Shown here piece after piece: positions 1-64,000 of a DNA stretch of 64,000 bases. The position numbers and the translations under genes were made by a program. Source of the stretch: Candidatus Aminicenantes bacterium. Its GTDB lineage: Bacteria; Acidobacteriota; Aminicenantia; UBA2199. The notes under the pieces are model-generated. The model had not been told where the DNA came from. It made no database searches and worked only from the letters and a program-made list of their open reading frames with translations. Numbering within the stretch: the stretch's first letter is position 1; the number at the start of each line of letters is the position of its first letter. The DNA is taken from positions 621,710 through 685,709 of the forward strand of contig CAVXAL010000002.1 in the NCBI GenBank assembly GCA_963759765.1, in the 5' to 3' direction.

Positions 1-257
1 AGAACCTGCACGGCCAAATAAACAGTTGCAAATTTCAACTCAAGCATGGCCTTCATATGAACCGGGCGCTGCAGCTGGATTACACTCAGCTTGGCGAGGG
101 GAAATTCTCTTTTGAGGTCGTGGATTATCTTGAGCCGAGAAAGGAACCGAATTACGATTCCACTGCCGATCTGAAAACGCTTGAAGAAATGTGGCTGGAC
201 AAACTTCAGCCGTACGATGAGAAGGGATATAATCGAAGAAAGCGGACGGAAACATAG
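1..257 (+). CDS. GIY-YIG nuclease family protein, C-terminal part (5' end lies upstream of window)
   Basis: Reading frame of ORF 57..257 stays open back to position 3 (NLHGQINSCKFQLKHGLHMNRALQLDY...); tail has GIY-YIG C-terminal half pattern (H-N..LQ, FSFEV, EEMWLDKL, KGYN). No search run. Confidence 0.5.
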   Translation, partial: NLHGQINSCKFQLKHGLHMNRALQLDYTQLGEGKFSFEVVDYLEPRKEPNYDSTADLKTLEEMWLDKLQPYDEKGYNRRKRTET

Positions 258-269
258 AAGCGATGAGAG

Positions 270-755
270 GTGAACATGCAGACAAGGAAGGAATTCTGCC
301 AGGCCTGTCTGGCCTTGACCGTGGCCGGCCTGGGTGCTTCGCTCGTTTTCGGGCGCCCCGGTTCCACAGTGAGTAAAGGGGAAGACATGCCCAAGACGGA
401 GACGCAAAAAAAGGCCAAGCTTCTGGCCTACTGCGGCATCACCTGCAGCGAGTGTCCGGCCTACGTCGCCACCCAGAAAAACGACGACGCGCTGCGCCGC
501 CAGACGGCCCAAAAGTGGTCCGAGCAGTTCAAGTCCGACATCAAGCCCGCGGACATCAACTGCGACGGTTGCCCGACCGACTCCCAGCGCCTGTTCAATT
601 ACTGCCGCGTCTGCGAGATCCGCAAATGCGCTCGCGAAAAGAGAGTCCAAAACTGCGCCTGCTGCGCCGACTACCCCTGCCAAAAACTCTCCGCGTTCCT
701 GGCCCAGGTTCCCGAGGCCAAGGCCGCACTGGAAGAGATCCGAAAAAAGAGATAA
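270..755 (+). CDS. DUF3795-like cysteine-rich protein with N-terminal hydrophobic/signal segment
   Basis: 161 aa; Cys motifs CGITCSECPAY, CDGCP, CRVCEIRKC, NCACCADYPC match my memory of DUF3795. Confidence 0.55.
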   Translation: MNMQTRKEFCQACLALTVAGLGASLVFGRPGSTVSKGEDMPKTETQKKAKLLAYCGITCSECPAYVATQKNDDALRRQTAQKWSEQFKSDIKPADINCDGCPTDSQRLFNYCRVCEIRKCAREKRVQNCACCADYPCQKLSAFLAQVPEAKAALEEIRKKR

Positions 756-804
756 TCCCACCGGCAATCCGGAAATGGATGGTGATGAGCTGACGTGATC
801 AGCC

Positions 805-2448
805 TCAGATCGTCACGGTTTCCTTGTACTCCCCGAACACGGCGCGCAGTTGGTCGGCGATCTCCTGCAGGGTGGCGCAGGCTTTGACTGCGTCGATGAT
901 CGGCGGCATGAGATTCTGCTTGCCGGCTGCGGCGGCTTTGACCGAGGCCAGGGTTTCCATCACTTTTTTTGCCTCGCGTTCCCTTTTGACTTGCTGCAGC
1001 CGGGCGATTTGCCTTTCCTCGGATTCCTTGCTCACCTTCAATGTTTTTATATGGGCGAGGTTTTCCTCGATCTGGAACTGGTTGACGCCGACAATGATCT
1101 GTTCGCCCGCATCGATCTCCTTCTGGTAGGCGTAGGCGCTCTCCTGGATCTGCTTCTGGACGTAGCCCTTTTCGATGGCGACCAGCATGCCGCCCATCTT
1201 CTCGATGGTGTCCAGGTATTTCCAGACCTCTTTTTCGATCTCACGGGTCAGGCTCTCCAGGTAGTAGGAGCCGGCCAGGGGATCCACGGTGTCGGCCACG
1301 CCGCTTTCGTGGGCGATGATCTGCTGGGTGCGCAAGGCGACACGCACCGCCTCCTCGCTGGGCAGGGCCAGGGCCTCGTCCATGGAGTTGGTGTGCAGGC
1401 TCTGGGTGCCGCCGAGAACCGCGGCCAGGGCCTGGAGGGTCACCCGCACCACGTTATTGGCCGGCTGCTGGGCGGTCAGGGTCACGCCGCCGGTCTGAGT
1501 GTGGAAGCGCATCAGTTGCGATTTTTCGCCCGCCCGGAATTTCTCTTTCATAATCCTGGCCCAGATCTTGCGGGCGGCGCGAAATTTCGCCGCCTCCTCG
1601 AAGAGGTTGTTGTGGCTGGCGAAGAAAAAGGAGAGGCGCGGAGCGAAATCGTCGACCAGCAGCCCGGAGCGCAGCGCCGACTGCACGTACTCGATGGCGT
1701 CGGCAAAGGTGAAAGCCAGTTCTTGCACCGCCGTGGCGCCGGCCTCGCGGATGTGGTAACCGCTGATCGAGATGGTGTTCCACTTCGGCACACGCTCCTT
1801 GCAGAAGGAGAAGATGTCGGAGATGATGCGCAGCGAGGGCCGGGGCGGAAAGATGTAGGTGCCGCGGGCAATGTATTCCTTGAGTAAATCGTTCTGGATC
1901 GTTCCCGACAGGCTGGCCCAGGGCACTCCCTTCTGTTCGGCTACGGTCAGCACCATGGCCAGGATGATGGCGGCGGTGGCATTGATGGTCATGGAAACCG
2001 ATACCTGATCCAGGGGGATGCGGTCGAAAAGAATCTCCATGTCGCGCAGGGTATCGATGGCCACGCCGACTTTGCCCACTTCGCCTTGGCAGAGTGGCTG
2101 GTCCGAGTCCAGGCCGATCTGGGTGGGCAGGTCAAACGCCACGCTCAAGCCGGTCTGGCCGTGTTCGAGAAGATAACGGTAGCGTTCGTTGGACTCTTCG
2201 GCCGAACCGAAGCCGGCATACTGGCGCATGGTCCACAGCTTACCGCGGTACATGGTGGGCTGGACGCCGCGGGTGAAGGGATAGGCGCCGGGATAGCCGA
2301 TATCCCTTTCGTAATTCAGGTCGCTGATCTCCTCCGGGCCGTATAGCCGCTCGACGGGCAGCGAACTGGTTTTGAAGCGGTGCTGGCGCTCCGGATTCTT
2401 GGCCAGCGTCTTTTTCAGAACGCACTCTTCCCATTCCTTTTTTTTCAT
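805..2448 (-). CDS. methylmalonyl-CoA mutase family protein, large/catalytic (TIM-barrel) subunit without B12-binding domain
   Basis: 547 aa; [30 protein letters not shown] and [11 protein letters not shown] blocks typical of acyl-CoA mutases. Confidence 0.85.
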
Positions 2449-2546
2449 TTTTTTTCGCCTAAAATTGCGAGATTAATTCTTATTGAAGACGCCTTGGCGC
2501 GGGACCATCTGGATGGAAGGGTCGGAGGGCTGCCGAGCGGCTGGGC

Positions 2547-2795
2547 TTAATCTCTTTCGCTGATTTTCTTTTTGAATTTTTCTCGAGTACCTTCGTAGAG
2601 GGTTTTGGCGTTTTCGCTGACTTTCTCGACGTTGTCTTTGATATCCTCGCCGATTTTATCGGAAAAGTCCTTGATCATTTTCCGCGTTTCCTTGCCCGAC
2701 TGGGGAGCGAACAGCAGGGCCAGTCCGGCCCCGAGGGCAGCACCGGCAAAGAAGCTGCATACCGTTCCCATTCCGTTCTTTCCTTCACTGGACAT
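2547..2795 (-). CDS. YtxH domain protein
   Basis: 82 aa, single N-terminal TM segment then charged helical tail; commonly paired with DUF948. Confidence 0.5.
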   Translation of the reverse strand: MSSEGKNGMGTVCSFFAGAALGAGLALLFAPQSGKETRKMIKDFSDKIGEDIKDNVEKVSENAKTLYEGTREKFKKKISERD

Positions 2796-3158
2796 TTATT
2801 TCCCTCCTTTGATTTTTTTTACGAGTTTCCAGCCCAGGCGGATGGCTGGCAGCAGGGCGAAAAACCCGGCTGAGCGTTTGAGTATGTTCTGGTTGACAAA
2901 TTTCAGCGTATCGCCGACGTGGTCGACTGTTCGTTTGGAGGATGCCAGCACTCCATCCAGGTGTTCGAGCCGCTCCTCGGCCAGAGTGCCGACTTTGTTC
3001 AGCTGACGGGCCAGGTCGCGGATCTCTCCGGAGGTCCGTTCCATGTCGGCCAGTAGCAGCCGCAGCTGGTTGATGGCCGGGATCAAGGTTAGGACCAGCA
3101 GCAGAAATCCCAGAGAAAAAACCAGCGCGACGATGAAAAGGATGATGGTTGTTGTCAT
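2796..3158 (-). CDS. DUF948 family membrane protein
   Basis: 120 aa, N-terminal TM helix plus coiled region; abuts YtxH gene (1-nt spacing). Confidence 0.5.
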   Translation of the reverse strand: MTTTIILFIVALVFSLGFLLLVLTLIPAINQLRLLLADMERTSGEIRDLARQLNKVGTLAEERLEHLDGVLASSKRTVDHVGDTLKFVNQNILKRSAGFFALLPAIRLGWKLVKKIKGGK

Positions 3159-3200
3159 CGTGTGCCCTTGTTTAATGATATACCAAAGCCGACCGGCCTG

Positions 3201-4079
3201 TCAATCGGTTGTTCGCTTTTTAAGCTTTTCCAGAATCTCCATTGCCGCCTGCGGATTTTGGGCGCGGATGGCCACCGTCAGGTCGCTCTTTTCCCAAAAG
3301 GGGTGATGGCAGACGTTCAGGCCCTTCTCCGCGGCAAGTGCGCGGACCTGTTTCCGCCACTCCTTTTCCCAGCGGAAATAGCGGGGGTAGCGAAGTCGGA
3401 ACAACGTTTCCAAGATTGCCTTCTGCGGCATCTCCTGGCGCCCCAATCGGATGCGGTTGATTTGCCGCATGATCTCGGCAATCGTCGTTTTTCTGGCAAA
3501 GGCGATTTCCTCGGCCATTTCGATCAGTCTCCCTTGCTGGTTCTCGTTGAAGACGACCCGGCGCAGCAGCCCGGCCAAGGCGCTACGGTCTTGGCCGGTC
3601 ATGGTCAGCATTTTGCAAGCGCTCTTCAGAACCAGGCGATCGTTTTGCAATAATGTCTTAAGCGGAGGAGCCAACAGGCGATCCAGGTTTTTTAAAAGTT
3701 CATTGTTTACAGCAAATCCCAGCTGCGGCTGCTGCTGAATATCAGCCGGGCTGCGCCAGCGGCCGATTTTCTTTACGAAAAGCAGTTTTTCGTAAAGATT
3801 GAGCCCGGTCAGCAGCTGTTTCAGGTTGAAGTTGAGAATCAGCGCCTGTGCAGGTGGCAGGTCCACTTCCCACATCCAGGCGTACCGATGTTTCTTCTGC
3901 CTCAGCAGGGCCAGGTAATCGTGGCCGGCAATCACCCGTTTCTTGCCGTCGACCACCAGCAAGGGGAAACCGGGCAAGCGGCCTGCGAGCGTTTGATAGG
4001 AATCGGGACGGAGAGGATAGGAGAGGCGGAAGCGGTCATCGCGCCGGATTCCAGCAAGAGTCATGCGGGTGGTGTTCAT
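3201..4079 (-). CDS. hypothetical protein with ParB/Srx-like N-terminal fold (degenerate motif)
   Basis: ORF track gives 590 aa from 4973, but that extension runs antisense through the well-supported patatin gene. The internal ATG at 4079 (MNTTRMTLAGIRRDDRF...) gives 293 aa and leaves a 108-nt divergent intergenic region. VDGKKRVIAGHDYLALL resembles the ParB GxxRxxA region with R-R replaced. Confidence 0.45.
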   Translation of the reverse strand: MNTTRMTLAGIRRDDRFRLSYPLRPDSYQTLAGRLPGFPLLVVDGKKRVIAGHDYLALLRQKKHRYAWMWEVDLPPAQALILNFNLKQLLTGLNLYEKLLFVKKIGRWRSPADIQQQPQLGFAVNNELLKNLDRLLAPPLKTLLQNDRLVLKSACKMLTMTGQDRSALAGLLRRVVFNENQQGRLIEMAEEIAFARKTTIAEIMRQINRIRLGRQEMPQKAILETLFRLRYPRYFRWEKEWRKQVRALAAEKGLNVCHHPFWEKSDLTVAIRAQNPQAAMEILEKLKKRTTD

Positions 4080-4187
4080 TGTCAATGAAACCTGTCCGCG
4101 ATTATAACAAATCTGCGGCCGGTTCGCGAAGGGATGGCCCGCTATCGCGGGCTGCGGTTTTAATGTAGAATAAAACGGGAGACAGAG

Positions 4188-5096
4188 ATGGCCAACAGGC
4201 AACGAAGGCGATCGGCCTTGAAGGTCGGTATTGCTCTGGGCGGCGGTGGCGCCAAGGGTCTGGCCCATATCGGGGTATTGAAAGTGCTCGAAAAACACGG
4301 CATTGTTCCGGCCCAGGTCTCGGGCACCAGCATGGGAGCCCTGGTCGGGGCGCTGTACTGCGACCGGGGGAGCATCGCCGAGGTGGAGAAATTCGTCCTG
4401 GCTTTCGAGGATGCCAGCCTCAATCCCTACCTTTTTCCGAAGCTGTCCAGCACCGGACTGATCTCGGAAAAGAAAATCAGGAACTTTTTGGTCTCGCTCT
4501 TTGCTGATATGAGGATCGAGGATTTGGCGCGGCCATTTTGTTGCACCGCCACCGATATTTTGAGCGGCGAGGAGGTGGTTTTCTGCAAGGGGAGCCTGGT
4601 GGACGCGGTGCTGGCGAGCATTTCGGTGCCGGTCCTTTTTCCGGCTCATCGGTATCGAAACCGCTTCTTGGTCGACGGAGGGCTGGTCGATTTGGTACCG
4701 GTCGCCCCCTTGCGCCAAAACGGGGCGGATTTTATCATTGCCGTGAACGTGATTGTCCCTCCGCGCGCCGGACAGGCCGAACGGCGCCCGGACAGAAAGG
4801 AAAGGAAAAATCGCCTGCTCATTGAACGAATCGACTCTCTGCTCTCCCGGCGCCCGGCCCGCGACAAGGGAGTCCCCAATCTCATCGAGGTTCTGTTTTC
4901 CACATTTGAAATCATGCAGCAGAAGCTGGTTCTCTCTTGTCTCGAGCTGGATCAGCCGGATGTCGCCATCCATGTCGAAACGTCCGAATTCAAGTTCTAT
5001 GAGTTCAACAGCCCGACCGAGCTCATCGCCCGCGGGGAGGCGACGATGCGCCGCTTGATCGGGAAGGTCGAAAAGAAGATAGAACGGCAGGCCTGA
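4188..5096 (+). CDS. patatin-like phospholipase
   Basis: GGGGAKG oxyanion motif, GTSMG nucleophile elbow, DGG catalytic Asp region. Confidence 0.85.
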   Translation: MANRQRRRSALKVGIALGGGGAKGLAHIGVLKVLEKHGIVPAQVSGTSMGALVGALYCDRGSIAEVEKFVLAFEDASLNPYLFPKLSSTGLISEKKIRNFLVSLFADMRIEDLARPFCCTATDILSGEEVVFCKGSLVDAVLASISVPVLFPAHRYRNRFLVDGGLVDLVPVAPLRQNGADFIIAVNVIVPPRAGQAERRPDRKERKNRLLIERIDSLLSRRPARDKGVPNLIEVLFSTFEIMQQKLVLSCLELDQPDVAIHVETSEFKFYEFNSPTELIARGEATMRRLIGKVEKKIERQA

Positions 5097-5109
5097 GCGA
5101 CAGGAAGGC

Positions 5110-5313
5110 TCAGCCCCCGGAAATCAAATGGATGGCGTCCACCTTGTCGCCCTCCTGGATGGTAGAGGATTCGTATTCCTCTTTTTTGACCAGTTGGCCA
5201 TTGATTTTGACCACGATCAGGGGAAAGGTGAAGTTCATCGCCTGGAGCAGCCCTTTGACGGTCAGGGCGCTGGCGGGATACTCCGTTTCTCTATTGTTCA
5301 GAATGAATTTCAT
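5110..5313 (-). CDS. thiS: ThiS/MoaD family sulfur carrier protein
   Basis: 67 aa, C-terminal ...ISGG; immediately downstream of ThiF-like gene with overlapping stop/start. Confidence 0.65.
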   Translation of the reverse strand: MKFILNNRETEYPASALTVKGLLQAMNFTFPLIVVKINGQLVKKEEYESSTIQEGDKVDAIHLISGG

Positions 5314-5909
5314 TACTTGCCTCCGGCAGCTTTCTCCAGCAGAATCTCCAGCACCTGGTTGGCCTGCATGTGGGCGACGATGCCCACGCGCGGGGCCAGC
5401 GGCGGCAGTTCGTCCGACACTTCCAGCGCTTCGTCTCCGCAGATGACGAGCCGGTCCAGGCGGCGGGTGCGCAGGTCGTTGTTGCGACCGTAACCGGCCA
5501 ATCCCATTCCAGAAACCAGGTATTTGTCCGGCAGCCGTTGCAACACCGTTTCGATGATCATGCCCTTCATCTCTGCCTGGTCGAAGGCTTCGACAATAAC
5601 GTCGCAGGAGCTGAACAGACGGAGCACCGATTCAGGGTCCAGCCTCAGGTCATGGGCGTCGACGCGAACAGCGGGGTTGATGCGCCGGATGTTCTCCTTC
5701 AGGGCCAGCACTTTTTTCTGACCTACCTGATCCAGAAAATAATACTGGCGGTTGAGGTTTTCCTGTGAGACCACGTCGAAGTCGGCGACGATCAACCGGC
5801 CCACGCCGATGCGCGCCAGGGCCACGGCGCAGTTGGAGCCCAGGCCGCCGCAACCGGCAATGCCCACGCTCTTGCTGCCTATTTTTTTCTGGATGGAGGA
5901 GAAGCGCAT
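5313..5909 (-). CDS. ThiF/MoeB family E1-like adenylyltransferase
   Basis: GIAGCGGLGS dinucleotide-binding loop; start placed at ATG 5909 preceded by GGGAG (ORF track first Met 5945). Confidence 0.7.
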   Translation of the reverse strand: MRFSSIQKKIGSKSVGIAGCGGLGSNCAVALARIGVGRLIVADFDVVSQENLNRQYYFLDQVGQKKVLALKENIRRINPAVRVDAHDLRLDPESVLRLFSSCDVIVEAFDQAEMKGMIIETVLQRLPDKYLVSGMGLAGYGRNNDLRTRRLDRLVICGDEALEVSDELPPLAPRVGIVAHMQANQVLEILLEKAAGGK

Positions 5910-5941
5910 TGCTCCCATTATAGCGGCCGGGAAGGAAAAAT

Positions 5942-6994
5942 TCAATGGCGGGGAGCGGCCGCCGTGGCCAGTTGGCCGCAGGCCGAACGGATGTCTCGGC
6001 CCTTGGACCAGCGCACGTTGACCGTAAACCCGCGTTCCAGCAGCAGGCGCTGGAAGGCTTCCACCCTTTCCGGCGAGGGCGTTTCAAAGGCTGAGCGGGG
6101 AACGGGGTTGTAGGGGATGAGGTTGATTTTGGCGGGGATGCCGCGGATCAGCCCCGCCAACCGCCTGGCGTCTGCGGGGGTGTCGTTGACGCCGTCCAGC
6201 AGCACGTATTCGAAGGTGATGCGGTGGCGGCGCCGCTGTTTTCGGAAATAGGCGAGGATCTCGGCCAGCGCCTCCCGGCCCGCTACCGGCATGAGTGACT
6301 GGCGCTGGTCGGCGCTGGAAGCGTTCAGCGAAAAGGCGATTTTGACTTGAGGGAAATCGCTTTCCAGGTTTTTGATTTTTTCCAATATGCCCGCGGTCGA
6401 AACGGTGATCCGTCGCGGCGAGATGGCCAGGCCGCTGGGATGCAGAATGATACCCAGGGCTTTTTTCAGGTTGTCGTAATTGAGCAGCGGCTCGCCCATG
6501 CCCATCCAAACCAGGTTGAGCCGGTTGAGGTCGGCGCCGGCCGCTGCCTTGAGAATCAGCACCTGAGAGACGATTTCGCCTGGCGTCAGGTTGCGGCGAA
6601 ACCCCATGTTGCCGGTGGCACAAAAGGTGCAACCCAGGGCGCAGCCCACCTGGGAGGAGATACAGAGGGTAATATGTTTCTTTTCCGGAATCAGCACGGC
6701 CTCGATGCGCAGCCCGTCGCTCAGTTCGATGAGAAACTTGCGCGTGCCTTCGCTGTTACCCGCCACAGCCACAACGGCGTCGGTCTGCCAGGTGAACGCC
6801 TGGCCGAGCAGGGTGCGGTTCTTGCGACTGATGTTTGTCCAGCGGCTGCTGTCGGCCACATTCTTGAAATAACGCCACTGGAATACCTGGTCGGCCATGT
6901 AGGCCGGCAGGCCCAGTAGCTGCAACCGCTGGCGGAGTTCGGCGTGGGAAAGATCGAGCAACCCGATGCGTTCGGCGGTCGCGGCCTTCATCAT
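5942..6994 (-). CDS. rlmN: 23S rRNA (adenine2503-C2)-methyltransferase RlmN (radical SAM)
   Basis: GCALGCTFCATG radical SAM motif, MGMGEPLLN, typical RlmN N-terminus MKAATAERIGLLDLS; upstream in-frame ATG 7102 rejected because it overlaps the aminotransferase start. Confidence 0.85.
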   Translation of the reverse strand: MMKAATAERIGLLDLSHAELRQRLQLLGLPAYMADQVFQWRYFKNVADSSRWTNISRKNRTLLGQAFTWQTDAVVAVAGNSEGTRKFLIELSDGLRIEAVLIPEKKHITLCISSQVGCALGCTFCATGNMGFRRNLTPGEIVSQVLILKAAAGADLNRLNLVWMGMGEPLLNYDNLKKALGIILHPSGLAISPRRITVSTAGILEKIKNLESDFPQVKIAFSLNASSADQRQSLMPVAGREALAEILAYFRKQRRRHRITFEYVLLDGVNDTPADARRLAGLIRGIPAKINLIPYNPVPRSAFETPSPERVEAFQRLLLERGFTVNVRWSKGRDIRSACGQLATAAAPRH

Positions 6995-7070
6995 TTTCCC
7001 TTTAACAGAAAGGCCCGGCCTTGTCAATGCGGCCGTTTCTGTACTATAATGAGCCTTCCAGGAGGCGAGA

Positions 7071-8269
7071 TGAACCTCTCTCTGCGTGCCCGCGAAATTC
7101 AAGAGTCACCAATCCGCAAGTTGAATACCCTGGCCAACGAGACCAAGAAACGCGGCATCACCGTCTACCACCTCAACATCGGTCAGCCGGACATTCCCAC
7201 GCCGGAAAACTTCTTAAAGCGAATCGCCGCGTTCCCGGAAAAAGTGCTTTCCTACGGCCCCGCCGACGGTCTGGAGACGCTTAAAGATGCCATGGTCCAT
7301 TATTTCTCCTATTATGGAATTGGCCTGGAAAAGAAGAATATCGTCATTGCCAATGGCGGCAGCGAGGCCATTTCCTTCGCCTTCAACGTGGTGGCCGATC
7401 CCGGCGACGAGATCATTCTGCCCGAGCCTTTTTACACCAATTACAACGGCTACGCGTCGCTCTGCAGCCTGAAGCTCGTGCCGGTGACCACCCTGGCCGA
7501 AAAGGGGTTTCACCTGCCGCCGCTGTCCGAATTTGAGAAACGGGTCACCCCGCAAGACCCGGGCGATTCTCCTCTGCTCGCCCAACAACCCGACCGGTAC
7601 GGTGTACCGCGAAGATGAGATCAGGGCTGTGGGGGAGTTTGCCAAAAAGCACGACATCTACCTGATTGCCGACGAGGTATACAAGGAGTTCACCTATGAC
7701 GGCAAGCGTCATTTCAGCGTACTGCAGCTGAGCGGGCTGGAGGACCGCGTCATCGTGGTCGACTCCATCTCCAAACGTTATTCGGCGTGCGGCGCTCGTA
7801 TCGGGGCGGTCATTTCCCGCAACCTCGAGGTGATAAAGTCGGATCACCAAATTCGCCCAGGCGCGGCTCTGCCCGCCGACCCTGGAGCAAGTCGGGCGCC
7901 ATCGGCGCTTACGAGCTGCCGCTCTCACTATTTCAAGACGTCATGGCCGAATACCAGAAGCGCCGCGATATTCTGTACGGCATCCTGACCTCAAGAAAGG
8001 ACGTCATCCTGCAGAAGCCCGAGGGCGCTTTCTACATCATGGCCAAGCTGCCGATTGATGATTGTGATGATTTTGCGCGCTGGCTGCTGGCCGATTTTTC
8101 CGATAACAACGAGACGGTGATGGTCGCGCCCGGGGCAGGCTTCTATGCCACGCCCGGCAAGGGCAAGAACGAGGCGCGCTTGGCCTATGTGATCGAGGCG
8201 CCCAAGCTCGAGCGCGCCGGCCTTATTTTGCTCAAGGCTTTGGACGCCTACGGAAAAAGGGGAAAATAG
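7071..8269 (+). pseudogene. class I/II PLP-dependent aminotransferase (aspartate aminotransferase-like) interrupted by two frameshifts
   Basis: Three ORF fragments (6944..7618, 7533..7988, 7787..8269; frames 2,3,2) join into one colinear ~399-aa aminotransferase (GQPDIPTP, SPNNPTGTVY, SKRYSACGARIGAV). Shifts near 7548 and 7880 look like single-base indels in C/G runs. Confidence 0.75.
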
Positions 8270-8330
8270 GGAAACAACTTTTGCTTCGCTTCTTATCTCC
8301 CCAAATTGTATTCTTCTGAGGAGGCTTCAC

Positions 8331-8996
8331 ATGAAAAAGTATTTTGGGTTTGTTCTGGTTCTGATTTTAGCTTTGACTCTTGTCGCCGCCGAACAAACAC
8401 ACAAAGTGGTCATTGTCCGGGGAGGGTCCAGAGCGATGGCTGTGCCCATCCAGGCTTTGTCCTTTTCGAAAGCTTTTTCCCAGAAAGCCGCGATCAAACC
8501 CCGGTTTTTTTCTGCGGGAGAAAAATTGAAAATCCTTCAGGAGGCCAAGATCAATGAGGTCAATGGTGTTTCTGCAGCCGCCTGGAAGGTGACCCTCAAA
8601 TCGCCCAACATCAACGACCGAATGTTTATCACGCTGAGCCAGCCCAATTTCGTTTCCACAGAATTTTATGGCACGGGCGTGGCTTTGTTTGATAACAGCG
8701 ACCAATTTTACAAAGCCAATGGAACAGACAAGGCTTTTAATTTGGACTTTTTTGTTGAAGCTGGCAAATGGTATTTGCTCGATTGCGCGGTCAGCGAAAC
8801 CGATGCCACCTACCGGGTGTTTGTTTATCAACAATCGGGTTCTTCGCAGATCACTTTTGAGAATCCTTCGGACGGGCACCTTTTGATCGTCCTGCAGGCC
8901 ACTGCCGCCGGTCAAGCGTATATTGCTGTCACGGGAAATTGCCCCCGCCAGGGTAATTGGGGCATTTACGGAGCCGAAATCACCGTCATCAAATAA
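8331..8996 (+). CDS. secreted hypothetical protein (cleavable signal peptide)
   Basis: MKKYFGFVLVLILALTLVAA signal; RBS GAGGAGG upstream; no recognisable domain. Confidence 0.5.
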   Translation: MKKYFGFVLVLILALTLVAAEQTHKVVIVRGGSRAMAVPIQALSFSKAFSQKAAIKPRFFSAGEKLKILQEAKINEVNGVSAAAWKVTLKSPNINDRMFITLSQPNFVSTEFYGTGVALFDNSDQFYKANGTDKAFNLDFFVEAGKWYLLDCAVSETDATYRVFVYQQSGSSQITFENPSDGHLLIVLQATAAGQAYIAVTGNCPRQGNWGIYGAEITVIK

Positions 8997-9047
8997 GCCC
9001 TTACTTTCAGGTCTACAACCCGATCGAGTGTTGGCTGCTGAAATTTA

Positions 9048-9064
9048 AAATTTTTTAAAAATTT
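9048..9064. repeat. left copy of island-flanking direct repeat (aaattttttaaaaattt)
   Basis: Matches 10739..10754 (aaattttttaaatatt) at 15 of 16 positions; candidate attL/attR or target duplication. Confidence 0.4.
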
Positions 9065-9071
9065 CTTAAAA

Positions 9072-9455
9072 CTACGGCTTAATATGAAGAACCGAGCTCT
9101 CCGAAAGGTGTATTGCCTTCAGCAGTATTTCTGATTCATTAGATGGCCATCCAATAATATTAGTATGACGTTTTGGGATATTATCTGGATCCAATTTTAA
9201 GCAACAACTATAAATTGAAGATGCGGTTATATCAGCGCGTGCTTTTAAACTACTTGGTCTATTTTTCTCAACTTGAACTCCTATTAACCATATTGCGCTT
9301 TCAGACAAGTCGTATATTCTAAAAACTGACAATTTCTTATTTTGAGGCGGCATGAAGGCACGATGCTTAACACAGTTATTTTCTGAACTAAAATCTTTTT
9401 TTGAAAAAAGAAATCTTGATAGTTTTTCAGATGCTTTGATTTGATGATTATTCAA
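9072..9455 (-). CDS. hypothetical protein (island gene 3, 127 aa)
   Basis: AT-rich ORF; start 1 nt after stop of gene 2; no family recognised (..KHRAFMPPQNKKLSVFRIYDLSESAIWLIG..RHTNIIGWP..). Confidence 0.5.
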   Translation of the reverse strand: MNNHQIKASEKLSRFLFSKKDFSSENNCVKHRAFMPPQNKKLSVFRIYDLSESAIWLIGVQVEKNRPSSLKARADITASSIYSCCLKLDPDNIPKRHTNIIGWPSNESEILLKAIHLSESSVLHIKP

Positions 9456-9456
9456 A

Positions 9457-9942
9457 TTAAAATCCCAACCTTTTAAAATTTTCTATTATTACTGGTGGCA
9501 ATGCGTTTTCGAAATATTCATTCCCATGAATCTGATTCCCCCCAAATATTCCCGCATATTTAATAATTTTTGTATTCCCAATATTTATTATAAAAATTCT
9601 ATTTCTGTCCTTCCTCCATTCAAATCCCACATCTCCATTTGGTTCGATACAAATTTCAGGGAATGGAATAAAGGATGGTATAAGATTTAGAAATTTTTTA
9701 GCTTCAAAGTAAGCATCAATGGATAAGGGTTTGGCTCCCTCTCCATCCCAATCTTCATTCTTACATTCAATTTGTAACTTTTTTAATTCATAAAGGATTT
9801 GATTAAGAAACAATTCGTTAGATGTCTTGTTCTTCCAAATTGGTTTATTTTCATAAATCTTTTCATCTTTGGAGCTTGTACAACTTTGATAACTATTGAT
9901 ATTATAGCATATAGGTGTGGAGCATATAGCTGGGGTGCTCAT
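9457..9942 (-). CDS. hypothetical protein (island gene 2, 161 aa)
   Basis: AT-rich ORF; its ATG overlaps stop of gene 1 (ATGA); Cys-rich N-terminus CSTPICYNINSYQSC; no family recognised. Confidence 0.5.
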   Translation of the reverse strand: MSTPAICSTPICYNINSYQSCTSSKDEKIYENKPIWKNKTSNELFLNQILYELKKLQIECKNEDWDGEGAKPLSIDAYFEAKKFLNLIPSFIPFPEICIEPNGDVGFEWRKDRNRIFIINIGNTKIIKYAGIFGGNQIHGNEYFENALPPVIIENFKRLGF

Positions 9943-10685
9943 ATAAATAACTCCTTTAATTTTTCTGTTATTAAAGAGAAAAAAATTCTATTTTTGAAAT
10001 TTCGTAACCTTTCAAATAATTCCCAAGCTTCGTTATTTTCAAAAAATTCTTTATGTTTAAATACATCTATATCCAGCATTATTGGACAATACCTTGGATC
10101 AACAATCTGTTCGAAGACTTGAGTGATAATTGCTGTAATTCCGGTATCTGGTTCTTCAATTACAACTTTATTAAAGAAACTATTTACTCCTTGTGGCAAT
10201 TCTTTTGGAATAATCGGCGCTGCTGTTAAATACTCATTAAAATCAAGCAATGGTTGCGGATATAAAGGAATACTAATTTTATTTATATACCTAACTGCAA
10301 CTCTTATGATTTCAGGATTTACTAAATCTCTATATATCTTCCAAATTCTATAAGCCTCATCTCTAAGATTCTCCCAGCATTCATAAGGGTTTAACCGATT
10401 AAAAGTAAAGCCATCTATTCTTGTTTGGACAATCTGCTTTTTATCAATAGTTCTAAACCAATACCCTTTTAAAGTTTCTGAACTTGTCGATAAAGGTTTT
10501 AAATCTTTTTTTAACTCAAGCTTACTTTCAAATTCAATTGCCTCTGTTTTTTCTGGATATTGATTTTTTATTTTTTCGTGAATAGAAAGAAATTGTTTCA
10601 CATCAAAATCACTTTTCAACTTTGTCTTTAAATCAATTAATGCTTCATAAATCGGAGCATTATTAAGATGAGCTATCTCTGCCAC
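9939..10685 (-). CDS. hypothetical protein (island gene 1, 248 aa), possibly TIGR04255-like uncharacterised family
   Basis: GTG start at 10685 with GAGGAAAA SD. N-terminal LNNAPIYEALIDL and central RVAVRYINKISIP resemble my recollection of TIGR04255 proteins; unverified. Confidence 0.5.
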   Translation of the reverse strand: MAEIAHLNNAPIYEALIDLKTKLKSDFDVKQFLSIHEKIKNQYPEKTEAIEFESKLELKKDLKPLSTSSETLKGYWFRTIDKKQIVQTRIDGFTFNRLNPYECWENLRDEAYRIWKIYRDLVNPEIIRVAVRYINKISIPLYPQPLLDFNEYLTAAPIIPKELPQGVNSFFNKVVIEEPDTGITAIITQVFEQIVDPRYCPIMLDIDVFKHKEFFENNEAWELFERLRNFKNRIFFSLITEKLKELFI

Positions 10686-10707
10686 TTTTCCTCACATTTT
10701 TTATTTT

Positions 10708-10737
10708 ATTATAGCAGCACTCAATCTTTTTTCTCAA
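10708..10737 (-). promoter_or_regulatory. candidate sigma70 promoter for the island operon (TTGAGA-18-TGcTATAAT)
   Basis: Read on minus strand between purA stop and island gene 1; extended -10 TGn. Confidence 0.35.
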
Positions 10738-10745
10738 TAAATTTT

Positions 10746-12020
<1,275 letters not shown>

Positions 12021-12029
12021 GGCGGGTCG

Positions 12030-13281
12030 CTATTTCACCTTGATGATCAGCACGGTGAAGTCGTCGCGGAATTTCCGCTTGTGGGAGAACCCGCGGATCT
12101 TGCGGTAAAGCCCGGCGGCAATATCGGGGGCCGTGTTCAGGCGGTGGCTCTGGATGTAGTGGAGAATGCCGATTTCACCGAACTCTTCCCCTCGCGCGTT
12201 CTCCACTTCGTGGACGCCGTCGGTGAAAGCGATGATGATGTCGCCGCTTTTCAGGGGCATGGTGCTCTCTTCGTACGTGGCCTCCTCGCTGAAACCCAGC
12301 AACAGACCGCCCGGAGCAAGTTTGTGTATCTTCTGACCGGAGAGCACGATGGGGCTATAGTGGCCGGCGTTGACGTAGGTGATGGCCGGATTCTCGTCAT
12401 CGAGCAGTATCCAGAGCAGGGTGATGAAGTGCATACCCCGGGTGATCTCCAGAATGAGGGAGTTGGCCTTCTGGATGAACTTGGCCGGCTGAAACAGATA
12501 GAGTTCGTTGAGGGTGTGAAAAACCGCTTGGGCGGAGCTGGCCAGCAGGGCGGCCGACAGCCCCTTACCCTCGACGTCGGCCAACACCAGCGGCTGGATA
12601 TTTTTTTTCTTTTTCGGGATATCGTAATAGTCTCCGCCCACTTCTTGAATAGGGATGTAGATGACCCCGATGTCGTAGTGTCGCATGTCGGGCATGTGCT
12701 GGGGCAGGAGCGAAAGCTGAATGTCGCGGGCGATGGACAGCTCGTGTTCCAGGCTTTTTTTCTCGATGATCTGCTGCCAGGTAGTGGATATTGTCCAGGC
12801 CGATCGAGCAGAAGCGCGACAAGAAGAAAACGAATTCCTGTTCTTCGTGCTCAATTCGCTGCGGAATTGAACTTTTGGCCCAGGCCGAGAATAATATTTT
12901 TCTTCTTGTTCTGGGAGAGGCTGAGCAGGTAATAGATCTCTTTGATTCCAACAGGTCGCGGAGCGGGCGCGCGTCCTTGTTGAGGTCAGCCACTTTCAGG
13001 CAGGTGAAGGGCGCCACCTCATTCTGGACGTTTCGTTTCAGGTACTGCAGCTCCTGGGGGGCGATGCAAAATCCTTTTTTGCGGAATGTGCCGGAGTTCT
13101 TGTCGAAGAAAAAGGCCCGGGAGATGCCCATGGGCGCCATCAGGATGGAGAAGAAGATGCGCAGGATGTCGTCGACCTGCGAGGAGGAATGGAGAATGGA
13201 GGAAAGTTCATAGATGGAATTCAGCTGCAGTTTTTTGAAGCTGAGTTCCCTGCGCAGGTGGCTCAGATCGATTTCTGCCAT
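12030..13281 (-). pseudogene. GAF-domain PP2C-type serine phosphatase (RsbU/SpoIIE-like), one frameshift near 12790
   Basis: ORFs 12565..13281 (GAF part) and 12030..12854 (PP2C part: DIQLSLLP, GDYYD, GKGLSAAL, DGV.E) overlap in different frames and are colinear. Confidence 0.7.
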
Positions 13282-13317
13282 TTGATCATTTCGCAGGAGT
13301 TGTTGCCGTTGCTCGTT

Positions 13318-13705
13318 TTATATTCGACCGAGTCCATGATTGTTTTCATGATTTTGACACCCAGACCGCTTTTCTTTTTTTTCTTGATCATGTTCCGATG
13401 TTGATCTCTTCATCTGCGGCTCCGGGGGGATGCCGGCGTAGACGATACGAATTTTGATGCCCTCGCTGGTCAGGAAATATTCGATGGTGATGTCCTTGTC
13501 GCTCTTGTTCAGGTAGGAGTGCTTGATGACGTTGGTCACCGCCTCATCGATGGCTAGGGAGATCTTCTGCGCGTCCGTGGTCGAGAAATTGGAGAGGGTG
13601 GTGATGTGCCGGGTGAGATCGACCACCATCTTCAGCAGCTGGGTCTGCGATAGGAAAGTGATCGAGAAATCGGGCCGCTCGGGAAAGACGGTTGAATTTT
13701 TCAAT
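13318..13705 (-). CDS. anti-sigma factor / serine protein kinase (RsbW-like, HATPase_c)
   Basis: LAIDEAVTNVIKHSY N-box and GIKIRIVYAG; N-terminus lacks an in-frame ATG near the domain start (possible TTG ~13705 or upstream indel); 5' end uncertain. Confidence 0.55.
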
Positions 13706-13715
13706 GGCGGATTCC

Positions 13716-14033
13716 TCATCGCTGAGAAAATCGTAGATCTTGGTGAAGCCGATCAGGTCGAAGGTTTCGTAGACGCGCTCGTTGAGCGCGCACAGTTTGA
13801 TGTCTCCTTGCCTTTTCCCGAACCTCGTCGATGTAGCCCATGATCATGCCCATGCCGGCCGACGTGATGTAGTTCAGCTCCTGGCCGTTGATCAGGATCT
13901 TGACATTATTTTCCCGGATCAGGCGAACGATCTCCTTCTCGAAACGGGCCACCTGATGGGCGTCCAGATGGCCTTTCGGGTAGAGGACGGCCACGCCGTT
14001 GATGATCTTACTGCGTATCTGGAAATTCTTCAT
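13716..14033 (-). pseudogene. STAS-domain anti-sigma-factor antagonist (RsbV/SpoIIAA-like) with apparent frameshift near 13795
   Basis: N-terminal MKNFQIRSKIINGVAVLYPKGHLD...NYITSAGMGMIMGYIDEVRE in one frame; expected continuation GDIKLCALNERVYETFDLIGFTKIYDFLSDEESAIEKF is in a neighbouring frame; 3' end uncertain. Confidence 0.55.
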
Positions 14034-14437
14034 TTGCCCTCTCCAAAGAAGAAGTCGATTTCCCGACCGGCGGTCTCGGCCGAATCGGCCCCATGCACGG
14101 CATTCCATTGTAGGTCGATGCCGAATTTCCGGCGAATGGTGCCCGGCTCGGCTTTGGCCGGGTCGGTGGGCCCGATCAGCTTGCGCCATTCCTCCACCGC
14201 ATTCTCCTTTTCCAGAAGCACGGCAAAAATCTGGTCGGAACAGATGAATTCGACGAGGCTCGGAAAGAAAGGCTTCTGGCTATGGGCGGCGTAGAAACGC
14301 CCCGCTTGGTCGGGGGTCAGGCGGAGAGTTTTAATACGGAGGATGTGGAAGTCGTGGTGCTCGATCTCGGAAATGATCGTGCCGACGATCCTGCGGCGCA
14401 CCGCGTCGGGTTTGATCAGGGCCAGTGTCTGGTTCAT
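14030..14437 (-). CDS. ndk: nucleoside diphosphate kinase
   Basis: TLALIKPDAV, active-site NAVHGADS (His) motif. Confidence 0.85.
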   Translation of the reverse strand: MNQTLALIKPDAVRRRIVGTIISEIEHHDFHILRIKTLRLTPDQAGRFYAAHSQKPFFPSLVEFICSDQIFAVLLEKENAVEEWRKLIGPTDPAKAEPGTIRRKFGIDLQWNAVHGADSAETAGREIDFFFGEGK

Positions 14438-14550
14438 TTTTTCCTTGCTGCTATTGTAAAATAAACAGGGGTAAATTTCAAATGAATGAGCCCATTACGG
14501 AAGATGGAGCCAGATGGATAAGAGGATGCTATTGACTTTCGTTTTTCTAA

Positions 14551-14583
14551 ATAGTACAATAATAGTACAATAATAGTACAATA
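14551..14583 (+). promoter_or_regulatory. three tandem 11-bp direct repeats (atagtacaata) upstream of pstS; candidate PhoP/PhoB-type box
   Basis: atagtacaata x3 ending 12 nt before the pstS ATG, RBS GGGAGG follows; 11-bp periodicity matches Pho-box architecture. Confidence 0.4.
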
Positions 14584-14595
14584 GGGAGGCTTATA

Positions 14596-15552
14596 ATGAA
14601 AAAGGCATGGGTCGTTGTTGCTGCCCTAACAGTTCTGCTGGGCTGCCAGACCAGCAAGAAGCAGGCACAGGGCCAAGAAGAAACGCGAGGCACCATCACC
14701 CTTTCCGGCGCTTTTGCTCTTTATCCCATGGTGGTGAAATGGGCGGAGGAATATAAAAAGATCTGTCCCCAGGTCACAATGGACATATCGGCGGGCGGGG
14801 CAGGCAAGGGAATTGTTGATGCCTTGGCCGGCGCGGTGGACATCGGTATGGTCTCGCGCACGATCCATCCCGCCGAAATTGAAAAGGGCGCCTGGTGGGT
14901 GGCTGTGACCAAGGATGCGGTGGTGGCCGTGGTCAACGAAAACAATCCGCTGGTGGCGGAGCTGCTCGGCCACGGCTTGAAGCGGGAAACGCTGGCCGCC
15001 ATCTGGTTGAAGGGCACTGTGGCGACTTGGGAGGCGGCGCTGGAACGCGGCGGCAACCATCCCATTCACCTGTATACCCGCTCCGACGCCTGCGGCGCCG
15101 GGGAGACCTGGGCGCAATATTTGGGTAAAAAACAGGAAGACCTGCTGGGCATCGGTGTTTATGGGGATCCCGGGCTGGCCGATGCGGTAAAAAAAGACTT
15201 GCTGGGGATCGGCTACAACAATGTCAACTACGCCTACGACGCTGCCAGCAAGCGGCCTGTGGCCGGGCTGCGCATTTTGCCGCTGGATCTGAACGGCAAC
15301 GGCAGGGTGGAAACGCAGGAGAATTTTTACGGTCAGCGTGATGAACTGGTGGCAGCCATTGCCGACGGCCGCTATCCCAACCCTCCGGCTCGCGAGCTCT
15401 ATTTCGTTTGCCGCGGTCGGCCCACGAACAAGACGGTGGCTCGTTTCATCCGCTGGGTGTTGAGCGACGGCCAGCGCTTTGTTGCCGATGCCGGTTACAT
15501 CCGTCTGGCCGACAGCACGCTGCAGGCGGGCGTGGCCAAGCTGGGCGACTGA
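14596..15552 (+). CDS. pstS: phosphate ABC transporter substrate-binding lipoprotein, PstS family
   Basis: Lipoprotein signal LLGCQ; TLSGAFALYP and SAGGAGKGI blocks. Confidence 0.8.
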   Translation: MKKAWVVVAALTVLLGCQTSKKQAQGQEETRGTITLSGAFALYPMVVKWAEEYKKICPQVTMDISAGGAGKGIVDALAGAVDIGMVSRTIHPAEIEKGAWWVAVTKDAVVAVVNENNPLVAELLGHGLKRETLAAIWLKGTVATWEAALERGGNHPIHLYTRSDACGAGETWAQYLGKKQEDLLGIGVYGDPGLADAVKKDLLGIGYNNVNYAYDAASKRPVAGLRILPLDLNGNGRVETQENFYGQRDELVAAIADGRYPNPPARELYFVCRGRPTNKTVARFIRWVLSDGQRFVADAGYIRLADSTLQAGVAKLGD

Positions 15553-15562
15553 ACGCGGCGGC

Positions 15563-16486
15563 CTAACCGGTGGAGCCGCTCTTGCGGCTGCGGGGGTGAT
15601 AGCGGTCGTACGCCTTGCGCACCTGGTCCTTGGCCACATGGGTGTAGATTTCGGTGGTGGAGATGTTGGCGTGCCCCAGCAGCAGCTGCACGGAGCGCAG
15701 GTCGGCTCCTTGTTCCACCAGGTGGGTGGCAAAGGAGTGGCGCAGCATGTGGGGCGTCAGCACACCGCCGAGCCCGGTTTTTCTGCCGTAGGCCTTGATG
15801 ATTTTCCAGAGTCCCTGGCGTGTCAGCGGCCGGCCGCTGGGATTGAGAAAGACCGCATCACTTCGCTCCTTCTTGAGCTGCCGGGGCCGGCCGTTTTGCA
15901 GATAATCCCGCAGGCAGGCTTCCGCTTTCGGGCCGAAAGGCACGATCCGTTCTTTGCCGCCCTTGCCCCGCACGCGCAGGAAATTTTCCTCTAGGTACAC
16001 CTGCTCCAGCTGCAGCTGGGCCGCTTCCGAAACGCGCATGCCGGTGGCGTACATCAGTTCGAGCAGCGCCTTGTCCCTTTTGCCGGACGCGCTCCCCGTG
16101 TCGGGGCTTTCCAGCAACCGCAGCACTTCTTCTATGGTCAGGTATTTGGGAAGTTTGTGCCATTTTTTGGGCAATGCCAGGGTAGCGGCGGGATTGGTCG
16201 CCAACCGCTCCTCGGCAACCAGGTAACGGTAAAAACTCTTCAGCACCGAAATCAGATGGGCCTGCGACGACACTGCCCGGCCCTGGCGCGCTTCCTCTTT
16301 CAGGAAGCCGAGGAGCTCGTTGGCAGTGAGCGAGAGGAAATCCAGGCGCTGTTTCTTCAGGTGTGAAAAGAATTTTTCCAGTTCCTGGCGGTAGGAGAGA
16401 GCGGTGTTGAGAGCCAGGCCGCGCTCGACTTCCAGGTGGAGGAGGAATTGACCGACAGCAGTGGGCAGGATCGGTTTTTCGCTCAC
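15563..16486 (-). CDS. tyrosine recombinase XerC/XerD family
   Basis: ALLELMYATGMRVSE, HMLRHSFATHLV, LLGHANISTTEIYTHV catalytic blocks; 307 aa. Confidence 0.85.
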   Translation of the reverse strand: MSEKPILPTAVGQFLLHLEVERGLALNTALSYRQELEKFFSHLKKQRLDFLSLTANELLGFLKEEARQGRAVSSQAHLISVLKSFYRYLVAEERLATNPAATLALPKKWHKLPKYLTIEEVLRLLESPDTGSASGKRDKALLELMYATGMRVSEAAQLQLEQVYLEENFLRVRGKGGKERIVPFGPKAEACLRDYLQNGRPRQLKKERSDAVFLNPSGRPLTRQGLWKIIKAYGRKTGLGGVLTPHMLRHSFATHLVEQGADLRSVQLLLGHANISTTEIYTHVAKDQVRKAYDRYHPRSRKSGSTG

Positions 16487-17118
16487 GGGCTCAGGTAAGG
16501 GTTGCTGAGCAGTTCCCGCTCCAGGGTGCTCTGTTCGCCGTGACCGGGCAGAATGATGGTTGAGGGCGGGAACTCTTTCAGCCTGGCCAGGGATACCGCC
16601 ATTTGCTCCTCGTTGCCGCCGGGGAGGTCGGTGCGACCCACGTCACCGGCAAACAGAGTATCGCCGGTAAAAAGGTATGGCGGGCAGTACAGGGCGATCG
16701 AGCCGGGTGAATGACCGGGAAGGTGAATCACGGTCAGCGCGAAACCCGCTGCCTCCAGGCGTTCACCCTCATTGAGCGTGCGTTCGGGCCAGGGCGGCCG
16801 GGGTAGGTCAAGGGAATCGCCCAGTTCCAGATTCAATGGGGAAAAAAGCGCCGGCTCGTCGTCGCGATGCAGGAACAGGGGGACATGGTAATGGTCGGCC
16901 AGCTGGCGGGCGCCGCCGCAGTGGTCCATGTGGCCATGGGTGAGGATGATGCCCACGGGATCCAGGCTCTCGTCCGCAATGGCTTTTTCGATGACCTGCG
17001 GCTCGGCGCCGGGATCAATGATCCAGCACTTGCGGTTGGGCGGGGAAAAAACCAGATAGGCGTTGGTCTGCAGCTCGCCCACCTGGCAGCGCCGGATGGC
17101 AATCGGTTCAGGCGCCAT
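16483..17118 (-). CDS. MBL-fold metallo-hydrolase
   Basis: THGHMDHCGG zinc-binding motif. Confidence 0.8.
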   Translation of the reverse strand: MAPEPIAIRRCQVGELQTNAYLVFSPPNRKCWIIDPGAEPQVIEKAIADESLDPVGIILTHGHMDHCGGARQLADHYHVPLFLHRDDEPALFSPLNLELGDSLDLPRPPWPERTLNEGERLEAAGFALTVIHLPGHSPGSIALYCPPYLFTGDTLFAGDVGRTDLPGGNEEQMAVSLARLKEFPPSTIILPGHGEQSTLERELLSNPYLSP

Positions 17119-18385
17119 ATTTTTTGAATTTGAGGCCGTTGGCCATCATCAGCGGCAGGATATCCATGGAGTAGAAATTGCCCAGGATGCCGGCGGCGCA
17201 AGTGCGCTCGCCGAATTTGTTCAGACGCTTGACGGTCCGGGCTTTTCCGGTTTTGCTTGCCTCCCTGCCCACGGCATTGAGAAATTGGAGGGGCGTTTCT
17301 CCTGCCCGCTGAAAGGGGGCGTGGATCAGGAAAGGATTGGGGTGCCAGGAGTGGGATTTCATGGCAGCGGGAGTGGAATGGTCGCCGGTAACCACCAGCA
17401 CGTCCGGGGTGAGTTCGAGGATGGCCGGCAGCCAGTGATCGAATTCCTCGATCACCTCGACCTTGCCGGCGAAGTTGCCGTCCTCACCGTAGGAGTCGGT
17501 CTTTTTGACGTGCAGGAAGAAGAAATTGTGGCGCTTCCAGTTCGCCTTCAGGGTGGCGATCTGCTCCTGGATGGTTTTGCCGGTTTCCAAAATCTCCATC
17601 CCCACCAGCTGGGCCAGGCCCCGGTACATGGGGTACGTGGCGACGGCCGCGGGTTTCAGCTTGAACAATTCCTGCATCGAGGGGATGGCGGGGTATTTGG
17701 CGAAACCCCGCAGCAGGCAGGTGTTGGCCGGGTGAAAATCCTTCAGCTCGGCGGTGAGCCGGTCGATGAAAAAGTTGACGACAGCCGCAGTATGGCGGGC
17801 CGCCTCGCTCTTTGCTTCCGTGTACTTGATGGGCAGGTTGACCGCTTCCGGGTCGGCGTCGGTCAGATCAGCACTGAGGCCGTCGCCGCTGAGCACCAGC
17901 ACGAAACGGTGCTCCTCTCCGGAATGGAGCCGGATGTCCACGTCTTCGATGCGCTGCAGACGCGAATTGAGATAGGCCACGATTTCCTGGTTCCTTGCGG
18001 TGGGGATGCGGCCGGCGCGCCGGTCGGTGATGGTGCCGTTCTGCTGGGTGGCGAAGTTGCCGCGGGCGGTGACGTCGCGGGGCCCCACGGGGATGCCCAC
18101 GCCCAGGGCTTCCAGGATGCCCCGGCCGATCTCGTATTTGAGCGGATCGTAGCCAAAGAGCGAGAGGTGGGCCGGTCCGCTGCCGGGCGTGACGCCGATG
18201 GCGATCGGATGGGTCAGACCCAGTTCGCTGCTCGAGGCCAGTATATCGAGATTGAGTGTGGCTGCCGTTTCCAGTTCCGTCTTGCCCTTGACCGGCAGGC
18301 CGCCCAGGCCATCGAGCACGACCAGAACCAACTTTTTTTCGTTTTCTATGCTTAGTTTTTTATAAAGTTCTTCACGTTCCATCAC
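17108..18385 (-). CDS. apgM: cofactor-independent phosphoglycerate mutase, archaeal type
   Basis: VLVVLDGLGG, VTGDHSTP metal site motifs; 425 aa. Confidence 0.8.
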   Translation of the reverse strand: MMEREELYKKLSIENEKKLVLVVLDGLGGLPVKGKTELETAATLNLDILASSSELGLTHPIAIGVTPGSGPAHLSLFGYDPLKYEIGRGILEALGVGIPVGPRDVTARGNFATQQNGTITDRRAGRIPTARNQEIVAYLNSRLQRIEDVDIRLHSGEEHRFVLVLSGDGLSADLTDADPEAVNLPIKYTEAKSEAARHTAAVVNFFIDRLTAELKDFHPANTCLLRGFAKYPAIPSMQELFKLKPAAVATYPMYRGLAQLVGMEILETGKTIQEQIATLKANWKRHNFFFLHVKKTDSYGEDGNFAGKVEVIEEFDHWLPAILELTPDVLVVTGDHSTPAAMKSHSWHPNPFLIHAPFQRAGETPLQFLNAVGREASKTGKARTVKRLNKFGERTCAAGILGNFYSMDILPLMMANGLKFKKYGA

Positions 18386-18437
18386 TGTGCTCCTGTTGCC
18401 ATTATCGTCATCAAGCCTGGAAAAATCAAGCCTGCGG

Positions 18438-19382
18438 CTACTGCTCTTCGCCGCAGTAGGGGCAGACGGGCATGCGCCGGCCCATGGCCTTGCGGCAGTT
18501 CCAGCAGACGTGGTCGGAGCGGCTTTCGCGGGCCTGGATGCGTTTGTGGATGTCCTTTATTTCCGAGGACAAGTCCTGGCTTTTGTTCTCGCTCTGGTCC
18601 AGGTCGTTGAGCACCTCGTGGGCGCTGGCGTAGCGCTGCTTCAGGTCGGGGGCCAGCGTTTTCATGATGACCCAGTTGAGCTCGGGCGAAACCGCCGGGT
18701 TCTTTTTGCAGAGGGGAGCGAAATCGCCGGCCTTGGCCTTCTTGTAGATATCGAGCGGATTGGCCAGCACGATGGGCGGGAAGCCGGTCACCATCTCGTA
18801 GAACAGACAGCCGGCCGAATAGATGTCCGAGGCGAACACGGCTTTGCCCTCGAACTGTTCGGGCGCCATGTAGGGCGGCGAACCGATCTTGGTGGTGGCG
18901 AACTCCTTTTCCTTGAGCAAGGTGGAGGTGCCGAAATCGGTGATTTTCACTTCATTGTCTTGGTTGATCAAAATATTCGAGGGTCGGATGTCGCGGTGGA
19001 TGACGCCGTGGCGGTGGGCGAACTCCAGGGCCGAAAGGATCTGCCGGATATAGTTCAACGATTGCTTGATGCTCAATGACTGCTGCTGGTCGATCAGTTT
19101 TTCCAGGTCGGTGCCCTCAATGTATTCCATGACCATGATCAGGATGTGGTTGATGATGTCCACGGTCAGCAGCTTGACGATGCTGGGATGATCGAGCAGC
19201 CGTGTCTGCAGCACCGATTCCTGCAGCAGCTTGTCGAGTTGCGAGCTGGTGCGGTGAGGAATTTTGAGCGCCCGCTGGCACTTCAGGATGGTGTCCTCGG
19301 CCAGGTAGACGGTGCCGAAACCGCCGCTGCCCAGCTTCTTGAGGATCTTGTATTTGCCGATTTCGCCGTTCAGCTCAATCAT
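18438..19382 (-). CDS. serine/threonine protein kinase with C-terminal zinc-ribbon
   Basis: GSGGFGTVY, HRDIRPSNIL, DFG, APE; CWNCRK...CPYCG tail. Confidence 0.85.
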   Translation of the reverse strand: MIELNGEIGKYKILKKLGSGGFGTVYLAEDTILKCQRALKIPHRTSSQLDKLLQESVLQTRLLDHPSIVKLLTVDIINHILIMVMEYIEGTDLEKLIDQQQSLSIKQSLNYIRQILSALEFAHRHGVIHRDIRPSNILINQDNEVKITDFGTSTLLKEKEFATTKIGSPPYMAPEQFEGKAVFASDIYSAGCLFYEMVTGFPPIVLANPLDIYKKAKAGDFAPLCKKNPAVSPELNWVIMKTLAPDLKQRYASAHEVLNDLDQSENKSQDLSSEIKDIHKRIQARESRSDHVCWNCRKAMGRRMPVCPYCGEEQ

Positions 19383-20085
19383 GGTAAAAGCGCAGGATGG
19401 CGGCCATGGCGATGGCCGCGGTTTCGGTTTTGAGGATGGCGTCGTTGATCTTGAGGGATTGCCATCCGCCGTTTTTCAGCCTCTCCTTTTCCTCCGGGGT
19501 GAAATCGCCCGGTGGGCCAATCAGGGCAACCACCGGCCCGGGCTGCAGTGGAAATAGGGTCGGGTTGGGGCGGGGGCCGTCGATGTCGAGAAAAAGCCGC
19601 GTGGCGGCGGTCAGGGGAGAAGATGCCAGGCTGGCCAGAGATGCGGCCGGGAATATCTCGGTGAGCCAGAGTTGGCGATTGGCCTTGAGGGCTTGGATGG
19701 CGATCTTTTGCCATTTTTCGAGGAGCGCCGGCCGGAAGCGGGCATCGGTGCGCTCGCAGAGCAAAGGCCGGATCTGGTTCATTCCCAGTTCGCATAACTT
19801 TTCCATCATCCAGCCCATGGCGTGGGGCTTGGTCAAGGAGACGGCGATGATCGTGGACGGCGCGGGCTGCGGCTGGACCTCTTGGCGGCAGACCGCGGCC
19901 AGCAGAAAATGGCGCTCCAACTTGTCGACCACCGCCTCGAGCAGCCGGCCGCGGCCATTGACCACCTCGATGCGCTCCCCCGGGCGCACGCGCAACACCG
20001 TGGCCAGGTGGTGGTATTCGTCGCCGTCAACCCGGATGCGGTCACTGGCAGCCTCGTGGCCCGAATAGAAGCGGCGCAAACCCAT
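19375..20085 (-). CDS. rsmE: 16S rRNA (uracil1498-N3)-methyltransferase RsmE
   Basis: PUA-like N-terminus and LIGPPGDFT SPOUT motif. Confidence 0.8.
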   Translation of the reverse strand: MGLRRFYSGHEAASDRIRVDGDEYHHLATVLRVRPGERIEVVNGRGRLLEAVVDKLERHFLLAAVCRQEVQPQPAPSTIIAVSLTKPHAMGWMMEKLCELGMNQIRPLLCERTDARFRPALLEKWQKIAIQALKANRQLWLTEIFPAASLASLASSPLTAATRLFLDIDGPRPNPTLFPLQPGPVVALIGPPGDFTPEEKERLKNGGWQSLKINDAILKTETAAIAMAAILRFYHD

Positions 20086-21204
20086 CAGTTCACCATGCCG
20101 TTTTTGCTTTCCGTCTGGACGTTCTCCTTGGCTTTTTCGCTCTCGCGCAGCTCCTTGAACAGTTCCTTTTCCCGGCGGGTCAGCCGACCGGGGGTCTTCA
20201 CCTGGATGAGGATCAGCAGATCGCCGCGTCCCCAGCGGTTGACCTGCTTGAAACCCTTGCCCTTGAGGCGGATGATCTGGCCGCTCTGGGTTTCGGGAGG
20301 GACATGGATCTTTTCCGTGCCGTTGAAGGTGCTGATCTTGATGTCGTCGCCCAGGGCCGCCTGGGCAAAGGAGATATCCAGCGGATAGATCAGGTCGTCA
20401 TCCTGGCGTTTGAATACGGGATCCTCTTGGACGTGCACTTCCAGGTAGAGATCGCCGGGGCGACCCCCCTGCACCCCCTCTTCGCCTTCACCCACCACGC
20501 GCAGGCGGTTGCCCGTGTCTGCACCTGCCGGGATATTCACCTTGAGCTTCTTTTCTTCTTTGACCCGGCCGCTGCCCCGGCAGCGGCTGCAGGGATGGGT
20601 GATCAGCCGGCCGCTGCCTCGGCAGAGGGGGCAGGTGCTGGCGATGGAAAAGAAGCCCTGGGAACGGCGCACGCTGCCCGTGCCGCCGCACTGGCGGCAG
20701 GTTTCTAATTTTTGGCCAGGCTCGCTGCCGGAGCCGCTGCACCGGTCGCAATTTTTCTCGCGTTCCGCTCTGATTTCCTTTTCCACGCCCTGGTAGGCTT
20801 CGGCCAGAGTGAGCTGCACCTCCTGCATCAGGTCCTGACCCGGGTGCGACCGCTGGCCCTGGCGGCGGCCGGAAAAGAAGGAGTTAAAGCCGAACAGGTC
20901 ACTCAGGATGTCGCTGAAGTCGGAGAAGATAGAGTCCGAGAAGAAGCTGGGATCGAAGCGGCCGCTGCCACCACCGGCGCGCAGCCCTGCAAAACCGTAC
21001 TGGTCGTAAATTTGCCGCTTTTCCGGATTGCCCAGCACCGAATAGGCCTCGGAGGCCTCCTTGAATTTCTCTTCGGCAGCCGGGGTCCTCGCGGTTGCGG
21101 TCGGGGTGGTATTGGAGCGCCCGCTGGCGGTAGGCTTTCTTGATGTCGGTCGGGCTGGCGTTGCGGGGAACGCCGAGAATCTGGTAATAATCCCGTTTGG
21201 CCAT
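20085..21204 (-). pseudogene. dnaJ: molecular chaperone DnaJ with one frameshift near 21085 (J-domain separated from Zn-finger/CTD)
   Basis: J-domain ORF 20899..21204 (DYYQILGV...HPDRN) and body ORF 20085..21038 (CxxCxGxG x4) are colinear in adjacent frames; shift in a C/G run around gaccccggctgcc. Confidence 0.8.
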
Positions 21205-21213
21205 GGCTCGGTC

Positions 21214-23028
21214 TTAGTTGTCGAATTCCGAAACCAGAATGGAATTGATCTTGATACGGAAGGTCTGCATCTTGTTGAGCAGATTTCCCAGCAATATCAG
21301 GTCGTCACCCTCCAGGGCTTTCTCGCTGCGGGCGATCAGGGAGTCGATTTCCGACTTGGACTGGAGGCTGAGCTTTTCACTGAAGCGGTTGTAGAAAAAT
21401 TTGGCGGTGTCCAGTTCTTCTTTCAGTTGCATCTTCGTCTTGTTCAGCTCGACCGTTTTGCGGTCATCCGCCTCGTACTTTTTGGCCTCCTCGATGACGC
21501 GCTTAATCTCTTCGGGTGAGAGGCCGCTGGCCGGATGCACTTTCAGGCTCTGGGACAATCCGGTCTGCTTATCCCGGGCGGAAACCTGGACGATACCGTT
21601 GGCGTCAATTTCGAAGCTGACCTCGATCTGCGGGATGCCCTTGGGGGCCAGGGGAATGCCCACTAGGTTGAAATAGCCGAGGGACTTGTTCTCCGCGGAT
21701 ATCTCCCGCTCGCCTTGCAGGACGTGGATTTTAACGGTGGTCTGGTTGTCGCCGATGGTGGTGAAGATCATGGATTTCTTTATCGGGATGGTGGCGTTGC
21801 GCTCGATGATCTTGGTGAAACTGCCTCCCTTGGTCTCCACTCCCAGCGAGAGCGGCGTCACGTCGAGCAGCAGCAGGTCCTTGACCTTGCCTTTGAGGAT
21901 TTCCGCCTGCAGAGCGGCGCCCTGAGCGACTACCTCTTCGGGATTGAGCTCGATGTCCGGTTCCTTGTTAAAAAAGTCTTTTAATTTCTGGAAGATGATG
22001 GGCATGCGGCTCTGGCCACCAACCAGGATGGCCTTCTCGATCTGGTCGGGCTGGACGTTGACTTCAGCCAGCGCTTTCTTGATCAACTCGATGGTCTGGT
22101 CGATGAAGCTCAGGGTGAATGATTCGAGCTGGGAGCGGGTCAGTTTCCTCTGGAAGTGGTAATTGGTGCCGTCGGGAAAGTGGTGGAGGTAGGGGATGGA
22201 GATCAGGGTCTCGAGGTTGAAGGAGAGCTCGATTTTCGCCTTTTCAGCCATCTGGATCACCCGCTGGAGAATCTCCTTGCTGTCCCGCAGGTCCAGGGTT
22301 GTCTCCCGTTCCACTTCGTGGAAGATCCAATTGGAAATCTGGGCGTCGAAGTCACTGCCGCCCAGGAAAGTGTCCCCCAGCGTCGAGGCCACCTTGTAAA
22401 TGTCGCCGTTGATTTCGACGATGGAGATGTCGAACGTGCCGCCACCCAAGTCGTAAACGGCATACAGACCGTTCTTTTGGATCTTCCGACCGTAGGCGAT
22501 GAGCGCCGAGGTGGGTTCGTTGATGATGCGGGTAACGTTCAGGCCGGCGATTTCTCCGGCCACTTTAGTCGCTTGGCGCTGGGCGTCGTTAAAGAAAGCG
22601 GGCACCGTGATCACCGTGTCGCCGATGGCTTCACCCAGGAAATTCTCGGCGATGGTCTTGAGGTAATTCAGGAACATGCCGGAGATCTCCTCCGGCGAAT
22701 AGAGTTTCTCGCCCAGCTGGATTTTGACGTCGCCACTGTCGGCCTTGAGAATCTGGTAGCCCACCCGCTTCTTTATCTCTTTGACTTCCTGGCTTTCGAA
22801 TTTTCGGCCCATCAGCCGCTTGATCCCCCAGACGGTGTTTGCGCTGTTGGTGATCAATTGACGTTTGGCGACGTTGCCGAAAATACGCTTGCCTTCGCGG
22901 CTCAGAGCCACTAGCGAGGGGATGACCCGCGACCCTTCCGGATTGGGTATGATCACGGCCTCTTTGCCTTCCAGATAGGAGATGCAGGAATTGGTGGTTC
23001 CCAGATCGATACCAATATGGATCGGCAT
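21214..23028 (-). CDS. dnaK: molecular chaperone DnaK (Hsp70)
   Basis: IGIDLGTTNS, DLGGGTFD, full-length 604 aa. Confidence 0.9.
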   Translation of the reverse strand: MPIHIGIDLGTTNSCISYLEGKEAVIIPNPEGSRVIPSLVALSREGKRIFGNVAKRQLITNSANTVWGIKRLMGRKFESQEVKEIKKRVGYQILKADSGDVKIQLGEKLYSPEEISGMFLNYLKTIAENFLGEAIGDTVITVPAFFNDAQRQATKVAGEIAGLNVTRIINEPTSALIAYGRKIQKNGLYAVYDLGGGTFDISIVEINGDIYKVASTLGDTFLGGSDFDAQISNWIFHEVERETTLDLRDSKEILQRVIQMAEKAKIELSFNLETLISIPYLHHFPDGTNYHFQRKLTRSQLESFTLSFIDQTIELIKKALAEVNVQPDQIEKAILVGGQSRMPIIFQKLKDFFNKEPDIELNPEEVVAQGAALQAEILKGKVKDLLLLDVTPLSLGVETKGGSFTKIIERNATIPIKKSMIFTTIGDNQTTVKIHVLQGEREISAENKSLGYFNLVGIPLAPKGIPQIEVSFEIDANGIVQVSARDKQTGLSQSLKVHPASGLSPEEIKRVIEEAKKYEADDRKTVELNKTKMQLKEELDTAKFFYNRFSEKLSLQSKSEIDSLIARSEKALEGDDLILLGNLLNKMQTFRIKINSILVSEFDN

Positions 23029-23666
23029 TACTCGCTCTTCGCCGTTTCCGGATTCTGCAGGGGAACGGCCACTTTGGTGAGCGCCGGCCGCAGCAGTTTG
23101 TCACGGTAGACAAACCCTTTCTGATAGACTTCGATGACCACCGGTTCGCTGATACCGGGTCGCTCCTCTTTGGAAAGAGCCTCATGCAAGCTGGGATCAA
23201 AACGCTTGCCCAGGGTGTCGATCTCGGTAACGTTGTATTTCTTCAGCAGGTCCACGAATTGCTTGCGGGTGATCTCCACGCCGGAGATGATGGCTTTATC
23301 ATTCTCGGCATTTTTCGCTTTGAGGGCCCGGTCAAGATTATCCAGGATTTGCAGCAGGTCCAGCAAGATATCGCCCAGAACATATTTCTGGAATTCCTCT
23401 TTTTCCTTGAGGACTCGTTTGCGGAAGTTATCCATCTCGGCCAGGGCACGCAGGTATTTGTCTTGGAATTCATCCCGCTCCTTGACGGTTTTCTTCATGA
23501 TCTCTTCCAGATCGTGCAGCTTGTGGTGGGGCTTCTTGTGATGGGCCTTCTTGCGGCCGGCCGTTTCATGCTCCGGATGCGACGCTTTGCTCTGCTCGCT
23601 CTCTTTGTCGACTTCCACCTCGTCGGCGATATAACCGACGGGGCTGTCTTTCTCTTTCTCATCCAT
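23028..23666 (-). CDS. grpE: nucleotide exchange factor GrpE
   Basis: RALAEMDNFRKR and C-terminal beta-domain; stop overlaps dnaK start. Confidence 0.85.
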   Translation of the reverse strand: MDEKEKDSPVGYIADEVEVDKESEQSKASHPEHETAGRKKAHHKKPHHKLHDLEEIMKKTVKERDEFQDKYLRALAEMDNFRKRVLKEKEEFQKYVLGDILLDLLQILDNLDRALKAKNAENDKAIISGVEITRKQFVDLLKKYNVTEIDTLGKRFDPSLHEALSKEERPGISEPVVIEVYQKGFVYRDKLLRPALTKVAVPLQNPETAKSE

Positions 23667-23888
23667 GGTCTAATCCTCTGGGTGTGGTGTTCCTGATTCC
23701 GTTTGGGAATGGCCTTTCTTCAACAAGCGTGTTCGGAAACGAACGGAGTCGTTAATTTTTTTTTCTCTTAGCCGCATCCCAAAAAAATTTTAATACAATC
23801 TCCGGTAAAAGTCAATTGACCAGCGGCGCAAATGGCCGGGCGACGGCGCGAGTTGTCAAGCGGAGGAAAATATGTTATTGTTAAACCG

Positions 23889-25295
23889 ATGTCGGAGATT
23901 CGCTTTGGCACGGATGGCTGGCGCGCCAAGATGGGCGAATCATTCACCTTTGCCAACGTTAAGCTGATCGCCCAGGCCTATGCCAACATGTTAAGAAAAA
24001 CCAGCCGTGGCCGGGAGAACGTCGTCCTGGTCAACCACGATACCCGTTATCTCTCCCCCCAGTTTGCCGCTGAAGCGGCCAAGGTGCTGTCGTTGAACCG
24101 CATCCGGGTGGTGCGGCCCACCCGCGACGCTCCGGCGCCAGCCGCCTCCCTGGCCATCGTCGAGCAGCAATTGCAGGGTGGCATCAGCTTCACGGCCAGT
24201 TTCAACGAACTGATCTACAATGGCATCAAACTTTTTGATGCCAAGGGAGCGCCGCTGTTGCCCTCGCAAACCGTGTTGCTGGAGGAGGAAATACGCAAAC
24301 TCGCCGGTGTGTTCCACTACAAGCCGCGTTACGCGGATGAACAGCGGATCAGCCAGGTGGACGTGCGCCCCCCGTATCTGGATTATGTGGGCCGCACGGT
24401 CAATCTGCCGCTGATTCGGCGTGCCGGAATGAAAATCGTGGTGGATTGCCTCTACGGCACCTCCCGCGATTACCTGGACAAGCTGCTGCTGGATAACGGC
24501 GTGGAGGTCATCGCCCTGCACAACTATTCCGATTCGTATTTCGGTGGCGTGATTCCCTCATGCAGCCGCCGCAATTTGGGCGAGCTAGCACAGCGGGTGC
24601 GGGAAGAGAAGGCCCACCTTGGCTTGGCCACCGATGTCGACAGCGACCGCTTCGGCATCGTGGATTCCCGCGGCCGTTTTCTGGACGCCAATGCCCTGAT
24701 GCCTCCCCTGGTCGAATACCTGATTACGGTCCGCCATTTAACGGGCGACATTGTCAAATCGCTCTCCACCACCGACCTGATCGACCGTGTGGCCGAGCAA
24801 TACCAGCGCCGGGTTTTTGAAACTCCCGTCGGATTCAAATATGTAGCGGACATGCTGGCGGTACGCAAGGCGTTTGTGGGCATCGAGAGCACCAACGGTG
24901 CCGCGCTTAAAGGGCCGGTTCAGATCAAGGACGGCATCCTCTTCAACCTCCTGGTGGCGGAAATGGTGGCCCATCATGGCACGAGCCTGGAAGAGTTGCT
25001 CGCCGGTTTTTATCGCCGTTTCCCCCGCTTGCACGGCCGGGAATGCGATGCGGCCCGCACCCCCCGTCGCGATAAGAGGCTGCAGCATTTGCTGCACCGC
25101 AAGCAGTTTCGCTTTCCCGGGTTCACGCTGCGGCAGATCCGGTATCTGGACGGCCTCAAATTTGTTTTTAATGATTCCTGGCTGCTGATCCGGGAATCGG
25201 GCACCAAAGGAGTGATCCGAATCTATGCGGAGTCGCCGCGGCCGGAACGGAGCGCGCGCCTGCTGCAGTTGGGGAGGCAGTTGCTTGACCACTAA
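23889..25295 (+). CDS. phosphoglucomutase/phosphomannomutase family protein (alpha-D-phosphohexomutase), unusual active-site loop
   Basis: FGTDGWR N-terminus, GLATDVDSDR metal loop, ESGTKGVIRIY C-terminus; active-site loop reads TASFNELIYNGIK instead of TASHNPPEYNGIK; start taken at MSEIRFGTDGWR. Confidence 0.75.
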   Translation: MSEIRFGTDGWRAKMGESFTFANVKLIAQAYANMLRKTSRGRENVVLVNHDTRYLSPQFAAEAAKVLSLNRIRVVRPTRDAPAPAASLAIVEQQLQGGISFTASFNELIYNGIKLFDAKGAPLLPSQTVLLEEEIRKLAGVFHYKPRYADEQRISQVDVRPPYLDYVGRTVNLPLIRRAGMKIVVDCLYGTSRDYLDKLLLDNGVEVIALHNYSDSYFGGVIPSCSRRNLGELAQRVREEKAHLGLATDVDSDRFGIVDSRGRFLDANALMPPLVEYLITVRHLTGDIVKSLSTTDLIDRVAEQYQRRVFETPVGFKYVADMLAVRKAFVGIESTNGAALKGPVQIKDGILFNLLVAEMVAHHGTSLEELLAGFYRRFPRLHGRECDAARTPRRDKRLQHLLHRKQFRFPGFTLRQIRYLDGLKFVFNDSWLLIRESGTKGVIRIYAESPRPERSARLLQLGRQLLDH

Positions 25296-25335
25296 AAGGA
25301 AGGAGACCCCCTTTTGGCAGACAAAAGGTTTCAAG

Positions 25336-25614
25336 ATGATGGTCGTTTTCTTCCTGTTCGTCCTGGTGCTGACCTTCGTTTTCGGCGACCGGGGTATTCT
25401 GGAAATCATCCGGGCGGGCAAGGAGATCCGCCAGCTGGAACAGGCGATTGATAAACTCCAGGCGGAGAAGAAACAACTGAGCGACGAAGTCCAGGAGCTG
25501 CGTGACAATCCTCTGGCCCTGGAGCGGCGGGCCCGGGAGAAGCTCTGGCTGATGAAAAAAAACGAGAAAGTAGTGGTGTTCATCAAGGATAGAAAGGAGG
25601 GTAAGCATGAATAG
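25336..25614 (+). CDS. FtsB/DivIC-like septum formation initiator family protein
   Basis: N-terminal TM helix then coiled coil (QLEQAIDKLQAEKKQLSDEVQELRDNP); start at ATGATG 25336. Confidence 0.55.
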   Translation: MMVVFFLFVLVLTFVFGDRGILEIIRAGKEIRQLEQAIDKLQAEKKQLSDEVQELRDNPLALERRAREKLWLMKKNEKVVVFIKDRKEGKHE

Positions 25615-26452
25615 GCTGAAAACCGCTCTACTGCTGGGGCTGTTGACCGGCCTGCTGCTGGTGATCGGCAATCTGGCCGGCGGACAGAACGGCATGTTGT
25701 TGGCCCTGATTTTTGCCGGGCTGCTGAATTTCGTTGCCTACTGGTTTTCCGATAGAATCGTGCTGCGGGCCTACGGCGCGCGCGAACTGGACGAAGCGGC
25801 AGAGCCCCGCCTGAGGGCCATTGTCCAGGAGCTGTCCCAGAAGGCCAACATCCCCATGCCCAAACTTTATGTCATTGAACAGGAATCCCCCAACGCCTTC
25901 GCTACCGGCCGCAATCCCCAGCGGGCGGCTGTGGCCGTGACCCGCGGCCTGCTGCAGATGATGAGCGAGGAGGAATTGAAGGGCGTGATCGCTCACGAGC
26001 TTTCCCATGTCTTTCATCGTGACACCCTGATTGCCACTGTGGCCGCCACCCTGGCCGGGGCCATCATGTTTTTGGCCTATCAGATGCGCTGGCTGGCCCT
26101 CTTTTACGGCGGCGGCCACGATGATGACAACCGGGGCGGCGCGCTGGGTATGTTGCTGATGGCCATCCTGGCGCCGCTGGCCGCCACCCTGATCCAGTTG
26201 ACCATCTCGCGTTCCCGGGAATACAAGGCCGATCTGGGTTCGGCTGAACTAACGCACAACCCGGAAGGATTGGCCCGGGCTTTGGAGAAGCTCTCGGCCT
26301 CTAGCCGGCGCATCCCCCTGCCGGCCAGTCGGCAGACGGCTCACCTGTTCATCGTCTCGCCGCTGAGCGGCCGCAGCCTGCTGTCGCTTTTCTCCACCCA
26401 CCCGCCCATCGAAGAGCGCGTCGCCCGCCTGCGCGCGCTGAGACTTTCTTAA
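25607..26452 (+). CDS. htpX: zinc metalloprotease HtpX (M48)
   Basis: HELSHV zinc motif, four TM segments. Confidence 0.85.
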   Translation: MNRLKTALLLGLLTGLLLVIGNLAGGQNGMLLALIFAGLLNFVAYWFSDRIVLRAYGARELDEAAEPRLRAIVQELSQKANIPMPKLYVIEQESPNAFATGRNPQRAAVAVTRGLLQMMSEEELKGVIAHELSHVFHRDTLIATVAATLAGAIMFLAYQMRWLALFYGGGHDDDNRGGALGMLLMAILAPLAATLIQLTISRSREYKADLGSAELTHNPEGLARALEKLSASSRRIPLPASRQTAHLFIVSPLSGRSLLSLFSTHPPIEERVARLRALRLS

Positions 26453-26457
26453 CCGCT

Positions 26458-26925
26458 TTAGCCCACCTGGGTGGAGAGAAAGATGCCCAGGGTCATCTGG
26501 GCAATCTGGTCCTGCAGCTCTTCGATGCCGTCAATGTGCGCGTCTTCGTCGTTGAGGATGCTCTCCAGAATTTCTCGGGTGGCGAAATCGGCCACGTCGC
26601 CGGCCAGCTTGATCGCCTCGTTATAGGACTTGACAGCACCGTCTTCGGCGGCGTGGTCACTGGCCAGTTGTTTTGGCACGTCGGCACCGATGGCGATTTT
26701 GCGCAGGTTGTTCACCACCGGCGTCCCTTCCAGAAAGAGAATGCGGCCGATGAGTTTTTCGGCGTGCTTCATCTCGTCGACAGCCCGTTTCTCGAAGTGC
26801 TTGTGCAGCTTCTCGTAGCCCCAGTTGTCGCACATTTCCGAATGGACCATATACTGATTGATGGCGGTCAGTTCATCCGCCAACAGGGAATTCAGCGTTT
26901 CGATCAATTTGGCGTTGCCTTTCAT
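26458..26925 (-). CDS. bfr: bacterioferritin
   Basis: Ferritin-like di-iron ligands (E..H, EDEAHID), 155 aa. Confidence 0.85.
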   Translation of the reverse strand: MKGNAKLIETLNSLLADELTAINQYMVHSEMCDNWGYEKLHKHFEKRAVDEMKHAEKLIGRILFLEGTPVVNNLRKIAIGADVPKQLASDHAAEDGAVKSYNEAIKLAGDVADFATREILESILNDEDAHIDGIEELQDQIAQMTLGIFLSTQVG

Positions 26926-26961
26926 GAAAACCTCCTTTTGCCTTCATTCGGGTTGAAGTTT

Positions 26962-26990
26962 ATTTTATTCATTTTGTTCAAAAATGTAAA
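26962..26990 (-). promoter_or_regulatory. candidate bfr promoter (TTTACA-17-TAAAAT) with overlapping AT-rich Fur-box-like element
   Basis: Minus-strand reading ...tttacatttttgaacaaaatgaataaaat...; aatgaataaaat weakly resembles Fur box half-sites. Confidence 0.3.
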
Positions 26991-26993
26991 GAG

Positions 26994-28148
26994 TCAACCG
27001 CGGGATAAATTTTTAAGGCCGACCAGGCGCAGATAGAGGGCCTCCTGCTGACGCACCATGTGTTCCGCTTCCCATTCGGAGAAATCCTCTTTATCAAATT
27101 CAGCCAGCTGCCGGCGCAGCGGCGGGTTGTTGAGCAGTTCCAGGATGCGCTCGCTGAAGCGGCGATGATCATCCACGGCGACGAGAAATCCATTCAGCCC
27201 ATCACGAATCACTTCCCGGTTGCCGGGAATGTCACTGGCCACCACGGGTTTCTTTTTGAGGCGTAGCTGCACCAGGCTCTGGGGCAGGCCCTCCCAGAGC
27301 GCGGTGGAAACGCCGATGTCGCAGCAGTCGATGACTTTTTCCACCTCGCGGACGAACCCGGGCAGCCGGAAATTCTGGAACAGACCCCGTCGTTTCAGCT
27401 CCGCTTCGAAGCCGCCGCGCAGTTCGCCGTCTCCGGCGACGATGAAGATGGCGGTCGGGTGCTGGCGGATCACCCTTTCGGCGATAGCGATCAGGTGAAA
27501 GAGCCCCTTCTGCGGCTTGAACGGGGCGATCATGCCGCAGACAAAATGGTATCTCTCCAGTTGATAGGCGCGCCGGGCCTGGCCGATGTCGTCATCTGTG
27601 GCCGCTGTGCTGAAACGCCGCAAGGGAAAGCCGCTGCGGATAAGAGAAAAATTGTCTTTGACCAAACGCTGCCTGCGGGCGGTTTCGCTGTCGGCGCGGG
27701 CGACAAAGATGAAATGGCTGGTCAAATGAGAAACCAGTTTTTCCAGACCGCAGAAGAGCGTCCTCTTCCATAGGGGCTGCCGGGGGGAATAAGAAAAACC
27801 GTGGACCGAATGGATGATCACCGGGACGTGGGCCGAGCGGGCGGCCAGGCGGCCCAGAATCCCGGCCTTGGAGGAGTGGGTGTGAACGATATCCGGCTGG
27901 AGGTTTTTCAGGATGCGGCGCAGCTGCCGGAAGGCCAGGAAATCCTGGATGGGGCGAATGGGACGCTGCAGCCGGGGAGCGATCCGCAGGCGCTCAGCGA
28001 AGGAGGCGGAAGGGGCGAGCATGCCTCCCGGCCCGCTGACCAGGAATGTGTCAAACTGCTCCCGGTTGAGGTGTTCCACTGTGAAGAGGGTGTTGAGCTG
28101 AGCGCCTCCGAGTTCCAGTTTGGTGATGACGTGCACCACGCGCAGCAT
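26994..28148 (-). CDS. glycosyltransferase family 4 (GT-B, RfaB-like)
   Basis: N-terminal VITKLELGGAQ, C-terminal EGLPQSLVQ...KKPVVASDIPGNREV motif; start at MLRVVHV (28148), not first Met of ORF track. Confidence 0.75.
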   Translation of the reverse strand: MLRVVHVITKLELGGAQLNTLFTVEHLNREQFDTFLVSGPGGMLAPSASFAERLRIAPRLQRPIRPIQDFLAFRQLRRILKNLQPDIVHTHSSKAGILGRLAARSAHVPVIIHSVHGFSYSPRQPLWKRTLFCGLEKLVSHLTSHFIFVARADSETARRQRLVKDNFSLIRSGFPLRRFSTAATDDDIGQARRAYQLERYHFVCGMIAPFKPQKGLFHLIAIAERVIRQHPTAIFIVAGDGELRGGFEAELKRRGLFQNFRLPGFVREVEKVIDCCDIGVSTALWEGLPQSLVQLRLKKKPVVASDIPGNREVIRDGLNGFLVAVDDHRRFSERILELLNNPPLRRQLAEFDKEDFSEWEAEHMVRQQEALYLRLVGLKNLSRG

Positions 28149-28150
28149 CG

Positions 28151-29392
28151 TCAGTGTTGGTCGAGGCGGGCGGCGGTCCGGCGGGCCGACTGCAAGTCGT
28201 CGGCCATCGAGGTGTAGTTCCAGCTGCCGTAGCGCCCGATCGAATAGATGCCTCGGTTGCGTAGTGTTTCCAGCAGCGGCGGCACCAGCCCCGGCCAACG
28301 GCGGTCAAATAGGATGTAGGATACGGGGATGCAGACCGTGTCCAGGTGCAGCAATTCCCGCCAGGACCGGATCATGCCGGTGGCCATCAGGGTAAAACGG
28401 GTCTGGCGGCGGATTTGCTCTTTGTCCGGATGTTCACCGGGCAGGAGCGTTTTTTCCAGATAGACAAGGGGCCGGGCGGCGTCCGGATAATAGCCAACCC
28501 GGTAGAATGGAAACCGTGGTTCGGAAAGGTAGAGCCAGTGGAAGCGTCGGTGCCTTTTCTCCAGCACCGCGTTGACGACCAGCGTGGAGATATGCCGCAA
28601 CTGACGGGCCGTGGGGGTAAAGTCGGGCGGATCCAGCCGTCTCAGGAACTCATTCAACGGCATGGTGTTGACCAGGAATTCGTAGCGGTAAGTGCCCCTA
28701 TTGGTCTGGACCGTTTTGCGCCGACTGTCGATGCGCAAAGCTTCGGCCTGGAAGGTGATGCGCTCGGCGATCGGCCGGGTCAGATCGGCGATGAGCGCCC
28801 GCAGGCCACGGCGTGGATAATAAAAAGACGGGTTGTAACCCACGCGGCTGAAGCGCTGACCGGCTGCGCCGGCCAATACCTGGCGCCGGTCGGGGACCGG
28901 GAGACTGCCCTTGTCCATGTTGGCCAGCAGCCGGGAAAGTTCCTGACCGTAAAACTTGCTTAAGAAGGGTTTGAAAAAGAAGTTGAATAGGGTATCGCCG
29001 AAATGAAATTTCAAAAAACTTTCCAGATTCGCGTCCGCTCCCGGTGCTCCCTGGCCCGGGTTCAGCATTTGATCCGTGATCTCCTTTTTCAATTTGGCCG
29101 GCAGTGCGGCCAGATGGAACTGCAGGGGAAAGGCGATGAAACGGTCCTGCATGAATACTTTGCTGTTTCTCTGATAGCGGCGCAGGGAATGGAATGTTTC
29201 CAAAAAGTGGCGGATCTCCTCTTTGCCCTGGAAATGGAAATAATGGCCGCCATGGGGGAACCACCAGCTGCCCGATGTATATTCCCCGGCCAGACCGCCG
29301 GCCACCTGGCTCTTTTCAAGCACGAGGAAGTCCTCTTTGAGGGAGAGAGCCGTGCCCAGGCCGGAGATCCCTGCACCGATAATCAGGATCAT
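28151..29392 (-). CDS. FAD-dependent oxidoreductase, UDP-galactopyranose mutase-like
   Basis: MILIIGAGISGLG Rossmann start (ATG overlaps upstream stop as ATGA), HGGHYFHF, C-terminal GRYGSWNYTSMADD like Glf GRLAEYKYYNMD. Confidence 0.6.
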   Translation of the reverse strand: MILIIGAGISGLGTALSLKEDFLVLEKSQVAGGLAGEYTSGSWWFPHGGHYFHFQGKEEIRHFLETFHSLRRYQRNSKVFMQDRFIAFPLQFHLAALPAKLKKEITDQMLNPGQGAPGADANLESFLKFHFGDTLFNFFFKPFLSKFYGQELSRLLANMDKGSLPVPDRRQVLAGAAGQRFSRVGYNPSFYYPRRGLRALIADLTRPIAERITFQAEALRIDSRRKTVQTNRGTYRYEFLVNTMPLNEFLRRLDPPDFTPTARQLRHISTLVVNAVLEKRHRRFHWLYLSEPRFPFYRVGYYPDAARPLVYLEKTLLPGEHPDKEQIRRQTRFTLMATGMIRSWRELLHLDTVCIPVSYILFDRRWPGLVPPLLETLRNRGIYSIGRYGSWNYTSMADDLQSARRTAARLDQH

Positions 29393-30391
29393 TCCATTTT
29401 GACCCGAGCCAGAAAGAGGGCAAAAATCAGGAAAAAAAGGATCAGCAAGGCGGTGCTGACCACGGTTGCCAGCGGCGTGGAGAAAAAATTGATCAGCACG
29501 GCGGCCGAAAGCAGCAGGCTGGATGGCGATAACAGCGATCACCGTTTGCCGGCTGGACCAGTTGAACCTCTTTTTCAGGCGCAGGGCGAAATGATCGGGG
29601 CTGCCCCGGAAGGGCGAACGGCCTTTCAGTAACCTCAGCCAGGTGACATAGACGAGATCAAACAAGGGCAGACCGAGGACGATGAGCGCCGAAAGGAAAG
29701 CCAGGCGGTTGAAGGGGGTGTAGTGGGTCATAACGGCCAGCGAGCCGATGACCAGCCCCAGAACCATGCTGCCCGCATCGCCCAGGTAGATTCGGGCCGG
29801 TTCCCAGTTGAAACGCAGGAAGCAGAGTAGCGAGGCGGCCAGGCTGAGCGAGAGAATGGAGATCAGGAAGTCGTGGTCGTACAGAGATATGACGAAAATG
29901 GTGAGGGAGGCCAAGGCGCCGATCGACGGAGCCAGCCCGTCCATGATGTCGATGATATTGAAGGCGTTGATTGCCGTCAGAATCCATGCGAACGAGAGGA
30001 TGGTGTTCAGCCACTGGGGGATGAAGATGACACGGATCGAGATGCCGCTCTTGATCAGGATGTAGGTCGCCACGATCTGGAAGAAAAATTTAACCCCAGG
30101 TGTCAGCGCTTTGAAATCATCGAAAAGCCCGACGATGAGCAGGATCGAGCTGGCAAAGAGGATGCCCAGGAGCTCCTGGTTGAAATCGAAAAGCAGGGAA
30201 AGCGGCGAGATGAAGGCGAAGTACACGATGACCCCGCCCATGTAGGGTATCGGCGTCTGCTGTTTTTTTAGTTTGCCGTCGGGGAAATCGAGCAGGTTGT
30301 AGTGCGCAGCCACTTTCTGGGCGATCGGCGTGCCGTAAAGGGTCAGCAGAAACGAAAGGGCGAAGGTGAAAAGCAGGATCAGTTCATTCAT
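29390..30391 (-). pseudogene. WecA/MraY-type polyprenyl-phosphate N-acetylhexosamine-1-phosphate transferase, one frameshift near 29510
   Basis: GLFDDF, NAFNIIDIMDGLA motifs; the hydrophobic C-terminal tail ...LLLSAAVLINFFSTPLATVVSTALLILFFLIFALFLARVKME-stop is in the +1 frame; ORF track fuses it to the next gene as 746 aa. Confidence 0.7.
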
Positions 30392-31313
30392 GGTCGCGGA
30401 TGACCTGACGTTTTCTCCGGGCGAGCCGGAAAAGGGGTCCTGCCTTCATCAGGCGGATTATAATTCCCGGTGAACGCGCTGTCAACGCGCCCACCCAGGC
30501 CGCATCGCGGACGAGCATGAAAGGGATGGTCCACCAGAAGCGCCGCCAGCGGAAATTCTTGATCAGGGTGAGGTAACGGTTTTTGACCAGATGGAATTGG
30601 ATGTCGGGAGGGCGGGCCAGGGCCAGGGAATAGCGAGCCAGCCGGTTTTTCACGAGAGTGCCGCTGCGCTGGTGGGTGAGGACGGCGGCGGGCTGGAAAT
30701 AGACGCGGATGCCCAGCAGCTGGGCGCGCCAGCCGATATCGAAATCTTCCCAGAAAAGGAAAAAATCTTCGTCGTAGTATTCATCGCCGATACGCAAGCG
30801 CTCGAGTGCCGGCCGGGAGAACACGGTGGCGGCGCCGCAGCAGGAGAAGGTCTCTCCGGCTCTCAGGTTCAGCCGCTGGCGGGGGCGGTTGTAGCCGATT
30901 TCGCGGGGATGCAGGGCCGGGGAATAGGTTTGGCCGGCCGAATCCACGGTCTGTCGGTCCGGGCGCAGCAACAGGGGGGAAAGCAGACCGAGGCCGGGCT
31001 GCCGGGTGAATGTGTCCAGCACGGCCTGGTTGAAATCGGGGTTGAACACGGTGTCGCTGTTGGCCACCAGGATCAGGTCGGTGTCGGCCAGACGGATGCC
31101 CAGGTTGGCGGCAGCCGGGTAGCCCAGGTTCTTCTGCAAGCGGACCGCCTGCACCCCGGGTGTGGCGGCGCTCAGGTCGGGCGAGCGGTCGTCAGAGGCG
31201 TTGTCAATGACAATGATCTGTTTGAACGGCCGGCTCTGGGAGCGTAGCGACGCCAGGTTGGCGGGCAGGAACTTTTCCGAATTGTAGCTGACGATGACCG
31301 CGGCGATATCCAC
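30384..31313 (-). CDS. glycosyltransferase family 2
   Basis: AVIVSYNSEKFL, VIDNASDD, DxD region. Confidence 0.8.
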   Translation of the reverse strand: MDIAAVIVSYNSEKFLPANLASLRSQSRPFKQIIVIDNASDDRSPDLSAATPGVQAVRLQKNLGYPAAANLGIRLADTDLILVANSDTVFNPDFNQAVLDTFTRQPGLGLLSPLLLRPDRQTVDSAGQTYSPALHPREIGYNRPRQRLNLRAGETFSCCGAATVFSRPALERLRIGDEYYDEDFFLFWEDFDIGWRAQLLGIRVYFQPAAVLTHQRSGTLVKNRLARYSLALARPPDIQFHLVKNRYLTLIKNFRWRRFWWTIPFMLVRDAAWVGALTARSPGIIIRLMKAGPLFRLARRKRQVIRDHE

Positions 31314-31323
31314 GAACCGAAGG

Positions 31324-32508
31324 TCAGTGGATCAGTCCCAGCATTTTGCCGCCCTGATGGAAACCCTTGAGGATAAAATCCAGATCCGCGTCGGTATGGG
31401 TGGCGGTGAAGGAGGTGCGGATCAGCGAGTCTTCCGGGGGCACGGCCGGGGCGATGACTGGGTTGGTAAAGATGCCGTATTCGCGCAGGAATTTCCAGAG
31501 CATGAAGGTCTTCTTCTCGTCGTGGATGAACACCGGGATGATCGCCGTCTCGGTGTTGCCGGTATGGTACCCCATCACGGTCAGTTCTTTGTTCATGATC
31601 TTGGTGATCTGCCAGAGTCGTTCCCGCCTCCAGGGCTCGCTCTGGATGATCTCCAGGGCCTTGTGGGCCGCGCCCAGGGCCGCGGGCGTGATCGAGGCAG
31701 AAAACATCAGGGCGCGGGCGTGGTGTTTGATGTACTGGATGACCTTGCTGTCGCCGCAGACAAAACCGCCCAGCGAGGCGAAGGATTTGGAGAAGGTGGT
31801 CATGATCAGGTCCACCTCGTTCATGACGCCGAAATGCTCGGTGCTGCCGCGGCCGTTCTTGCCCAGAACGCCAACGCCGTGGGCGTCGTCGACCATCAGC
31901 CGCGCCTTGTATTTCTTGGCCAGTTTGACCACCTGGGGCAAGTTGGCCATGTCGCCTTCCATGCTGAAGACGCCGTCGACAATGATCAATTTGCCCCGGT
32001 CATCGGGCTGCTGCTTCAGCTTCTCCTCCAGATCCTGCATGTCGTTGTGGGTGAATTTGACCACGTGGCCATAGGAGAGGCGCACGCCGTCCATGATCGA
32101 GGCGTGCACCAGGCGATCGACGATGATCGTGTCGTGTCGGCTGACAATAGCGGATATGGTTCCCAGGTTGGTCTGCATGCCGGTGGAGAAAGCCAACGCC
32201 TCTTCCTTGCCCATGAACTTGGCCAACTTCTCCTCGAGCTCCACGTGCAACGAATAGGTGCCGTTGAGAAAACGGGAACCGCAGGTGGAGGAGCCGTAGT
32301 GGCGCACCGCTTCGATGGCCGCCTCTTTGATCCGAGGATCGTCAAAGAGGCCGAGGTAATTGTTGGACCCGACCATCAGGATTTTCTTGCCGCTGACCCA
32401 GACGTAATTGCCTTCCACTTTCTCGATTTCGGTGAAGAAGGGGTAAAGGCCGGACTTCTTGGTTTCTTCGGCGCGGGTAAATTCGAAGCATTTCTTGAAA
32501 AGATCCAT
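31324..32508 (-). CDS. alpha-oxoamine synthase family PLP enzyme, serine palmitoyltransferase-like
   Basis: GSNNYLGL, DDAHG, PLP-lysine block TFSKSFASLGGFV (TFSKS typical of Spt rather than KBL/BioF GTLxKA). Confidence 0.7.
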   Translation of the reverse strand: MDLFKKCFEFTRAEETKKSGLYPFFTEIEKVEGNYVWVSGKKILMVGSNNYLGLFDDPRIKEAAIEAVRHYGSSTCGSRFLNGTYSLHVELEEKLAKFMGKEEALAFSTGMQTNLGTISAIVSRHDTIIVDRLVHASIMDGVRLSYGHVVKFTHNDMQDLEEKLKQQPDDRGKLIIVDGVFSMEGDMANLPQVVKLAKKYKARLMVDDAHGVGVLGKNGRGSTEHFGVMNEVDLIMTTFSKSFASLGGFVCGDSKVIQYIKHHARALMFSASITPAALGAAHKALEIIQSEPWRRERLWQITKIMNKELTVMGYHTGNTETAIIPVFIHDEKKTFMLWKFLREYGIFTNPVIAPAVPPEDSLIRTSFTATHTDADLDFILKGFHQGGKMLGLIH

Positions 32509-32556
32509 GCTTAACTCCTGTTTGCAATATTTATAGGCATGTCATAAAATGGGGAC

Positions 32557-33522
32557 ATGAACGTGCTGGTCACGGGCGGAACCGGCTTTGTGGGTCGACA
32601 CCTGCTGGAGGCGTTGCACAGGGAGCACCAGATCTATGCCCTGGCCCGCCAGCCGGCCAAGCTCGACGTCCTGCCTTTCCGGGACCGCCTGCGGGTGATC
32701 CGCGGCGACCTGTTTGCCAGCGAGCCCTTCCCCGACGACATTGAACTCGTTTTCCACCTGGCGGCCGTGACCAAGGTGGTCTCGTCCGCCGAATTTCTGC
32801 ACATCAACCGGGATGGGACTCTGGCGTTGCTGAAACGGTTGGTGGCGCTCCCGCGCTTGAAAAAGGTACTGACGATTTCCTCCATAGCTGCGGCCGGCCC
32901 TTCGTCCGCCGGCCAGCCCCTGCGGGAGGAGATGCCCGCCCGTCCGGTTTCCCTTTACGGTAAAAGCAAACTGTTGCAGGAAGAGGCGGTGCGCAGTTGC
33001 TCGCCGGCGCCCTTTTTGATTGTCCGCGCGCCGATCGTCTTCGGCCCGGGCGACCTGGACATGCTCGGCCTGCTGCGCCCGATCAACCGGGGATTCCTGC
33101 CCATCCCGAGCGGGCAGGTACGCCGGTATTCGTTGATCTATGTCAAAGACCTGGTGCAAGGCTTGCTGACGCTGGCTTTTAGCCCCATCACCAACGACCT
33201 GTTCTATATGGCCAATCCGGAGCCATTGGACTTGGAAAGCTTCGGCCGGCTGGTCGGCCCACTGTTGGGACGCCCAAAGCTCCGCCGTGTACGCGTACCG
33301 GTGGGCCTCGGACCTCTGTTGGGCTGGCTGGTGGAAACAGGATCCCGCGCCATCGGGCGTCGGGCCATCTTCAACCGGGACAAGGTCCGAGAGTTTAAGC
33401 AGCCGGATTGGGTTTGTTCGCCGGAGAAAATCAAACGGGCGGTTCAGTTCATCGCCCGCTGGCCTCTGGTTGAGGCCTGGGCTGAAACCATCGCCTGGTA
33501 CAGGCAGAACCGGCTGCTGTGA
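32557..33522 (+). CDS. NAD-dependent epimerase/dehydratase (extended SDR)
   Basis: VTGGTGFVG Rossmann motif, YGKSK catalytic YxxxK. Confidence 0.8.
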   Translation: MNVLVTGGTGFVGRHLLEALHREHQIYALARQPAKLDVLPFRDRLRVIRGDLFASEPFPDDIELVFHLAAVTKVVSSAEFLHINRDGTLALLKRLVALPRLKKVLTISSIAAAGPSSAGQPLREEMPARPVSLYGKSKLLQEEAVRSCSPAPFLIVRAPIVFGPGDLDMLGLLRPINRGFLPIPSGQVRRYSLIYVKDLVQGLLTLAFSPITNDLFYMANPEPLDLESFGRLVGPLLGRPKLRRVRVPVGLGPLLGWLVETGSRAIGRRAIFNRDKVREFKQPDWVCSPEKIKRAVQFIARWPLVEAWAETIAWYRQNRLL

Positions 33523-34002
33523 CTCTTCCTTTTTTAACTTGACATTTTTCCGTGAATTGAACTCGCAATAGAATTTTTGGGAGGTCTTGATATACCAGTC
33601 TTCTTTGGAATAGGCGGTGAAGATGACCTCGCCGCTGATCGTTTGCCTGCCGATCAGGGCGGTTTCACTGACTTTGAAGGGGATTTCGATCTCTTTCTGC
33701 AGGTCGAGAAATACCTTCTCTTTCTCCTGGACGGTGGGTAAGTTGAGTTCCGAGCCGATGAAAAACATCTTGGCAAAGGAGCAGTTTCCGTTCTCAGCCA
33801 GTTTGATCATGAATTCCGGGTTCGAGGATATCTTGATGTCGGAACGGGGGCTGATCTTGATTTTCAGCATCCCCTCCTCCCCTTGGCGGATGATGGGGGG
33901 AGTGACTGTCGCATCGATCTTGAGAAAATCCTCCTGGCTGATCAGGGGGAAGCAAATGGTAAGAAAAATTCCCCCGGCAATGGCGTTGCGGCGGAAATTC
34001 AT
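33523..34002 (-). CDS. secreted hypothetical protein, lower-GC; 3' end unresolved
   Basis: MNFRRNAIAGGIFLTICFPLISQ signal peptide. ORF frame has no stop until 32542, which would mean a ~480-nt antisense overlap with the epimerase gene; true end probably near 33523-33560 with an indel. Confidence 0.35.
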
Positions 34003-34091
34003 GTCAGTCATATATACCATTTTGCCTGCGCTGTCAATCAGCTGCAGAGCCAGTCCGAGGGGTGGTAATGGGGGTTGGTGCTGAAAGAGAG

Positions 34092-34508
34092 CTAGTTTTG
34101 CGACCCGGCCGGTAATTTTCTCTCGAGAATATCTTTGATGGAGATATACAGAAATCGGGTCTGTATAGCCTGTTCCAGAATTTCCCAAACCGATTTGGCC
34201 AGGCAACTTTCCACCAGCGGACATTTTTTATCGTTCAGGCAATCGGTCAAATATATTTTTTCGTCGAAGGCGTCCATGATCATCTTGATAGTGATCTCCT
34301 CTGGTTTCTTATTCAACACGTAGCCGCCGTATATGCCTTGGACGCTTTTGATGATGGCGGCTTTTTCCAGAGGGCCGGCCAGTTTACGCAGGTACTTGGA
34401 GGATACCTTGATCTCGTTTCCCAGCTTGCTGGTATTGATCACCCGGTTTTCCCGGGCGATCCCCAAGACCATGCGCAGGCCGTAACGGATTTTGGTATTC
34501 ATTTTCAT
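34092..34508 (-). CDS. Rrf2 family transcriptional regulator with three-Cys Fe-S ligand motif
   Basis: N-terminal wHTH (KIRYGLRMVLGIA); CLNDKKCPLVESC (C-x6-C-x5-C). Confidence 0.8.
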   Translation of the reverse strand: MKMNTKIRYGLRMVLGIARENRVINTSKLGNEIKVSSKYLRKLAGPLEKAAIIKSVQGIYGGYVLNKKPEEITIKMIMDAFDEKIYLTDCLNDKKCPLVESCLAKSVWEILEQAIQTRFLYISIKDILERKLPAGSQN

Positions 34509-34671
34509 GAAAGAAAATATAACTCATCTGGTTTTAATTGTCAATTGTCAAGTCTTTTTTTCTTAATTTTTTATTTTGTGTAGAAAAAAGGTAAATTTTC
34601 CTGCAATATCGGCTATTTTGCTAAATGAACGCTTTCCGGGTCTTGTGCTGAAAAAAAGTGAGGTGCTGGCC

Positions 34672-35670
34672 CTATTTCTCTTTTTGCAGCCCTTTCAGAA
34701 ATTCCTCGGAAGCTATCTTGAGCTTGCGCAGTTCGGTGAATTTGGCCACCAGCCGGTCCCTTTCTTTCCAGTGCTCGTCATGTCTGCTGGAATCGATCTT
34801 GTCTTTTTCCACGTTGAGCAAGCCCATGTAGCTCCAGGGGTCCGGGTAATTGGGTTCCAGCTCGGCTGCTTTCTGGAGTGCGGCCAGTCCCTTATCGATG
34901 ATTGCTTGCCTTTCCTTGGGTGCCATCAAATCGGGCGGGGTCTGATAGCTGTGGGCCCAGCAGAGATGGCCGACGCGGTAATAAGCGTCCGCCAGCATGC
35001 TGGTTTTTTCCTTCTCATCGAGGTCGGTCAGCTGCTGGATTTTTTGGAGCCGCAGCTCTTGGTATTTCATAGCGTCATCCCATTTTTTACGGTCAAAATA
35101 ATAGCGGGCCAGGAACAGATACCCTTCCGGGTCATTGGGGTTGAGGTCGATCCGTTTCTGGAACATCTCCACGGCTTTGTCGCCTTTATTGTAACTGGTA
35201 TAGAAATCCGCCAGCACGCTGTAAATCTTGGGATCGTTGGGATTGTTTTCCAGTACTTTAAGAAAATATTTTTCGGCTTCCTCGAAGTTTTTCGTCTTGT
35301 CGTTGATATCGCCCAGGGCCAGGATAATGTCCTTGTTATTCGGGTCCACGTCCAGGGCCTTCTGCAAGTAATCCTTGGCATTGGCGGCCAGTTCTTTGTT
35401 ATTCGGCGTATCGTCGCCGGGCTTGTAGAGCATGGCGTAGGCGGTTCCCAGGTAGAAATAGACGGCTTTGAAATTGGGATTGAGTTTCAGGGCCTCCTCG
35501 TATTCGCTGACCGCTTTCTTATACTTTTCTTCCGAATAGTATTTATTGGCCGTTTTAAAATGACTGTTGGCTTTCAAGTTAGCCACTTTGAATTTTTGGC
35601 AGGCAGAAAAGCCGAGAACGATCACCCCCAGCAAGCACATTACCAGCAGGGCGGATGACAATTTTTTCAT
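34672..35670 (-). CDS. TPR-repeat lipoprotein
   Basis: MKKLSSALLVMCLLGVIVLGFSAC lipoprotein signal with GGAGG RBS; multiple TPR units (LNPNxxxxYxxLGxxY). Confidence 0.75.
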   Translation of the reverse strand: MKKLSSALLVMCLLGVIVLGFSACQKFKVANLKANSHFKTANKYYSEEKYKKAVSEYEEALKLNPNFKAVYFYLGTAYAMLYKPGDDTPNNKELAANAKDYLQKALDVDPNNKDIILALGDINDKTKNFEEAEKYFLKVLENNPNDPKIYSVLADFYTSYNKGDKAVEMFQKRIDLNPNDPEGYLFLARYYFDRKKWDDAMKYQELRLQKIQQLTDLDEKEKTSMLADAYYRVGHLCWAHSYQTPPDLMAPKERQAIIDKGLAALQKAAELEPNYPDPWSYMGLLNVEKDKIDSSRHDEHWKERDRLVAKFTELRKLKIASEEFLKGLQKEK

Positions 35671-35758
35671 ACGGACCTCCTCAACATTGAGATACATATA
35701 TAACGGAATATCGCCCAAAAGTCAAGTTTCATCCGGCCTCAATCTGCTGCCGGGGAAT

Positions 35759-36793
35759 TTAACTGTCTCGATCTTGTTGCATGGTCTCCCAGGTCTTTTT
35801 GAAGATGTCCGGGGAATCCAGATGGTAGGGGCATTTCTCCACGCAGGAGCGGCAGGCGACGCAGTCCTTGAAGCTTTTATTCAGGGCATTCAGCCGTTCC
35901 CAGACCCAATCCTTTAGTTCGTAGAGGAAATAGTAGTTCTTCAGCACGTGCAGGAAAGCGATGGGCAGGCCCTGGGGGCAGGGCATGCAGTATTCGCAGC
36001 GGCGGCAGAAATTCTCACCCAGCCGTTCCTTTTCCCGTTCCAGGTGTTTCCGCTCGGAAGCGGTCAGGGGAGTCAGGTGCTGCAGTGCAGCCAGGTTGCG
36101 GCGGATCTGGGTGAGGGAATTCATACCCGGGATGGCCACCTCGATGCCGCTGCTGAAAATGAAACGGAAGTTGAGGGCGATTTCGCGGATGTTGCCGCCG
36201 CCGATCGGTTTCATGGCGATGGTGCCGATGTGCTGGCGACGGGCATGGGGGAGGAGCTCTTCGGCGGCCGCGCTTTCGATGTGGTTAAAGGGAACTTGGA
36301 TGGTGGCAAACGCAAAGGCCTGCAAGGCCTTGAGCACGATCCAGGGTTTGTGGCCGGAAAGTCCGATATGCCGGATTTTACCACGCTCCTGGGCCTTGAC
36401 CATGGCGGACAGCGCGCCGCCCGGCGCCAGCACTCTGTCCAATTCGGCCTCGCTGGCCACGTTGTGACACTGGTAAATATCAATGCAATCGGTTTGCAGC
36501 TGGCGCAGGCTGGTCTCGATGTCCCTTTCCACCTGGCCAGCGTCGCGGCTGAGTGTCTTGCTGGCGATGACCACCTGACCGCGGTGGCGGGAAAGGACCC
36601 GACCCAGCTTCAGCTCACTGTCGGTATAAACGCGGGCGCTGTCGAAAAAATTGATGCCCATCTCGACGGCGCGTTCCAGCAGCCGGTCGCTGGCGCGCAG
36701 AGAGAGCCGCTGGATGGGAATGCCGCCCATGCCCATGCGGCAGACCTGCAACCCGGTGCGCCCCAGCATGATCGGCGTGTTTGCCTTGGCCAT
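35759..36793 (-). CDS. aldo/keto reductase with C-terminal 4Fe-4S ferredoxin-type cysteine cluster
   Basis: AKR barrel motifs (GMGGIP, FFDSARVY, IGLSGH); C-terminal CRRCEYCMPCP...CVACRSCVEKCP; start at MAKANTP to avoid overlap with maf. Confidence 0.75.
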   Translation of the reverse strand: MAKANTPIMLGRTGLQVCRMGMGGIPIQRLSLRASDRLLERAVEMGINFFDSARVYTDSELKLGRVLSRHRGQVVIASKTLSRDAGQVERDIETSLRQLQTDCIDIYQCHNVASEAELDRVLAPGGALSAMVKAQERGKIRHIGLSGHKPWIVLKALQAFAFATIQVPFNHIESAAAEELLPHARRQHIGTIAMKPIGGGNIREIALNFRFIFSSGIEVAIPGMNSLTQIRRNLAALQHLTPLTASERKHLEREKERLGENFCRRCEYCMPCPQGLPIAFLHVLKNYYFLYELKDWVWERLNALNKSFKDCVACRSCVEKCPYHLDSPDIFKKTWETMQQDRDS

Positions 36794-36803
36794 GTTCAGA
36801 ACA

Positions 36804-37379
36804 TCACGACGAAAAAAGGGGCAGTCGCAACCGTTCTGCCATGCGGTAGAACAGGTTGAGGGGAAAGCCCACGACATTGAAAAAGCACCCGTCGATCCTT
36901 TCCACGAACAGGGCCGCCCGGCCCTGGATGGCGTAGGCGCCCGCCTTGTCCAACACCGACTCGTGGTCCAGGTAAGAACGGATCTCGCTGTCTTTCAGCG
37001 CTCTGAAATAGACGGTGGTGCGCTCAATTTCAAAATGAGTTTCCCCCCGATGCATCAGGGCGATGCCGGTCCACACCTCGTGGCATCGGCCCGAAAGCCG
37101 GCGCAGCATGGCCAACGCTTCTTGCGGGTCGCGCGGCTTACCCAACACCTGCTGGTCGACCCGCACGATGGTGTCGGCGCTGATGATCAGCGAGGAGAAA
37201 TGACGGCTCTGGTAGACGTTGATCCCTTTGGCGATCGTGATCCGTTGCACGAATTTTTCCGTGGTTTCGCCGGTACGGGGCGTTTCGGCGATATCGGGGA
37301 TAATGACCTGGGGATCCAGGCCCACCAATTTGAGCAGTTCCCTGCGGCGGGGCGAGCCGGAGGCGAGGATGACATTCAT
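36804..37379 (-). CDS. maf: Maf family nucleoside triphosphate pyrophosphatase
   Basis: ILASGSPRRRELL, SADTIV, AYAIQG blocks. Confidence 0.8.
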   Translation of the reverse strand: MNVILASGSPRRRELLKLVGLDPQVIIPDIAETPRTGETTEKFVQRITIAKGINVYQSRHFSSLIISADTIVRVDQQVLGKPRDPQEALAMLRRLSGRCHEVWTGIALMHRGETHFEIERTTVYFRALKDSEIRSYLDHESVLDKAGAYAIQGRAALFVERIDGCFFNVVGFPLNLFYRMAERLRLPLFSS

Positions 37380-37819
37380 CGATTGAAGAAGCGGCGAATT
37401 TTCTTCGCGTAGGTGGGGGCCAGGCGCAACCGCTCGCCGCGGCCGATGAATTCCTTTAGCTCCGTCAGGGAGCAGATTCGGTGGTTTTGGTATATCTTGA
37501 AAACCGTTTTAGGACCGATGCCCTTGATTTGGGACAGTTCATACAGGCTCTCGGGCAGTTCCTGCAACTGGCGGGTCAGGGCTTTGATCTCGCCCAGGAT
37601 GATCAGGTCCTCGATCTTTTTGGCGATGATCTTGCCGATGCCGGAAATCTGGGTCAAGTCCTGCCCGCTGAGCAGAAGCTCTTCGACGGACTGGGGGTGT
37701 TTGCTGACGCAGCGGGCCGCCTTGCGGTAGGCATTGATCTTGAACTGGTTTTCGTTTTTGATGGCCAGGAAAAAGGAGAGTTTGTCCAGCGCTTGGGCTA
37801 TTTCCTGATTGTTCATCAT
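37376..37819 (-). CDS. standalone PolX N-terminal-like helix-hairpin-helix protein
   Basis: 8-kDa-domain-like NQEIAQALDKLSFFLAIKNENQFKINAYRKAA followed by GIGKIIAKKI and GIGPKTVFKI HhH motifs; 147 aa, no polymerase palm. Confidence 0.55.
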   Translation of the reverse strand: MMNNQEIAQALDKLSFFLAIKNENQFKINAYRKAARCVSKHPQSVEELLLSGQDLTQISGIGKIIAKKIEDLIILGEIKALTRQLQELPESLYELSQIKGIGPKTVFKIYQNHRICSLTELKEFIGRGERLRLAPTYAKKIRRFFNR

Positions 37820-37860
37820 GCACCCGCGCTATCATAGCAGAATCATCGGTAAATGTAAAT

Positions 37861-37889
37861 TTGACTTTGCGGCCTATCTCCGTTACAAT
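37861..37889 (+). promoter_or_regulatory. consensus sigma70 promoter TTGACT-17-TACAAT, TSS predicted ~37896 at a GTG codon (leaderless?)
   Basis: ttgact ttgcggcctatctccgt tacaat gcggcc gtg. Confidence 0.4.
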
Positions 37890-37895
37890 GCGGCC

Positions 37896-38480
37896 GTGTT
37901 CAAGATCGCGTTTTCCGGCCTTCCCGCCTGCGGCAAGACGGCGGTGCTCGCCGAGGTAAAGAAGATCCTGGCCCTCAAGGCCCCGGTGGCCGAGGTGGCG
38001 GACATCTGCCGGAGCAACCCCTATGACATCGATCAGAAGTCGGGTTTTGTCTCGCAATTTTTTTTCATGACCAATCAGGTCAACGAAGAGAATATCGTGG
38101 CCGCCAGCAATCCCGAGATCCTGCTCTGCGATCGGTCGGTTCTCGACCAGTGGGTCTATTGGCAGAAATTTCGCGCCGCCGCTCCAGCCAACGGCTCCTT
38201 GCTGGAGAAGGAACAACTGCTGGAGCATCTCTACCGCTTCTGGATCAAGACCTATACCCTGATCTTTCATATCCGCGCCGACGTCAAGATCCTGCGCGGC
38301 CGCAAGACGCCCAACCGTTTCAAGAACATGGGCGTCCAGGAACTGATGGCGATGGAGAGGTTGTTTCTCCAGACCATTCAGGAGGACGGGTTGCCGGCGC
38401 TGGACATCTGGAATCAAGGCTCGGTGGATGAAGCGGCCCAGCAAGCGGTGGCGGAAATATCTAGCCGGAACCTGATCTGA
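37896..38480 (+). CDS. P-loop NTPase, deoxynucleoside kinase-like
   Basis: GLPACGKT Walker A, LCDRS and IRADVKILRGRKTPNRF LID-like region; start ambiguous between ATG 37809 (within promoter) and GTG 37896 at predicted TSS. Confidence 0.55.
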   Translation: MFKIAFSGLPACGKTAVLAEVKKILALKAPVAEVADICRSNPYDIDQKSGFVSQFFFMTNQVNEENIVAASNPEILLCDRSVLDQWVYWQKFRAAAPANGSLLEKEQLLEHLYRFWIKTYTLIFHIRADVKILRGRKTPNRFKNMGVQELMAMERLFLQTIQEDGLPALDIWNQGSVDEAAQQAVAEISSRNLI

Positions 38481-38484
38481 ACGC

Positions 38485-39282
38485 ATGGGCCGCGGAGGCG
38501 TGCTGCGGGTCAGGCTGGCGGGTTTCAATGTCGACGCCGATACCCTGAAGCGTTGCCAGCAGCGGGTGCGGAGCCCGCTGACGCCGGAAACGCTGAGCGC
38601 CGCTTATGCCCGCATCAGCCGCAGCCCGCTGGATATCGTGCGGCTGCGCCGCAACGCCCGGCGCGATGTGGCCCGCGCCCGCGCCTCCAACCGGACGATC
38701 ATCTTCGACATGGGGCACCATTCGGTGGCTGAGCACGCGGTATTCAATTTCGACATCATGGCTGTGTCACGGCTGGCCCTGGAGGAAATCGAACAATTCC
38801 GGCTCGCCTCATACACCGAGAAGTCCCAGCGCTACGTAACCCTGGCAGGGGATTTTGTCGTTCCTGGGGAAATCCGGGAGCGTGGCGACCGCCGCTTATT
38901 TGTAGCCGCGGTCGAGCGGCAGAACGAATTTTACCGCCAGGCCCTGGCTCGGTTGCTGGAGCGAGGGAAGAATTCCTCGGATCTGAGCGAACGGCAACTC
39001 GAGGGCCAGGCCAAGGAGGATGCCCGCTATATCCTCTCTCTGGCCACCGCCGGCCAGGTGGGCATGACCCTCAACGCCCGCACCCTGGAACACCTGTTCC
39101 GGCGTTTCCGTGCCAGCCGGCGGCAGGAGGTGCGCCGCCTGGGTGAAAAACTATTCGCTCTGGTGCTGCCCATCGCCCCGTCGCTGATTCTCTTTCCCGA
39201 GCCGTCGGCCTTTGAACTGGACGTGCATGCTGTCCTCGAGGAGAAACTGGCCTCCCGGGTCCCGGCAAAAGGACCCGGTTGA
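38485..39282 (+). CDS. ThyX-like (FAD-dependent thymidylate synthase family) protein A with degenerate signature
   Basis: GHHSVAEHAVFNFDI and ...FRLASYTEKSQRYV align to the ThyX signature region RHRxxSxxxxSxRY but RHR is replaced by FRL. Confidence 0.6.
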   Translation: MGRGGVLRVRLAGFNVDADTLKRCQQRVRSPLTPETLSAAYARISRSPLDIVRLRRNARRDVARARASNRTIIFDMGHHSVAEHAVFNFDIMAVSRLALEEIEQFRLASYTEKSQRYVTLAGDFVVPGEIRERGDRRLFVAAVERQNEFYRQALARLLERGKNSSDLSERQLEGQAKEDARYILSLATAGQVGMTLNARTLEHLFRRFRASRRQEVRRLGEKLFALVLPIAPSLILFPEPSAFELDVHAVLEEKLASRVPAKGPG

Positions 39283-39950
39283 GCGCCGCGCGCGTGACCG
39301 TGGAATGCGTCGGCCAGGACGATGACCGGATCCTGGCGTCGTTTCTGGCCTGCTCCAGGGCCATGCCCCTGGCCCGGGCCCTGGCCGCCGTCCGGAGGCT
39401 GTCTGCCGCTGCCAAAAAGGAAATTTTCCGGGCCGCCTTCCGCCGCATGGAATTTTTCGACGCGCCGCCGCGCGAGTTTGAGATGGCGGAGGTGACGGTT
39501 CAGGCCGTCATCAGCTCCTCCTGTTTTGCCCAGCTCAAACGCCATCGCCTGGCCACGCTGCTGGTTGGCCCCTACAGCCCGCGCTGGGGCGTTACCGTGC
39601 CGCCGGCGCTGCGCTGGGCCGGACTGGAAAAGGAGTTCCGGCGGGTCATCGCTGAGACGGAAAAGATATTTTTTCAATTCAAAGGAAAATACGGCGGGGC
39701 GGCCGATTACCTCCTGACCAACGCCCACCGCCGGCCGGTGTTGCTGAAAATGAACCTGCGCGAGCTCTATCATTTCATCCGCCTGCGCGACGATGACAAC
39801 GCCCAGTGGGATATCCGCCAACTGGCGGCCACCATCGGCCGGCAAGTGAAAAAACAGCTGCCGCTTTCCAGCTTGCTGCTCTGCGGCAAAAGCCAGTTTG
39901 TCCGGGAATTCCGCAAGATCTACCAGCGCGAACCGGCATTCAAGATTTAG
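39279..39950 (+). CDS. ThyX-like protein B with differently degenerate signature
   Basis: TTG start overlapping stop of A (TTGA); CFAQLKRHRLATLLVGPYSPRWG keeps RHR but lacks SxxSxRY; C-terminal NLRELYHFIRLRDDDNAQWDIRQLA matches ThyX helix. Confidence 0.6.
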   Translation: MSAARVTVECVGQDDDRILASFLACSRAMPLARALAAVRRLSAAAKKEIFRAAFRRMEFFDAPPREFEMAEVTVQAVISSSCFAQLKRHRLATLLVGPYSPRWGVTVPPALRWAGLEKEFRRVIAETEKIFFQFKGKYGGAADYLLTNAHRRPVLLKMNLRELYHFIRLRDDDNAQWDIRQLAATIGRQVKKQLPLSSLLLCGKSQFVREFRKIYQREPAFKI

Positions 39951-40012
39951 ACGGCGACCGGCGCCGGGCCGCGGTTGACGGTACCCGGTAAATGTGATAT
40001 TTTGGCTCTGCC

Positions 40013-40639
40013 ATGGTCGATATCCTGCGCGTTGCCGGTCAGTTTTTGATTGTGCTCTTCGCCCTCTCGGTGCACGAGTCGGCGCACGCCTGGACGGCCG
40101 ACCGTTTCGGCGATCCCACGGCCCGGTTGCTGGGCCGGGTGAGCCTGAACCCGCTGGCCCACATCGACCCGATTGGAACCATCATTTTACCCTTGCTGCT
40201 GGCCGTGATGCATGCACCGGTATTCGGCTGGGCCAAGCCGGTGCCGGTCAACCCCTACAACCTGCGCCACCCTCGTCGCGACAGCGTGCTGGTTTCCGCC
40301 GCCGGCCCTCTCTCCAACCTGCTGACGGCCCTGATTTCCATGATCTTTTTTTTGCTGTTGAAGAACAGTGCGCTGCTGCGTTCGGTTTCCCTGCTCACCG
40401 TGTTGTTCTACCTGATCGTGATCAACATCTACCTGGCGGTCTTCAACCTCATTCCCATTCCCCCGCTCGACGGCAGCGGCATCCTCGAGGGCTTTCTCAA
40501 GGGCGAGGCTCTTTCCCTCTATGAACGGCTGAGGCCTTTCGGATTTATCATTTTGATCGCCGTGATCTATCTGGGCCTGCTGGATGTTGTCGCCCGCCCG
40601 ATCCTGCAACTGGTGACAAGCATCCTGGGGATTTCCTGA
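40013..40639 (+). CDS. site-2 protease family zinc metalloprotease (M50)
   Basis: HESAH zinc motif in TM helix, LDGS motif, multiple TM segments. Confidence 0.75.
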   Translation: MVDILRVAGQFLIVLFALSVHESAHAWTADRFGDPTARLLGRVSLNPLAHIDPIGTIILPLLLAVMHAPVFGWAKPVPVNPYNLRHPRRDSVLVSAAGPLSNLLTALISMIFFLLLKNSALLRSVSLLTVLFYLIVINIYLAVFNLIPIPPLDGSGILEGFLKGEALSLYERLRPFGFIILIAVIYLGLLDVVARPILQLVTSILGIS

Positions 40640-40640
40640 A

Positions 40641-41600
40641 ATGGAACGGAAGACGGTGATGAGCGGCATGCGGCCCACCGGTGCCCTGCACCTGGGCCAC
40701 TGGGAGGGCGCGCTCAAAAGCTGGCTGCAGCTGCAGCAGACACAGCCGACTGCTACTTTTCCATCGTCGACTGGCACGCCCTGACCACCGAATACCAGGA
40801 TCCCCAGCACATCCGGCAGAACATCCGCGAAGTTCTGCTGGACTGGCTGAGCGCGGGCATCGACCCGGAACAGAGCGTCATCTACCTGCAATCGGCGGTC
40901 AAGGAGATCGCCGAGCTGTTCCTGCTGCTGGGCATGATGACGCCCCTGGGCTGGCTGGAGCGGGTGCCCACCTTCAAGGAGCAGCAGGCGCAGTTGCAAG
41001 ACCGCGACCTGAACACCTACGGTTTTCTCGGCTACCCCCTGCTGCATGACCGTGGACATCGTCATCATGAAGGCCGAACGGTGCCGGTGGGCGAGGATCA
41101 GGTGTTCCATCTGGAACTGGCGCGAGAGATCGTCCGCCGTTTCAATACCTTTTTCGGCGCCTATTTCCCCGAGCCGCAGGAGTTTCTCACTCCCATCCCC
41201 AAACTCCCCGGTCTGGACGGCCGCAAAATGAGCAAGAGTTACAACAATGCCATCTATCTGAGCGACAGTGCCGCGACCGTGACCGACAAGATCAACCCCA
41301 TGGTGACCGACGTCCGCCGCAAGCGGCGCAGCGATCCCGGCGTGCCCCAGGATTGCCCGGTATTCGCCCTGCAGCAGGCCTTCTCCAGCGCCGAGGAGGT
41401 CGCCGCCATCGACCGCGATTGCCGCACGCGCGGGCATCGGCTGCCTGGACTGCAAGAAGATCGTCATCCGCCAATATCAATGAATTTCTCGAACCGTTCC
41501 GCCAGCGGCGCGCCCGTTACACCCAGGCGAATCTGGACGAGATTCTGGAAGCCGGAAACCGCCAGGCCCGCCAGCGGGCCGGCCAGACCATGGCCGACGT
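40641..41600 (+). pseudogene. trpS: tryptophan--tRNA ligase with at least five frameshifts
   Basis: Fragments MSGMRPTGALHLGHWEGAL / ADCYFSIVDWHALTTEY... / GYPLL-MTVDIVIMKAER-VPVGEDQVFHLEL / KMSKS / CRTAGIGCLDCKK / INEFLEPFRQRRARY found in alternating frames; shifts ~40742, ~41040, ~41085, ~41440-41480. Confidence 0.75.
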
Positions 41601-41615
41601 GCGTCGTTTCTTTTG

Positions 41616-42371
41616 AACCTGTGATGGAAGCCGAGCGGTTACCAGGTACAGCACCGACTATTTCGAGGGGCCGCTCGACCTGTTGCTGCACCTGATCCGC
41701 AAGAACAAGATGAACATCCTGGAGATCCGCCTCTCGCAGATCACCACCGAATATCTCTCTTATCTCGAACACCTTCAGGGCATCAATCCCTCGCGGGAGA
41801 GCGATTTTCTGATGACCGCCGCCACCCTGATTTACATCAAGTCGCGGTCGCTGCTGCCCCGGCCTGAAGAACCTGGCCGACGAGTCGCCTGAGAAGCAGC
41901 TGATCCGCACACCTGATCGAGTACGAGAAGATCCAGAAAATTTCGGAGAATGCTGCAGGAAATGGAATACACCGAGCTGCTGCTCTGGCGGCGGGAAGAG
42001 ATCGGCGAGAACTTCGACAACCGCGAATACATGCTCTGAAAGAGGTGTCGGCTTTTCAACTGGCCGAAATCTTTTTCGCCATGGTGCGCAAGAAGGAGGA
42101 AGAGCAGTTTCTTTACATTTCTTCCAAGCACTATTCGATTGCCGGCAAGCGGCAGGAGATCCTGGCGCTGCTGGAGGAGAGCGGCTATCTGGATTTCAGC
42201 GATTACGTGGCCAAGCGGGATTCGATCGAAGAGATCGTGGTGAGTTTTTTCACTATCCTGGAGATGGTCAAACGCCACCTGCTGATCGCCATTCAAAAAG
42301 AGCTGTTTGGACGCATCCAGCTCTGGAAGCTGGACCGGCTGGAAGCGCAACTGCGGCGGGGGAAAGCGTGA
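41616..42371 (+). pseudogene. scpA: segregation and condensation protein A with several frameshifts
   Basis: YFEGPLDLLLHLIRKNKMNILEI (41683 ORF) and C-terminal SAFQLAEIFFAMV... (42045 ORF) in different frames; intervening region has stops in all frames. Confidence 0.7.
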
Positions 42372-42940
42372 GCTCGGAAATCCAGAAGCAGCAGCAGGCT
42401 TTTATCGAGGCGCTCCTCTTCGTTTCCCGTGAGCCGGTGGAGCCGGCGCGCCTCATGGATTTTTTGGGCATCCAGGACATCAGCGAGTTCGAAGCCCTCC
42501 TCGCTGCCATGGAGCAGGGGTTCCGCGATCCGGCCCAGGGCCGGGGCATCATGCTCAAGAGGTGCGGCAACGGCCTGCAGCTGGTCACCCAGCCCGATTT
42601 CCATGAGCAGCTGAAGCAATTCTTTACGGTCAAGCACTATGCCCGGCTCACCCTGGCATCGCTGGAGACGCTGGCCATTATCGCCTACAAGCAGCCGGCC
42701 ACCCTGGCCGAGATTTCCGATTTGCGCGGCGTCAATTCCGCCACTTCCTTGAAAACCCTGCTGCAGAAAAAGCTGATCAAAATCTCCGGTCGCAAAAAAG
42801 TGCCTGGCCTGCCCGCGCTCTACTCCACCACCCCGGAATTCATGACCTACTTCGGCCTGAACGACCTCTCGGAATTGCCGTCCTTGGAGGAATTGACCGA
42901 GCTTTTCGAGGAAAAAGAACAACCGTCCCTGTTCAAGTAG
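42368..42940 (+). CDS. scpB: segregation and condensation protein B
   Basis: Intact 190 aa; FIEALLFVSREPV, LETLAIIAYKQP wHTH blocks; ATGA overlap with scpA end. Confidence 0.85.
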   Translation: MSSEIQKQQQAFIEALLFVSREPVEPARLMDFLGIQDISEFEALLAAMEQGFRDPAQGRGIMLKRCGNGLQLVTQPDFHEQLKQFFTVKHYARLTLASLETLAIIAYKQPATLAEISDLRGVNSATSLKTLLQKKLIKISGRKKVPGLPALYSTTPEFMTYFGLNDLSELPSLEELTELFEEKEQPSLFK

Positions 42941-42943
42941 GAG

Positions 42944-44062
42944 GTGACAATGGAACACTGGGTCAATCCCCATGTGCTGGAGATCAGTCCCTATAAAGCC
43001 GGCAAGCCCGTCGAGGAAATCGAGAGGCAGTACGGCCTGAAGCGGGTGGTCAAGCTGGCCTCCAACGAGAATTGCCTGCCCCTGCCCGAAGCGGTGCGCC
43101 AGGCGGTGCGGGACGAACTGGACCAGGCCCATCTCTATCCCGATTCCGATAATTATTATCTGCGCCAAGCCATTGCCGGCTACAACCGCATCCCCATCGA
43201 TAACGTCATTGCCGGCGCCGGTTCGGTGGAACTGATCAAAATGATCATCCGAGACGTTCCTGAAACCGGGTGAAACCGTGCTGAGTTCGGAAAAGACATT
43301 TTCACTATACAAGATTGCCACCACCCAGGTGGCCGGCAAGGCCGCTTTCATTGAGGCGCCGATGGACGAGCAGCTGCGCTTCGACCTGGAGCAGATCCAG
43401 CGCCGGGTGAATGAAAAAACCAAGATCATTTTCTTGACCAATCCCAACAACCCGACCGGGACCATCGTCTCGGGCAAGAAAATCATGGCTTTCATCCGGC
43501 GCGTACCCGAAGACAAGATCATCGTGCTGGACAACGCCTACCAGGAGTACGTGGACAACCTGACCGACTACGTGACCGGCATCCCTCTGGCTCTGGAGCG
43601 TCCAAACATCATCGTCCTGCGCACCTTCTCCAAGATTTACGGCCTGGCCGGTTTCCGCATCGGCTACGCCATGGCCAATCTGCGCGTCATCGAGGTGCTC
43701 AACCGGGTCAAACCGCCCTTCAACGTGACCCGCCTGGCGCAGCGGGCGGCCATCGCGTCGCTGGCCAGCGACGAGTTCAAGAACCGGTCGGCCGAATTGA
43801 ACCGCCGCAACAAACCGCAGTTGCTGGCCTGGCTGCAGGACTCGGCCTGCGGGTGCTGCCCTCGCAGACCAATTTCCTGCTTTTTTTCCCCGGCGTGGAC
43901 GTCAATCGTCTCAACGATCTGCTGCTGCGCGAAGGAGTGATCATGCGGCCGGTGGGGGGTTTCGGCGTGCCCGACGGCATCCGGGTGACCGTGGGCCTGG
44001 AAGAGGAGAACCGTTTCTTCATCGACAAGCTCAAAAAATCCCTGGTGGCCATGCGGTCCTGA
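42944..44062 (+). pseudogene. hisC: histidinol-phosphate aminotransferase with two frameshifts (~43260, ~43848)
   Basis: KLASNENCLP, LTNPNNPTG, TFSKIYGLAGFRIGY, C-terminal LPSQTNFLLF in three consecutive frames. Confidence 0.75.
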
Positions 44063-44069
44063 GGCCGCC

Positions 44070-45449
44070 GTGGGGGCACTTATGGACTACGATCTGATTT
44101 TCATCGGCGGCGGACCGGCCGGCTACGAGGGAGCGATTTACGCGGCCAAGAAGGGAATGAAGGTGGCCGTGGTCGAGATGGAGCTGCTGGGCGGCACCTG
44201 CCTGCAGCGCGGCTGCATCCCGACCAAGGCCATTCTCCATTCGGCCAAGCTGCTCAAACAGATGCGCGAGGTCGCAAGCAGCGGCGTGCAGGCGGACCAC
44301 ATCCGTTTCGATTGGGCGGAGATCAATAAGCGCAAGAACCGGGTGGTCCAAAAACACACCAAAGGCATTGAACTGCTTTTCAAGCAGAACGGCGTCGCCT
44401 GGGTCAAAGGCCGGGGCCGGCTGGTCGCGGCCGGCACGGTGGCGGTCGAGGGGCAAACCGACCTGCGGGCCAAGACGGTGGTACTGGCCAGCGGCTCGCA
44501 CTCGGCCGAGCTGCCCTTTCTCAAGTGTGACGGCCGGCTGGTTCTCTCTTCCGACGACCTGCTGGAGCTGTCCGCCCCACCGGCGAGCCTGCTGGTCGTC
44601 GGCGCCGGCGCCGTGGGCCTGGAATGGGCGGTCATCTTCAGCCACCTGGGCTGCCAGGTCACCGTGGTGGAGATCATGGAACACATTGTCCCCGGCCTGG
44701 ATCGCGAGATCGCCGAACAGCTGAAAAACGAGCTGATCAAGCAGGGCATGACCATCCATACCGCCACGGCCATTTCCGCACCACGCCTGGCCGGCGCTGC
44801 CACCCTCTCGTTGCGCCAGGGTGAAAAAGAGTGGCAGGGCTCATTTTCCCGCGTGCTGCTGGCTGTGGGCCGGCTGCCCAACAGTTCGGGACTGTTTGAC
44901 AGTGGGCTGCCCATCGCCACTGACAGCAAGGGGTTTGTGCGGGTAGACAACAACCTGCAGACCGGAGTGGAGAACGTGTTCGCCTGCGGCGACCTGGTGG
45001 GCGCTCCGCTGCTGGCCCATAAGGCTTCCCACCAGGCCATGGCCATCGCCGAGTTCATCGCCAGCGGCCGGCCGGTTCAATCATCACCACTGCCGGCCGC
45101 GCTGTTCACATTCCCCGAAGTGGCCACTGTGGGCCTGAGCGAGGAGGAAGCACGGCAGGCGGGCCTGGAGCCCCGCGTCGGCCGTTTCCCTTACGCGGCC
45201 AGCTCCCGCGCCAGCGCCATGGAGGAGAAAACCGGCCTGATCAAGGTGGTCGCCGCCGCCGACGGCACGGTGGTCGGCGCCCATATCCTCGGCGCAGAGG
45301 CAGGCGAGCTTCTGCCGCTGCTGACCTATGCCGTGACCCGCAAGCTGCCGGTCGACCATTTCCGGGAACTGGTCTTCATCCATCCCACGCTCGGCGAAGG
45401 GATTTGGGAGGCTCTCGGCCAGGTTGGCGGTTTCGCCATCCATCTTTAG
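44070..45449 (+). CDS. lpdA: dihydrolipoyl dehydrogenase
   Basis: GGGPAGY, GGTCLQRGCIPTKA redox-active disulfide, 459 aa intact. Confidence 0.85.
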   Translation: MGALMDYDLIFIGGGPAGYEGAIYAAKKGMKVAVVEMELLGGTCLQRGCIPTKAILHSAKLLKQMREVASSGVQADHIRFDWAEINKRKNRVVQKHTKGIELLFKQNGVAWVKGRGRLVAAGTVAVEGQTDLRAKTVVLASGSHSAELPFLKCDGRLVLSSDDLLELSAPPASLLVVGAGAVGLEWAVIFSHLGCQVTVVEIMEHIVPGLDREIAEQLKNELIKQGMTIHTATAISAPRLAGAATLSLRQGEKEWQGSFSRVLLAVGRLPNSSGLFDSGLPIATDSKGFVRVDNNLQTGVENVFACGDLVGAPLLAHKASHQAMAIAEFIASGRPVQSSPLPAALFTFPEVATVGLSEEEARQAGLEPRVGRFPYAASSRASAMEEKTGLIKVVAAADGTVVGAHILGAEAGELLPLLTYAVTRKLPVDHFRELVFIHPTLGEGIWEALGQVGGFAIHL

Positions 45450-45592
45450 TTTCTTGGCCCTGAAACTCTTGACAAATCGTTGTTTTTGATTTATTAGATG
45501 GGCGTAATGAGAAGAACGAGTGCGATCGTGAAAGGAGCCGTTCTCCTCGGCAACAACGAAAAAGGGGGAGCAGCGCCCCCCAGGAGAGGAAA

Positions 45593-46849
45593 ATGATAAA
45601 AAATTCTATCTGCGTCTTAGTGGTCTTGCTGGCTGGAGCCCTGCTGCTTCAAGCCCAGGGCCAAGAGAAAAAATACAATCTGCAGCGGGCCTATATCTAC
45701 CAGGAAGAAACGCTGTTGATATCGGACACCGACCTGAATTGCTCCTATTTTTTCCGCAATGGCAAGTTCCCCGATGAAATACGGATTATCGGTTCCGAGC
45801 AGATGGATAGCAAACGCATTGGCTACAGTGACCTTGACAAACTCTTTATCAACCGCGGCAGCCAAGAGGGTTTCAAGGAGGGGGATAAGCTGTTGATCCT
45901 GACCGAGGGTCATATCTTTCGCGGTCCCCAAAAGGGGCAGGCCTCACTGGGCCGCTATTACCTGAAAAAGTCGTTGGCCGTCATCACCTGCATTTACGAT
46001 CACCAGGCGGTGATCACGCTGCAGGAGGGGTGCAACCCGGTCTACCAAGGCGATATCGTGGTGCCTTACAAACCGGAAGAGAAAATCTACCAGAAAAAGC
46101 CGGCCTATAACGAATGCCGGATTCCTGCCCGCGGTGCGACCGGCAATATCGTCTACAACGACCTCTACATTGATATCCAAAAAAACCTCGCCGGCGACTT
46201 CAATTATGTGACCGTGAACCTGGGCACGGACCAGGTGCGGCGCGGCACCTTCCTGCTTCTCTACCGCATCCTGCAGCCGGGCCTGCCGCCGATCATTATC
46301 GGCATGGGCATTGTCGTCAATCCCGAAAGTAACAACTCCACAGTCAAGATTCTGGATTCGGCCCGGGAGATCAAGGTCGGCGATTACGCGGTGGTCCTGC
46401 CCGAGGTCAAGGTTGCGCCACCGCCCGTCGAAGTTGCCCCCCCGCCGGAAGTGGTGCAGGAAACCGCGCCGGTGGTCGCGCCTCCCAAGGAGGTTGAGAA
46501 GAAGGAAGCGAACCTGATGATGGAAATGCTCTTTGAGATCGGCAGCAAGGATGTGGCCCAGGCCTATACGGCCGACTTTGCCAAGATCGCTGACTTTGTC
46601 AAAGACAAAAGCGAATACGCGGTCATTTTGCGCGGTTACTGCTGCAGCATCGGTGCGGACGAATACAACTTGAAGCTTTCCCAGGAGCGCACCGAAGCCG
46701 TGAAAGCGATTCTGGTCGACCAGTACAAGATCGATCCCGCCCGCATCGAGGCCTATTATTATGGGGAGAAAGGCAGCCCCTATGACAACAGCCTGGAGTC
46801 CGAGCGGCGGCGAAACCGGCTGGTGCGCATCGAGGTTGTCGGAAAATGA
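45593..46849 (+). CDS. OmpA-family protein (signal peptide, Pro-rich linker, C-terminal OmpA-like peptidoglycan-binding domain)
   Basis: VAPPPVEVAPPPEVV linker; C-terminal GYCCSIGADEYNLKLSQERTEAVKAIL and RRNRLVRIEVV. Confidence 0.75.
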   Translation: MIKNSICVLVVLLAGALLLQAQGQEKKYNLQRAYIYQEETLLISDTDLNCSYFFRNGKFPDEIRIIGSEQMDSKRIGYSDLDKLFINRGSQEGFKEGDKLLILTEGHIFRGPQKGQASLGRYYLKKSLAVITCIYDHQAVITLQEGCNPVYQGDIVVPYKPEEKIYQKKPAYNECRIPARGATGNIVYNDLYIDIQKNLAGDFNYVTVNLGTDQVRRGTFLLLYRILQPGLPPIIIGMGIVVNPESNNSTVKILDSAREIKVGDYAVVLPEVKVAPPPVEVAPPPEVVQETAPVVAPPKEVEKKEANLMMEMLFEIGSKDVAQAYTADFAKIADFVKDKSEYAVILRGYCCSIGADEYNLKLSQERTEAVKAILVDQYKIDPARIEAYYYGEKGSPYDNSLESERRRNRLVRIEVVGK

Positions 46850-47412
46850 AAACCACCGCCTGGGCCTTGATTGGACTTTTGCTGGTGGCCATTGTGCCGC
46901 TGGCGGCGCAGAGCGTCAATCTGATGGAGCTGAAGAAAAAGGAAGAAGAGCGGCGGAAAAAGGCGGAAAAGTCCAAAATCGTCCTGACCGACACCAACGT
47001 CGGGAAAGTTGCCGGCAGCGAAAAAAAGTACGGTTACGTGGAAGTGGAGGGCACCGCGGCCGCCACCACAGAGGAGGCGGCGCAAACGGAAGGCACTGCT
47101 GCCGAACCGCAGCAGCCGATCGACGAAACCAGAACCCCCGAATACTGGCAAAACCTGAAGCAGGAAATGGAAAAGCGCATCAAGGAATTGCAGGAGGGCA
47201 TTGCCAGGCAGCAGACGGACCTGAACAAGCTGTGGACCGATTACTACATCAAAAATACTCAAACCCAGCAGGCGGTCATCAAGGGCTCGATCAGCCAGCT
47301 GAGCAACCAGCTGGAGAGCGATAAACAATCCCTGCGCCAGGTTCAGACGGATCTGCAAAACCTTTTTGCGCGGGCGAGGAAAGCTGGTATTCCGCCGGGC
47401 TGGTTGCGCTGA
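46846..47412 (+). CDS. secreted coiled-coil hypothetical protein
   Basis: Signal peptide MKTTAWALIGLLLVAIVPLAAQ; start overlaps ompA-family stop (ATGA). Confidence 0.45.
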   Translation: MKTTAWALIGLLLVAIVPLAAQSVNLMELKKKEEERRKKAEKSKIVLTDTNVGKVAGSEKKYGYVEVEGTAAATTEEAAQTEGTAAEPQQPIDETRTPEYWQNLKQEMEKRIKELQEGIARQQTDLNKLWTDYYIKNTQTQQAVIKGSISQLSNQLESDKQSLRQVQTDLQNLFARARKAGIPPGWLR

Positions 47413-47540
47413 GCCGCCACCACTCGGCGATCCGTTCCAGGCGCTGTTTTCCGGGAATCGTGGGGCGGATCCCGCTTATAGCCTGTTTCTTGTGAACTAA
47501 ATAAAACACGACCGGACGGCGTATAGCACAGTGAAAACCC

Positions 47541-48083
47541 ATGGACGAGCGGGAACTCATCGGGCGTTGCCTGCGCGGTGAAACGGCTGCCTTCGGGCCT
47601 CTGGTTGAAAAATACCAGACGCCGGTCCTGGCCGTGGCCTACGGCATCCTGCGCGACCGCGAAGAGGCGCGCGATGCCGCCCAGGAGGCGTTCCTCCAGG
47701 CTTATTCCCATCTGGCTTCGTTCGATGCGGGCCGGCCCTTCAAGAACTGGCTGCTGGCCATCGCGACCAAGCGCAGCCTGGACCGGGTACGGCGCCGACG
47801 CACGTTTCTGGGTTTCCTGCGCCGCTACGAGGGATACCTCGGCCACGGCCAGGAGAGTGCCGAGAGTGCCGTCCAGGCGGAGGACTTTTTCGAGAAAATG
47901 GTCGGCCGCCTGAATCGCCGCGAGCGGTCGGTGATCTCGCTTAAAATCAGCGGCGATTTCTCCTTCACCGAGATCGCCGACCTTCTCGGCTGCAGCGAGA
48001 GTACTGTGCGCGTCCACTACTTCAACGCCCGCCGCAAGCTGCGCCGACGGATGAACGACGAATCCCGGACGGGCGATAAATGA
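47541..48083 (+). CDS. RNA polymerase sigma-70 factor, ECF subfamily
   Basis: Region 2 (FLQAYSHLASFD..FKNWLLAIA) and region 4 (FTEIADLLGCSESTVRVHYFNARRKLR). Confidence 0.85.
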   Translation: MDERELIGRCLRGETAAFGPLVEKYQTPVLAVAYGILRDREEARDAAQEAFLQAYSHLASFDAGRPFKNWLLAIATKRSLDRVRRRRTFLGFLRRYEGYLGHGQESAESAVQAEDFFEKMVGRLNRRERSVISLKISGDFSFTEIADLLGCSESTVRVHYFNARRKLRRRMNDESRTGDK

Positions 48084-48097
48084 AAGAGGAGGAGAGC

Positions 48098-48586
48098 ATG
48101 TGCCGGCTAATCAGGCTATTGTACGTTCTGGTTCCCCTGGGCTGGCTGCGTTCGCGTTTACTGCGGCACCATCTGGAGTCCTGTCCGAATTGCCGGCAGC
48201 ACTATGGCCTAGAAGAAGATGTCTGGCCGCTGCCTTCGTGGATACTCAATGACGAAAGCCTCAGGCTGGGAGTGCTGCAGAAACTGGAAGGAAATATAAC
48301 TAATGTAGTTATAATTAAGCCGGAAATAAACTCTGCAACCTGGTGGCGCTGGGCGCTGGTGCCGGTGCTGGCCGCATTTTTTATTCTGGGCATCCGCTTC
48401 CTGAAGTTTGAGAGTATGCCGGTGTCGCCGCAGGTGGAAACGCTGACGGTCCAACCGAGTCAACCCGACATCAACCTGATTTCGGCGCGTGTCAGCGGTC
48501 AACCGGTTCAGCCTTATATAGTCAAATCCAGCCGCTCGCCCATGGTGGTGATCTGGCTGGAAAAAGAGAAACATCGGGAGGTCTAA
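48098..48586 (+). CDS. putative zinc-finger anti-sigma factor (membrane-anchored)
   Basis: HHLESCPNCRQH ZAS-like motif, single TM helix WWRWALVPVLAAFFILGI; start at ATG 48098 behind AGGAGG (ORF track 48080 overlaps sigma stop). Confidence 0.6.
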   Translation: MCRLIRLLYVLVPLGWLRSRLLRHHLESCPNCRQHYGLEEDVWPLPSWILNDESLRLGVLQKLEGNITNVVIIKPEINSATWWRWALVPVLAAFFILGIRFLKFESMPVSPQVETLTVQPSQPDINLISARVSGQPVQPYIVKSSRSPMVVIWLEKEKHREV

Positions 48587-50500
48587 ATGAAAAAAACAAC
48601 TATCGTTTTGCTGCTGGTTTTTTCAATCCTGCTGTCTTTCCGGCTTTTAGCCAATGACCTGACCGTGCTCAATGTCAAGGTGCGATTTTTTGCTGCGCCC
48701 AAGCCTGCGGAAGCGGCTCAAGCCAGCGTGGTCACCTCCTATTACCTGAAAAATTTTTTCAGCGGCAGCATGGTCGGCGAGTTCGAACAGAGCAAGCAGA
48801 TGGCCGAATTGCGCCGTATCTTCAACCTGGCCGATCTCAGATTGCTCAGCGAGGGCAACCTGGTTTGCGACACGTCATCGGGCAAGAGCGCGTTCCAGGT
48901 GGTTCGCCTGAACAACAACGAGTACCTGATTGAGCTCACCCCCCAGATGCAGGGCGAGGATATCCGCTTCCGGGTCGCGATTTCTGCCAGAACGGAGCAG
49001 CAGGAGAGCCGCAGCCTGCTCGATTCGGAATTGACAATGCCTTTGGACAAAGTGGCCGTATTCGGCTTTCGCGACGAAAAAGAAAATGCGTATTTTCTCT
49101 CCTTTTTCGTGGAAGGTCTGGTAACCGGAACACAGAAGGCCGATGAGGTCATTCTCACCATCGGCAAAGATCTTTCACTAACAATCAACCACCAGGAGCC
49201 TCTGCCATTCGCTGCTCTGGAGAACCGGCTGCGTGAAATCTTCAAGGGCCGTCAGGACAAGGCCCTTGTCATCCATGCGGACAAAGCCATTGCCTATAAA
49301 GATGTACTTGGAGTCATTGATGCAGTCAAAGCCGCGGGTGTGCAAGTGATGGACGTTGTAACTCGATTGACCGCAGAGCAGCGGCCCAAGTTGATCAAGC
49401 AGGTTAAGCCCATTTACCCTGAAATAGCCCTGCAAGCGGCCATCCAGGGCATTGTCATTGTGGAGGTGGCCACGGACATTTACGGCCGGGTACAGCAGGC
49501 GCGGGTCATCACCGGCCATCCGTTGCTCAATGACGCGGCAGTCACCGCGGTCAAGCAATGGATCTATGAGCCGCTGATGATCAGTGGTGTTCCCAAGCCT
49601 GCCCTGTTTACCGTAACGGTGACTTTCGTGATGGCGGGAGAGGAAGGAAAATCAGCAGGTGCCAGTCTGATGAAGGGCGAAGAAGAAGGGATCCGCCGGG
49701 TCGCTGCGAATCAGCGGCCCAAGTTGATCAAGCAGGTTAAGCCCATTTACCCTGAAATAGCCGCGCTAGCGGCCATCCAAGGCAATGTGGTTATAGAGGC
49801 GGTCACAGACATTTACGGCCGGGTGCAACAGACGCGGGTCATCAGTGGCCATCCCCTGCTCAACGACGCGGCAGTCAATGCGGTCAAGCAATGGATCTAC
49901 GAACCCTGTATCGAGAACGGCAAGCCGGTTCCCGTGGTCTTTGCCGTGACTGTCACATTCCGATTGGGTCAGGATCAGATGAAAAGCGGTGTCGCGAGCG
50001 GGGTCAAAGGCGGACTGGAAGGCGGAGTGCAGGGAGGAGTGGCAGGCGGGGTCGAAGGTGGTGTATCCGGCGGCGTGGAGGGTGGAGTCGCCGGCAACAA
50101 AGAAGCCGCGGTCCCGTCCATCTGGCCGGTCAGAAAAGGGTATGTTTCACTCGGTTTCACCAATTTCATCAATCCGTTTACCGGTAAAAGCGAGTTTCAC
50201 GCTGCGGTCGATATTGCCGCTGCGACAGGAACGAAAGTAATGGCAGCGGCGGATGGCACAGTCGTGGGAGCGGAGACATTGCCACGCTATGGCAACGTGG
50301 TGGTCATTGACCATGGTTACGGATATCAGACCCGTTATGCCCGCCTGGATAAGATTCTTGTCAAAATGAAACAGAAAGTTAAACGCTTTGACGTGATCGG
50401 TACTGTGGGAAACACCGGTACCTCATCCACCGGTCCCCATTTGCATTATGAGGTCCGCTACTTCGATAAGCCGGTAGACCCCGTGAAATTCATAAAGTAG
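48587..50500 (+). CDS. multi-domain envelope protein: signal/TM - ExbD/TolR-like domain - two TonB C-terminal domains - Gly-rich linker - M23 metallopeptidase
   Basis: KALVIHADKAIAYKDVLGVIDAVKAAGVQV (ExbD-like); two copies of KPIYPEIA..AIQG.V..E...D.YGRVQQ.RVI.GHPLLNDAAV.AVKQWIYEP (TonB_C); GGV(E/Q/A/S) repeats; HAAVDIA...GPHLHYEV (M23 HxxxD / HxH). Confidence 0.7.
   Translation: MKKTTIVLLLVFSILLSFRLLANDLTVLNVKVRFFAAPKPAEAAQASVVTSYYLKNFFSGSMVGEFEQSKQMAELRRIFNLADLRLLSEGNLVCDTSSGKSAFQVVRLNNNEYLIELTPQMQGEDIRFRVAISARTEQQESRSLLDSELTMPLDKVAVFGFRDEKENAYFLSFFVEGLVTGTQKADEVILTIGKDLSLTINHQEPLPFAALENRLREIFKGRQDKALVIHADKAIAYKDVLGVIDAVKAAGVQVMDVVTRLTAEQRPKLIKQVKPIYPEIALQAAIQGIVIVEVATDIYGRVQQARVITGHPLLNDAAVTAVKQWIYEPLMISGVPKPALFTVTVTFVMAGEEGKSAGASLMKGEEEGIRRVAANQRPKLIKQVKPIYPEIAALAAIQGNVVIEAVTDIYGRVQQTRVISGHPLLNDAAVNAVKQWIYEPCIENGKPVPVVFAVTVTFRLGQDQMKSGVASGVKGGLEGGVQGGVAGGVEGGVSGGVEGGVAGNKEAAVPSIWPVRKGYVSLGFTNFINPFTGKSEFHAAVDIAAATGTKVMAAADGTVVGAETLPRYGNVVVIDHGYGYQTRYARLDKILVKMKQKVKRFDVIGTVGNTGTSSTGPHLHYEVRYFDKPVDPVKFIK
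49379..49906 (+). repeat. intragenic tandem duplication: two ~195-bp near-identical copies (49379..49573 and 49712..49906), 333 bp register, encoding the two TonB_C domains
   Basis: cagcggcccaagttgatcaagcaggttaagcccatttaccctgaaatagcc identical in both copies; ends gtcaagcaatggatcta(t/c)ga. Confidence 0.8.
49988..50097 (+). repeat. coding low-complexity 12-nt repeat (GGV-X)n encoding the Gly-rich linker
   Basis: GVASGVKGGLEGGVQGGVAGGVEGGVSGGVEGGVAG. Confidence 0.7.
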
Positions 50501-50567
50501 AAGCCGCCGGTTGAAAAATAGGAGCGTTTAATTTTTTTCTGGTAAAATATCTTTTGGGACCGTTTGG

Positions 50568-52073
50568 ATGCGAAAGATGAAAATGGCTGTCCCTGTTCTC
50601 TTGGGTCTGCTCTCTTTTTTCGGCTGCGGTACGAAAATCCCTGCCCCCCAAACAGCTCCCGCTGCAAGGCCGGAAGAGTTCCGGCTGCTGGTTGAACAGG
50701 GCGCCCGGGAGTTTGCCAAGATGTACTGGGCCGGGTGGAAAAACGCGGCCGGCTTTTATGAAAAAGCTCTGGGCCTGAGAAGCGATGCATCGGTGAGGCA
50801 GAAGCTTTTTGATTCCCTGCTGCTGACTCTCCTGCGTGAGCTGGAATTGAACCATTCCGATGAGGCGCTGTTTGATAAAATAAAAGCTCTGTTGCCGTCT
50901 TTGCCGGCCAGGGGAAACGGTGCCCTTTTCCCCTTCGTGGAGATGATGTTCCGCCAGAGCAGCAGCAAGCTCTCCGACCGCATGGCCATCGCCGCCGCGG
51001 AGTGGAACAAGTTCAAAACCAGCCCCATTCCCGATGACCCTACCCGCGACTGGAAAAGCTATATCCATCTCGTCCTGGTCGAGCGCTGGCGCGAATTTGA
51101 GGAGGCGCGCCAGGCGGAGAATGATTTCCTGAAGCGATTTACTGATACCCATCTGGCCCGCTTCGTTGACCGCAGCCGGCTGAGCGAACAGCAGCTCGAT
51201 CAGCTGCTTGCGGAAAATCCCGATTTTTACGAACTGCTGCTGCTGCGCGCCGCCAATGGCCTGGCCGTGAAAAAATTCCAGTCCGCGGCCCGGGATTTTC
51301 TGGCCGCTCTGGCGGCCATGCCTTTTTACACGGAAGGGTACATCAGCCTGGGCAACCTCTATTTGCGCCTGGACGACGAGGAGCAGGCGCTGGCCTATTA
51401 CGAGGATGCCCTGAAGCAGGCGCCGACCAGCGGTGTCGCCCTTTTCGGCAAGGGGGTCTGCCTGAGCAACCTGGGCCGGCTCGATGAATCCAGCGCGGTG
51501 CTGAAGCAGACGATCGAAAAACAGATTTTCTACCACGGCGAGGCCTACTATTACCTGGCCAAGAACCTTTACCTGCAGAACCGCAAGCAGGAATGCCGGG
51601 GCTTCAGCGAAAGCGCCCGCTCCTATATTCCTGACTCGGTCGAGCTCAACCTGCTGTCCGGCATCCTCTATCTGGAAGCGAGCCAGTGGCCCGAGGCCGA
51701 GCGGGACTTGCGCAGGGTGCTGGAGCAGAACAGTCAGGTAGCGGACGCTCATTTCTATCTGGGCCAGATTGCCTGGCGCGCGGGGAAAAAGTCGGATGCG
51801 CCGGACCATTTCCTGAAGGCGGCGCGCTGCCTGCGCCAGGAAGCCGCCTCCTTGGCTCAGAGGCGCGAAGAGATCGGCCGGACGGATATCCCCGATGAGC
51901 AGAGAGCACGAATCGGCAACAAGTTGAAGAAGACCGAGCAACGCACCCTGCAGGATGGCCTGTTGAGGTTGGACGGCGTGCTACCCCTGCTGGCGGGCAC
52001 GGCGCAGGAAAAAGAGATAACGGCCATCCGCGCCCAGCTGGCGATGCGGCTGCAGGAGCTGGCTCAGGACTGA
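50568..52073 (+). CDS. TPR-repeat lipoprotein
   Basis: Lipoprotein signal LLGLLSFFGCG; TPR units in C-terminal half. Confidence 0.7.
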   Translation: MRKMKMAVPVLLGLLSFFGCGTKIPAPQTAPAARPEEFRLLVEQGAREFAKMYWAGWKNAAGFYEKALGLRSDASVRQKLFDSLLLTLLRELELNHSDEALFDKIKALLPSLPARGNGALFPFVEMMFRQSSSKLSDRMAIAAAEWNKFKTSPIPDDPTRDWKSYIHLVLVERWREFEEARQAENDFLKRFTDTHLARFVDRSRLSEQQLDQLLAENPDFYELLLLRAANGLAVKKFQSAARDFLAALAAMPFYTEGYISLGNLYLRLDDEEQALAYYEDALKQAPTSGVALFGKGVCLSNLGRLDESSAVLKQTIEKQIFYHGEAYYYLAKNLYLQNRKQECRGFSESARSYIPDSVELNLLSGILYLEASQWPEAERDLRRVLEQNSQVADAHFYLGQIAWRAGKKSDAPDHFLKAARCLRQEAASLAQRREEIGRTDIPDEQRARIGNKLKKTEQRTLQDGLLRLDGVLPLLAGTAQEKEITAIRAQLAMRLQELAQD

Positions 52074-52525
52074 ATGTCGCGCGGCCCGCGCTCCCTGCTT
52101 TTCTTTTCGCTTTCACCCAGAAATTGCACGGCGATGCGGCGCTGGCGCGGCTTGTTGTCGAATTCCAGGAACACCACCTGCTGCCAGGTCCCCAGCAGCA
52201 GGCGCCGCTGAACGATGGGCACGACCAGCGATGGGCCGATCAGGGTGGCGCGCAGGTGTGAGTGGCCGTTGCCGTCGTGCCAGGTTTCGTCGTGCAGGTA
52301 GGTGTGCTTCTGGGGGATCAGTTTTTCCAGCAGCAGCGGTAGGTCCTGGATCAGGCCGGGTTCGTATTCCAGGGTGGAGAGTGCGGCGGTGGAGCCCGAA
52401 ACAAAAATCAGCGCCTGGCCGGCGGTCACGTGTGAATGGTCCAGCTTGTCTTGGATGGCAGCGGTCAGATCGACAATCTCGTTTCTACCCCGGGTGGAGA
52501 ATTCGATAAAATGGAGTTCAACCAT
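52064..52525 (-). CDS. YjbQ/UPF0047 family protein (secondary thiamine-phosphate synthase-like)
   Basis: ALIFVSGSTAALSTLEYEPG, THLHDETWHDGNGHSHLRA blocks. Confidence 0.7.
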   Translation of the reverse strand: MVELHFIEFSTRGRNEIVDLTAAIQDKLDHSHVTAGQALIFVSGSTAALSTLEYEPGLIQDLPLLLEKLIPQKHTYLHDETWHDGNGHSHLRATLIGPSLVVPIVQRRLLLGTWQQVVFLEFDNKPRQRRIAVQFLGESEKKSRERGPRDIQS

Positions 52526-52593
52526 GAGGCCATTATACAGGCCGCCCGCTCGATTGCAAAACCGCAGACGGGATGCTACAATGGGCCACCGCC

Positions 52594-53532
52594 ATGGATT
52601 ACCGTCGCATTCAGGAACCCGTCCGCGACCTCCTTGCCGCCAGCGACCGACTGCTCAAGGATACCATCCGCAGCCGGGTCCGGCTCATCCGCCGCTTGCA
52701 CGATTTTACGCCGATCAGCCAGGGCAAGAAAATCCGGCCGACCTTCCTCTTCCTGCTGGCCGGACTCAACGGGGTGGCGACCGAGGAGTTGCCCGCCATC
52801 GCGGCCGCCATCGAGCTGTTCCATCTCTCCAGCTTGATCCACGACGACATCGTGGATAATTCCGAGTGGCGCCGCGGCCGCCGGACCGCGCAGGCCCATT
52901 TCGGCAACCCGGCCAGCGTGCTCTGGGGAGACTACCTGTTCATGAATTCGCTGTACATGGTCCGCGGCCTGAAGGAGGAATTCATCACCGACGTGCTGGT
53001 CCGCGCCTCCTGCACCATGGTCGAGGGGCAGATTCTGGAACTGGAAAACAGTTTCAACTACCGTCTGACACCGCGAACCTATTTTGAAATCATCCGCAAG
53101 AAGACCTCCGCCCTCTTCGGTGCCATCGCCGAGATCGTCGGGCTGCTGGCGGACGGCGACAAAGAGCAGAGGGCAGCGATCAGCGAATTCGGCCGCAGTT
53201 TCGGCATGATGTTCCAGATCGGCGACGACCTGCTGGACATTTTTTCGGGAAATTCCGGCAAAGACCATTTCCGCGACCTGCAGGAAGGCAAAATCACCCT
53301 GCCCTATATCATCTTTCTCAAAACCCACGGTGCTGCGGCCCTGAAAAATTTTTCCAGAAAAAAAGCGAAGCTGCTGCGCCAATTTAACCAGGGACCGGTC
53401 AAAGCGGTCTGCCAGCAGGTCATCAAGCGCTTCACCCGGCGTGGCCTCCATTACCTGGAGGGATTCGACGATTCGCCCCACCGGCGCTCGCTGCTGGCGT
53501 TGCTGGAGTTCATTGCCCATCGTGACTACTGA
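52594..53532 (+). CDS. polyprenyl diphosphate synthase (IspB-like, trans-IPPS)
   Basis: First DDxxD (LIHDDIVDN) and second (QIGDDLLD) Asp-rich motifs. Confidence 0.8.
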   Translation: MDYRRIQEPVRDLLAASDRLLKDTIRSRVRLIRRLHDFTPISQGKKIRPTFLFLLAGLNGVATEELPAIAAAIELFHLSSLIHDDIVDNSEWRRGRRTAQAHFGNPASVLWGDYLFMNSLYMVRGLKEEFITDVLVRASCTMVEGQILELENSFNYRLTPRTYFEIIRKKTSALFGAIAEIVGLLADGDKEQRAAISEFGRSFGMMFQIGDDLLDIFSGNSGKDHFRDLQEGKITLPYIIFLKTHGAAALKNFSRKKAKLLRQFNQGPVKAVCQQVIKRFTRRGLHYLEGFDDSPHRRSLLALLEFIAHRDY

Positions 53533-54070
53533 AGAGCGCCTGGAAATCGAAGTCAAAATCCCGCTGTCCGACCCGGCCGGCGTGCGGCGCCGCATCGGCG
53601 AGCAGGGCTTCCGGCTGCGCGCGCAACGGGCATTCGAGCGCAATTTGGTTTTCGATTTTCCCGACGGGGGCTTGCAGCGCCGGGGGATACTCCTGCGCCT
53701 GCGCCAGCAGGGGGAGTCGGTCTGGCTGACCCTCAAGCAGCCAGCGGAAGCGGACGAGCGCTACAAGGTGCGCCGCGAACTGGAGGTGCGCCTGGACAGT
53801 TTCGGGGCGGCGCGGCAGATTCTGGAGGGACTGGGACTGCACGTCTCCTTTATCTACGAGAAGTACCGGGAGATTTTTTCCGCGGGCCGGGTTTCGCTGC
53901 TCCTGGATGAGACGCCGATCGGCACGTTTCTGGAGATCGAGGGGTCGCGTCCGGAGATCGACCGGGCGGCGGCTGCCCTCGGGTTTGCGCCGCAGCACTA
54001 TGTCTGCGACACCTACTTCCAGTTGTTCCAGAAATCCGGGCGGCCGGGCTTCATGACCTTTGCACCATGA
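53522..54070 (+). CDS. CYTH-domain protein (CyaB/thiamine-triphosphatase-like)
   Basis: GTG start 53522 overlapping ispB end by 11 nt; EIEVKIPL N-terminal EXEXK motif, central beta-barrel-like pattern. Confidence 0.6.
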   Translation: MTTEERLEIEVKIPLSDPAGVRRRIGEQGFRLRAQRAFERNLVFDFPDGGLQRRGILLRLRQQGESVWLTLKQPAEADERYKVRRELEVRLDSFGAARQILEGLGLHVSFIYEKYREIFSAGRVSLLLDETPIGTFLEIEGSRPEIDRAAAALGFAPQHYVCDTYFQLFQKSGRPGFMTFAP

Positions 54071-54912
54071 AATTTTTCGTGCTGGCCGGCGGGTATGGAA
54101 AGCGCGCCCGCCCCCTCTCCCTGGAGAAACCCAAGCCGGCGTTTCCCCTCAACGGCACGCCCCTGCTCACGCTGTTGCTCGACCTGTTCCGGCGCCAGGG
54201 AGTGGCGGAAGGTTTCATCAATCTCCATTATCTGGCCGAACAGGTCACACCCTTACTCGGCGAGCAGGCGCGGATTAAAGTTTTTTACGAAGAACGGCTG
54301 AGCGGCAGCCGCGTGTTGCAGCAGGCGCTGCCTTTTCTGGACGATTTCCTGCTGGTGGCCAACGGCGACGTGTTTCTGGATATTCCCATCCGGCGGCTGT
54401 GGGCAATGGCTTCGCAGCCGCAGGTGGACGGCGTGCTGCTGGTGCGCCGGCAAACGGCCGGTTACGCTTCCCTGCAAATCGCCGGCGGTACATTCAAAGG
54501 CACGGGGCGGGCCTCACCCGGGGGATGGATGTACACCGGCGTGGCCTTGTTTCGGCCGCAGGTGGTCGAAACCTTTGGCGCTCCGAACTTTTTCCGCTCG
54601 CTGGAAAAGGGAAGATTCCGCATCCGGGTGCTGGCCTATCGCGGCATCTGGCTCGATGTCGGCACACCCGCCGGTTATTACCGAGCCAATTTCCTTTACC
54701 GCAAACACCTCGGGCTCAAAGAAGGAAATGCGCTCTCGCCCCGGGTGCGCCTGGATGCGCGGGCGCGCCTGGAGCGCACGGTGGTCTGGGAAAACGCCCG
54801 CCTTGGGGGTCGCGTCCGGCTGCGCCGATGCATTGTCGGAGGAAGCGTGCGCCTGGTTGAGGGTGCGTACCAGAACCGGCTGATTCTGCAGCGGGGAATT
54901 TTCCCGTTCTGA
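54067..54912 (+). CDS. nucleotidyltransferase (NDP-sugar pyrophosphorylase family)
   Basis: VLAGGYGKRARPLS signature G-x-G-x-R motif; 281 aa. Confidence 0.75.
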   Translation: MKFFVLAGGYGKRARPLSLEKPKPAFPLNGTPLLTLLLDLFRRQGVAEGFINLHYLAEQVTPLLGEQARIKVFYEERLSGSRVLQQALPFLDDFLLVANGDVFLDIPIRRLWAMASQPQVDGVLLVRRQTAGYASLQIAGGTFKGTGRASPGGWMYTGVALFRPQVVETFGAPNFFRSLEKGRFRIRVLAYRGIWLDVGTPAGYYRANFLYRKHLGLKEGNALSPRVRLDARARLERTVVWENARLGGRVRLRRCIVGGSVRLVEGAYQNRLILQRGIFPF

Positions 54913-54963
54913 TGCTTGTTTTTTAATGCGCAACGGCTTAATATAGAAGACAAGGAGCCGACA

Positions 54964-55518
54964 ATGGACGAGTTGAATGGTTTGCTTGAACGGCTGCGGA
55001 CCCTGGTGGCCGGAGGTTTTTCGGAGAGCTCATTTCAAGATGCCATGAACAGCGTGGCTCATTTTTTCTCGACCAGCCTGGAACTGCAAATGGACGAGGT
55101 GTCGATCCTGATCACCGACAAGGACAAGGCGGTTCTTTCTTTTGCTTACCCCGCCTACCTGGTGGACAGCGGCATGATTCCGGTAACCTCGCCAGACGCC
55201 TTCGCGTCCATGATCTATCAGGCGGGACGGGGTTTCATCGAGAACAGTTTCAACCAACAGAAGCACCTGCACCTGTTCGAATTGATCCCGACCCCGGACA
55301 AAAAGGTCAAGCCGATCTGGAAGATCATGGGTACGGTGTTGAAGGCCAGCGGCGAGAAGTTCGGCGTGATCGAGCTCTCGCGCAAAGCCGAAGACAACCT
55401 GAAGGCCGGGGCCGATTTCAGCCGCGAGGATCTGGTTTTTTTGGAACGCTCGCTGGACAAGATCGCGCCTTCCCTCAAGAAGGTGCTGCCCGCCGATTTC
55501 CGGGGCAAGATTAAATAA
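54964..55518 (+). CDS. GAF-domain protein
   Basis: 185 aa single GAF-like fold (by pattern only). Confidence 0.5.
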   Translation: MDELNGLLERLRTLVAGGFSESSFQDAMNSVAHFFSTSLELQMDEVSILITDKDKAVLSFAYPAYLVDSGMIPVTSPDAFASMIYQAGRGFIENSFNQQKHLHLFELIPTPDKKVKPIWKIMGTVLKASGEKFGVIELSRKAEDNLKAGADFSREDLVFLERSLDKIAPSLKKVLPADFRGKIK

Positions 55519-56056
55519 TGAAAGAGCGGTTGAAAGAAATTCTCCTGAAAAAATCGGTGGTGGTCGGCCGCGAGTTCAAATTGGCCTCCGGCCGGACCAG
55601 CGATTTTTACGTCGACGCCCGCATGACCACCCTCGATGCCGAGGGCGCCACCCTCTGCGGCAAGATTTTTCTGGAGATGCTGCGGGGGTTTTCCGTTGCC
55701 GCGGTGGGCGGCTACTCGATCGGCGCCGATCCCATCGTGGCGGCCATCGCCGTGCTCAGTTTTCTGGAGGGTCGGCCGCTGCCCGCTTTCATTATCCGCA
55801 AGGAAGCAAAGTCCCACGGCACACTGAAGATGATCGAAGGCAACTTTCCTGGCCGTCAGCAGAGGGTGGCTCTGTTCGACGACGTGATCACCTCGGGCGG
55901 TTCGATTCTCAAGGGCGCCCAGCAGGTGGGGCAGCAGGGGGGAACGGTGGCGGTGATCATGGCCGTTCTCGATCGCCAGGAAGGAGGGCGGGAACTAATC
56001 GAAGCCGCCGGCTACCGCTTTCAATCGATTTTCACCAAGAAAGAGTTGCTCGGCTC

Positions 56057-56060
<4 letters not shown>
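55518..56060 (+). CDS. pyrE: orotate phosphoribosyltransferase
   Basis: PRPP-binding VALFDDVITSGGS motif. Confidence 0.85.
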
Positions 56061-58395
<2,335 letters not shown>

Positions 58396-58432
58396 TTAGC
58401 CAAACCGCCAGGATTAGTCAAACCGTTGCCGG

Positions 58433-58460
58433 TTGCAAAAAAAGTTCTCTTCCCTATAAT
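58433..58460 (+). promoter_or_regulatory. consensus sigma70 promoter TTGCAA-16-TATAAT
   Basis: ttgcaa aaaaagttctcttccc tataat aaggggggcggtgccgc atg. Confidence 0.4.
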
Positions 58461-58477
58461 AAGGGGGGCGGTGCCGC

Positions 58478-58669
58478 ATGACCTTGAACGACGTTATCGA
58501 TCTCTTCAAAAAGCGGCTGGCAAGTTCCAAAAGCGAGGAGGACCGCCAGCTTCTCCAGTGGCTGCTGGAATTGCGCACCATGCGGGATCAGCTCCGCCAG
58601 CTCAACCAGGAGAACGAAGCATTAAAAAAAGAATACGAGAAGCTGCTGCTGCAGCACAAAGGCGATTGA
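58478..58669 (+). CDS. small coiled-coil protein (63 aa), hypothetical
   Basis: Good promoter and SD (AAGGGGGG) upstream; heptad-like QLRQLNQENEALKKEYEKLLLQ; overlaps 3' end of etfA on opposite strand by ~80 nt. Confidence 0.4.
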   Translation: MTLNDVIDLFKKRLASSKSEEDRQLLQWLLELRTMRDQLRQLNQENEALKKEYEKLLLQHKGD

Positions 58670-58679
58670 GCGCGGCGGC

Positions 58680-59634
58680 TCACGCCGGAGCCAGCGTTTT
58701 TTTCAGTTCCTCTTTGAGTAGCGGTATTACGGTGAACAGATCGGCGATGATGCCATAGTCGGCCTTCTTGATGATGGGGGCTTCCGGGTCCTTGTTGATG
58801 GCCACGATCACCTTGGACGTTTTCATGCCCACAAAGTGCTGGATGGATCCGGAGATGCCGCAGGCTATGTAGATCTTGGGATTGACCACCTTTCCCGTTT
58901 GGCCGACCTGCATGTCCTGGGTGGCGAAGCCGGCGTCCACCGCGGCCCGCGAAGCGCCCACGCCGGCGCCAAGCACCTGGGCCAAATCCTCGAGCAGGGC
59001 GAAATTCTCTTTGGCTTTCATAGCCGCGGCCGCCGGAGACGATGATTTCGGCTTCGGGCAGGTCCACTTTTTTGGCCGTGCTGCGGGTTACTCCCGTGAT
59101 CTGGGTGCGCGCGGGGACGGCGGTCAGCGGACGGCTGATGCGGCGGGGGAGGGAGGTCGCGGTTGGAGGCTCCACGGCAATGACGTTGGGCCGGATGGCG
59201 TACAGCCGCTGGTCATCAACCAGCCGGTATTCGGCAAGCAGTTTACCCGCGTAGATCGGTTTGCTGGCCGTGTGGTTGGCCAAGTCCACGGCCAGGCAGT
59301 CGCTGACCAGGCTGCCCGGCACGCGCGCGGCCACGCGCACCAGCAGGTCTTTGCCTTGGGCGGAGCATCCGCCCAGAAAATCCTTGAGGCCGTGTTCGCG
59401 AATCACTTCGGCCAGGGTCTGGGCATAGCTGTCCGGCTGGTAGTCCAGGTTGCTGCCGGTGATCTGAACCAGCGTCTGGATCCCGGTTAACTCCTTTTCC
59501 AGGGCTTGCACCTCGTTGGCGAAGACCACCGCGGTGACGTCGCTGCCGCTCTTTCTGGCTAGGGTAAGCAGTTCCCGGTTGGTTTTTTTGAATTGCCCAT
59601 TTTTCAGCTCGATATATACTCCGATGGCGGACAT
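58680..59634 (-). pseudogene. etfA: electron transfer flavoprotein alpha subunit with one frameshift (~59030)
   Basis: N-terminal ORF (59634..) to ...[11 protein letters not shown] then C-terminal ORF 58680..59021 ([26 protein letters not shown]...[11 protein letters not shown]) in adjacent frame. Confidence 0.75.
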
Positions 59635-59644
59635 GGGGCGCTCC

Positions 59645-60415
59645 TTATAGTACTTTGGCTTCTTCTTTCAAAAGGCGGACCAGCTCGTGCACCGCTGCGG
59701 CGGGTTCGCCGGGAATGATTTTGCCTTGCAGTTTTTCCGGGGGCAGCGTCAACCGCTGCAGGGTCATTTTGTTGCCGGCGGCCGACACGCCGAGATCGCT
59801 GAGCTGCAGTTTGGCTATTTCAATTTTTTTGGCTTTCATGATGCCGATCACCGAGGCATAGCGTGGTGTGTTCAGCCCTTTGGCGGCGGCCACCACGCAG
59901 GGCACCGCCATGCGGATGGACTCCTTGTCACCGCCGTCGATGTCCCGCCCCACGGTGACCGCGCCGTCGCCGTAAGCGAAAGCGGTCACGTTGGTGGCCA
60001 CCGGGATGCCCAGTTCTTCGGCCAGCAGGATATGCACCTGGTAGGCGTCGTCGTCGATGGCCTGCTTGCCCATGAAGATGATCCCGAACGAGGCGTCGCG
60101 CCGGATCGCCTGGGCCAGGGCCAGGGCGGTTTGGCGATAATCCAGATAGTCGCCGCTCTGGATATGAACGGCTTTATCCGCACCCATGGCCAGGGCGGTG
60201 CGCAGGACGCTCTGCACCCGCTCGGGGCCAAGGGCCAAGGCTATGACGTTGGAGCCGGGGATTTTTTCCTTCAGGCGCAGGCTCTCTTCCATGGCGAATT
60301 CGTCGTAGGGATTCATGATCCACTTGATGGGAGCCTCGTTGATGGCGGTTCCGCCCTGAATGTGGATGGTGGCTTCCGTATCAGGAACTTGCTTGACGCA
60401 GACATACATATTCAT
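59645..60415 (-). CDS. etfB: electron transfer flavoprotein beta subunit
   Basis: MNMYVCVKQVPDTEA start, typical EtfB fold pattern. Confidence 0.8.
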   Translation of the reverse strand: MNMYVCVKQVPDTEATIHIQGGTAINEAPIKWIMNPYDEFAMEESLRLKEKIPGSNVIALALGPERVQSVLRTALAMGADKAVHIQSGDYLDYRQTALALAQAIRRDASFGIIFMGKQAIDDDAYQVHILLAEELGIPVATNVTAFAYGDGAVTVGRDIDGGDKESIRMAVPCVVAAAKGLNTPRYASVIGIMKAKKIEIAKLQLSDLGVSAAGNKMTLQRLTLPPEKLQGKIIPGEPAAAVHELVRLLKEEAKVL

Positions 60416-60517
60416 GCTGACCTCCTGAACAACCTTTGATAGCCTGGAAAATGCCGTGGACACAGCGGCTTGGGTGTGCGAAGGCACATGTATAACCGAA
60501 AACCGTCAAAAAGTCAA

Positions 60518-61885
60518 TCAGTCTCTCTTGAGGTTGGCCCGCTGCAGCAGGGGGCGGCCGAAGTAGTCGATCTCCAAACCGTCCAGCGTTTTCTTCACAT
60601 AGAGGGAAAAATTTTTCTGAAACAGCGGCAGGATGAAGCCGTCCTGGATGATGGTTTCACTGATCTTGGCCACCTGCTCGGCAAGCAACTGGGAGTCGTG
60701 GCTTCCCTCAAGTTCGGCCAGTTCGCTGAGCAGGCGCAGGTATTTCTCGTTAAACCGGGAGAAGCTCAATTCCTTAAGAATCAGGCTGATCTTTTCTTCG
60801 GCACTGGTCTTTTTCTGAAAGACCTTGTCGATCAAGATGATCTTGACGGCAGCACTGTTCAGGGAACTCTTCAACTGGGCGTCATCGATGAAAACGGGCT
60901 CCAGTTTGAGCCGGCTCTGCCCCAGAAAACGGCGCAGGTCGGATTCCAGGCCGGAGAGCGATGAAAGGACATGGAGCTTGGCATCAAAATTTTTCAGGAC
61001 GGCAATGACCTTCTGCGGGGCCAGGGGCTTGATCTCCACGGATATCGGCGATTCGGCGTCGCTGGTCAGGGCATGCAGCGGGCTGAACGGCGAGCCGCCG
61101 GTCTGGTTGAATTGCTGCAGCAGGGTGTAGAGGGCGACGCGGGTGTTCTGCCCGATGCCGGCTTGGGGAAAGCAGAGGTAGATATTCTGGTAGATGCCGG
61201 AATTGGATTCCCCGTAATCGTTCTGGAACGGCGCTTGGCCCGGTGGACCGAGAAACAGGTCGGCATTGGCGCCGGCCTCAAAAACCACCTTCACCGTGTC
61301 CAGGTAGGGACGTCCGCCGGGATAAAAGGGGTTGGCGCTGAGTGTGATGTAGCGGCTTTTCAGCCATTCGCTGGGGAAAAAGGGACCGGAAAATGCCTGT
61401 TCGCTGTCGGTCAACACGACCAGCTCCGGTTCGCAGAGCAGGCTGAGAATATCGGGGGTGTCCGCGAGCAGTTCGATGAGCATGCGCCCGTTATCCTGGC
61501 GGATGTTCTTCAGGATTTTGGCCAAGCGGCTGGCCGACAGCAGATCGCTGTGCAAGAAGATGTTCAAAGACGTCTGGATGTGGTCGGGCGTGATCGGCTT
61601 GCCGTTGGAAAAACTCAGATTATCCTTGAGCACCAGGGTGAGCGTGCGGGTTTTGCCGTCGTAGGCGTACTCCTTGAAAATATGGGAAACGATCCCGCCG
61701 CTTTCCTGCAAGAAGAAGAAATTCTCATAGATCAGGGAATACAGGATGAGGTTGGAGTAGCTGGAATTGTTGAGTGAAAAGGAGGAGGGCTCGTCCAGTT
61801 TGATGCTGAGGCTGCCGCCGTAGCGCGGCTTGCTGGCGAAAACCAGCAAGAGCGGCAGCAGCAGTGCGAGAATTTTTCTATTCAT
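60518..61885 (-). CDS. ABC transporter substrate-binding protein, family 5 (peptide/nickel-type) - tentative
   Basis: Signal peptide; GGSLSIKLDEPSSF, YSLIYENFF, FSNGKPITPDHIQTSL resemble SBP_bac_5 N-terminal blocks. Confidence 0.55.
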   Translation of the reverse strand: MNRKILALLLPLLLVFASKPRYGGSLSIKLDEPSSFSLNNSSYSNLILYSLIYENFFFLQESGGIVSHIFKEYAYDGKTRTLTLVLKDNLSFSNGKPITPDHIQTSLNIFLHSDLLSASRLAKILKNIRQDNGRMLIELLADTPDILSLLCEPELVVLTDSEQAFSGPFFPSEWLKSRYITLSANPFYPGGRPYLDTVKVVFEAGANADLFLGPPGQAPFQNDYGESNSGIYQNIYLCFPQAGIGQNTRVALYTLLQQFNQTGGSPFSPLHALTSDAESPISVEIKPLAPQKVIAVLKNFDAKLHVLSSLSGLESDLRRFLGQSRLKLEPVFIDDAQLKSSLNSAAVKIILIDKVFQKKTSAEEKISLILKELSFSRFNEKYLRLLSELAELEGSHDSQLLAEQVAKISETIIQDGFILPLFQKNFSLYVKKTLDGLEIDYFGRPLLQRANLKRD

Positions 61886-63230
61886 GCGGTTCGCCCCAGA
61901 ACTGCAGGGTATAGGTGGGATAACCGTTGACTTGCGAAAAGAGATAGAGCCAGAATCCCTGCCGCTGCAGCCAGGAACCGGCCGTCAGAAAAACGATTTC
62001 GCCGGCCAGAGGTTTTTCGAAGGCCAGCCTCATCCCGCCGTCGCGTACATCGTAAAGGAAGAGCCGGTCGGCGGCGCGGGAATAATCGCTGACCGCCAGC
62101 CAGCGGTTATCCAGCAGAGCCAGGGTCGCCCCGCGCTTGACATCCTTTGCCGGCGGGGGAATGGCGGCCAGGTTGCTTCCCAGCAGGCGCTGGCGGTAGG
62201 AGAGGTCGATCAGGTGCACAGCCTGCAGCTCTCCTTGCGGGGCGTAGATGGCACAGGTGAAGAAGGGGAAAATTTTCTTTTCCAGGAGTCCCACTGCATC
62301 CATTCGGCCCTCGGCAAAGGGCATGAACGTCAGGGTGTCGCTGAAATAATTTTTTCCGAGTTCATAATGGCCGCCCACCAGATAAGGCCGACCGTTGAGA
62401 TTCAGGGTCCGGAATGGGATGAAGCCGAGAGAAGGCAGCGGCTGCCACTGGCTGTTACGCCCGGCAAAGAGCAGGCAGCGGGGGGAGAAGTTGCCGCCGG
62501 CGGCCAGGACCGGGACGCTGCCGGCGTCAAACAGGGCGAGACGACCCTCATAGCCGAGGACCGGATAATAGGGCCGCTCCCAGGTCAGTTTGAGGGCGGA
62601 CTGTTTTTCCAGCCGTCCGGATGCCCCATGATAAATGAGAATTTCTTCCGGGTAGAAGAAAAAATAGAGGGGCTGGCCATCGTTGCCGCTGAAGCTGCCA
62701 ATATCCAGCAAGTCTTTTTTGGCCCCCATCTCCAGCACTTTGACAAAACCGGTCTCGCTGAATCCGAATTCGCTGGTGTTGAGGAGATCGGTTTCACCGG
62801 CGGTCAGCTCGCTTTCGGCGTATGCCAGGTCGACGATTTTATCCAAGCGCCGGGAAAAAATCGCCAGGCCCAAACCGACCCGGTTCCGGTTCTGGGTGAA
62901 TTTGAGGTAGATCAGGTAATTGCACGTGTCTGCCTGGCTGACATTGAACTGGGCCCGGTTGTGGCTAAAATCGACCAGCAGGTCCAGGAAGACAAGGGTT
63001 TTTTCGCTCTCCAGCTGGGACAGCAGCAGCTGGTAAATCTTTTGCATTGCCAGATCGCCCAACGCTGAGAAATTCTCCAGTTTCACCACCGCCACACGGG
63101 GGGAGATCTTGTCTTGGAAGAATTGTTTGATGCGGGTGGCGGTCGATTGAACCAGGGCATCGAGGCTCTGACTCCCCAGGTGAACGGCGAGAGTCAGAGT
63201 GAGGACGCCCCACCACCATTGTCGTTTCAT
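61878..63230 (-). CDS. secreted hypothetical protein (450 aa)
   Basis: Signal peptide MKRQWWWGVLTLTLAV; no recognisable domain. Confidence 0.5.
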   Translation of the reverse strand: MKRQWWWGVLTLTLAVHLGSQSLDALVQSTATRIKQFFQDKISPRVAVVKLENFSALGDLAMQKIYQLLLSQLESEKTLVFLDLLVDFSHNRAQFNVSQADTCNYLIYLKFTQNRNRVGLGLAIFSRRLDKIVDLAYAESELTAGETDLLNTSEFGFSETGFVKVLEMGAKKDLLDIGSFSGNDGQPLYFFFYPEEILIYHGASGRLEKQSALKLTWERPYYPVLGYEGRLALFDAGSVPVLAAGGNFSPRCLLFAGRNSQWQPLPSLGFIPFRTLNLNGRPYLVGGHYELGKNYFSDTLTFMPFAEGRMDAVGLLEKKIFPFFTCAIYAPQGELQAVHLIDLSYRQRLLGSNLAAIPPPAKDVKRGATLALLDNRWLAVSDYSRAADRLFLYDVRDGGMRLAFEKPLAGEIVFLTAGSWLQRQGFWLYLFSQVNGYPTYTLQFWGEPHE

Positions 63231-63240
63231 GGGTTGGGTC

Positions 63241-64000
63241 TTATGGCTTTTTTTTCAGACTGATGATCAGGTTGAGATTGATCTTGATTTCGTCTTTGAA
63301 TTCGGGCAGCTGGATACTGATAGGGATGTCGACATTCTTCACCGCTGGAGCCGCAGACGGGACATCGCTCTTACTGATTTTAGCGCTGGGCTTGATATCG
63401 GAAAGGCCGAAGGAATCCACCTGATCCAGATCTTCGTAAGGTGAAATCTTTTCCGGTGTCACTTGATTGGAGGGTTCGCCGGCCGTTTCATGGGGGTTTT
63501 CCAGGTTGAAAATCTCCTCGTCGCCGAAGGTTTGGAACACCTCGGTATCGGGAACTTCCATTAACGGGGAAGACAGTTCGAACACATCGCCGTTGCCGCG
63601 AGGCGGTGCGGCGGGCGCGGGGCGTTCCTGGGCGCGCTTCTTCTCCTCCGCTCGAGGTATCGTCCTGGGCGCGCTGGCGGTGATTTCCTCCCGGGAAAAC
63701 ATGACCGTCTTGTCTTTTTGGAATATGGAGAGCTTGTTTTTGAGATGGATGATGACCAGTTTGATGATGGCGTGCAGACCTTCCAGCACGTTTTCGCCTT
63801 TGGTGGCAACGGTGGGGAAGAACGATTTGTTGTCGGGATTGAGATCGCGGTTGAGGGTATCGCTGGGCATAATCTCCTTCAGGTCGCGCTTGTTGTACTG
63901 GAAGATGATCGGGACTTCATTATAATCGATGTTGTTCAGGCGCAGGTTCTTCTTGAGGTTGTTGAAGCTCTCCAGGTTCTGTTCGCGGGCAACCGCTTGA
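63241..64000 (-). CDS. MglA/Ras-like small GTPase, 5' end beyond window, with ~150-aa low-complexity C-terminal extension
   Basis: Frame open to window end; translation of 63871..64000 gives ...NIDYNEVPIIFQYNKRDL... (G4 NKxD motif) then ...ATKGENVLEGLHAIIKLVI (G5-like); tail is Pro/Ser/Glu-rich. Confidence 0.55.
   Translation of the reverse strand, partial: QAVAREQNLESFNNLKKNLRLNNIDYNEVPIIFQYNKRDLKEIMPSDTLNRDLNPDNKSFFPTVATKGENVLEGLHAIIKLVIIHLKNKLSIFQKDKTVMFSREEITASAPRTIPRAEEKKRAQERPAPAAPPRGNGDVFELSSPLMEVPDTEVFQTFGDEEIFNLENPHETAGEPSNQVTPEKISPYEDLDQVDSFGLSDIKPSAKISKSDVPSAAPAVKNVDIPISIQLPEFKDEIKINLNLIISLKKKP

Follow-up and report, generated by a model that had tools for sequence, protein, structure and literature searches.

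The locus examined here raises the question of what is encoded by two adjacent ORFs, A and B, that each resemble the thymidylate synthase ThyX and each lack part of its signature motif. They follow a kinase-like gene in the window, that is, the whole 64,000-nucleotide stretch of DNA that was analysed, from a Candidatus Aminicenantes bacterium. A sequence-only reading had described a promoter followed by three genes, and had suggested that the two ThyX-like products could share a remodelled nucleotide-binding site and act, with a dedicated kinase, on a different nucleotide or in a novel nucleotide pathway. The explanation that we favour, with a probability of roughly 0.7 taken as a whole, is that ORF A encodes the N domain and ORF B the C domain of one double-domain ThyX, normally a single chain of ~490 aa. 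The locus would accordingly be a two-gene operon (the kinase-like gene and one ThyX gene) and not a three-gene operon, and the window would hold a split copy of a domain-duplicated ThyX gene, a type already noted in 2009.

Organization of the locus

The coordinates of the features are collected in Table 1. A 4-nt gap separates the kinase stop codon from the start of ORF A, and ORFs A and B share a 4-nt TTGA overlap, which agrees with the close packing described in the sequence-only reading. The promoter that it had named is also borne out: the pattern TTGAC[TA]-17-TAnAAT is kept in 29/30 related loci, where the -10 element ends 5-7 nt before the kinase ATG. Promoter-like sites in the 3-kb region number 4, compared with 0.8 expected from shuffles. 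Because the -10 element ends 6 nt upstream of the kinase start codon in the window, the mRNA for the kinase and ThyX would be leaderless or nearly so. As the sequence-only reading had also stated, no thyA or canonical thyX was found elsewhere in the window. A Maf protein (nucleotide pyrophosphatase family) is encoded in the neighbourhood as well.

Table 1. Features of the kinase/ThyX locus (window coordinates).
Feature	Coordinates	Strand	Basis or remark
Kinase-like gene, ORF A and ORF B (three co-oriented ORFs)	37809/37896..38480, 38485..39282, 39279..39950	+	
Sigma-70-type promoter TTGACT-17-TACAAT	37861..37889	+	Pattern scan; 10/12 positions matched
dNK/Tmk-fold P-loop kinase-like gene, 194 aa	37896..38480	+	GTG start at 37896
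ThyX N-type domain, ORF A, 265 aa	38485..39282	+	Pfam Thy1; aligned to M. tuberculosis ThyX
Inter-domain linker / frame-switch zone	39216..39282	+	Three-frame reading
ThyX C-type domain, ORF B, 223 aa from TTG	39279..39950	+	Pfam Thy1

ORFs A and B and the double-domain ThyX family

Both ORFs match Pfam Thy1 well above its cut-off of 24.8 bits (ORF A, E 1.4e-35, 123 bits; ORF B, E 1e-22, 81 bits), and the C-terminal part of ORF B can be aligned to solved ThyX structures. In the alignment, the motif of ORF A reads EQFRLASYTEKSQRY compared with IRHRHFSYSQLSQRY in M. tuberculosis ThyX; over the signature region (QFRLASYTEKSQRY) RHR is lost (RH is gone) and SxxxxSQRY is kept. The motif of ORF B reads LKRHRLATLLVGPYSPRW, and here (RHRLATLLVGPYSPRW) RHR is kept and S..SxRY is lost. 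The degenerate motifs had thus been read correctly from the sequence: the complete RHRxxSxxxxSxR is absent from either domain alone and is obtained only when A and B are combined.

The proteins with which A and B align are found in one piece. Together, the two ORFs match, from one end to the other, single chains of ~460-540 aa that have two Thy1 domains and bear the same motifs (FRLxSYTEKSQRY and LKRHRMAT); they span the whole alignment of 22 such fused proteins and are collinear with the family over its full length. GTDB species genomes yield at least 584 matches; in the 80 best, the gene is one match in a single reading frame every time (80/80), and a crude ORF call gives an uninterrupted ORF of 429-539 aa at 76 of these loci. 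Close metagenomic loci with both domains are fused in 44/47 cases, among them all the contigs from a metagenome scan at 58-65% identity. On the TIGR02170 thyX equivalog, whose cut-off is 87.9 bits, the halves fall short (A, 84.4 bits; B, 57.3 bits) and the fused relatives pass (121-156 bits). An AF2 model of a fused relative contains two ThyX folds, and its sole matches are solved ThyX structures (TM ~0.65 per domain), all of them single-domain chains of ~190-220 residues; no solved structure among the matches in the structure library is of the two-domain form. The sequence-only reading had itself named a fused tandem ThyX as the norm among the findings that would speak against it, and this is what is seen in the GTDB and close loci. 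Its two tandem genes correspond to one fused gene in almost all relatives, and in the window they lie in different frames, amid frameshifted neighbours.

Two-domain ThyX occurs in hundreds of species of many phyla without the kinase, including the uncultivated Omnitrophota, Aminicenantes, Elusimicrobiota, WOR-1, WOR-3 and Cloacimonadota. The chlamydial ThyX (~529 aa) may likewise be of the two-domain type. Valas & Bourne in 2009 reported a domain-duplicated ThyX as the sole ThyX of non-Dehalococcoides Chloroflexi, noted it in Chloroflexi 'and a few other species', and described it as uncharacterised (PMC3224940). It too has two Thy1 domains per chain and is annotated as ThyX, and it may belong to one subfamily with the Omnitrophota, Aminicenantes and WOR-1 proteins; it differs from the window in that the window domains lie in separate frames. 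A literature search on tandem, heterotetrameric or two-domain ThyX gave one relevant sentence, in the same paper (PMC3224940), and no biochemical data on the two-domain form.

A proposed composite active site

The Thy1 fold of both halves is that of the canonical homotetrameric ThyX (T. maritima TM0449, M. tuberculosis, PBCV-1, H. pylori), whose active sites are built from several Thy1 units, as is proposed here for the two-domain form. For example, in PBCV-1 ThyX monomer A gives Q75 and R182, and monomer B gives S88 and Q89 (PMC3498832); in T. maritima three monomers enclose the site, with H53 supplied by 'monomer-3' (PMC11940539). In a residue table for A and B in T. maritima numbering, ORF A retains S30, H53, E58, H59, E86, S88, Q89, R90, Y91, E144, R147, N163, R165 and R174 and is without Q75, R78 and H79. 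ORF B retains E58, Q75, R78, H79, R80, N163, R165, L173, R174, Q180 and W181 and is without H53, E86, S88, R90 and R147. Across 81 proteins, the window's included, conservation is complementary between the N and C domains, and H53, Q75, R78, E86, S88, R90, Y91, R147 and R174 are each invariant in one or the other. All catalytic, FAD and dUMP residues of canonical ThyX are therefore present in the A + B pair. The N-unit set (H53, E86, S88, R90, Y91, R147, S30) and the C-unit set (Q75, R78, H79, R80, R174, Q180, W181) fit different monomers of the canonical three-monomer site; for R147 it is the conservation pattern only that suggests the source monomer.

Based on these sets, two N-C chains (or an A2B2 assembly) would bring four Thy1 domains together in a pseudo-D2 'tetramer' with two complete sites. 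Each of these would receive the FAD-N1/dUMP arginine set (Q75, R78-H79-R80, R174) from a C domain, the active-site loop (E86, S88, R90, Y91) together with R147 from one N domain, and the folate/flavin-stacking His53 with Ser30 from the second N domain. The remaining two sites, related by symmetry (N+C+C), would be degenerate. The two-domain form would thus differ from canonical ThyX in having two unlike Thy1 units in place of the four identical ones, units that each carry only part of RHRxxSxxxxSxR, and two predicted complete sites per four domains instead of four. The convergence of the FAD, dUMP and catalytic residues in space at one site, the 2+2 division into complete and degenerate sites, and the enzyme activity itself are predictions from sequence.

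The reaction would be that of an ordinary ThyX (dUMP + CH2-THF + NADPH -> dTMP). Because the two domains together keep every canonical FAD and dUMP residue, the enzyme is likely an ordinary dTMP synthase organized as a pseudo-heterotetramer, and not an enzyme for a new substrate. Of the earlier proposal, the sharing of interface sites between A and B stands, since the complementary residue sets fit it, and nothing speaks for a remodelled nucleotide site or a new substrate, all canonical dUMP and FAD contacts being kept in the composite site and the fused protein exceeding the TIGR02170 cut-off. Double-domain ThyX has a very wide distribution among uncultivated phyla, has its catalytic residues cleanly divided between its halves, and has apparently never been characterised. 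It may serve as a natural half-of-sites ThyX for probing how many sites, and which contacts between subunits, the chemistry needs.

The break between the domains

In the assembly the two domains are not in one ORF, ORF B being in the -1 frame relative to ORF A. The ORF B frame is open from 39216 and the ORF A frame stops at 39280-39282, and one base added anywhere in 39216-39282 fuses A and B. For example, an extra A in the A4 run at 39267-39270 yields a 488-aa ORF with a linker as long as in the relatives. The window assembly is rich in indels (TrpRS runs through frames 3/2/3/1, and there are at least 3 shifts in ScpA, 1 in DnaJ and at least 5 in GDP-mannose dehydratase), and such errors are numerous within 1.5-3 kb of the A/B junction. 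Since neighbouring essential genes are frameshifted, the A/B gene boundary is not trustworthy. The one independent contig, from Logan (L138; 99.97% match to the window), ends at 39203, 13 nt short of the junction zone, as is expected where reads disagree. No independent assembly over the junction was found by exact look-up of A, B (two alternative starts) and the M50 protein. It is reasoned that the split is probably an indel error of a noisy long-read assembly; a real, tolerated break of the linker is distinctly less probable.

Breaks of the same linker occur in related loci. Three error-prone assemblies (L003, L004, L139) break there and leave the C domain without a usable start codon, the L004 break lying on an A7 run. 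In another contig (L002) the linker has an in-frame TAG followed by GTG, and the other genes on the contig are intact; therefore, a real split exists or is tolerated at least once. Five of ~7 disruptions are clustered within ~5-6% of the gene, in the linker, a pattern not expected of random sequencing error unless assembly has a hot spot there, e.g. through strain-level indel variation. Homopolymers alone do not explain the location, the window linker being no richer in them than the rest of the gene (weighted share 6%). Programmed -1 frameshifting was rejected as a general mechanism: CC_A_AAA_AAA_CG in L004 is formally a slippery heptamer, but there is none in 39216-39282 of the window, and fused relatives need none. 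A candidate for a stand-alone C domain (L140) was set aside, its ORF being cut by the contig end.

Alternative explanations

Some of these observations would equally suit a genuine split, in which A and B are translated separately, B being coupled via the TTGA overlap and AGGA, and form an A2B2 heterotetrameric ThyX with the same two composite sites. TTG 39279 overlaps the stop codon of A and has AGGA at 5-nt spacing upstream, which makes it a plausible independent start, and the sequence downstream of it includes the whole beta1 strand of the C domain. The annotated proteins of the source genome list A (265 aa) and B (223 aa) separately, and both the TAG-GTG arrangement in the otherwise intact L002 contig and the enrichment of disruptions in the linker point the same way. 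We nevertheless regard a genuine split as rather unlikely, given that nearly all close relatives are fused, that indel errors crowd the junction, that the frameshift-type splits come from error-prone assemblies and lack a start for B, one of them on a homopolymer run, and that the independent contig stops just before the junction zone. More doubtful again is a fuller version, in which a real linker break in this lineage (as probably in L002) gives a natural two-subunit A2B2 ThyX with catalytic residues on two polypeptides, and the co-transcribed dNK-like partner (a pseudo-kinase in some relatives) binds or regulates ThyX. If true, the A2B2 enzyme would be the natural counterpart of the experiments in which mutants were mixed to locate the active site of ThyX.

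That the locus encodes a neofunctionalised Thy1 enzyme for a different nucleotide (for example a methylase or hydroxymethylase of UMP, dCMP or a modified base), with the kinase as a dedicated partner, is highly improbable. This reading would accommodate the incomplete ThyX motif of each domain, the tight linkage, in one clade, of a dNK-like gene with a conserved promoter, and the presence of Maf nearby; it is opposed by the invariance of all canonical dUMP, FAD and catalytic residues in one or other domain of the 81 proteins, by the score of the fused protein on the curated thyX equivalog, and by the presence of this type in hundreds of species without the kinase, including most Chloroflexi, where it is the reported sole thymidylate synthase (PMC3224940). 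We give the least weight of all to a decaying pseudogene with a real frameshift and no function. The frameshift is there and other genes in the window are broken, but these have essential single-copy functions (TrpRS, DnaJ, ScpA), and therefore error is far likelier than genome-wide decay; besides, no stop codon interrupts A or B, and every residue that is invariant in the family is retained in them. On the favoured explanation of one double-domain ThyX, where a noisy long-read genome shows two 'ThyX-like' ORFs that score below threshold, these should be annotated as one thymidylate synthase gene; otherwise such a genome seems to be without dTMP synthesis or to have a novel pathway.

The kinase-like gene

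In an alignment of 21 relatives, ATG stands at the position of the window GTG at 37896; a start at TTG 37809, which would give a longer ORF, is improbable. The product had been called a P-loop dNK-like kinase, and this description agrees with the searches. It matches Pfam AAA_28 (E 5.5e-10, cut-off passed), and its best solved-structure matches in a profile search are the deoxynucleoside kinases 8puu and 2jas (E ~2-4e-4, full length). Its AF2 model (pLDDT 87.9) has dAK, dCK and Tmk as top fold matches at TM 0.66-0.77, the dAK and dCK matches being at 0.70-0.77. The protein carries the P-loop GLPACGKT and CDRS, and thus has the P-loop, the E/D-R-S motif and the fold of the dNK family. The P-loop GxxxxGKT is common to it and the dNK/Tmk superfamily (M. 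mycoides dAK 2jas, Giardia dAK 8puu, human dCK, Tmk), and its DRS stands where dNK proteins have ERS and Tmk has DRY, whereas identity is 13-18% only and the Arg-rich LID is not kept. The window protein matches AAA_28 and not Pfam dNK (PF01712), which is matched at E <= 0.1 in just 3/21 aligned relatives (best E 1.6e-6). LID arginines are not conserved in the family, R136 being the sole invariant one, and the dNK catalytic Glu is not clearly conserved. In one sub-clade the Walker lysine and the DRS aspartate are both lost.

The gene lies directly upstream of ThyX, with the conserved promoter, in 32 close loci, and neither tblastn nor a profile HMM found it at 80 distant two-domain ThyX loci. 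A dedicated kinase had been suggested from the sequence; as a general partner of two-domain ThyX the kinase was rejected, its linkage being confined to the closest clade. The kinase-like protein probably acts on a nucleoside or nucleotide of the thymidine pathway, and may feed dUMP or dT salvage or phosphorylate dTMP. As a clade-specific partner with a strictly conserved, putatively leaderless promoter, it offers a modest new lead on the metabolism of thymidine nucleotides. In distant taxa the neighbours of the fused gene are weakly conserved, with PolX at 14 loci, RtcB at 11, TyrRS at 10 and PurN at 9.

Two halves of a domain-duplicated ThyX

Three ORFs of one orientation span 37.8–39.95 kb of the window: a P-loop kinase-like gene, whose stop lies 4 nt before ORF A, and the Thy1-family ORFs A and B, which share 4 nt at the A stop (GGTTGAGC), B being read in the −1 frame relative to A. 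In Pfam, A (E 1.4e-35) and B (E 1e-22) both match Thy1, and the kinase-like protein matches AAA_28. Neither reaches the 87.9-bit cut-off of the NCBI thyX equivalog model, A with 84.4 bits and B with 57.3 bits. The degenerate signatures read earlier in A and B are borne out by alignment to M. tuberculosis ThyX: at the site of its IRHRHFSYSQLSQRY, A reads EQFRLASYTEKSQRY; B reads LKRHRLATLLVGPYSPRW at the ThyX motif and retains the C-terminal LR...AQWEI block.

Most homologues of A are ~460 aa long and named FAD-dependent thymidylate synthase in databases; they come from Aminicenantes, Omnitrophota, WOR-1, WOR-3, Cloacimonadota, Margulisbacteria and others. Their N half contains FRLxSYTEKSQRY and their C half LKRHRMAT, and A plus B cover an alignment of 22 fused proteins end to end. 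A fused relative scores 121–156 bits on the equivalog model, which explains both the database name and the sub-threshold scores of the split halves. In a GTDB scan (one genome per species) at least 584 stretches matched. The best 80 each consist of one match in a single reading frame, and 76 of these 80 hold one continuous ORF of 429–539 aa by a crude ORF call. A metagenome scan seeded with A gave 53 loci closer than the GTDB set. Both domains are present in 47 loci from that scan and the related loci L001–L004, and are fused in 44 of them; every metagenome-scan contig at 58–65% identity to A is fused.

On these alignments, A and B are the two halves of a gene type already known, and together they belong to the domain-duplicated ThyX group. 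Like canonical ThyX, the pair belongs to the Thy1 family by domain content and would be expected to work in the ThyX manner; unlike canonical ThyX, the complete motif is absent from each half alone and present when the halves are combined. The two-domain architecture had already been noted: most Chloroflexi have domain-duplicated ThyX only, a form that "has not been characterized" (Valas & Bourne 2009, PMC3224940). Its being the sole ThyX there speaks for genuine thymidylate synthase function. The group is annotated in databases and noted in the literature, and is biochemically and structurally uncharacterised. The finding is thus largely explained; what keeps its interest is the uncharacterised, predicted half-of-sites architecture and a kinase-like, sometimes pseudo-kinase, partner with a conserved leaderless promoter.

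Features of the window and of related loci (L handles)
Feature	Location	Strand	Remark
P-loop kinase-like ORF	37809/37896..38480		same orientation as A, B; ORF call
ORF A	38485..39282		265 aa; co-oriented with kinase-like ORF and B; ORF call
ORF B	39279..39950		223 aa from TTG; co-oriented with A; ORF call
Promoter-like site	37859-37831	-	pattern scan
Promoter-like site	39975-40003	+	pattern scan; precedes M50 peptidase gene
Divergent operon	35759-37819	-	HhH protein, Maf, aldo-keto reductase
HHH_8/HhH protein, 147 aa	37376-37819	-	divergent operon
Maf	36804-37379	-	divergent operon
Aldo-keto reductase with Fe-S motifs	in 35759-37819	-	divergent operon
DnaJ	~21040-21210		J-domain in different frame from remainder of protein
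TrpRS	40650-41613		readable only via frames 3/2/3/1
ScpA	41644-42338		at least 3 frame switches needed
GDP-mannose 4,6-dehydratase	57048-58400		at least 5 frame switches needed
Kinase-like protein without Walker-A lysine	L111:1765-2352
Kinase-like protein without Walker-A lysine	L125:2281-2865
Kinase-like protein without Walker-A lysine	L129:2284-2868

Origin of the A/B split

The sequence-only reading took A and B as tandem genes, and named as its refutation one gene broken by an indel in a lineage where fused tandem ThyX is the norm. Fusion is indeed the norm by the above counts (44 of 47 loci; best 80 GTDB matches), and the indel is probable in an indel-rich assembly where a one-base repair suffices. 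TrpRS and the other frame-switched genes of the table are intact in the syntenic relatives L002 and L004; because they are essential or ordinary single-copy genes, their frameshifts are assembly indels. The window is a noisy assembly, probably of long-read type, and ORF boundaries anywhere in it need checking. Its frameshift errors occur in patches. Frame B can be read without a stop from 39216 onwards, frame A runs to its stop at 39280, and one base added anywhere in the 67-nt stretch from 39216 fuses the two. Adding an A in silico to the A4 run at 39267–39270 gives a 488-aa ORF with a linker of 58 residues (56 by the same measure in the related locus L085). L138, a Logan contig (run ERR10755944) assembled independently from the same strain and 99.97% identical to window 35992–39203, ends 13 nt short of the frame-switch zone, as expected of a de Bruijn contig stopping where reads disagree. 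L138 itself lacks 1 nt at window position 36613, a deletion that disrupts its aldo-keto reductase gene.

That A and B look like two genes is therefore probably an assembly artefact (probability about 0.7). A genuine split, tolerated in this genome, is a less likely rival: TTG 39279 has AGGA 5 nt upstream, disruptions cluster in the linker (~5–6% of the gene), the linker is not unusually homopolymer-rich, and in L002, whose neighbouring genes are all intact, a TAG lies in frame between the ThyX domains (L002:3700-3712, …GEKP, stop, LVQWPENGDD…), then a GTG two codons on with GGAG upstream. L002 is the best candidate for a natural split of a two-domain ThyX. The splits in L004, L003 and L139, however, come from error-prone assemblies and lack a usable start codon before the C domain's first strand; L003 has several frame shifts, and in L139 the kinase-like gene is frameshifted as well. 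That A/B is a pseudogene is very improbable. The functional reading of the ThyX does not depend on whether the split is real.

In L004 (6770-6800) the linker frameshift falls on CC-A-AAA-AAA-CG, an A7 run that, in the A frame, also formally fits the X_XXY_YYZ pattern of a slippery heptamer; a −1 slip there would lead directly into the C domain. The heptamer is probably an error site; it could support slippage.

Complementary residues and proposed active sites

T. maritima ThyX numbering was mapped on 81 two-domain proteins. In the N domain S30, H53, E58, H59, R80, E86, S88, Q89, R90, Y91, E144, R147, N163, R165 and R174 are invariant and Q75, R78 and H79 are lost; in the C domain E58, Q75, R78, H79, R80, N163, R165, R174, Q180 and W181 are invariant, L173 is nearly always kept, and H53, E86, S88, R90 and R147 are lost. 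The ThyX active site lies between three monomers, with H53 on "monomer-3", R78 facing flavin N1/C2=O, E86, S88, R90 and Y91 on the active-site loop (86–97) and S30 on the folate loop (PMC11940539). In PBCV-1 ThyX, Q75 and R182 (the R174 equivalent) come from monomer A, S88 and Q89 from monomer B (PMC3498832). The residue sets match this assignment, so the conservation split follows the monomer split.

The C domain would thus fill the R78 role and N domains both the loop and H53 roles. With simple D2 symmetry, we infer that a dimer of N–C chains would pair two complete sites (C+N+N') with two that are degenerate (N+C+C'); which monomer supplies R147 is tentatively deduced from the conservation pattern alone. 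The earlier idea that A and B complement each other at an interface thus stands for the residues, the site geometry being predicted. Its remodelled nucleotide site is not supported, as no sign of a changed substrate pocket emerged. For a fused relative, AF2 predicts two ThyX folds (pLDDT 79.9), with low confidence at residues 13–73 (N-terminal third of the N domain) and 108–113 (active-site loop); its structure matches are solved single-domain ThyX only.

The kinase-like partner

A profile of 21 homologues matches deoxynucleoside kinases over full length (8puu, E 1.9e-4; 2jas, E 4e-4). The folds closest to its AF2 model (pLDDT 87.9) are Giardia and M. mycoides deoxyadenosine kinases, dCK, Dm-dNK and thymidylate kinases (TM 0.66–0.77), and the sequences conserve GxxxxGKT and a DRS motif. 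The term "dNK-like" is therefore apt, although the Arg-rich LID of dNKs is not conserved. The family is small (106 database matches), and its names vary by pipeline: AAA family ATPase, dA/dC kinase, thymidylate kinase.

Conservation of the trio, which the earlier reading asked to have checked, holds nearby only: 32 close loci have the gene immediately ahead of two-domain thyX, but tblastn and profile HMM place it in 0 of 80 distant loci (best 80 of at least 584). The pairing is thus clade-specific and not general to this type of enzyme. In the L111/L125/L129 sub-clade GSGVNA replaces GSGKT and NRS replaces DRS, with loss of the aspartate. Since the gene still adjoins thyX despite these losses, a non-catalytic role is suggested, e.g. 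binding or regulation.

Promoter and neighbourhood

The promoter read earlier, TTGACT-17-TACAAT at 37861–37889, is real as a pattern (4 such sites in the 3-kb region against 0.8 expected). Of 30 relatives (loci within L001–L137), 29 have TTGAC[TA]-17-TAnAAT ending 5–7 nt ahead of the kinase start codon; the promoter is, by this comparison, strictly conserved, which implies an mRNA with no leader or almost none. That start codon is ATG in all relatives and GTG in the window. The other two promoter-like sites end 9–11 nt before start codons, and the one ahead of the M50 peptidase gene implies that the unit ends at 39950.

The divergent operon is syntenic in L001, L002, L004, L138 and L139. In 14 distant loci, among the best 80 of at least 584 GTDB matches, a full-length PolX (HHH_8 + pol-beta thumb + PHP, 575 aa) lies divergently upstream of fused thyX instead. 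Maf enzymes are dTTP/UTP pyrophosphatases, which gives the neighbourhood a thymidine-nucleotide and DNA-repair theme.

Elsewhere in the window, three consecutive ORFs of 127, 161 and 248 aa (9072–10685, minus strand), 0 of 3 with a Pfam match, have GC3 of 0.20–0.27, the genome's genes having ~0.65–0.85; they are probably a horizontally acquired island.

Follow-up and report, generated by a model that had tools for sequence, protein, structure and literature searches.

A predicted exported M23 peptidase carrying Ton-type domains in an ECF sigma/anti-sigma cassette of Candidatus Aminicenantes

In the present study, a gene for a 637-aa protein was analyzed within a 64-kb stretch of DNA from Candidatus Aminicenantes (hereafter, the window), and its product is best read as an exported peptidoglycan-cutting enzyme equipped with docking parts of the Ton-motor type. 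Several findings have emerged. First, the fusion of TonB_C and M23 domains is recurrent, not unique, and the M23-fused proteins branch off within a far larger, sigma-linked family defined by a conserved domain (the N-module) and by TonB_C domains. Second, the combination of an ExbD-like insert with duplicated TonB_C domains is new and, so far, unique to the 637-aa protein. Third, the gene is part of an ECF sigma/anti-sigma cassette that is probably autoregulated, as suggested by the promoter-like sequence preceding it.

The open reading frame (48587..50500, on the plus strand, as are all features given below) runs from ATG to stop, and a strong ribosome-binding site, GGGAGG, is found upstream of the ATG at 48587. 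The encoded protein comprises, in order, a signal peptide, the N-module, an ExbD-like domain, two TonB_C domains, a Gly-rich linker and an M23 peptidase domain. The preliminary description of this DNA had read the ExbD-like, TonB_C, Gly-rich and M23 parts in this single frame, and all of these assignments were upheld: the Pfam matches to ExbD, TonB_C and Peptidase_M23 exceed the curated cut-offs, and the NCBIfam search is consistent with them. In the structural model, independent domains are observed on disordered tethers (pTM 0.35). A cleavable Sec-type signal peptide of typical form is predicted at residues 1-23 (48587..48655), with MKK, a 15-residue hydrophobic core and an LLA/ND site (MKKTTIVLLLVFSILLSFRLLA/ND), and the predicted cleavage sites of relatives are of the AWA/D and ARA/E types. 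Inspection of the signal-peptide region revealed no His, no SHLS motif and no lipobox Cys, and the N-terminus appears typical of a cleavable signal peptide, not of a TonB- or ExbD-type membrane anchor. Residues ~26-178 (48662..49120) form the N-module, a separate, conserved and mostly beta domain that was absent from the domains first listed. This unnamed, family-defining domain was found in approximately 115 of the best 120 relatives (phmmer E 1e-13 to 1e-32 to these relatives), and 66 ORFs from the loci of a genome scan contain it. The N-module matched nothing in Pfam or NCBIfam; its AlphaFold2 model reached a pLDDT of 83.6 and a pTM of 0.73, and neither a PDB fold match at E <= 0.001 nor a PDB sequence match was obtained.

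The relatives constitute a large, unnamed family, mainly from Aminicenantes (a phylum known here from metagenome-assembled genomes only), in which a signal peptide and the N-module are followed by one to five TonB_C domains. All 61 ORFs with a complete 3' end carry at least one TonB_C domain, and most of the proteins have two to four and no enzyme domain. Of the 58 loci with enough upstream sequence, 56 have homologous sigma and small anti-sigma genes directly upstream in the same orientation, as does every locus that was inspected individually. The window gene shares the domain order, the upstream gene pair and the promoter of this family. The architecture had initially been regarded as one not recognized, and this holds for the ExbD-like insert with duplicated TonB_C domains, which was seen nowhere else in the proteins, loci and metagenomes searched; it does not hold for the fusion of N-module, TonB_C and M23, which an exhaustive homologue search combined with local phmmer revealed behind a sigma/anti-sigma pair at 12 other loci, always on the N-module protein and with the M23 catalytic residues kept. 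Nine of these 12 fall among the 58 loci, which come from species-representative genomes; the GTDB representatives scanned exclude the window genome, and the best match among them is 41% identical. Some M23-fused relatives also carry an STN-like insert that scores below the Pfam threshold (16.8-25.8 bits vs 28.4). No account of the family was found in the literature on TonB_C with M23, on ECF groups with a TonB_C neighbour or on Aminicenantes with TonB.

The ExbD/TolR-type domain (residues 183-260, 49133..49366) is a lineage-specific insert. The match to Pfam ExbD (PF02472, E 2e-10) represents the periplasmic part only, because profile positions 50-126 of 128 are covered, and the segment scanned alone scored 46.4 bits against a Pfam cut-off of 25.4. 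This segment aligns end to end with the periplasmic domain of E. coli ExbD (PDB 8vgc, 8p9r and 2pfu), covering ExbD residues 63-138, and forms an alpha/beta unit in the model; the edge strand matching ExbD residues 130-134 is kept, with L132 aligned to Val. The ExbD transmembrane helix with its conserved Asp is not present in the 637-aa protein, where the N-module precedes the ExbD-like domain instead, and the TIGR02801/02803 scores are far under the cut-offs. Neither the 388 proteins nor the 66 loci examined contain the insert, metagenomes scanned for its junction yielded no close relative, and no canonical exbD is present elsewhere within the window. With the insert, the spacing is 85 aa, compared with a family median of 28. 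The TonB_C domains follow at residues ~266-348 (49382..49630; Pfam and TIGR01352; pLDDT 80-96) and ~377-460 (49715..49966), with Pfam TonB_C (PF03544; E 2.9e-32, 111.4 bits) matching two stretches, ~275-348 and, as the best stretch of the second domain, ~385-460, and with TIGR01352 scoring 73.4 bits on TonB_C. The second domain is a recent tandem duplication of the first: the copies share ~75% protein identity and 88% DNA identity over 194 nt, at an offset of 333 nt, i.e. 111 codons. The NCBIfam TonB equivalog scores of the protein are all far under the cut-offs, and no Pro-rich segment is present, the linkers being Gly-rich and predicted to be disordered.

The flexible Gly-rich linker GVKGGLEGGVQGGVAGGVEGGVSGGVEGGVAG (about residues 464-502, 49976..50092), with GGVxGGV repeats of the type used by many family members to join their domains, is likewise predicted to be disordered (pLDDT 28-42). 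The M23 metallopeptidase domain (residues ~506-637 and the stop codon, 50102..50500) is modelled with a pLDDT >90 and was matched by Pfam Peptidase_M23 (PF01551) at residues 537-632 (E 4.7e-33; 113.7 bits vs a cut-off of 28.7; profile positions 2-96 of 96). The preliminary description had left the state of the HxxxD and HxH motifs to be checked, and the active site is intact, with HxxxD at 538-542, HxH at 618-620 and H538, D542, H576, H618 and H620 invariant across a 34-sequence M23 alignment. Among solved structures, TagE (5j1l) and ShyA (6ue4) lie closest, and PDB matches to M23 DD-endopeptidases score E 4e-24 to 3e-20. As judged from its sequence, the domain is competent for catalysis as a zinc endopeptidase, most likely cutting peptidoglycan peptide cross-links.

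The gene had been placed directly behind an ECF sigma/anti-sigma pair at 47541-48586, and this placement was borne out. The sigma factor (180 aa, 47541..48083) contains Sigma70_r2 (E 3.4e-16) and Sigma70_r4_2 (E 1.4e-11) and scores 84.5 bits with TIGR02937 (sigma70-ECF). The anti-sigma factor (168 aa, 48080..48586) has a start that overlaps the sigma stop (ATGA) and ends directly before the ATG at 48587; it has a predicted cytoplasmic HxxxCxxC domain (HLESCPNC at residue 31, with a weak zf-HC2 match in Pfam), one transmembrane segment (residues 88-108) and then a predicted periplasmic tail of 60 aa. Homologues of both proteins are found upstream of N-module genes in other loci. Across the family, this tail has approximately 35 conserved residues within 60 aa (consensus F.INYIRIen.PA.A[YF].[YF]QP..S.MIIVWAEK) arranged in three short strands, the middle one proline-flanked in 42 of 60 tails, and the window tail carries a diverged version of this motif. 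A survey of 55 non-redundant loci revealed a promoter consensus, TAAAC-N17-CGTA(A/T)T, which most of them carry at a distance of 35-46 nt before the sigma start codon, with a spacing of 17 in 40 of 51. In the window, the putative ECF-type autoregulatory promoter TAAAT-N17-CGTAT (47498..47524) has the correct spacing and position, with the -35 element one base off the consensus, and is the sole match in the 64 kb, where 0.15 would be expected by chance. Sigma control of the cassette is likely because this conserved ECF-type promoter precedes it. No further copy was found in the window, and thus there is no sign of a wider wall-remodelling regulon; a generic scan for sigma-70 promoters and terminators gave nothing useful.

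Herein, we propose, at a probability of roughly 0.45, that the 637-aa protein is a sigma-induced, exported peptidoglycan endopeptidase docked via Ton-type strand-capture domains. The protein would be the output of a self-contained ECF sigma/anti-sigma cassette typical of Candidatus Aminicenantes. Upon release of the sigma factor by the anti-sigma factor, the three genes would be transcribed from the TAAAT-N17-CGTAT promoter, and the product would leave the cytoplasm via Sec and lose its signal peptide by cleavage. In the periplasm, the protein would then exist as a flexible string of N-module, ExbD domain, two TonB_C domains, Gly-rich tether and M23 domain, the last of which would cut the peptide cross-links of peptidoglycan. 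The TonB_C domains and the ExbD C-domain may each capture an exposed beta-strand and act as docking modules, and the docking sites could be outer-membrane transporters bearing Ton boxes, TonB itself or the wall, so that cutting would stay local. Even for E. coli, binding of TonB_C or ExbD C-domains to peptidoglycan is weak or disputed. ExbD C-domains and TonB_C are known to recruit partners through a beta-strand, and the solved ExbD/D-box complex, with a proline-flanked D-box, has a 2:1 stoichiometry (PMC10907165); a lone ExbD domain may therefore be unable to bind a D-box. Envelope-stress-regulated cell-wall remodelling, the role first suggested for the gene, would be plausible. Because most members have no M23 domain, the family as a whole cannot have wall cleavage as its core function, and the invariant N-module and TonB_C domains suggest a Ton-system or anti-sigma interaction at least as strongly as wall remodelling.

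Comparison with known systems emphasizes both the likeness and the difference. The M23 DD-endopeptidases (TagE and ShyA of V. cholerae, MepM of E. coli and LytM of S. aureus) are exported, as predicted here, and share HxxxD, the third His and HxH with the window protein; however, they are targeted via LysM, OapA, coiled-coil or SH3b parts, whereas the window protein has the N-module, the ExbD C-domain and two TonB_C domains, and its gene belongs to a dedicated ECF sigma/anti-sigma cassette. With TonB, the protein shares a canonical TonB_C domain with the conserved YP motif (PIYPEIA), although its match to the solved TonB2 (2k9k) is weak (E 7e-7), and it differs in having two tandem TonB_C domains, a cleavable signal peptide and Gly-rich tethers instead of an N-terminal membrane anchor, SHLS/His motif and Pro-rich rod. 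From the features encoded, the protein is predicted to be unable to transduce proton-motive force. With ExbD/TolR, it shares the periplasmic alpha/beta domain in full, down to the edge strand that captures the D-box, but it has no transmembrane helix carrying the proton-path Asp, and its domain is a single copy mid-way in a soluble protein, whereas ExbD/TolR is a dimer held in the motor. The N-module/TonB_C relatives, annotated as "energy transducer TonB" or "TonB family protein", have N-modules 33-38% identical to that of the window (e.g. MCX6556443.1) and share the signal peptide, GGVxGGV linkers, sigma/anti-sigma pair and promoter; to these, the window protein adds the M23 domain, like the 12-locus sub-clade, and the ExbD-like insert, alone. 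The rpoE-rseA-rseB and FecI-FecR-FecA systems have the same order of sigma factor, membrane anti-sigma factor and a third protein facing the periplasm, and Ton-related domains take part, but the window anti-sigma factor has a short three-strand tail in place of a FecR or RseA periplasmic domain, and the third protein gave no RseB-like fold match and is not an outer-membrane transporter. Finally, BlaR1/M56-TonB_C fusions also combine a metallopeptidase with TonB_C (relatives P0048, P0063 and P0117 carry PF05569/PF01435 with PF03544); in these, M56/M48 are membrane-embedded sensor proteases N-terminal to TonB_C, whereas the window M23 domain is soluble and C-terminal to it.

Other explanations were also considered. 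Of two serious but less likely rivals, the first is that the proteins act as a natural brake on the Ton system, in which inducible, exported arrays of soluble TonB_C domains would occupy the Ton boxes of outer-membrane transporters, the M23 domain being accessory, and TonB-dependent import would be shut down, for example when the envelope is stressed or when Ton-dependent toxins or phages attack; the ExbD C-domain of the window protein could also occupy the TonB D-box. The family core of a signal peptide and one to five TonB_C domains without a membrane anchor, together with the predicted control by a dedicated sigma factor, is consistent with such a role, and soluble TonB and ExbD periplasmic domains, precisely the two found in the window protein, each inhibit TonB-dependent transport when exported to the E. 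coli periplasm (bioRxiv 10.1101/2020.01.05.895219, Kopp and Postle). However, this inhibition required overexpression, and a brake explains neither the strictly conserved N-module nor the fusion of an active-type peptidase across a whole sub-clade. The second, of equal probability, is a role as periplasmic partner or sensor of the anti-sigma factor, along the lines of RseB or cell-surface signalling. Here, the anti-sigma tail would be bound through strand capture by the N-module or TonB_C, exposed Ton boxes or another ligand would compete, and the freed tail would undergo proteolysis, turning the sigma factor on, with the M23 and ExbD-like domains as lineage-specific add-ons. The order of sigma, anti-sigma and third component is that of rpoE-rseA-rseB, and the near-invariant gene order of the family (56/58) resembles it, but a plain regulon target would be co-transcribed just as well. 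STN domains contact anti-sigma factors in FecA-type systems, and the STN-like inserts of some M23-fused relatives point in this direction, although at sub-threshold scores; the proline-flanked middle strand of the tail resembles the proline-flanked D-box (PMC10907165), but the window tail diverges from the motif. Moreover, PDB searches revealed no sequence or fold similarity of the N-module to RseB or FecR partners.

A more elaborate and quite improbable possibility is a new kind of envelope signalling and feedback device made of soluble Ton parts, in which the N-module/TonB_C protein would hold the three-strand anti-sigma tail and be titrated by the exposed Ton boxes of loaded transporters or, for the ExbD domain, by the TonB D-box. 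If true, transporter occupancy would be coupled to sigma activation while the Ton motor is simultaneously throttled, the M23 sub-clade would additionally open the wall locally, and the system would amount to a counterpart of FecA-FecR cell-surface signalling that is soluble and independent of TonB. It is very improbable that the M23 domain is a degenerate LytM-type factor similar to EnvC or NlpD, activating amidases instead of cutting peptidoglycan: sub-threshold NCBIfam similarity to NlpD, EnvC and ActS was observed, but degenerate LytM factors are not known to keep all metal-binding and catalytic residues, whereas all five are present and invariant here, the proteins closest to the domain in structure and sequence, TagE, ShyA and MepM, are active enzymes, and this candidate was rejected on the intact residues. 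The least probable explanation, a chimeric assembly or frameshift joining separate genes (e.g. ExbD, TonB-family and M23), could draw on an insert known from one genome only and on the lower GC3 of the ExbD-like (0.55) and M23 (0.57) segments compared with the family core (0.70-0.74), but was rejected since the frame is unbroken with family-homologous sequence on both sides of the insert, the insert is the periplasmic part of ExbD only and not a whole gene, an 842-kb contig has been recorded as encoding the identical protein, and 12 other, independent loci show the N-module-TonB_C-M23 order as well.

TonB_C and ExbD C-domains are usually seen as membrane-anchored parts of the Ton motor; here, they are predicted to occur as exported modules without an anchor, in a large family closely tied to a dedicated sigma/anti-sigma switch, and in one branch of the family they are fused to a wall hydrolase. 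The Ton poisoning by soluble domains described in E. coli may have its natural counterpart in this family. Alternatively, the family may represent a new mode of targeting peptidoglycan hydrolases or a new route of information to an anti-sigma factor. The uncharacterised N-module, the ECF promoter TAAAC-N17-CGTA and the minimal anti-sigma tail are the testable objects that the present study provides.

First, the stretch at 48587..50500 (+) was found to be a genuine open reading frame of 637 aa, and the ExbD-like domain, two TonB_C domains, Gly-rich linker and M23 peptidase that the preliminary description had read in this one product were all recovered with Pfam, NCBIfam and AlphaFold2. Three Pfam families, each exceeding its curated cut-off, were assigned to this window protein: ExbD (residues 183-260, E 2e-10, covering positions 50-126 of the 128-position profile and thereby the periplasmic part alone), TonB_C in two stretches (E 2.9e-32) and Peptidase_M23 (residues 537-632, E 4.7e-33). 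NCBIfam was consistent with these calls. The N-terminus carries an ordinary cleavable signal peptide, and inspection of its sequence revealed no TonB- or ExbD-type membrane anchor. Because the protein scored far under every cut-off of the NCBIfam equivalog models for TonB, ExbD and TolR, its Ton parts are domains and not orthologues of the motor proteins. The full-length AlphaFold2 model (pTM 0.35), with pLDDT >90 for the M23 domain and ~30 for the Gly-rich linker (residues 464-502), indicates independent domains on predicted disordered tethers. The TonB_C copies share 88% identity over 194 nt, at an offset of 333 nt, and are, judging from their sequence, the product of a recent in-frame duplication. 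The M23 active site, for which a check of HxxxD and HxH had been suggested, is intact: HAAVD (538-542) and HLH (618-620) are present, and H538, D542, H576, H618 and H620 are invariant in a 34-sequence alignment. The closest solved structures, TagE and ShyA, are active peptidoglycan endopeptidases, and a degenerate LytM-type activator is an unlikely reading of this domain.

Second, residues ~26-178 are a domain rather than a spacer. This conserved segment, herein called the N-module, has no Pfam or NCBIfam match, and local phmmer detected it in ~115 of the 120 top-ranked relatives of the window protein. These relatives all share one layout, a signal peptide, the N-module and one to five TonB_C domains, frequently with GGVxGGV linkers. 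Occasional additions include N-terminal GWxTD (P0006, P0019, P0041, P0050, P0051), Poly_export/SLBB (P0013, P0059, P0087) and M56/M48 peptidase domains (P0048, P0063, P0117); diverse envelope modules seem to use this scaffold as a platform. Scanning GTDB species-representative genomes with the N-module alignment gave 58 loci, titled as Aminicenantes or a sub-taxon in 32 cases, with placeholder names in 22 (e.g. 'uncultured Eubacteriales'; intermixed with Aminicenantes sequences in the tree) and with other labels in four. The database labels of the relatives, 'energy transducer TonB' and 'TonB family protein', are contradicted by the membership tests, and literature searches yielded no paper on TonB_C-M23 fusions, on ECF groups that have TonB_C proteins as neighbours or on this Aminicenantes N-module/TonB_C family.

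The architecture had been described as unrecognised, and this claim holds for the ExbD-like insert but not for the joining of TonB_C and M23, as the N-module-TonB_C-M23 fusion recurs in 9/58 species-representative loci. When the M23 end was used as query in an exhaustive HMMER search (121,954 matches), the best 150 included P0314, P0370, P0333 and the fragment P0282, in which an N-module, a single TonB_C and M23 are combined and which are each preceded by a sigma/anti-sigma pair. All M23 open reading frames found in the surveyed loci are likewise parts of N-module proteins. A word-indexed protein search given sub-sequences of the window protein missed the full-length source itself, so that its negatives on domain fragments are unreliable. 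In unbootstrapped neighbour-joining trees, the N-modules of the other 12 M23-fused members group in a single clade, with the window protein in the sister group alongside non-M23 members, and the smallest clade holding the window M23 domain contains fused proteins only (15/15); on the basis of these two trees, a single old fusion followed by losses is favoured. Longer M23-fused relatives (L023, L030, L033, L035, L042, L045, L006) carry a ~120-aa insert between TonB_C and M23 (…ITLRFQEEPV…MPWDQA…LLDMHGLD…), which is only tentatively STN-like, since its Pfam STN scores (16.8-25.8 bits) lie under the threshold of 28.4. STN, the Secretin/TonB N-terminal short domain, contacts anti-sigmas in FecA-type transducers.

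Scanned alone, the ExbD-like segment reached 46.4 bits (cut-off 25.4), and over its whole length it can be aligned with residues 63-138 of E. coli ExbD, the periplasmic domain (PDB 8vgc, 8p9r, 2pfu, 6tyi), with the edge strand kept. Nothing else in 388 fetched proteins or 66 loci matched it, a metagenome scan yielded no near relatives of the insert junction, and the insert is thus far unique; the gap between N-module and TonB_C is 85 aa here versus a median of 28 (n=181). Across 48587-50497, GC3 is 0.55 in the ExbD-like and 0.57 in the M23 segment, whereas the family core shows 0.73 (N-module), 0.74 and 0.70 (TonB_C), a difference that may reflect domains acquired later. An assembly artefact is an unlikely source of the fusion. 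The 64-kb window contains neither a canonical ExbD or TonB gene nor another M23 gene.

Third, the ECF sigma/anti-sigma pair reported directly upstream was confirmed. The sigma gene (47541-48083, +) runs into the first codon of the anti-sigma gene (48080-48586, +). The anti-sigma product combines an HLESCPNC motif with a single TM segment and a periplasmic tail of 60 aa, and its gene ends one base ahead of the ATG of the fusion gene, itself preceded by a GGGAGG ribosome-binding site. An ECF sigma gene and a ~143-170-aa anti-sigma-like gene lie directly 5' of the N-module gene in every individually inspected locus. Of the 66 loci surveyed locally, 58 had >=1.5 kb of upstream sequence, and 56 of these carry homologues of both the window sigma and the window anti-sigma gene there on the same strand. 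Many sigma/anti-sigma cassettes come with a conserved third gene, and every part here is a known domain type. The anti-sigma periplasmic part (~60 loci) is a minimal three-strand element of only ~35 conserved residues (F.INYIRIen.PA.A[YF].[YF]QP..S.MIIVWAEK; PA 98%, W 100%), of which the window tail (48404-48583) is a divergent version; its middle strand, flanked by proline in 42/60 tails, is reminiscent of the design of the D-box, the TonB region captured by ExbD. Upstream of the sigma genes (L002-L065; ~50 Aminicenantes loci), a bipartite motif, TAAAC-N17-CGTA(A/T)T, is conserved 35-46 nt 5' of the coding start, its 4-mer pairs occurring in 47-49 of 55 non-redundant regions with N17 spacing exact in 40/51 cases; it resembles sigma-W-type ECF promoters. 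The putative window copy, TAAAT-N17-CGTAT (47498-47524), is the sole match in 64 kb (0.15 expected by chance).

The cassette lies in a chromosomal housekeeping neighbourhood. Directly 5' of it (45593-47412, +) are two envelope-related exported proteins with overlapping stop and start codons, a 418-aa OmpA-domain protein (weak FlgT_C-like N-terminal match) and a signal-peptide-bearing coiled-coil protein of 188 aa; this pair is not conserved beside the cassette in the other individually inspected loci. The gene for a TPR protein of 501 aa, whose N-terminus (…LLSFFGC) is like that of a lipoprotein, begins 68 nt past the M23 gene (50568-52073, +), and because no terminator was detected in between, the two may be co-transcribed; the gene at this position varies among other loci. 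Elsewhere, G+C falls to 0.41-0.49 at 8001-12000, with an adenylosuccinate synthetase gene (10746-12020, -), and at 34001-36000, with a TPR protein gene (34672-35718, -), against a window average of ~0.58. Two putative long ORFs (40187-41467, -, 426 aa; 42293-43534, -, 413 aa) had no Pfam match at E <= 1e-5, and no tRNA or tmRNA was found in 1-64000.

The intact reading frame, domain map, catalytically complete M23 domain, family membership and conserved promoter are established. From these we infer that the cassette would be autoregulated by its own sigma factor, and that the window protein would be exported and soluble, its M23 domain cutting peptidoglycan cross-links and its Ton-type domains serving for docking. 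TonB_C and the ExbD C-domain each recruit an exposed beta-strand, the Ton box and the D-box, respectively (PMC10907165). Two serious alternatives are compatible with this reading and not mutually exclusive with it. The protein might be a natural brake on the Ton system: in E. coli, TonB-dependent transport is inhibited by the soluble periplasmic domain of either TonB or ExbD when this is fitted with a signal peptide and exported (bioRxiv 10.1101/2020.01.05.895219), and exactly these two domain types are present here. It might also act in the periplasm as a sensor for, or a partner to, the anti-sigma factor, as the almost constant gene order, the very short conserved anti-sigma tail and the tentative STN-like inserts in relatives would suggest. 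For this cassette, the bipartite promoter motif could be used in whole-genome searches for more regulon members, and the system would be of greater interest if soluble Ton-domain signalling or the brake idea were true.
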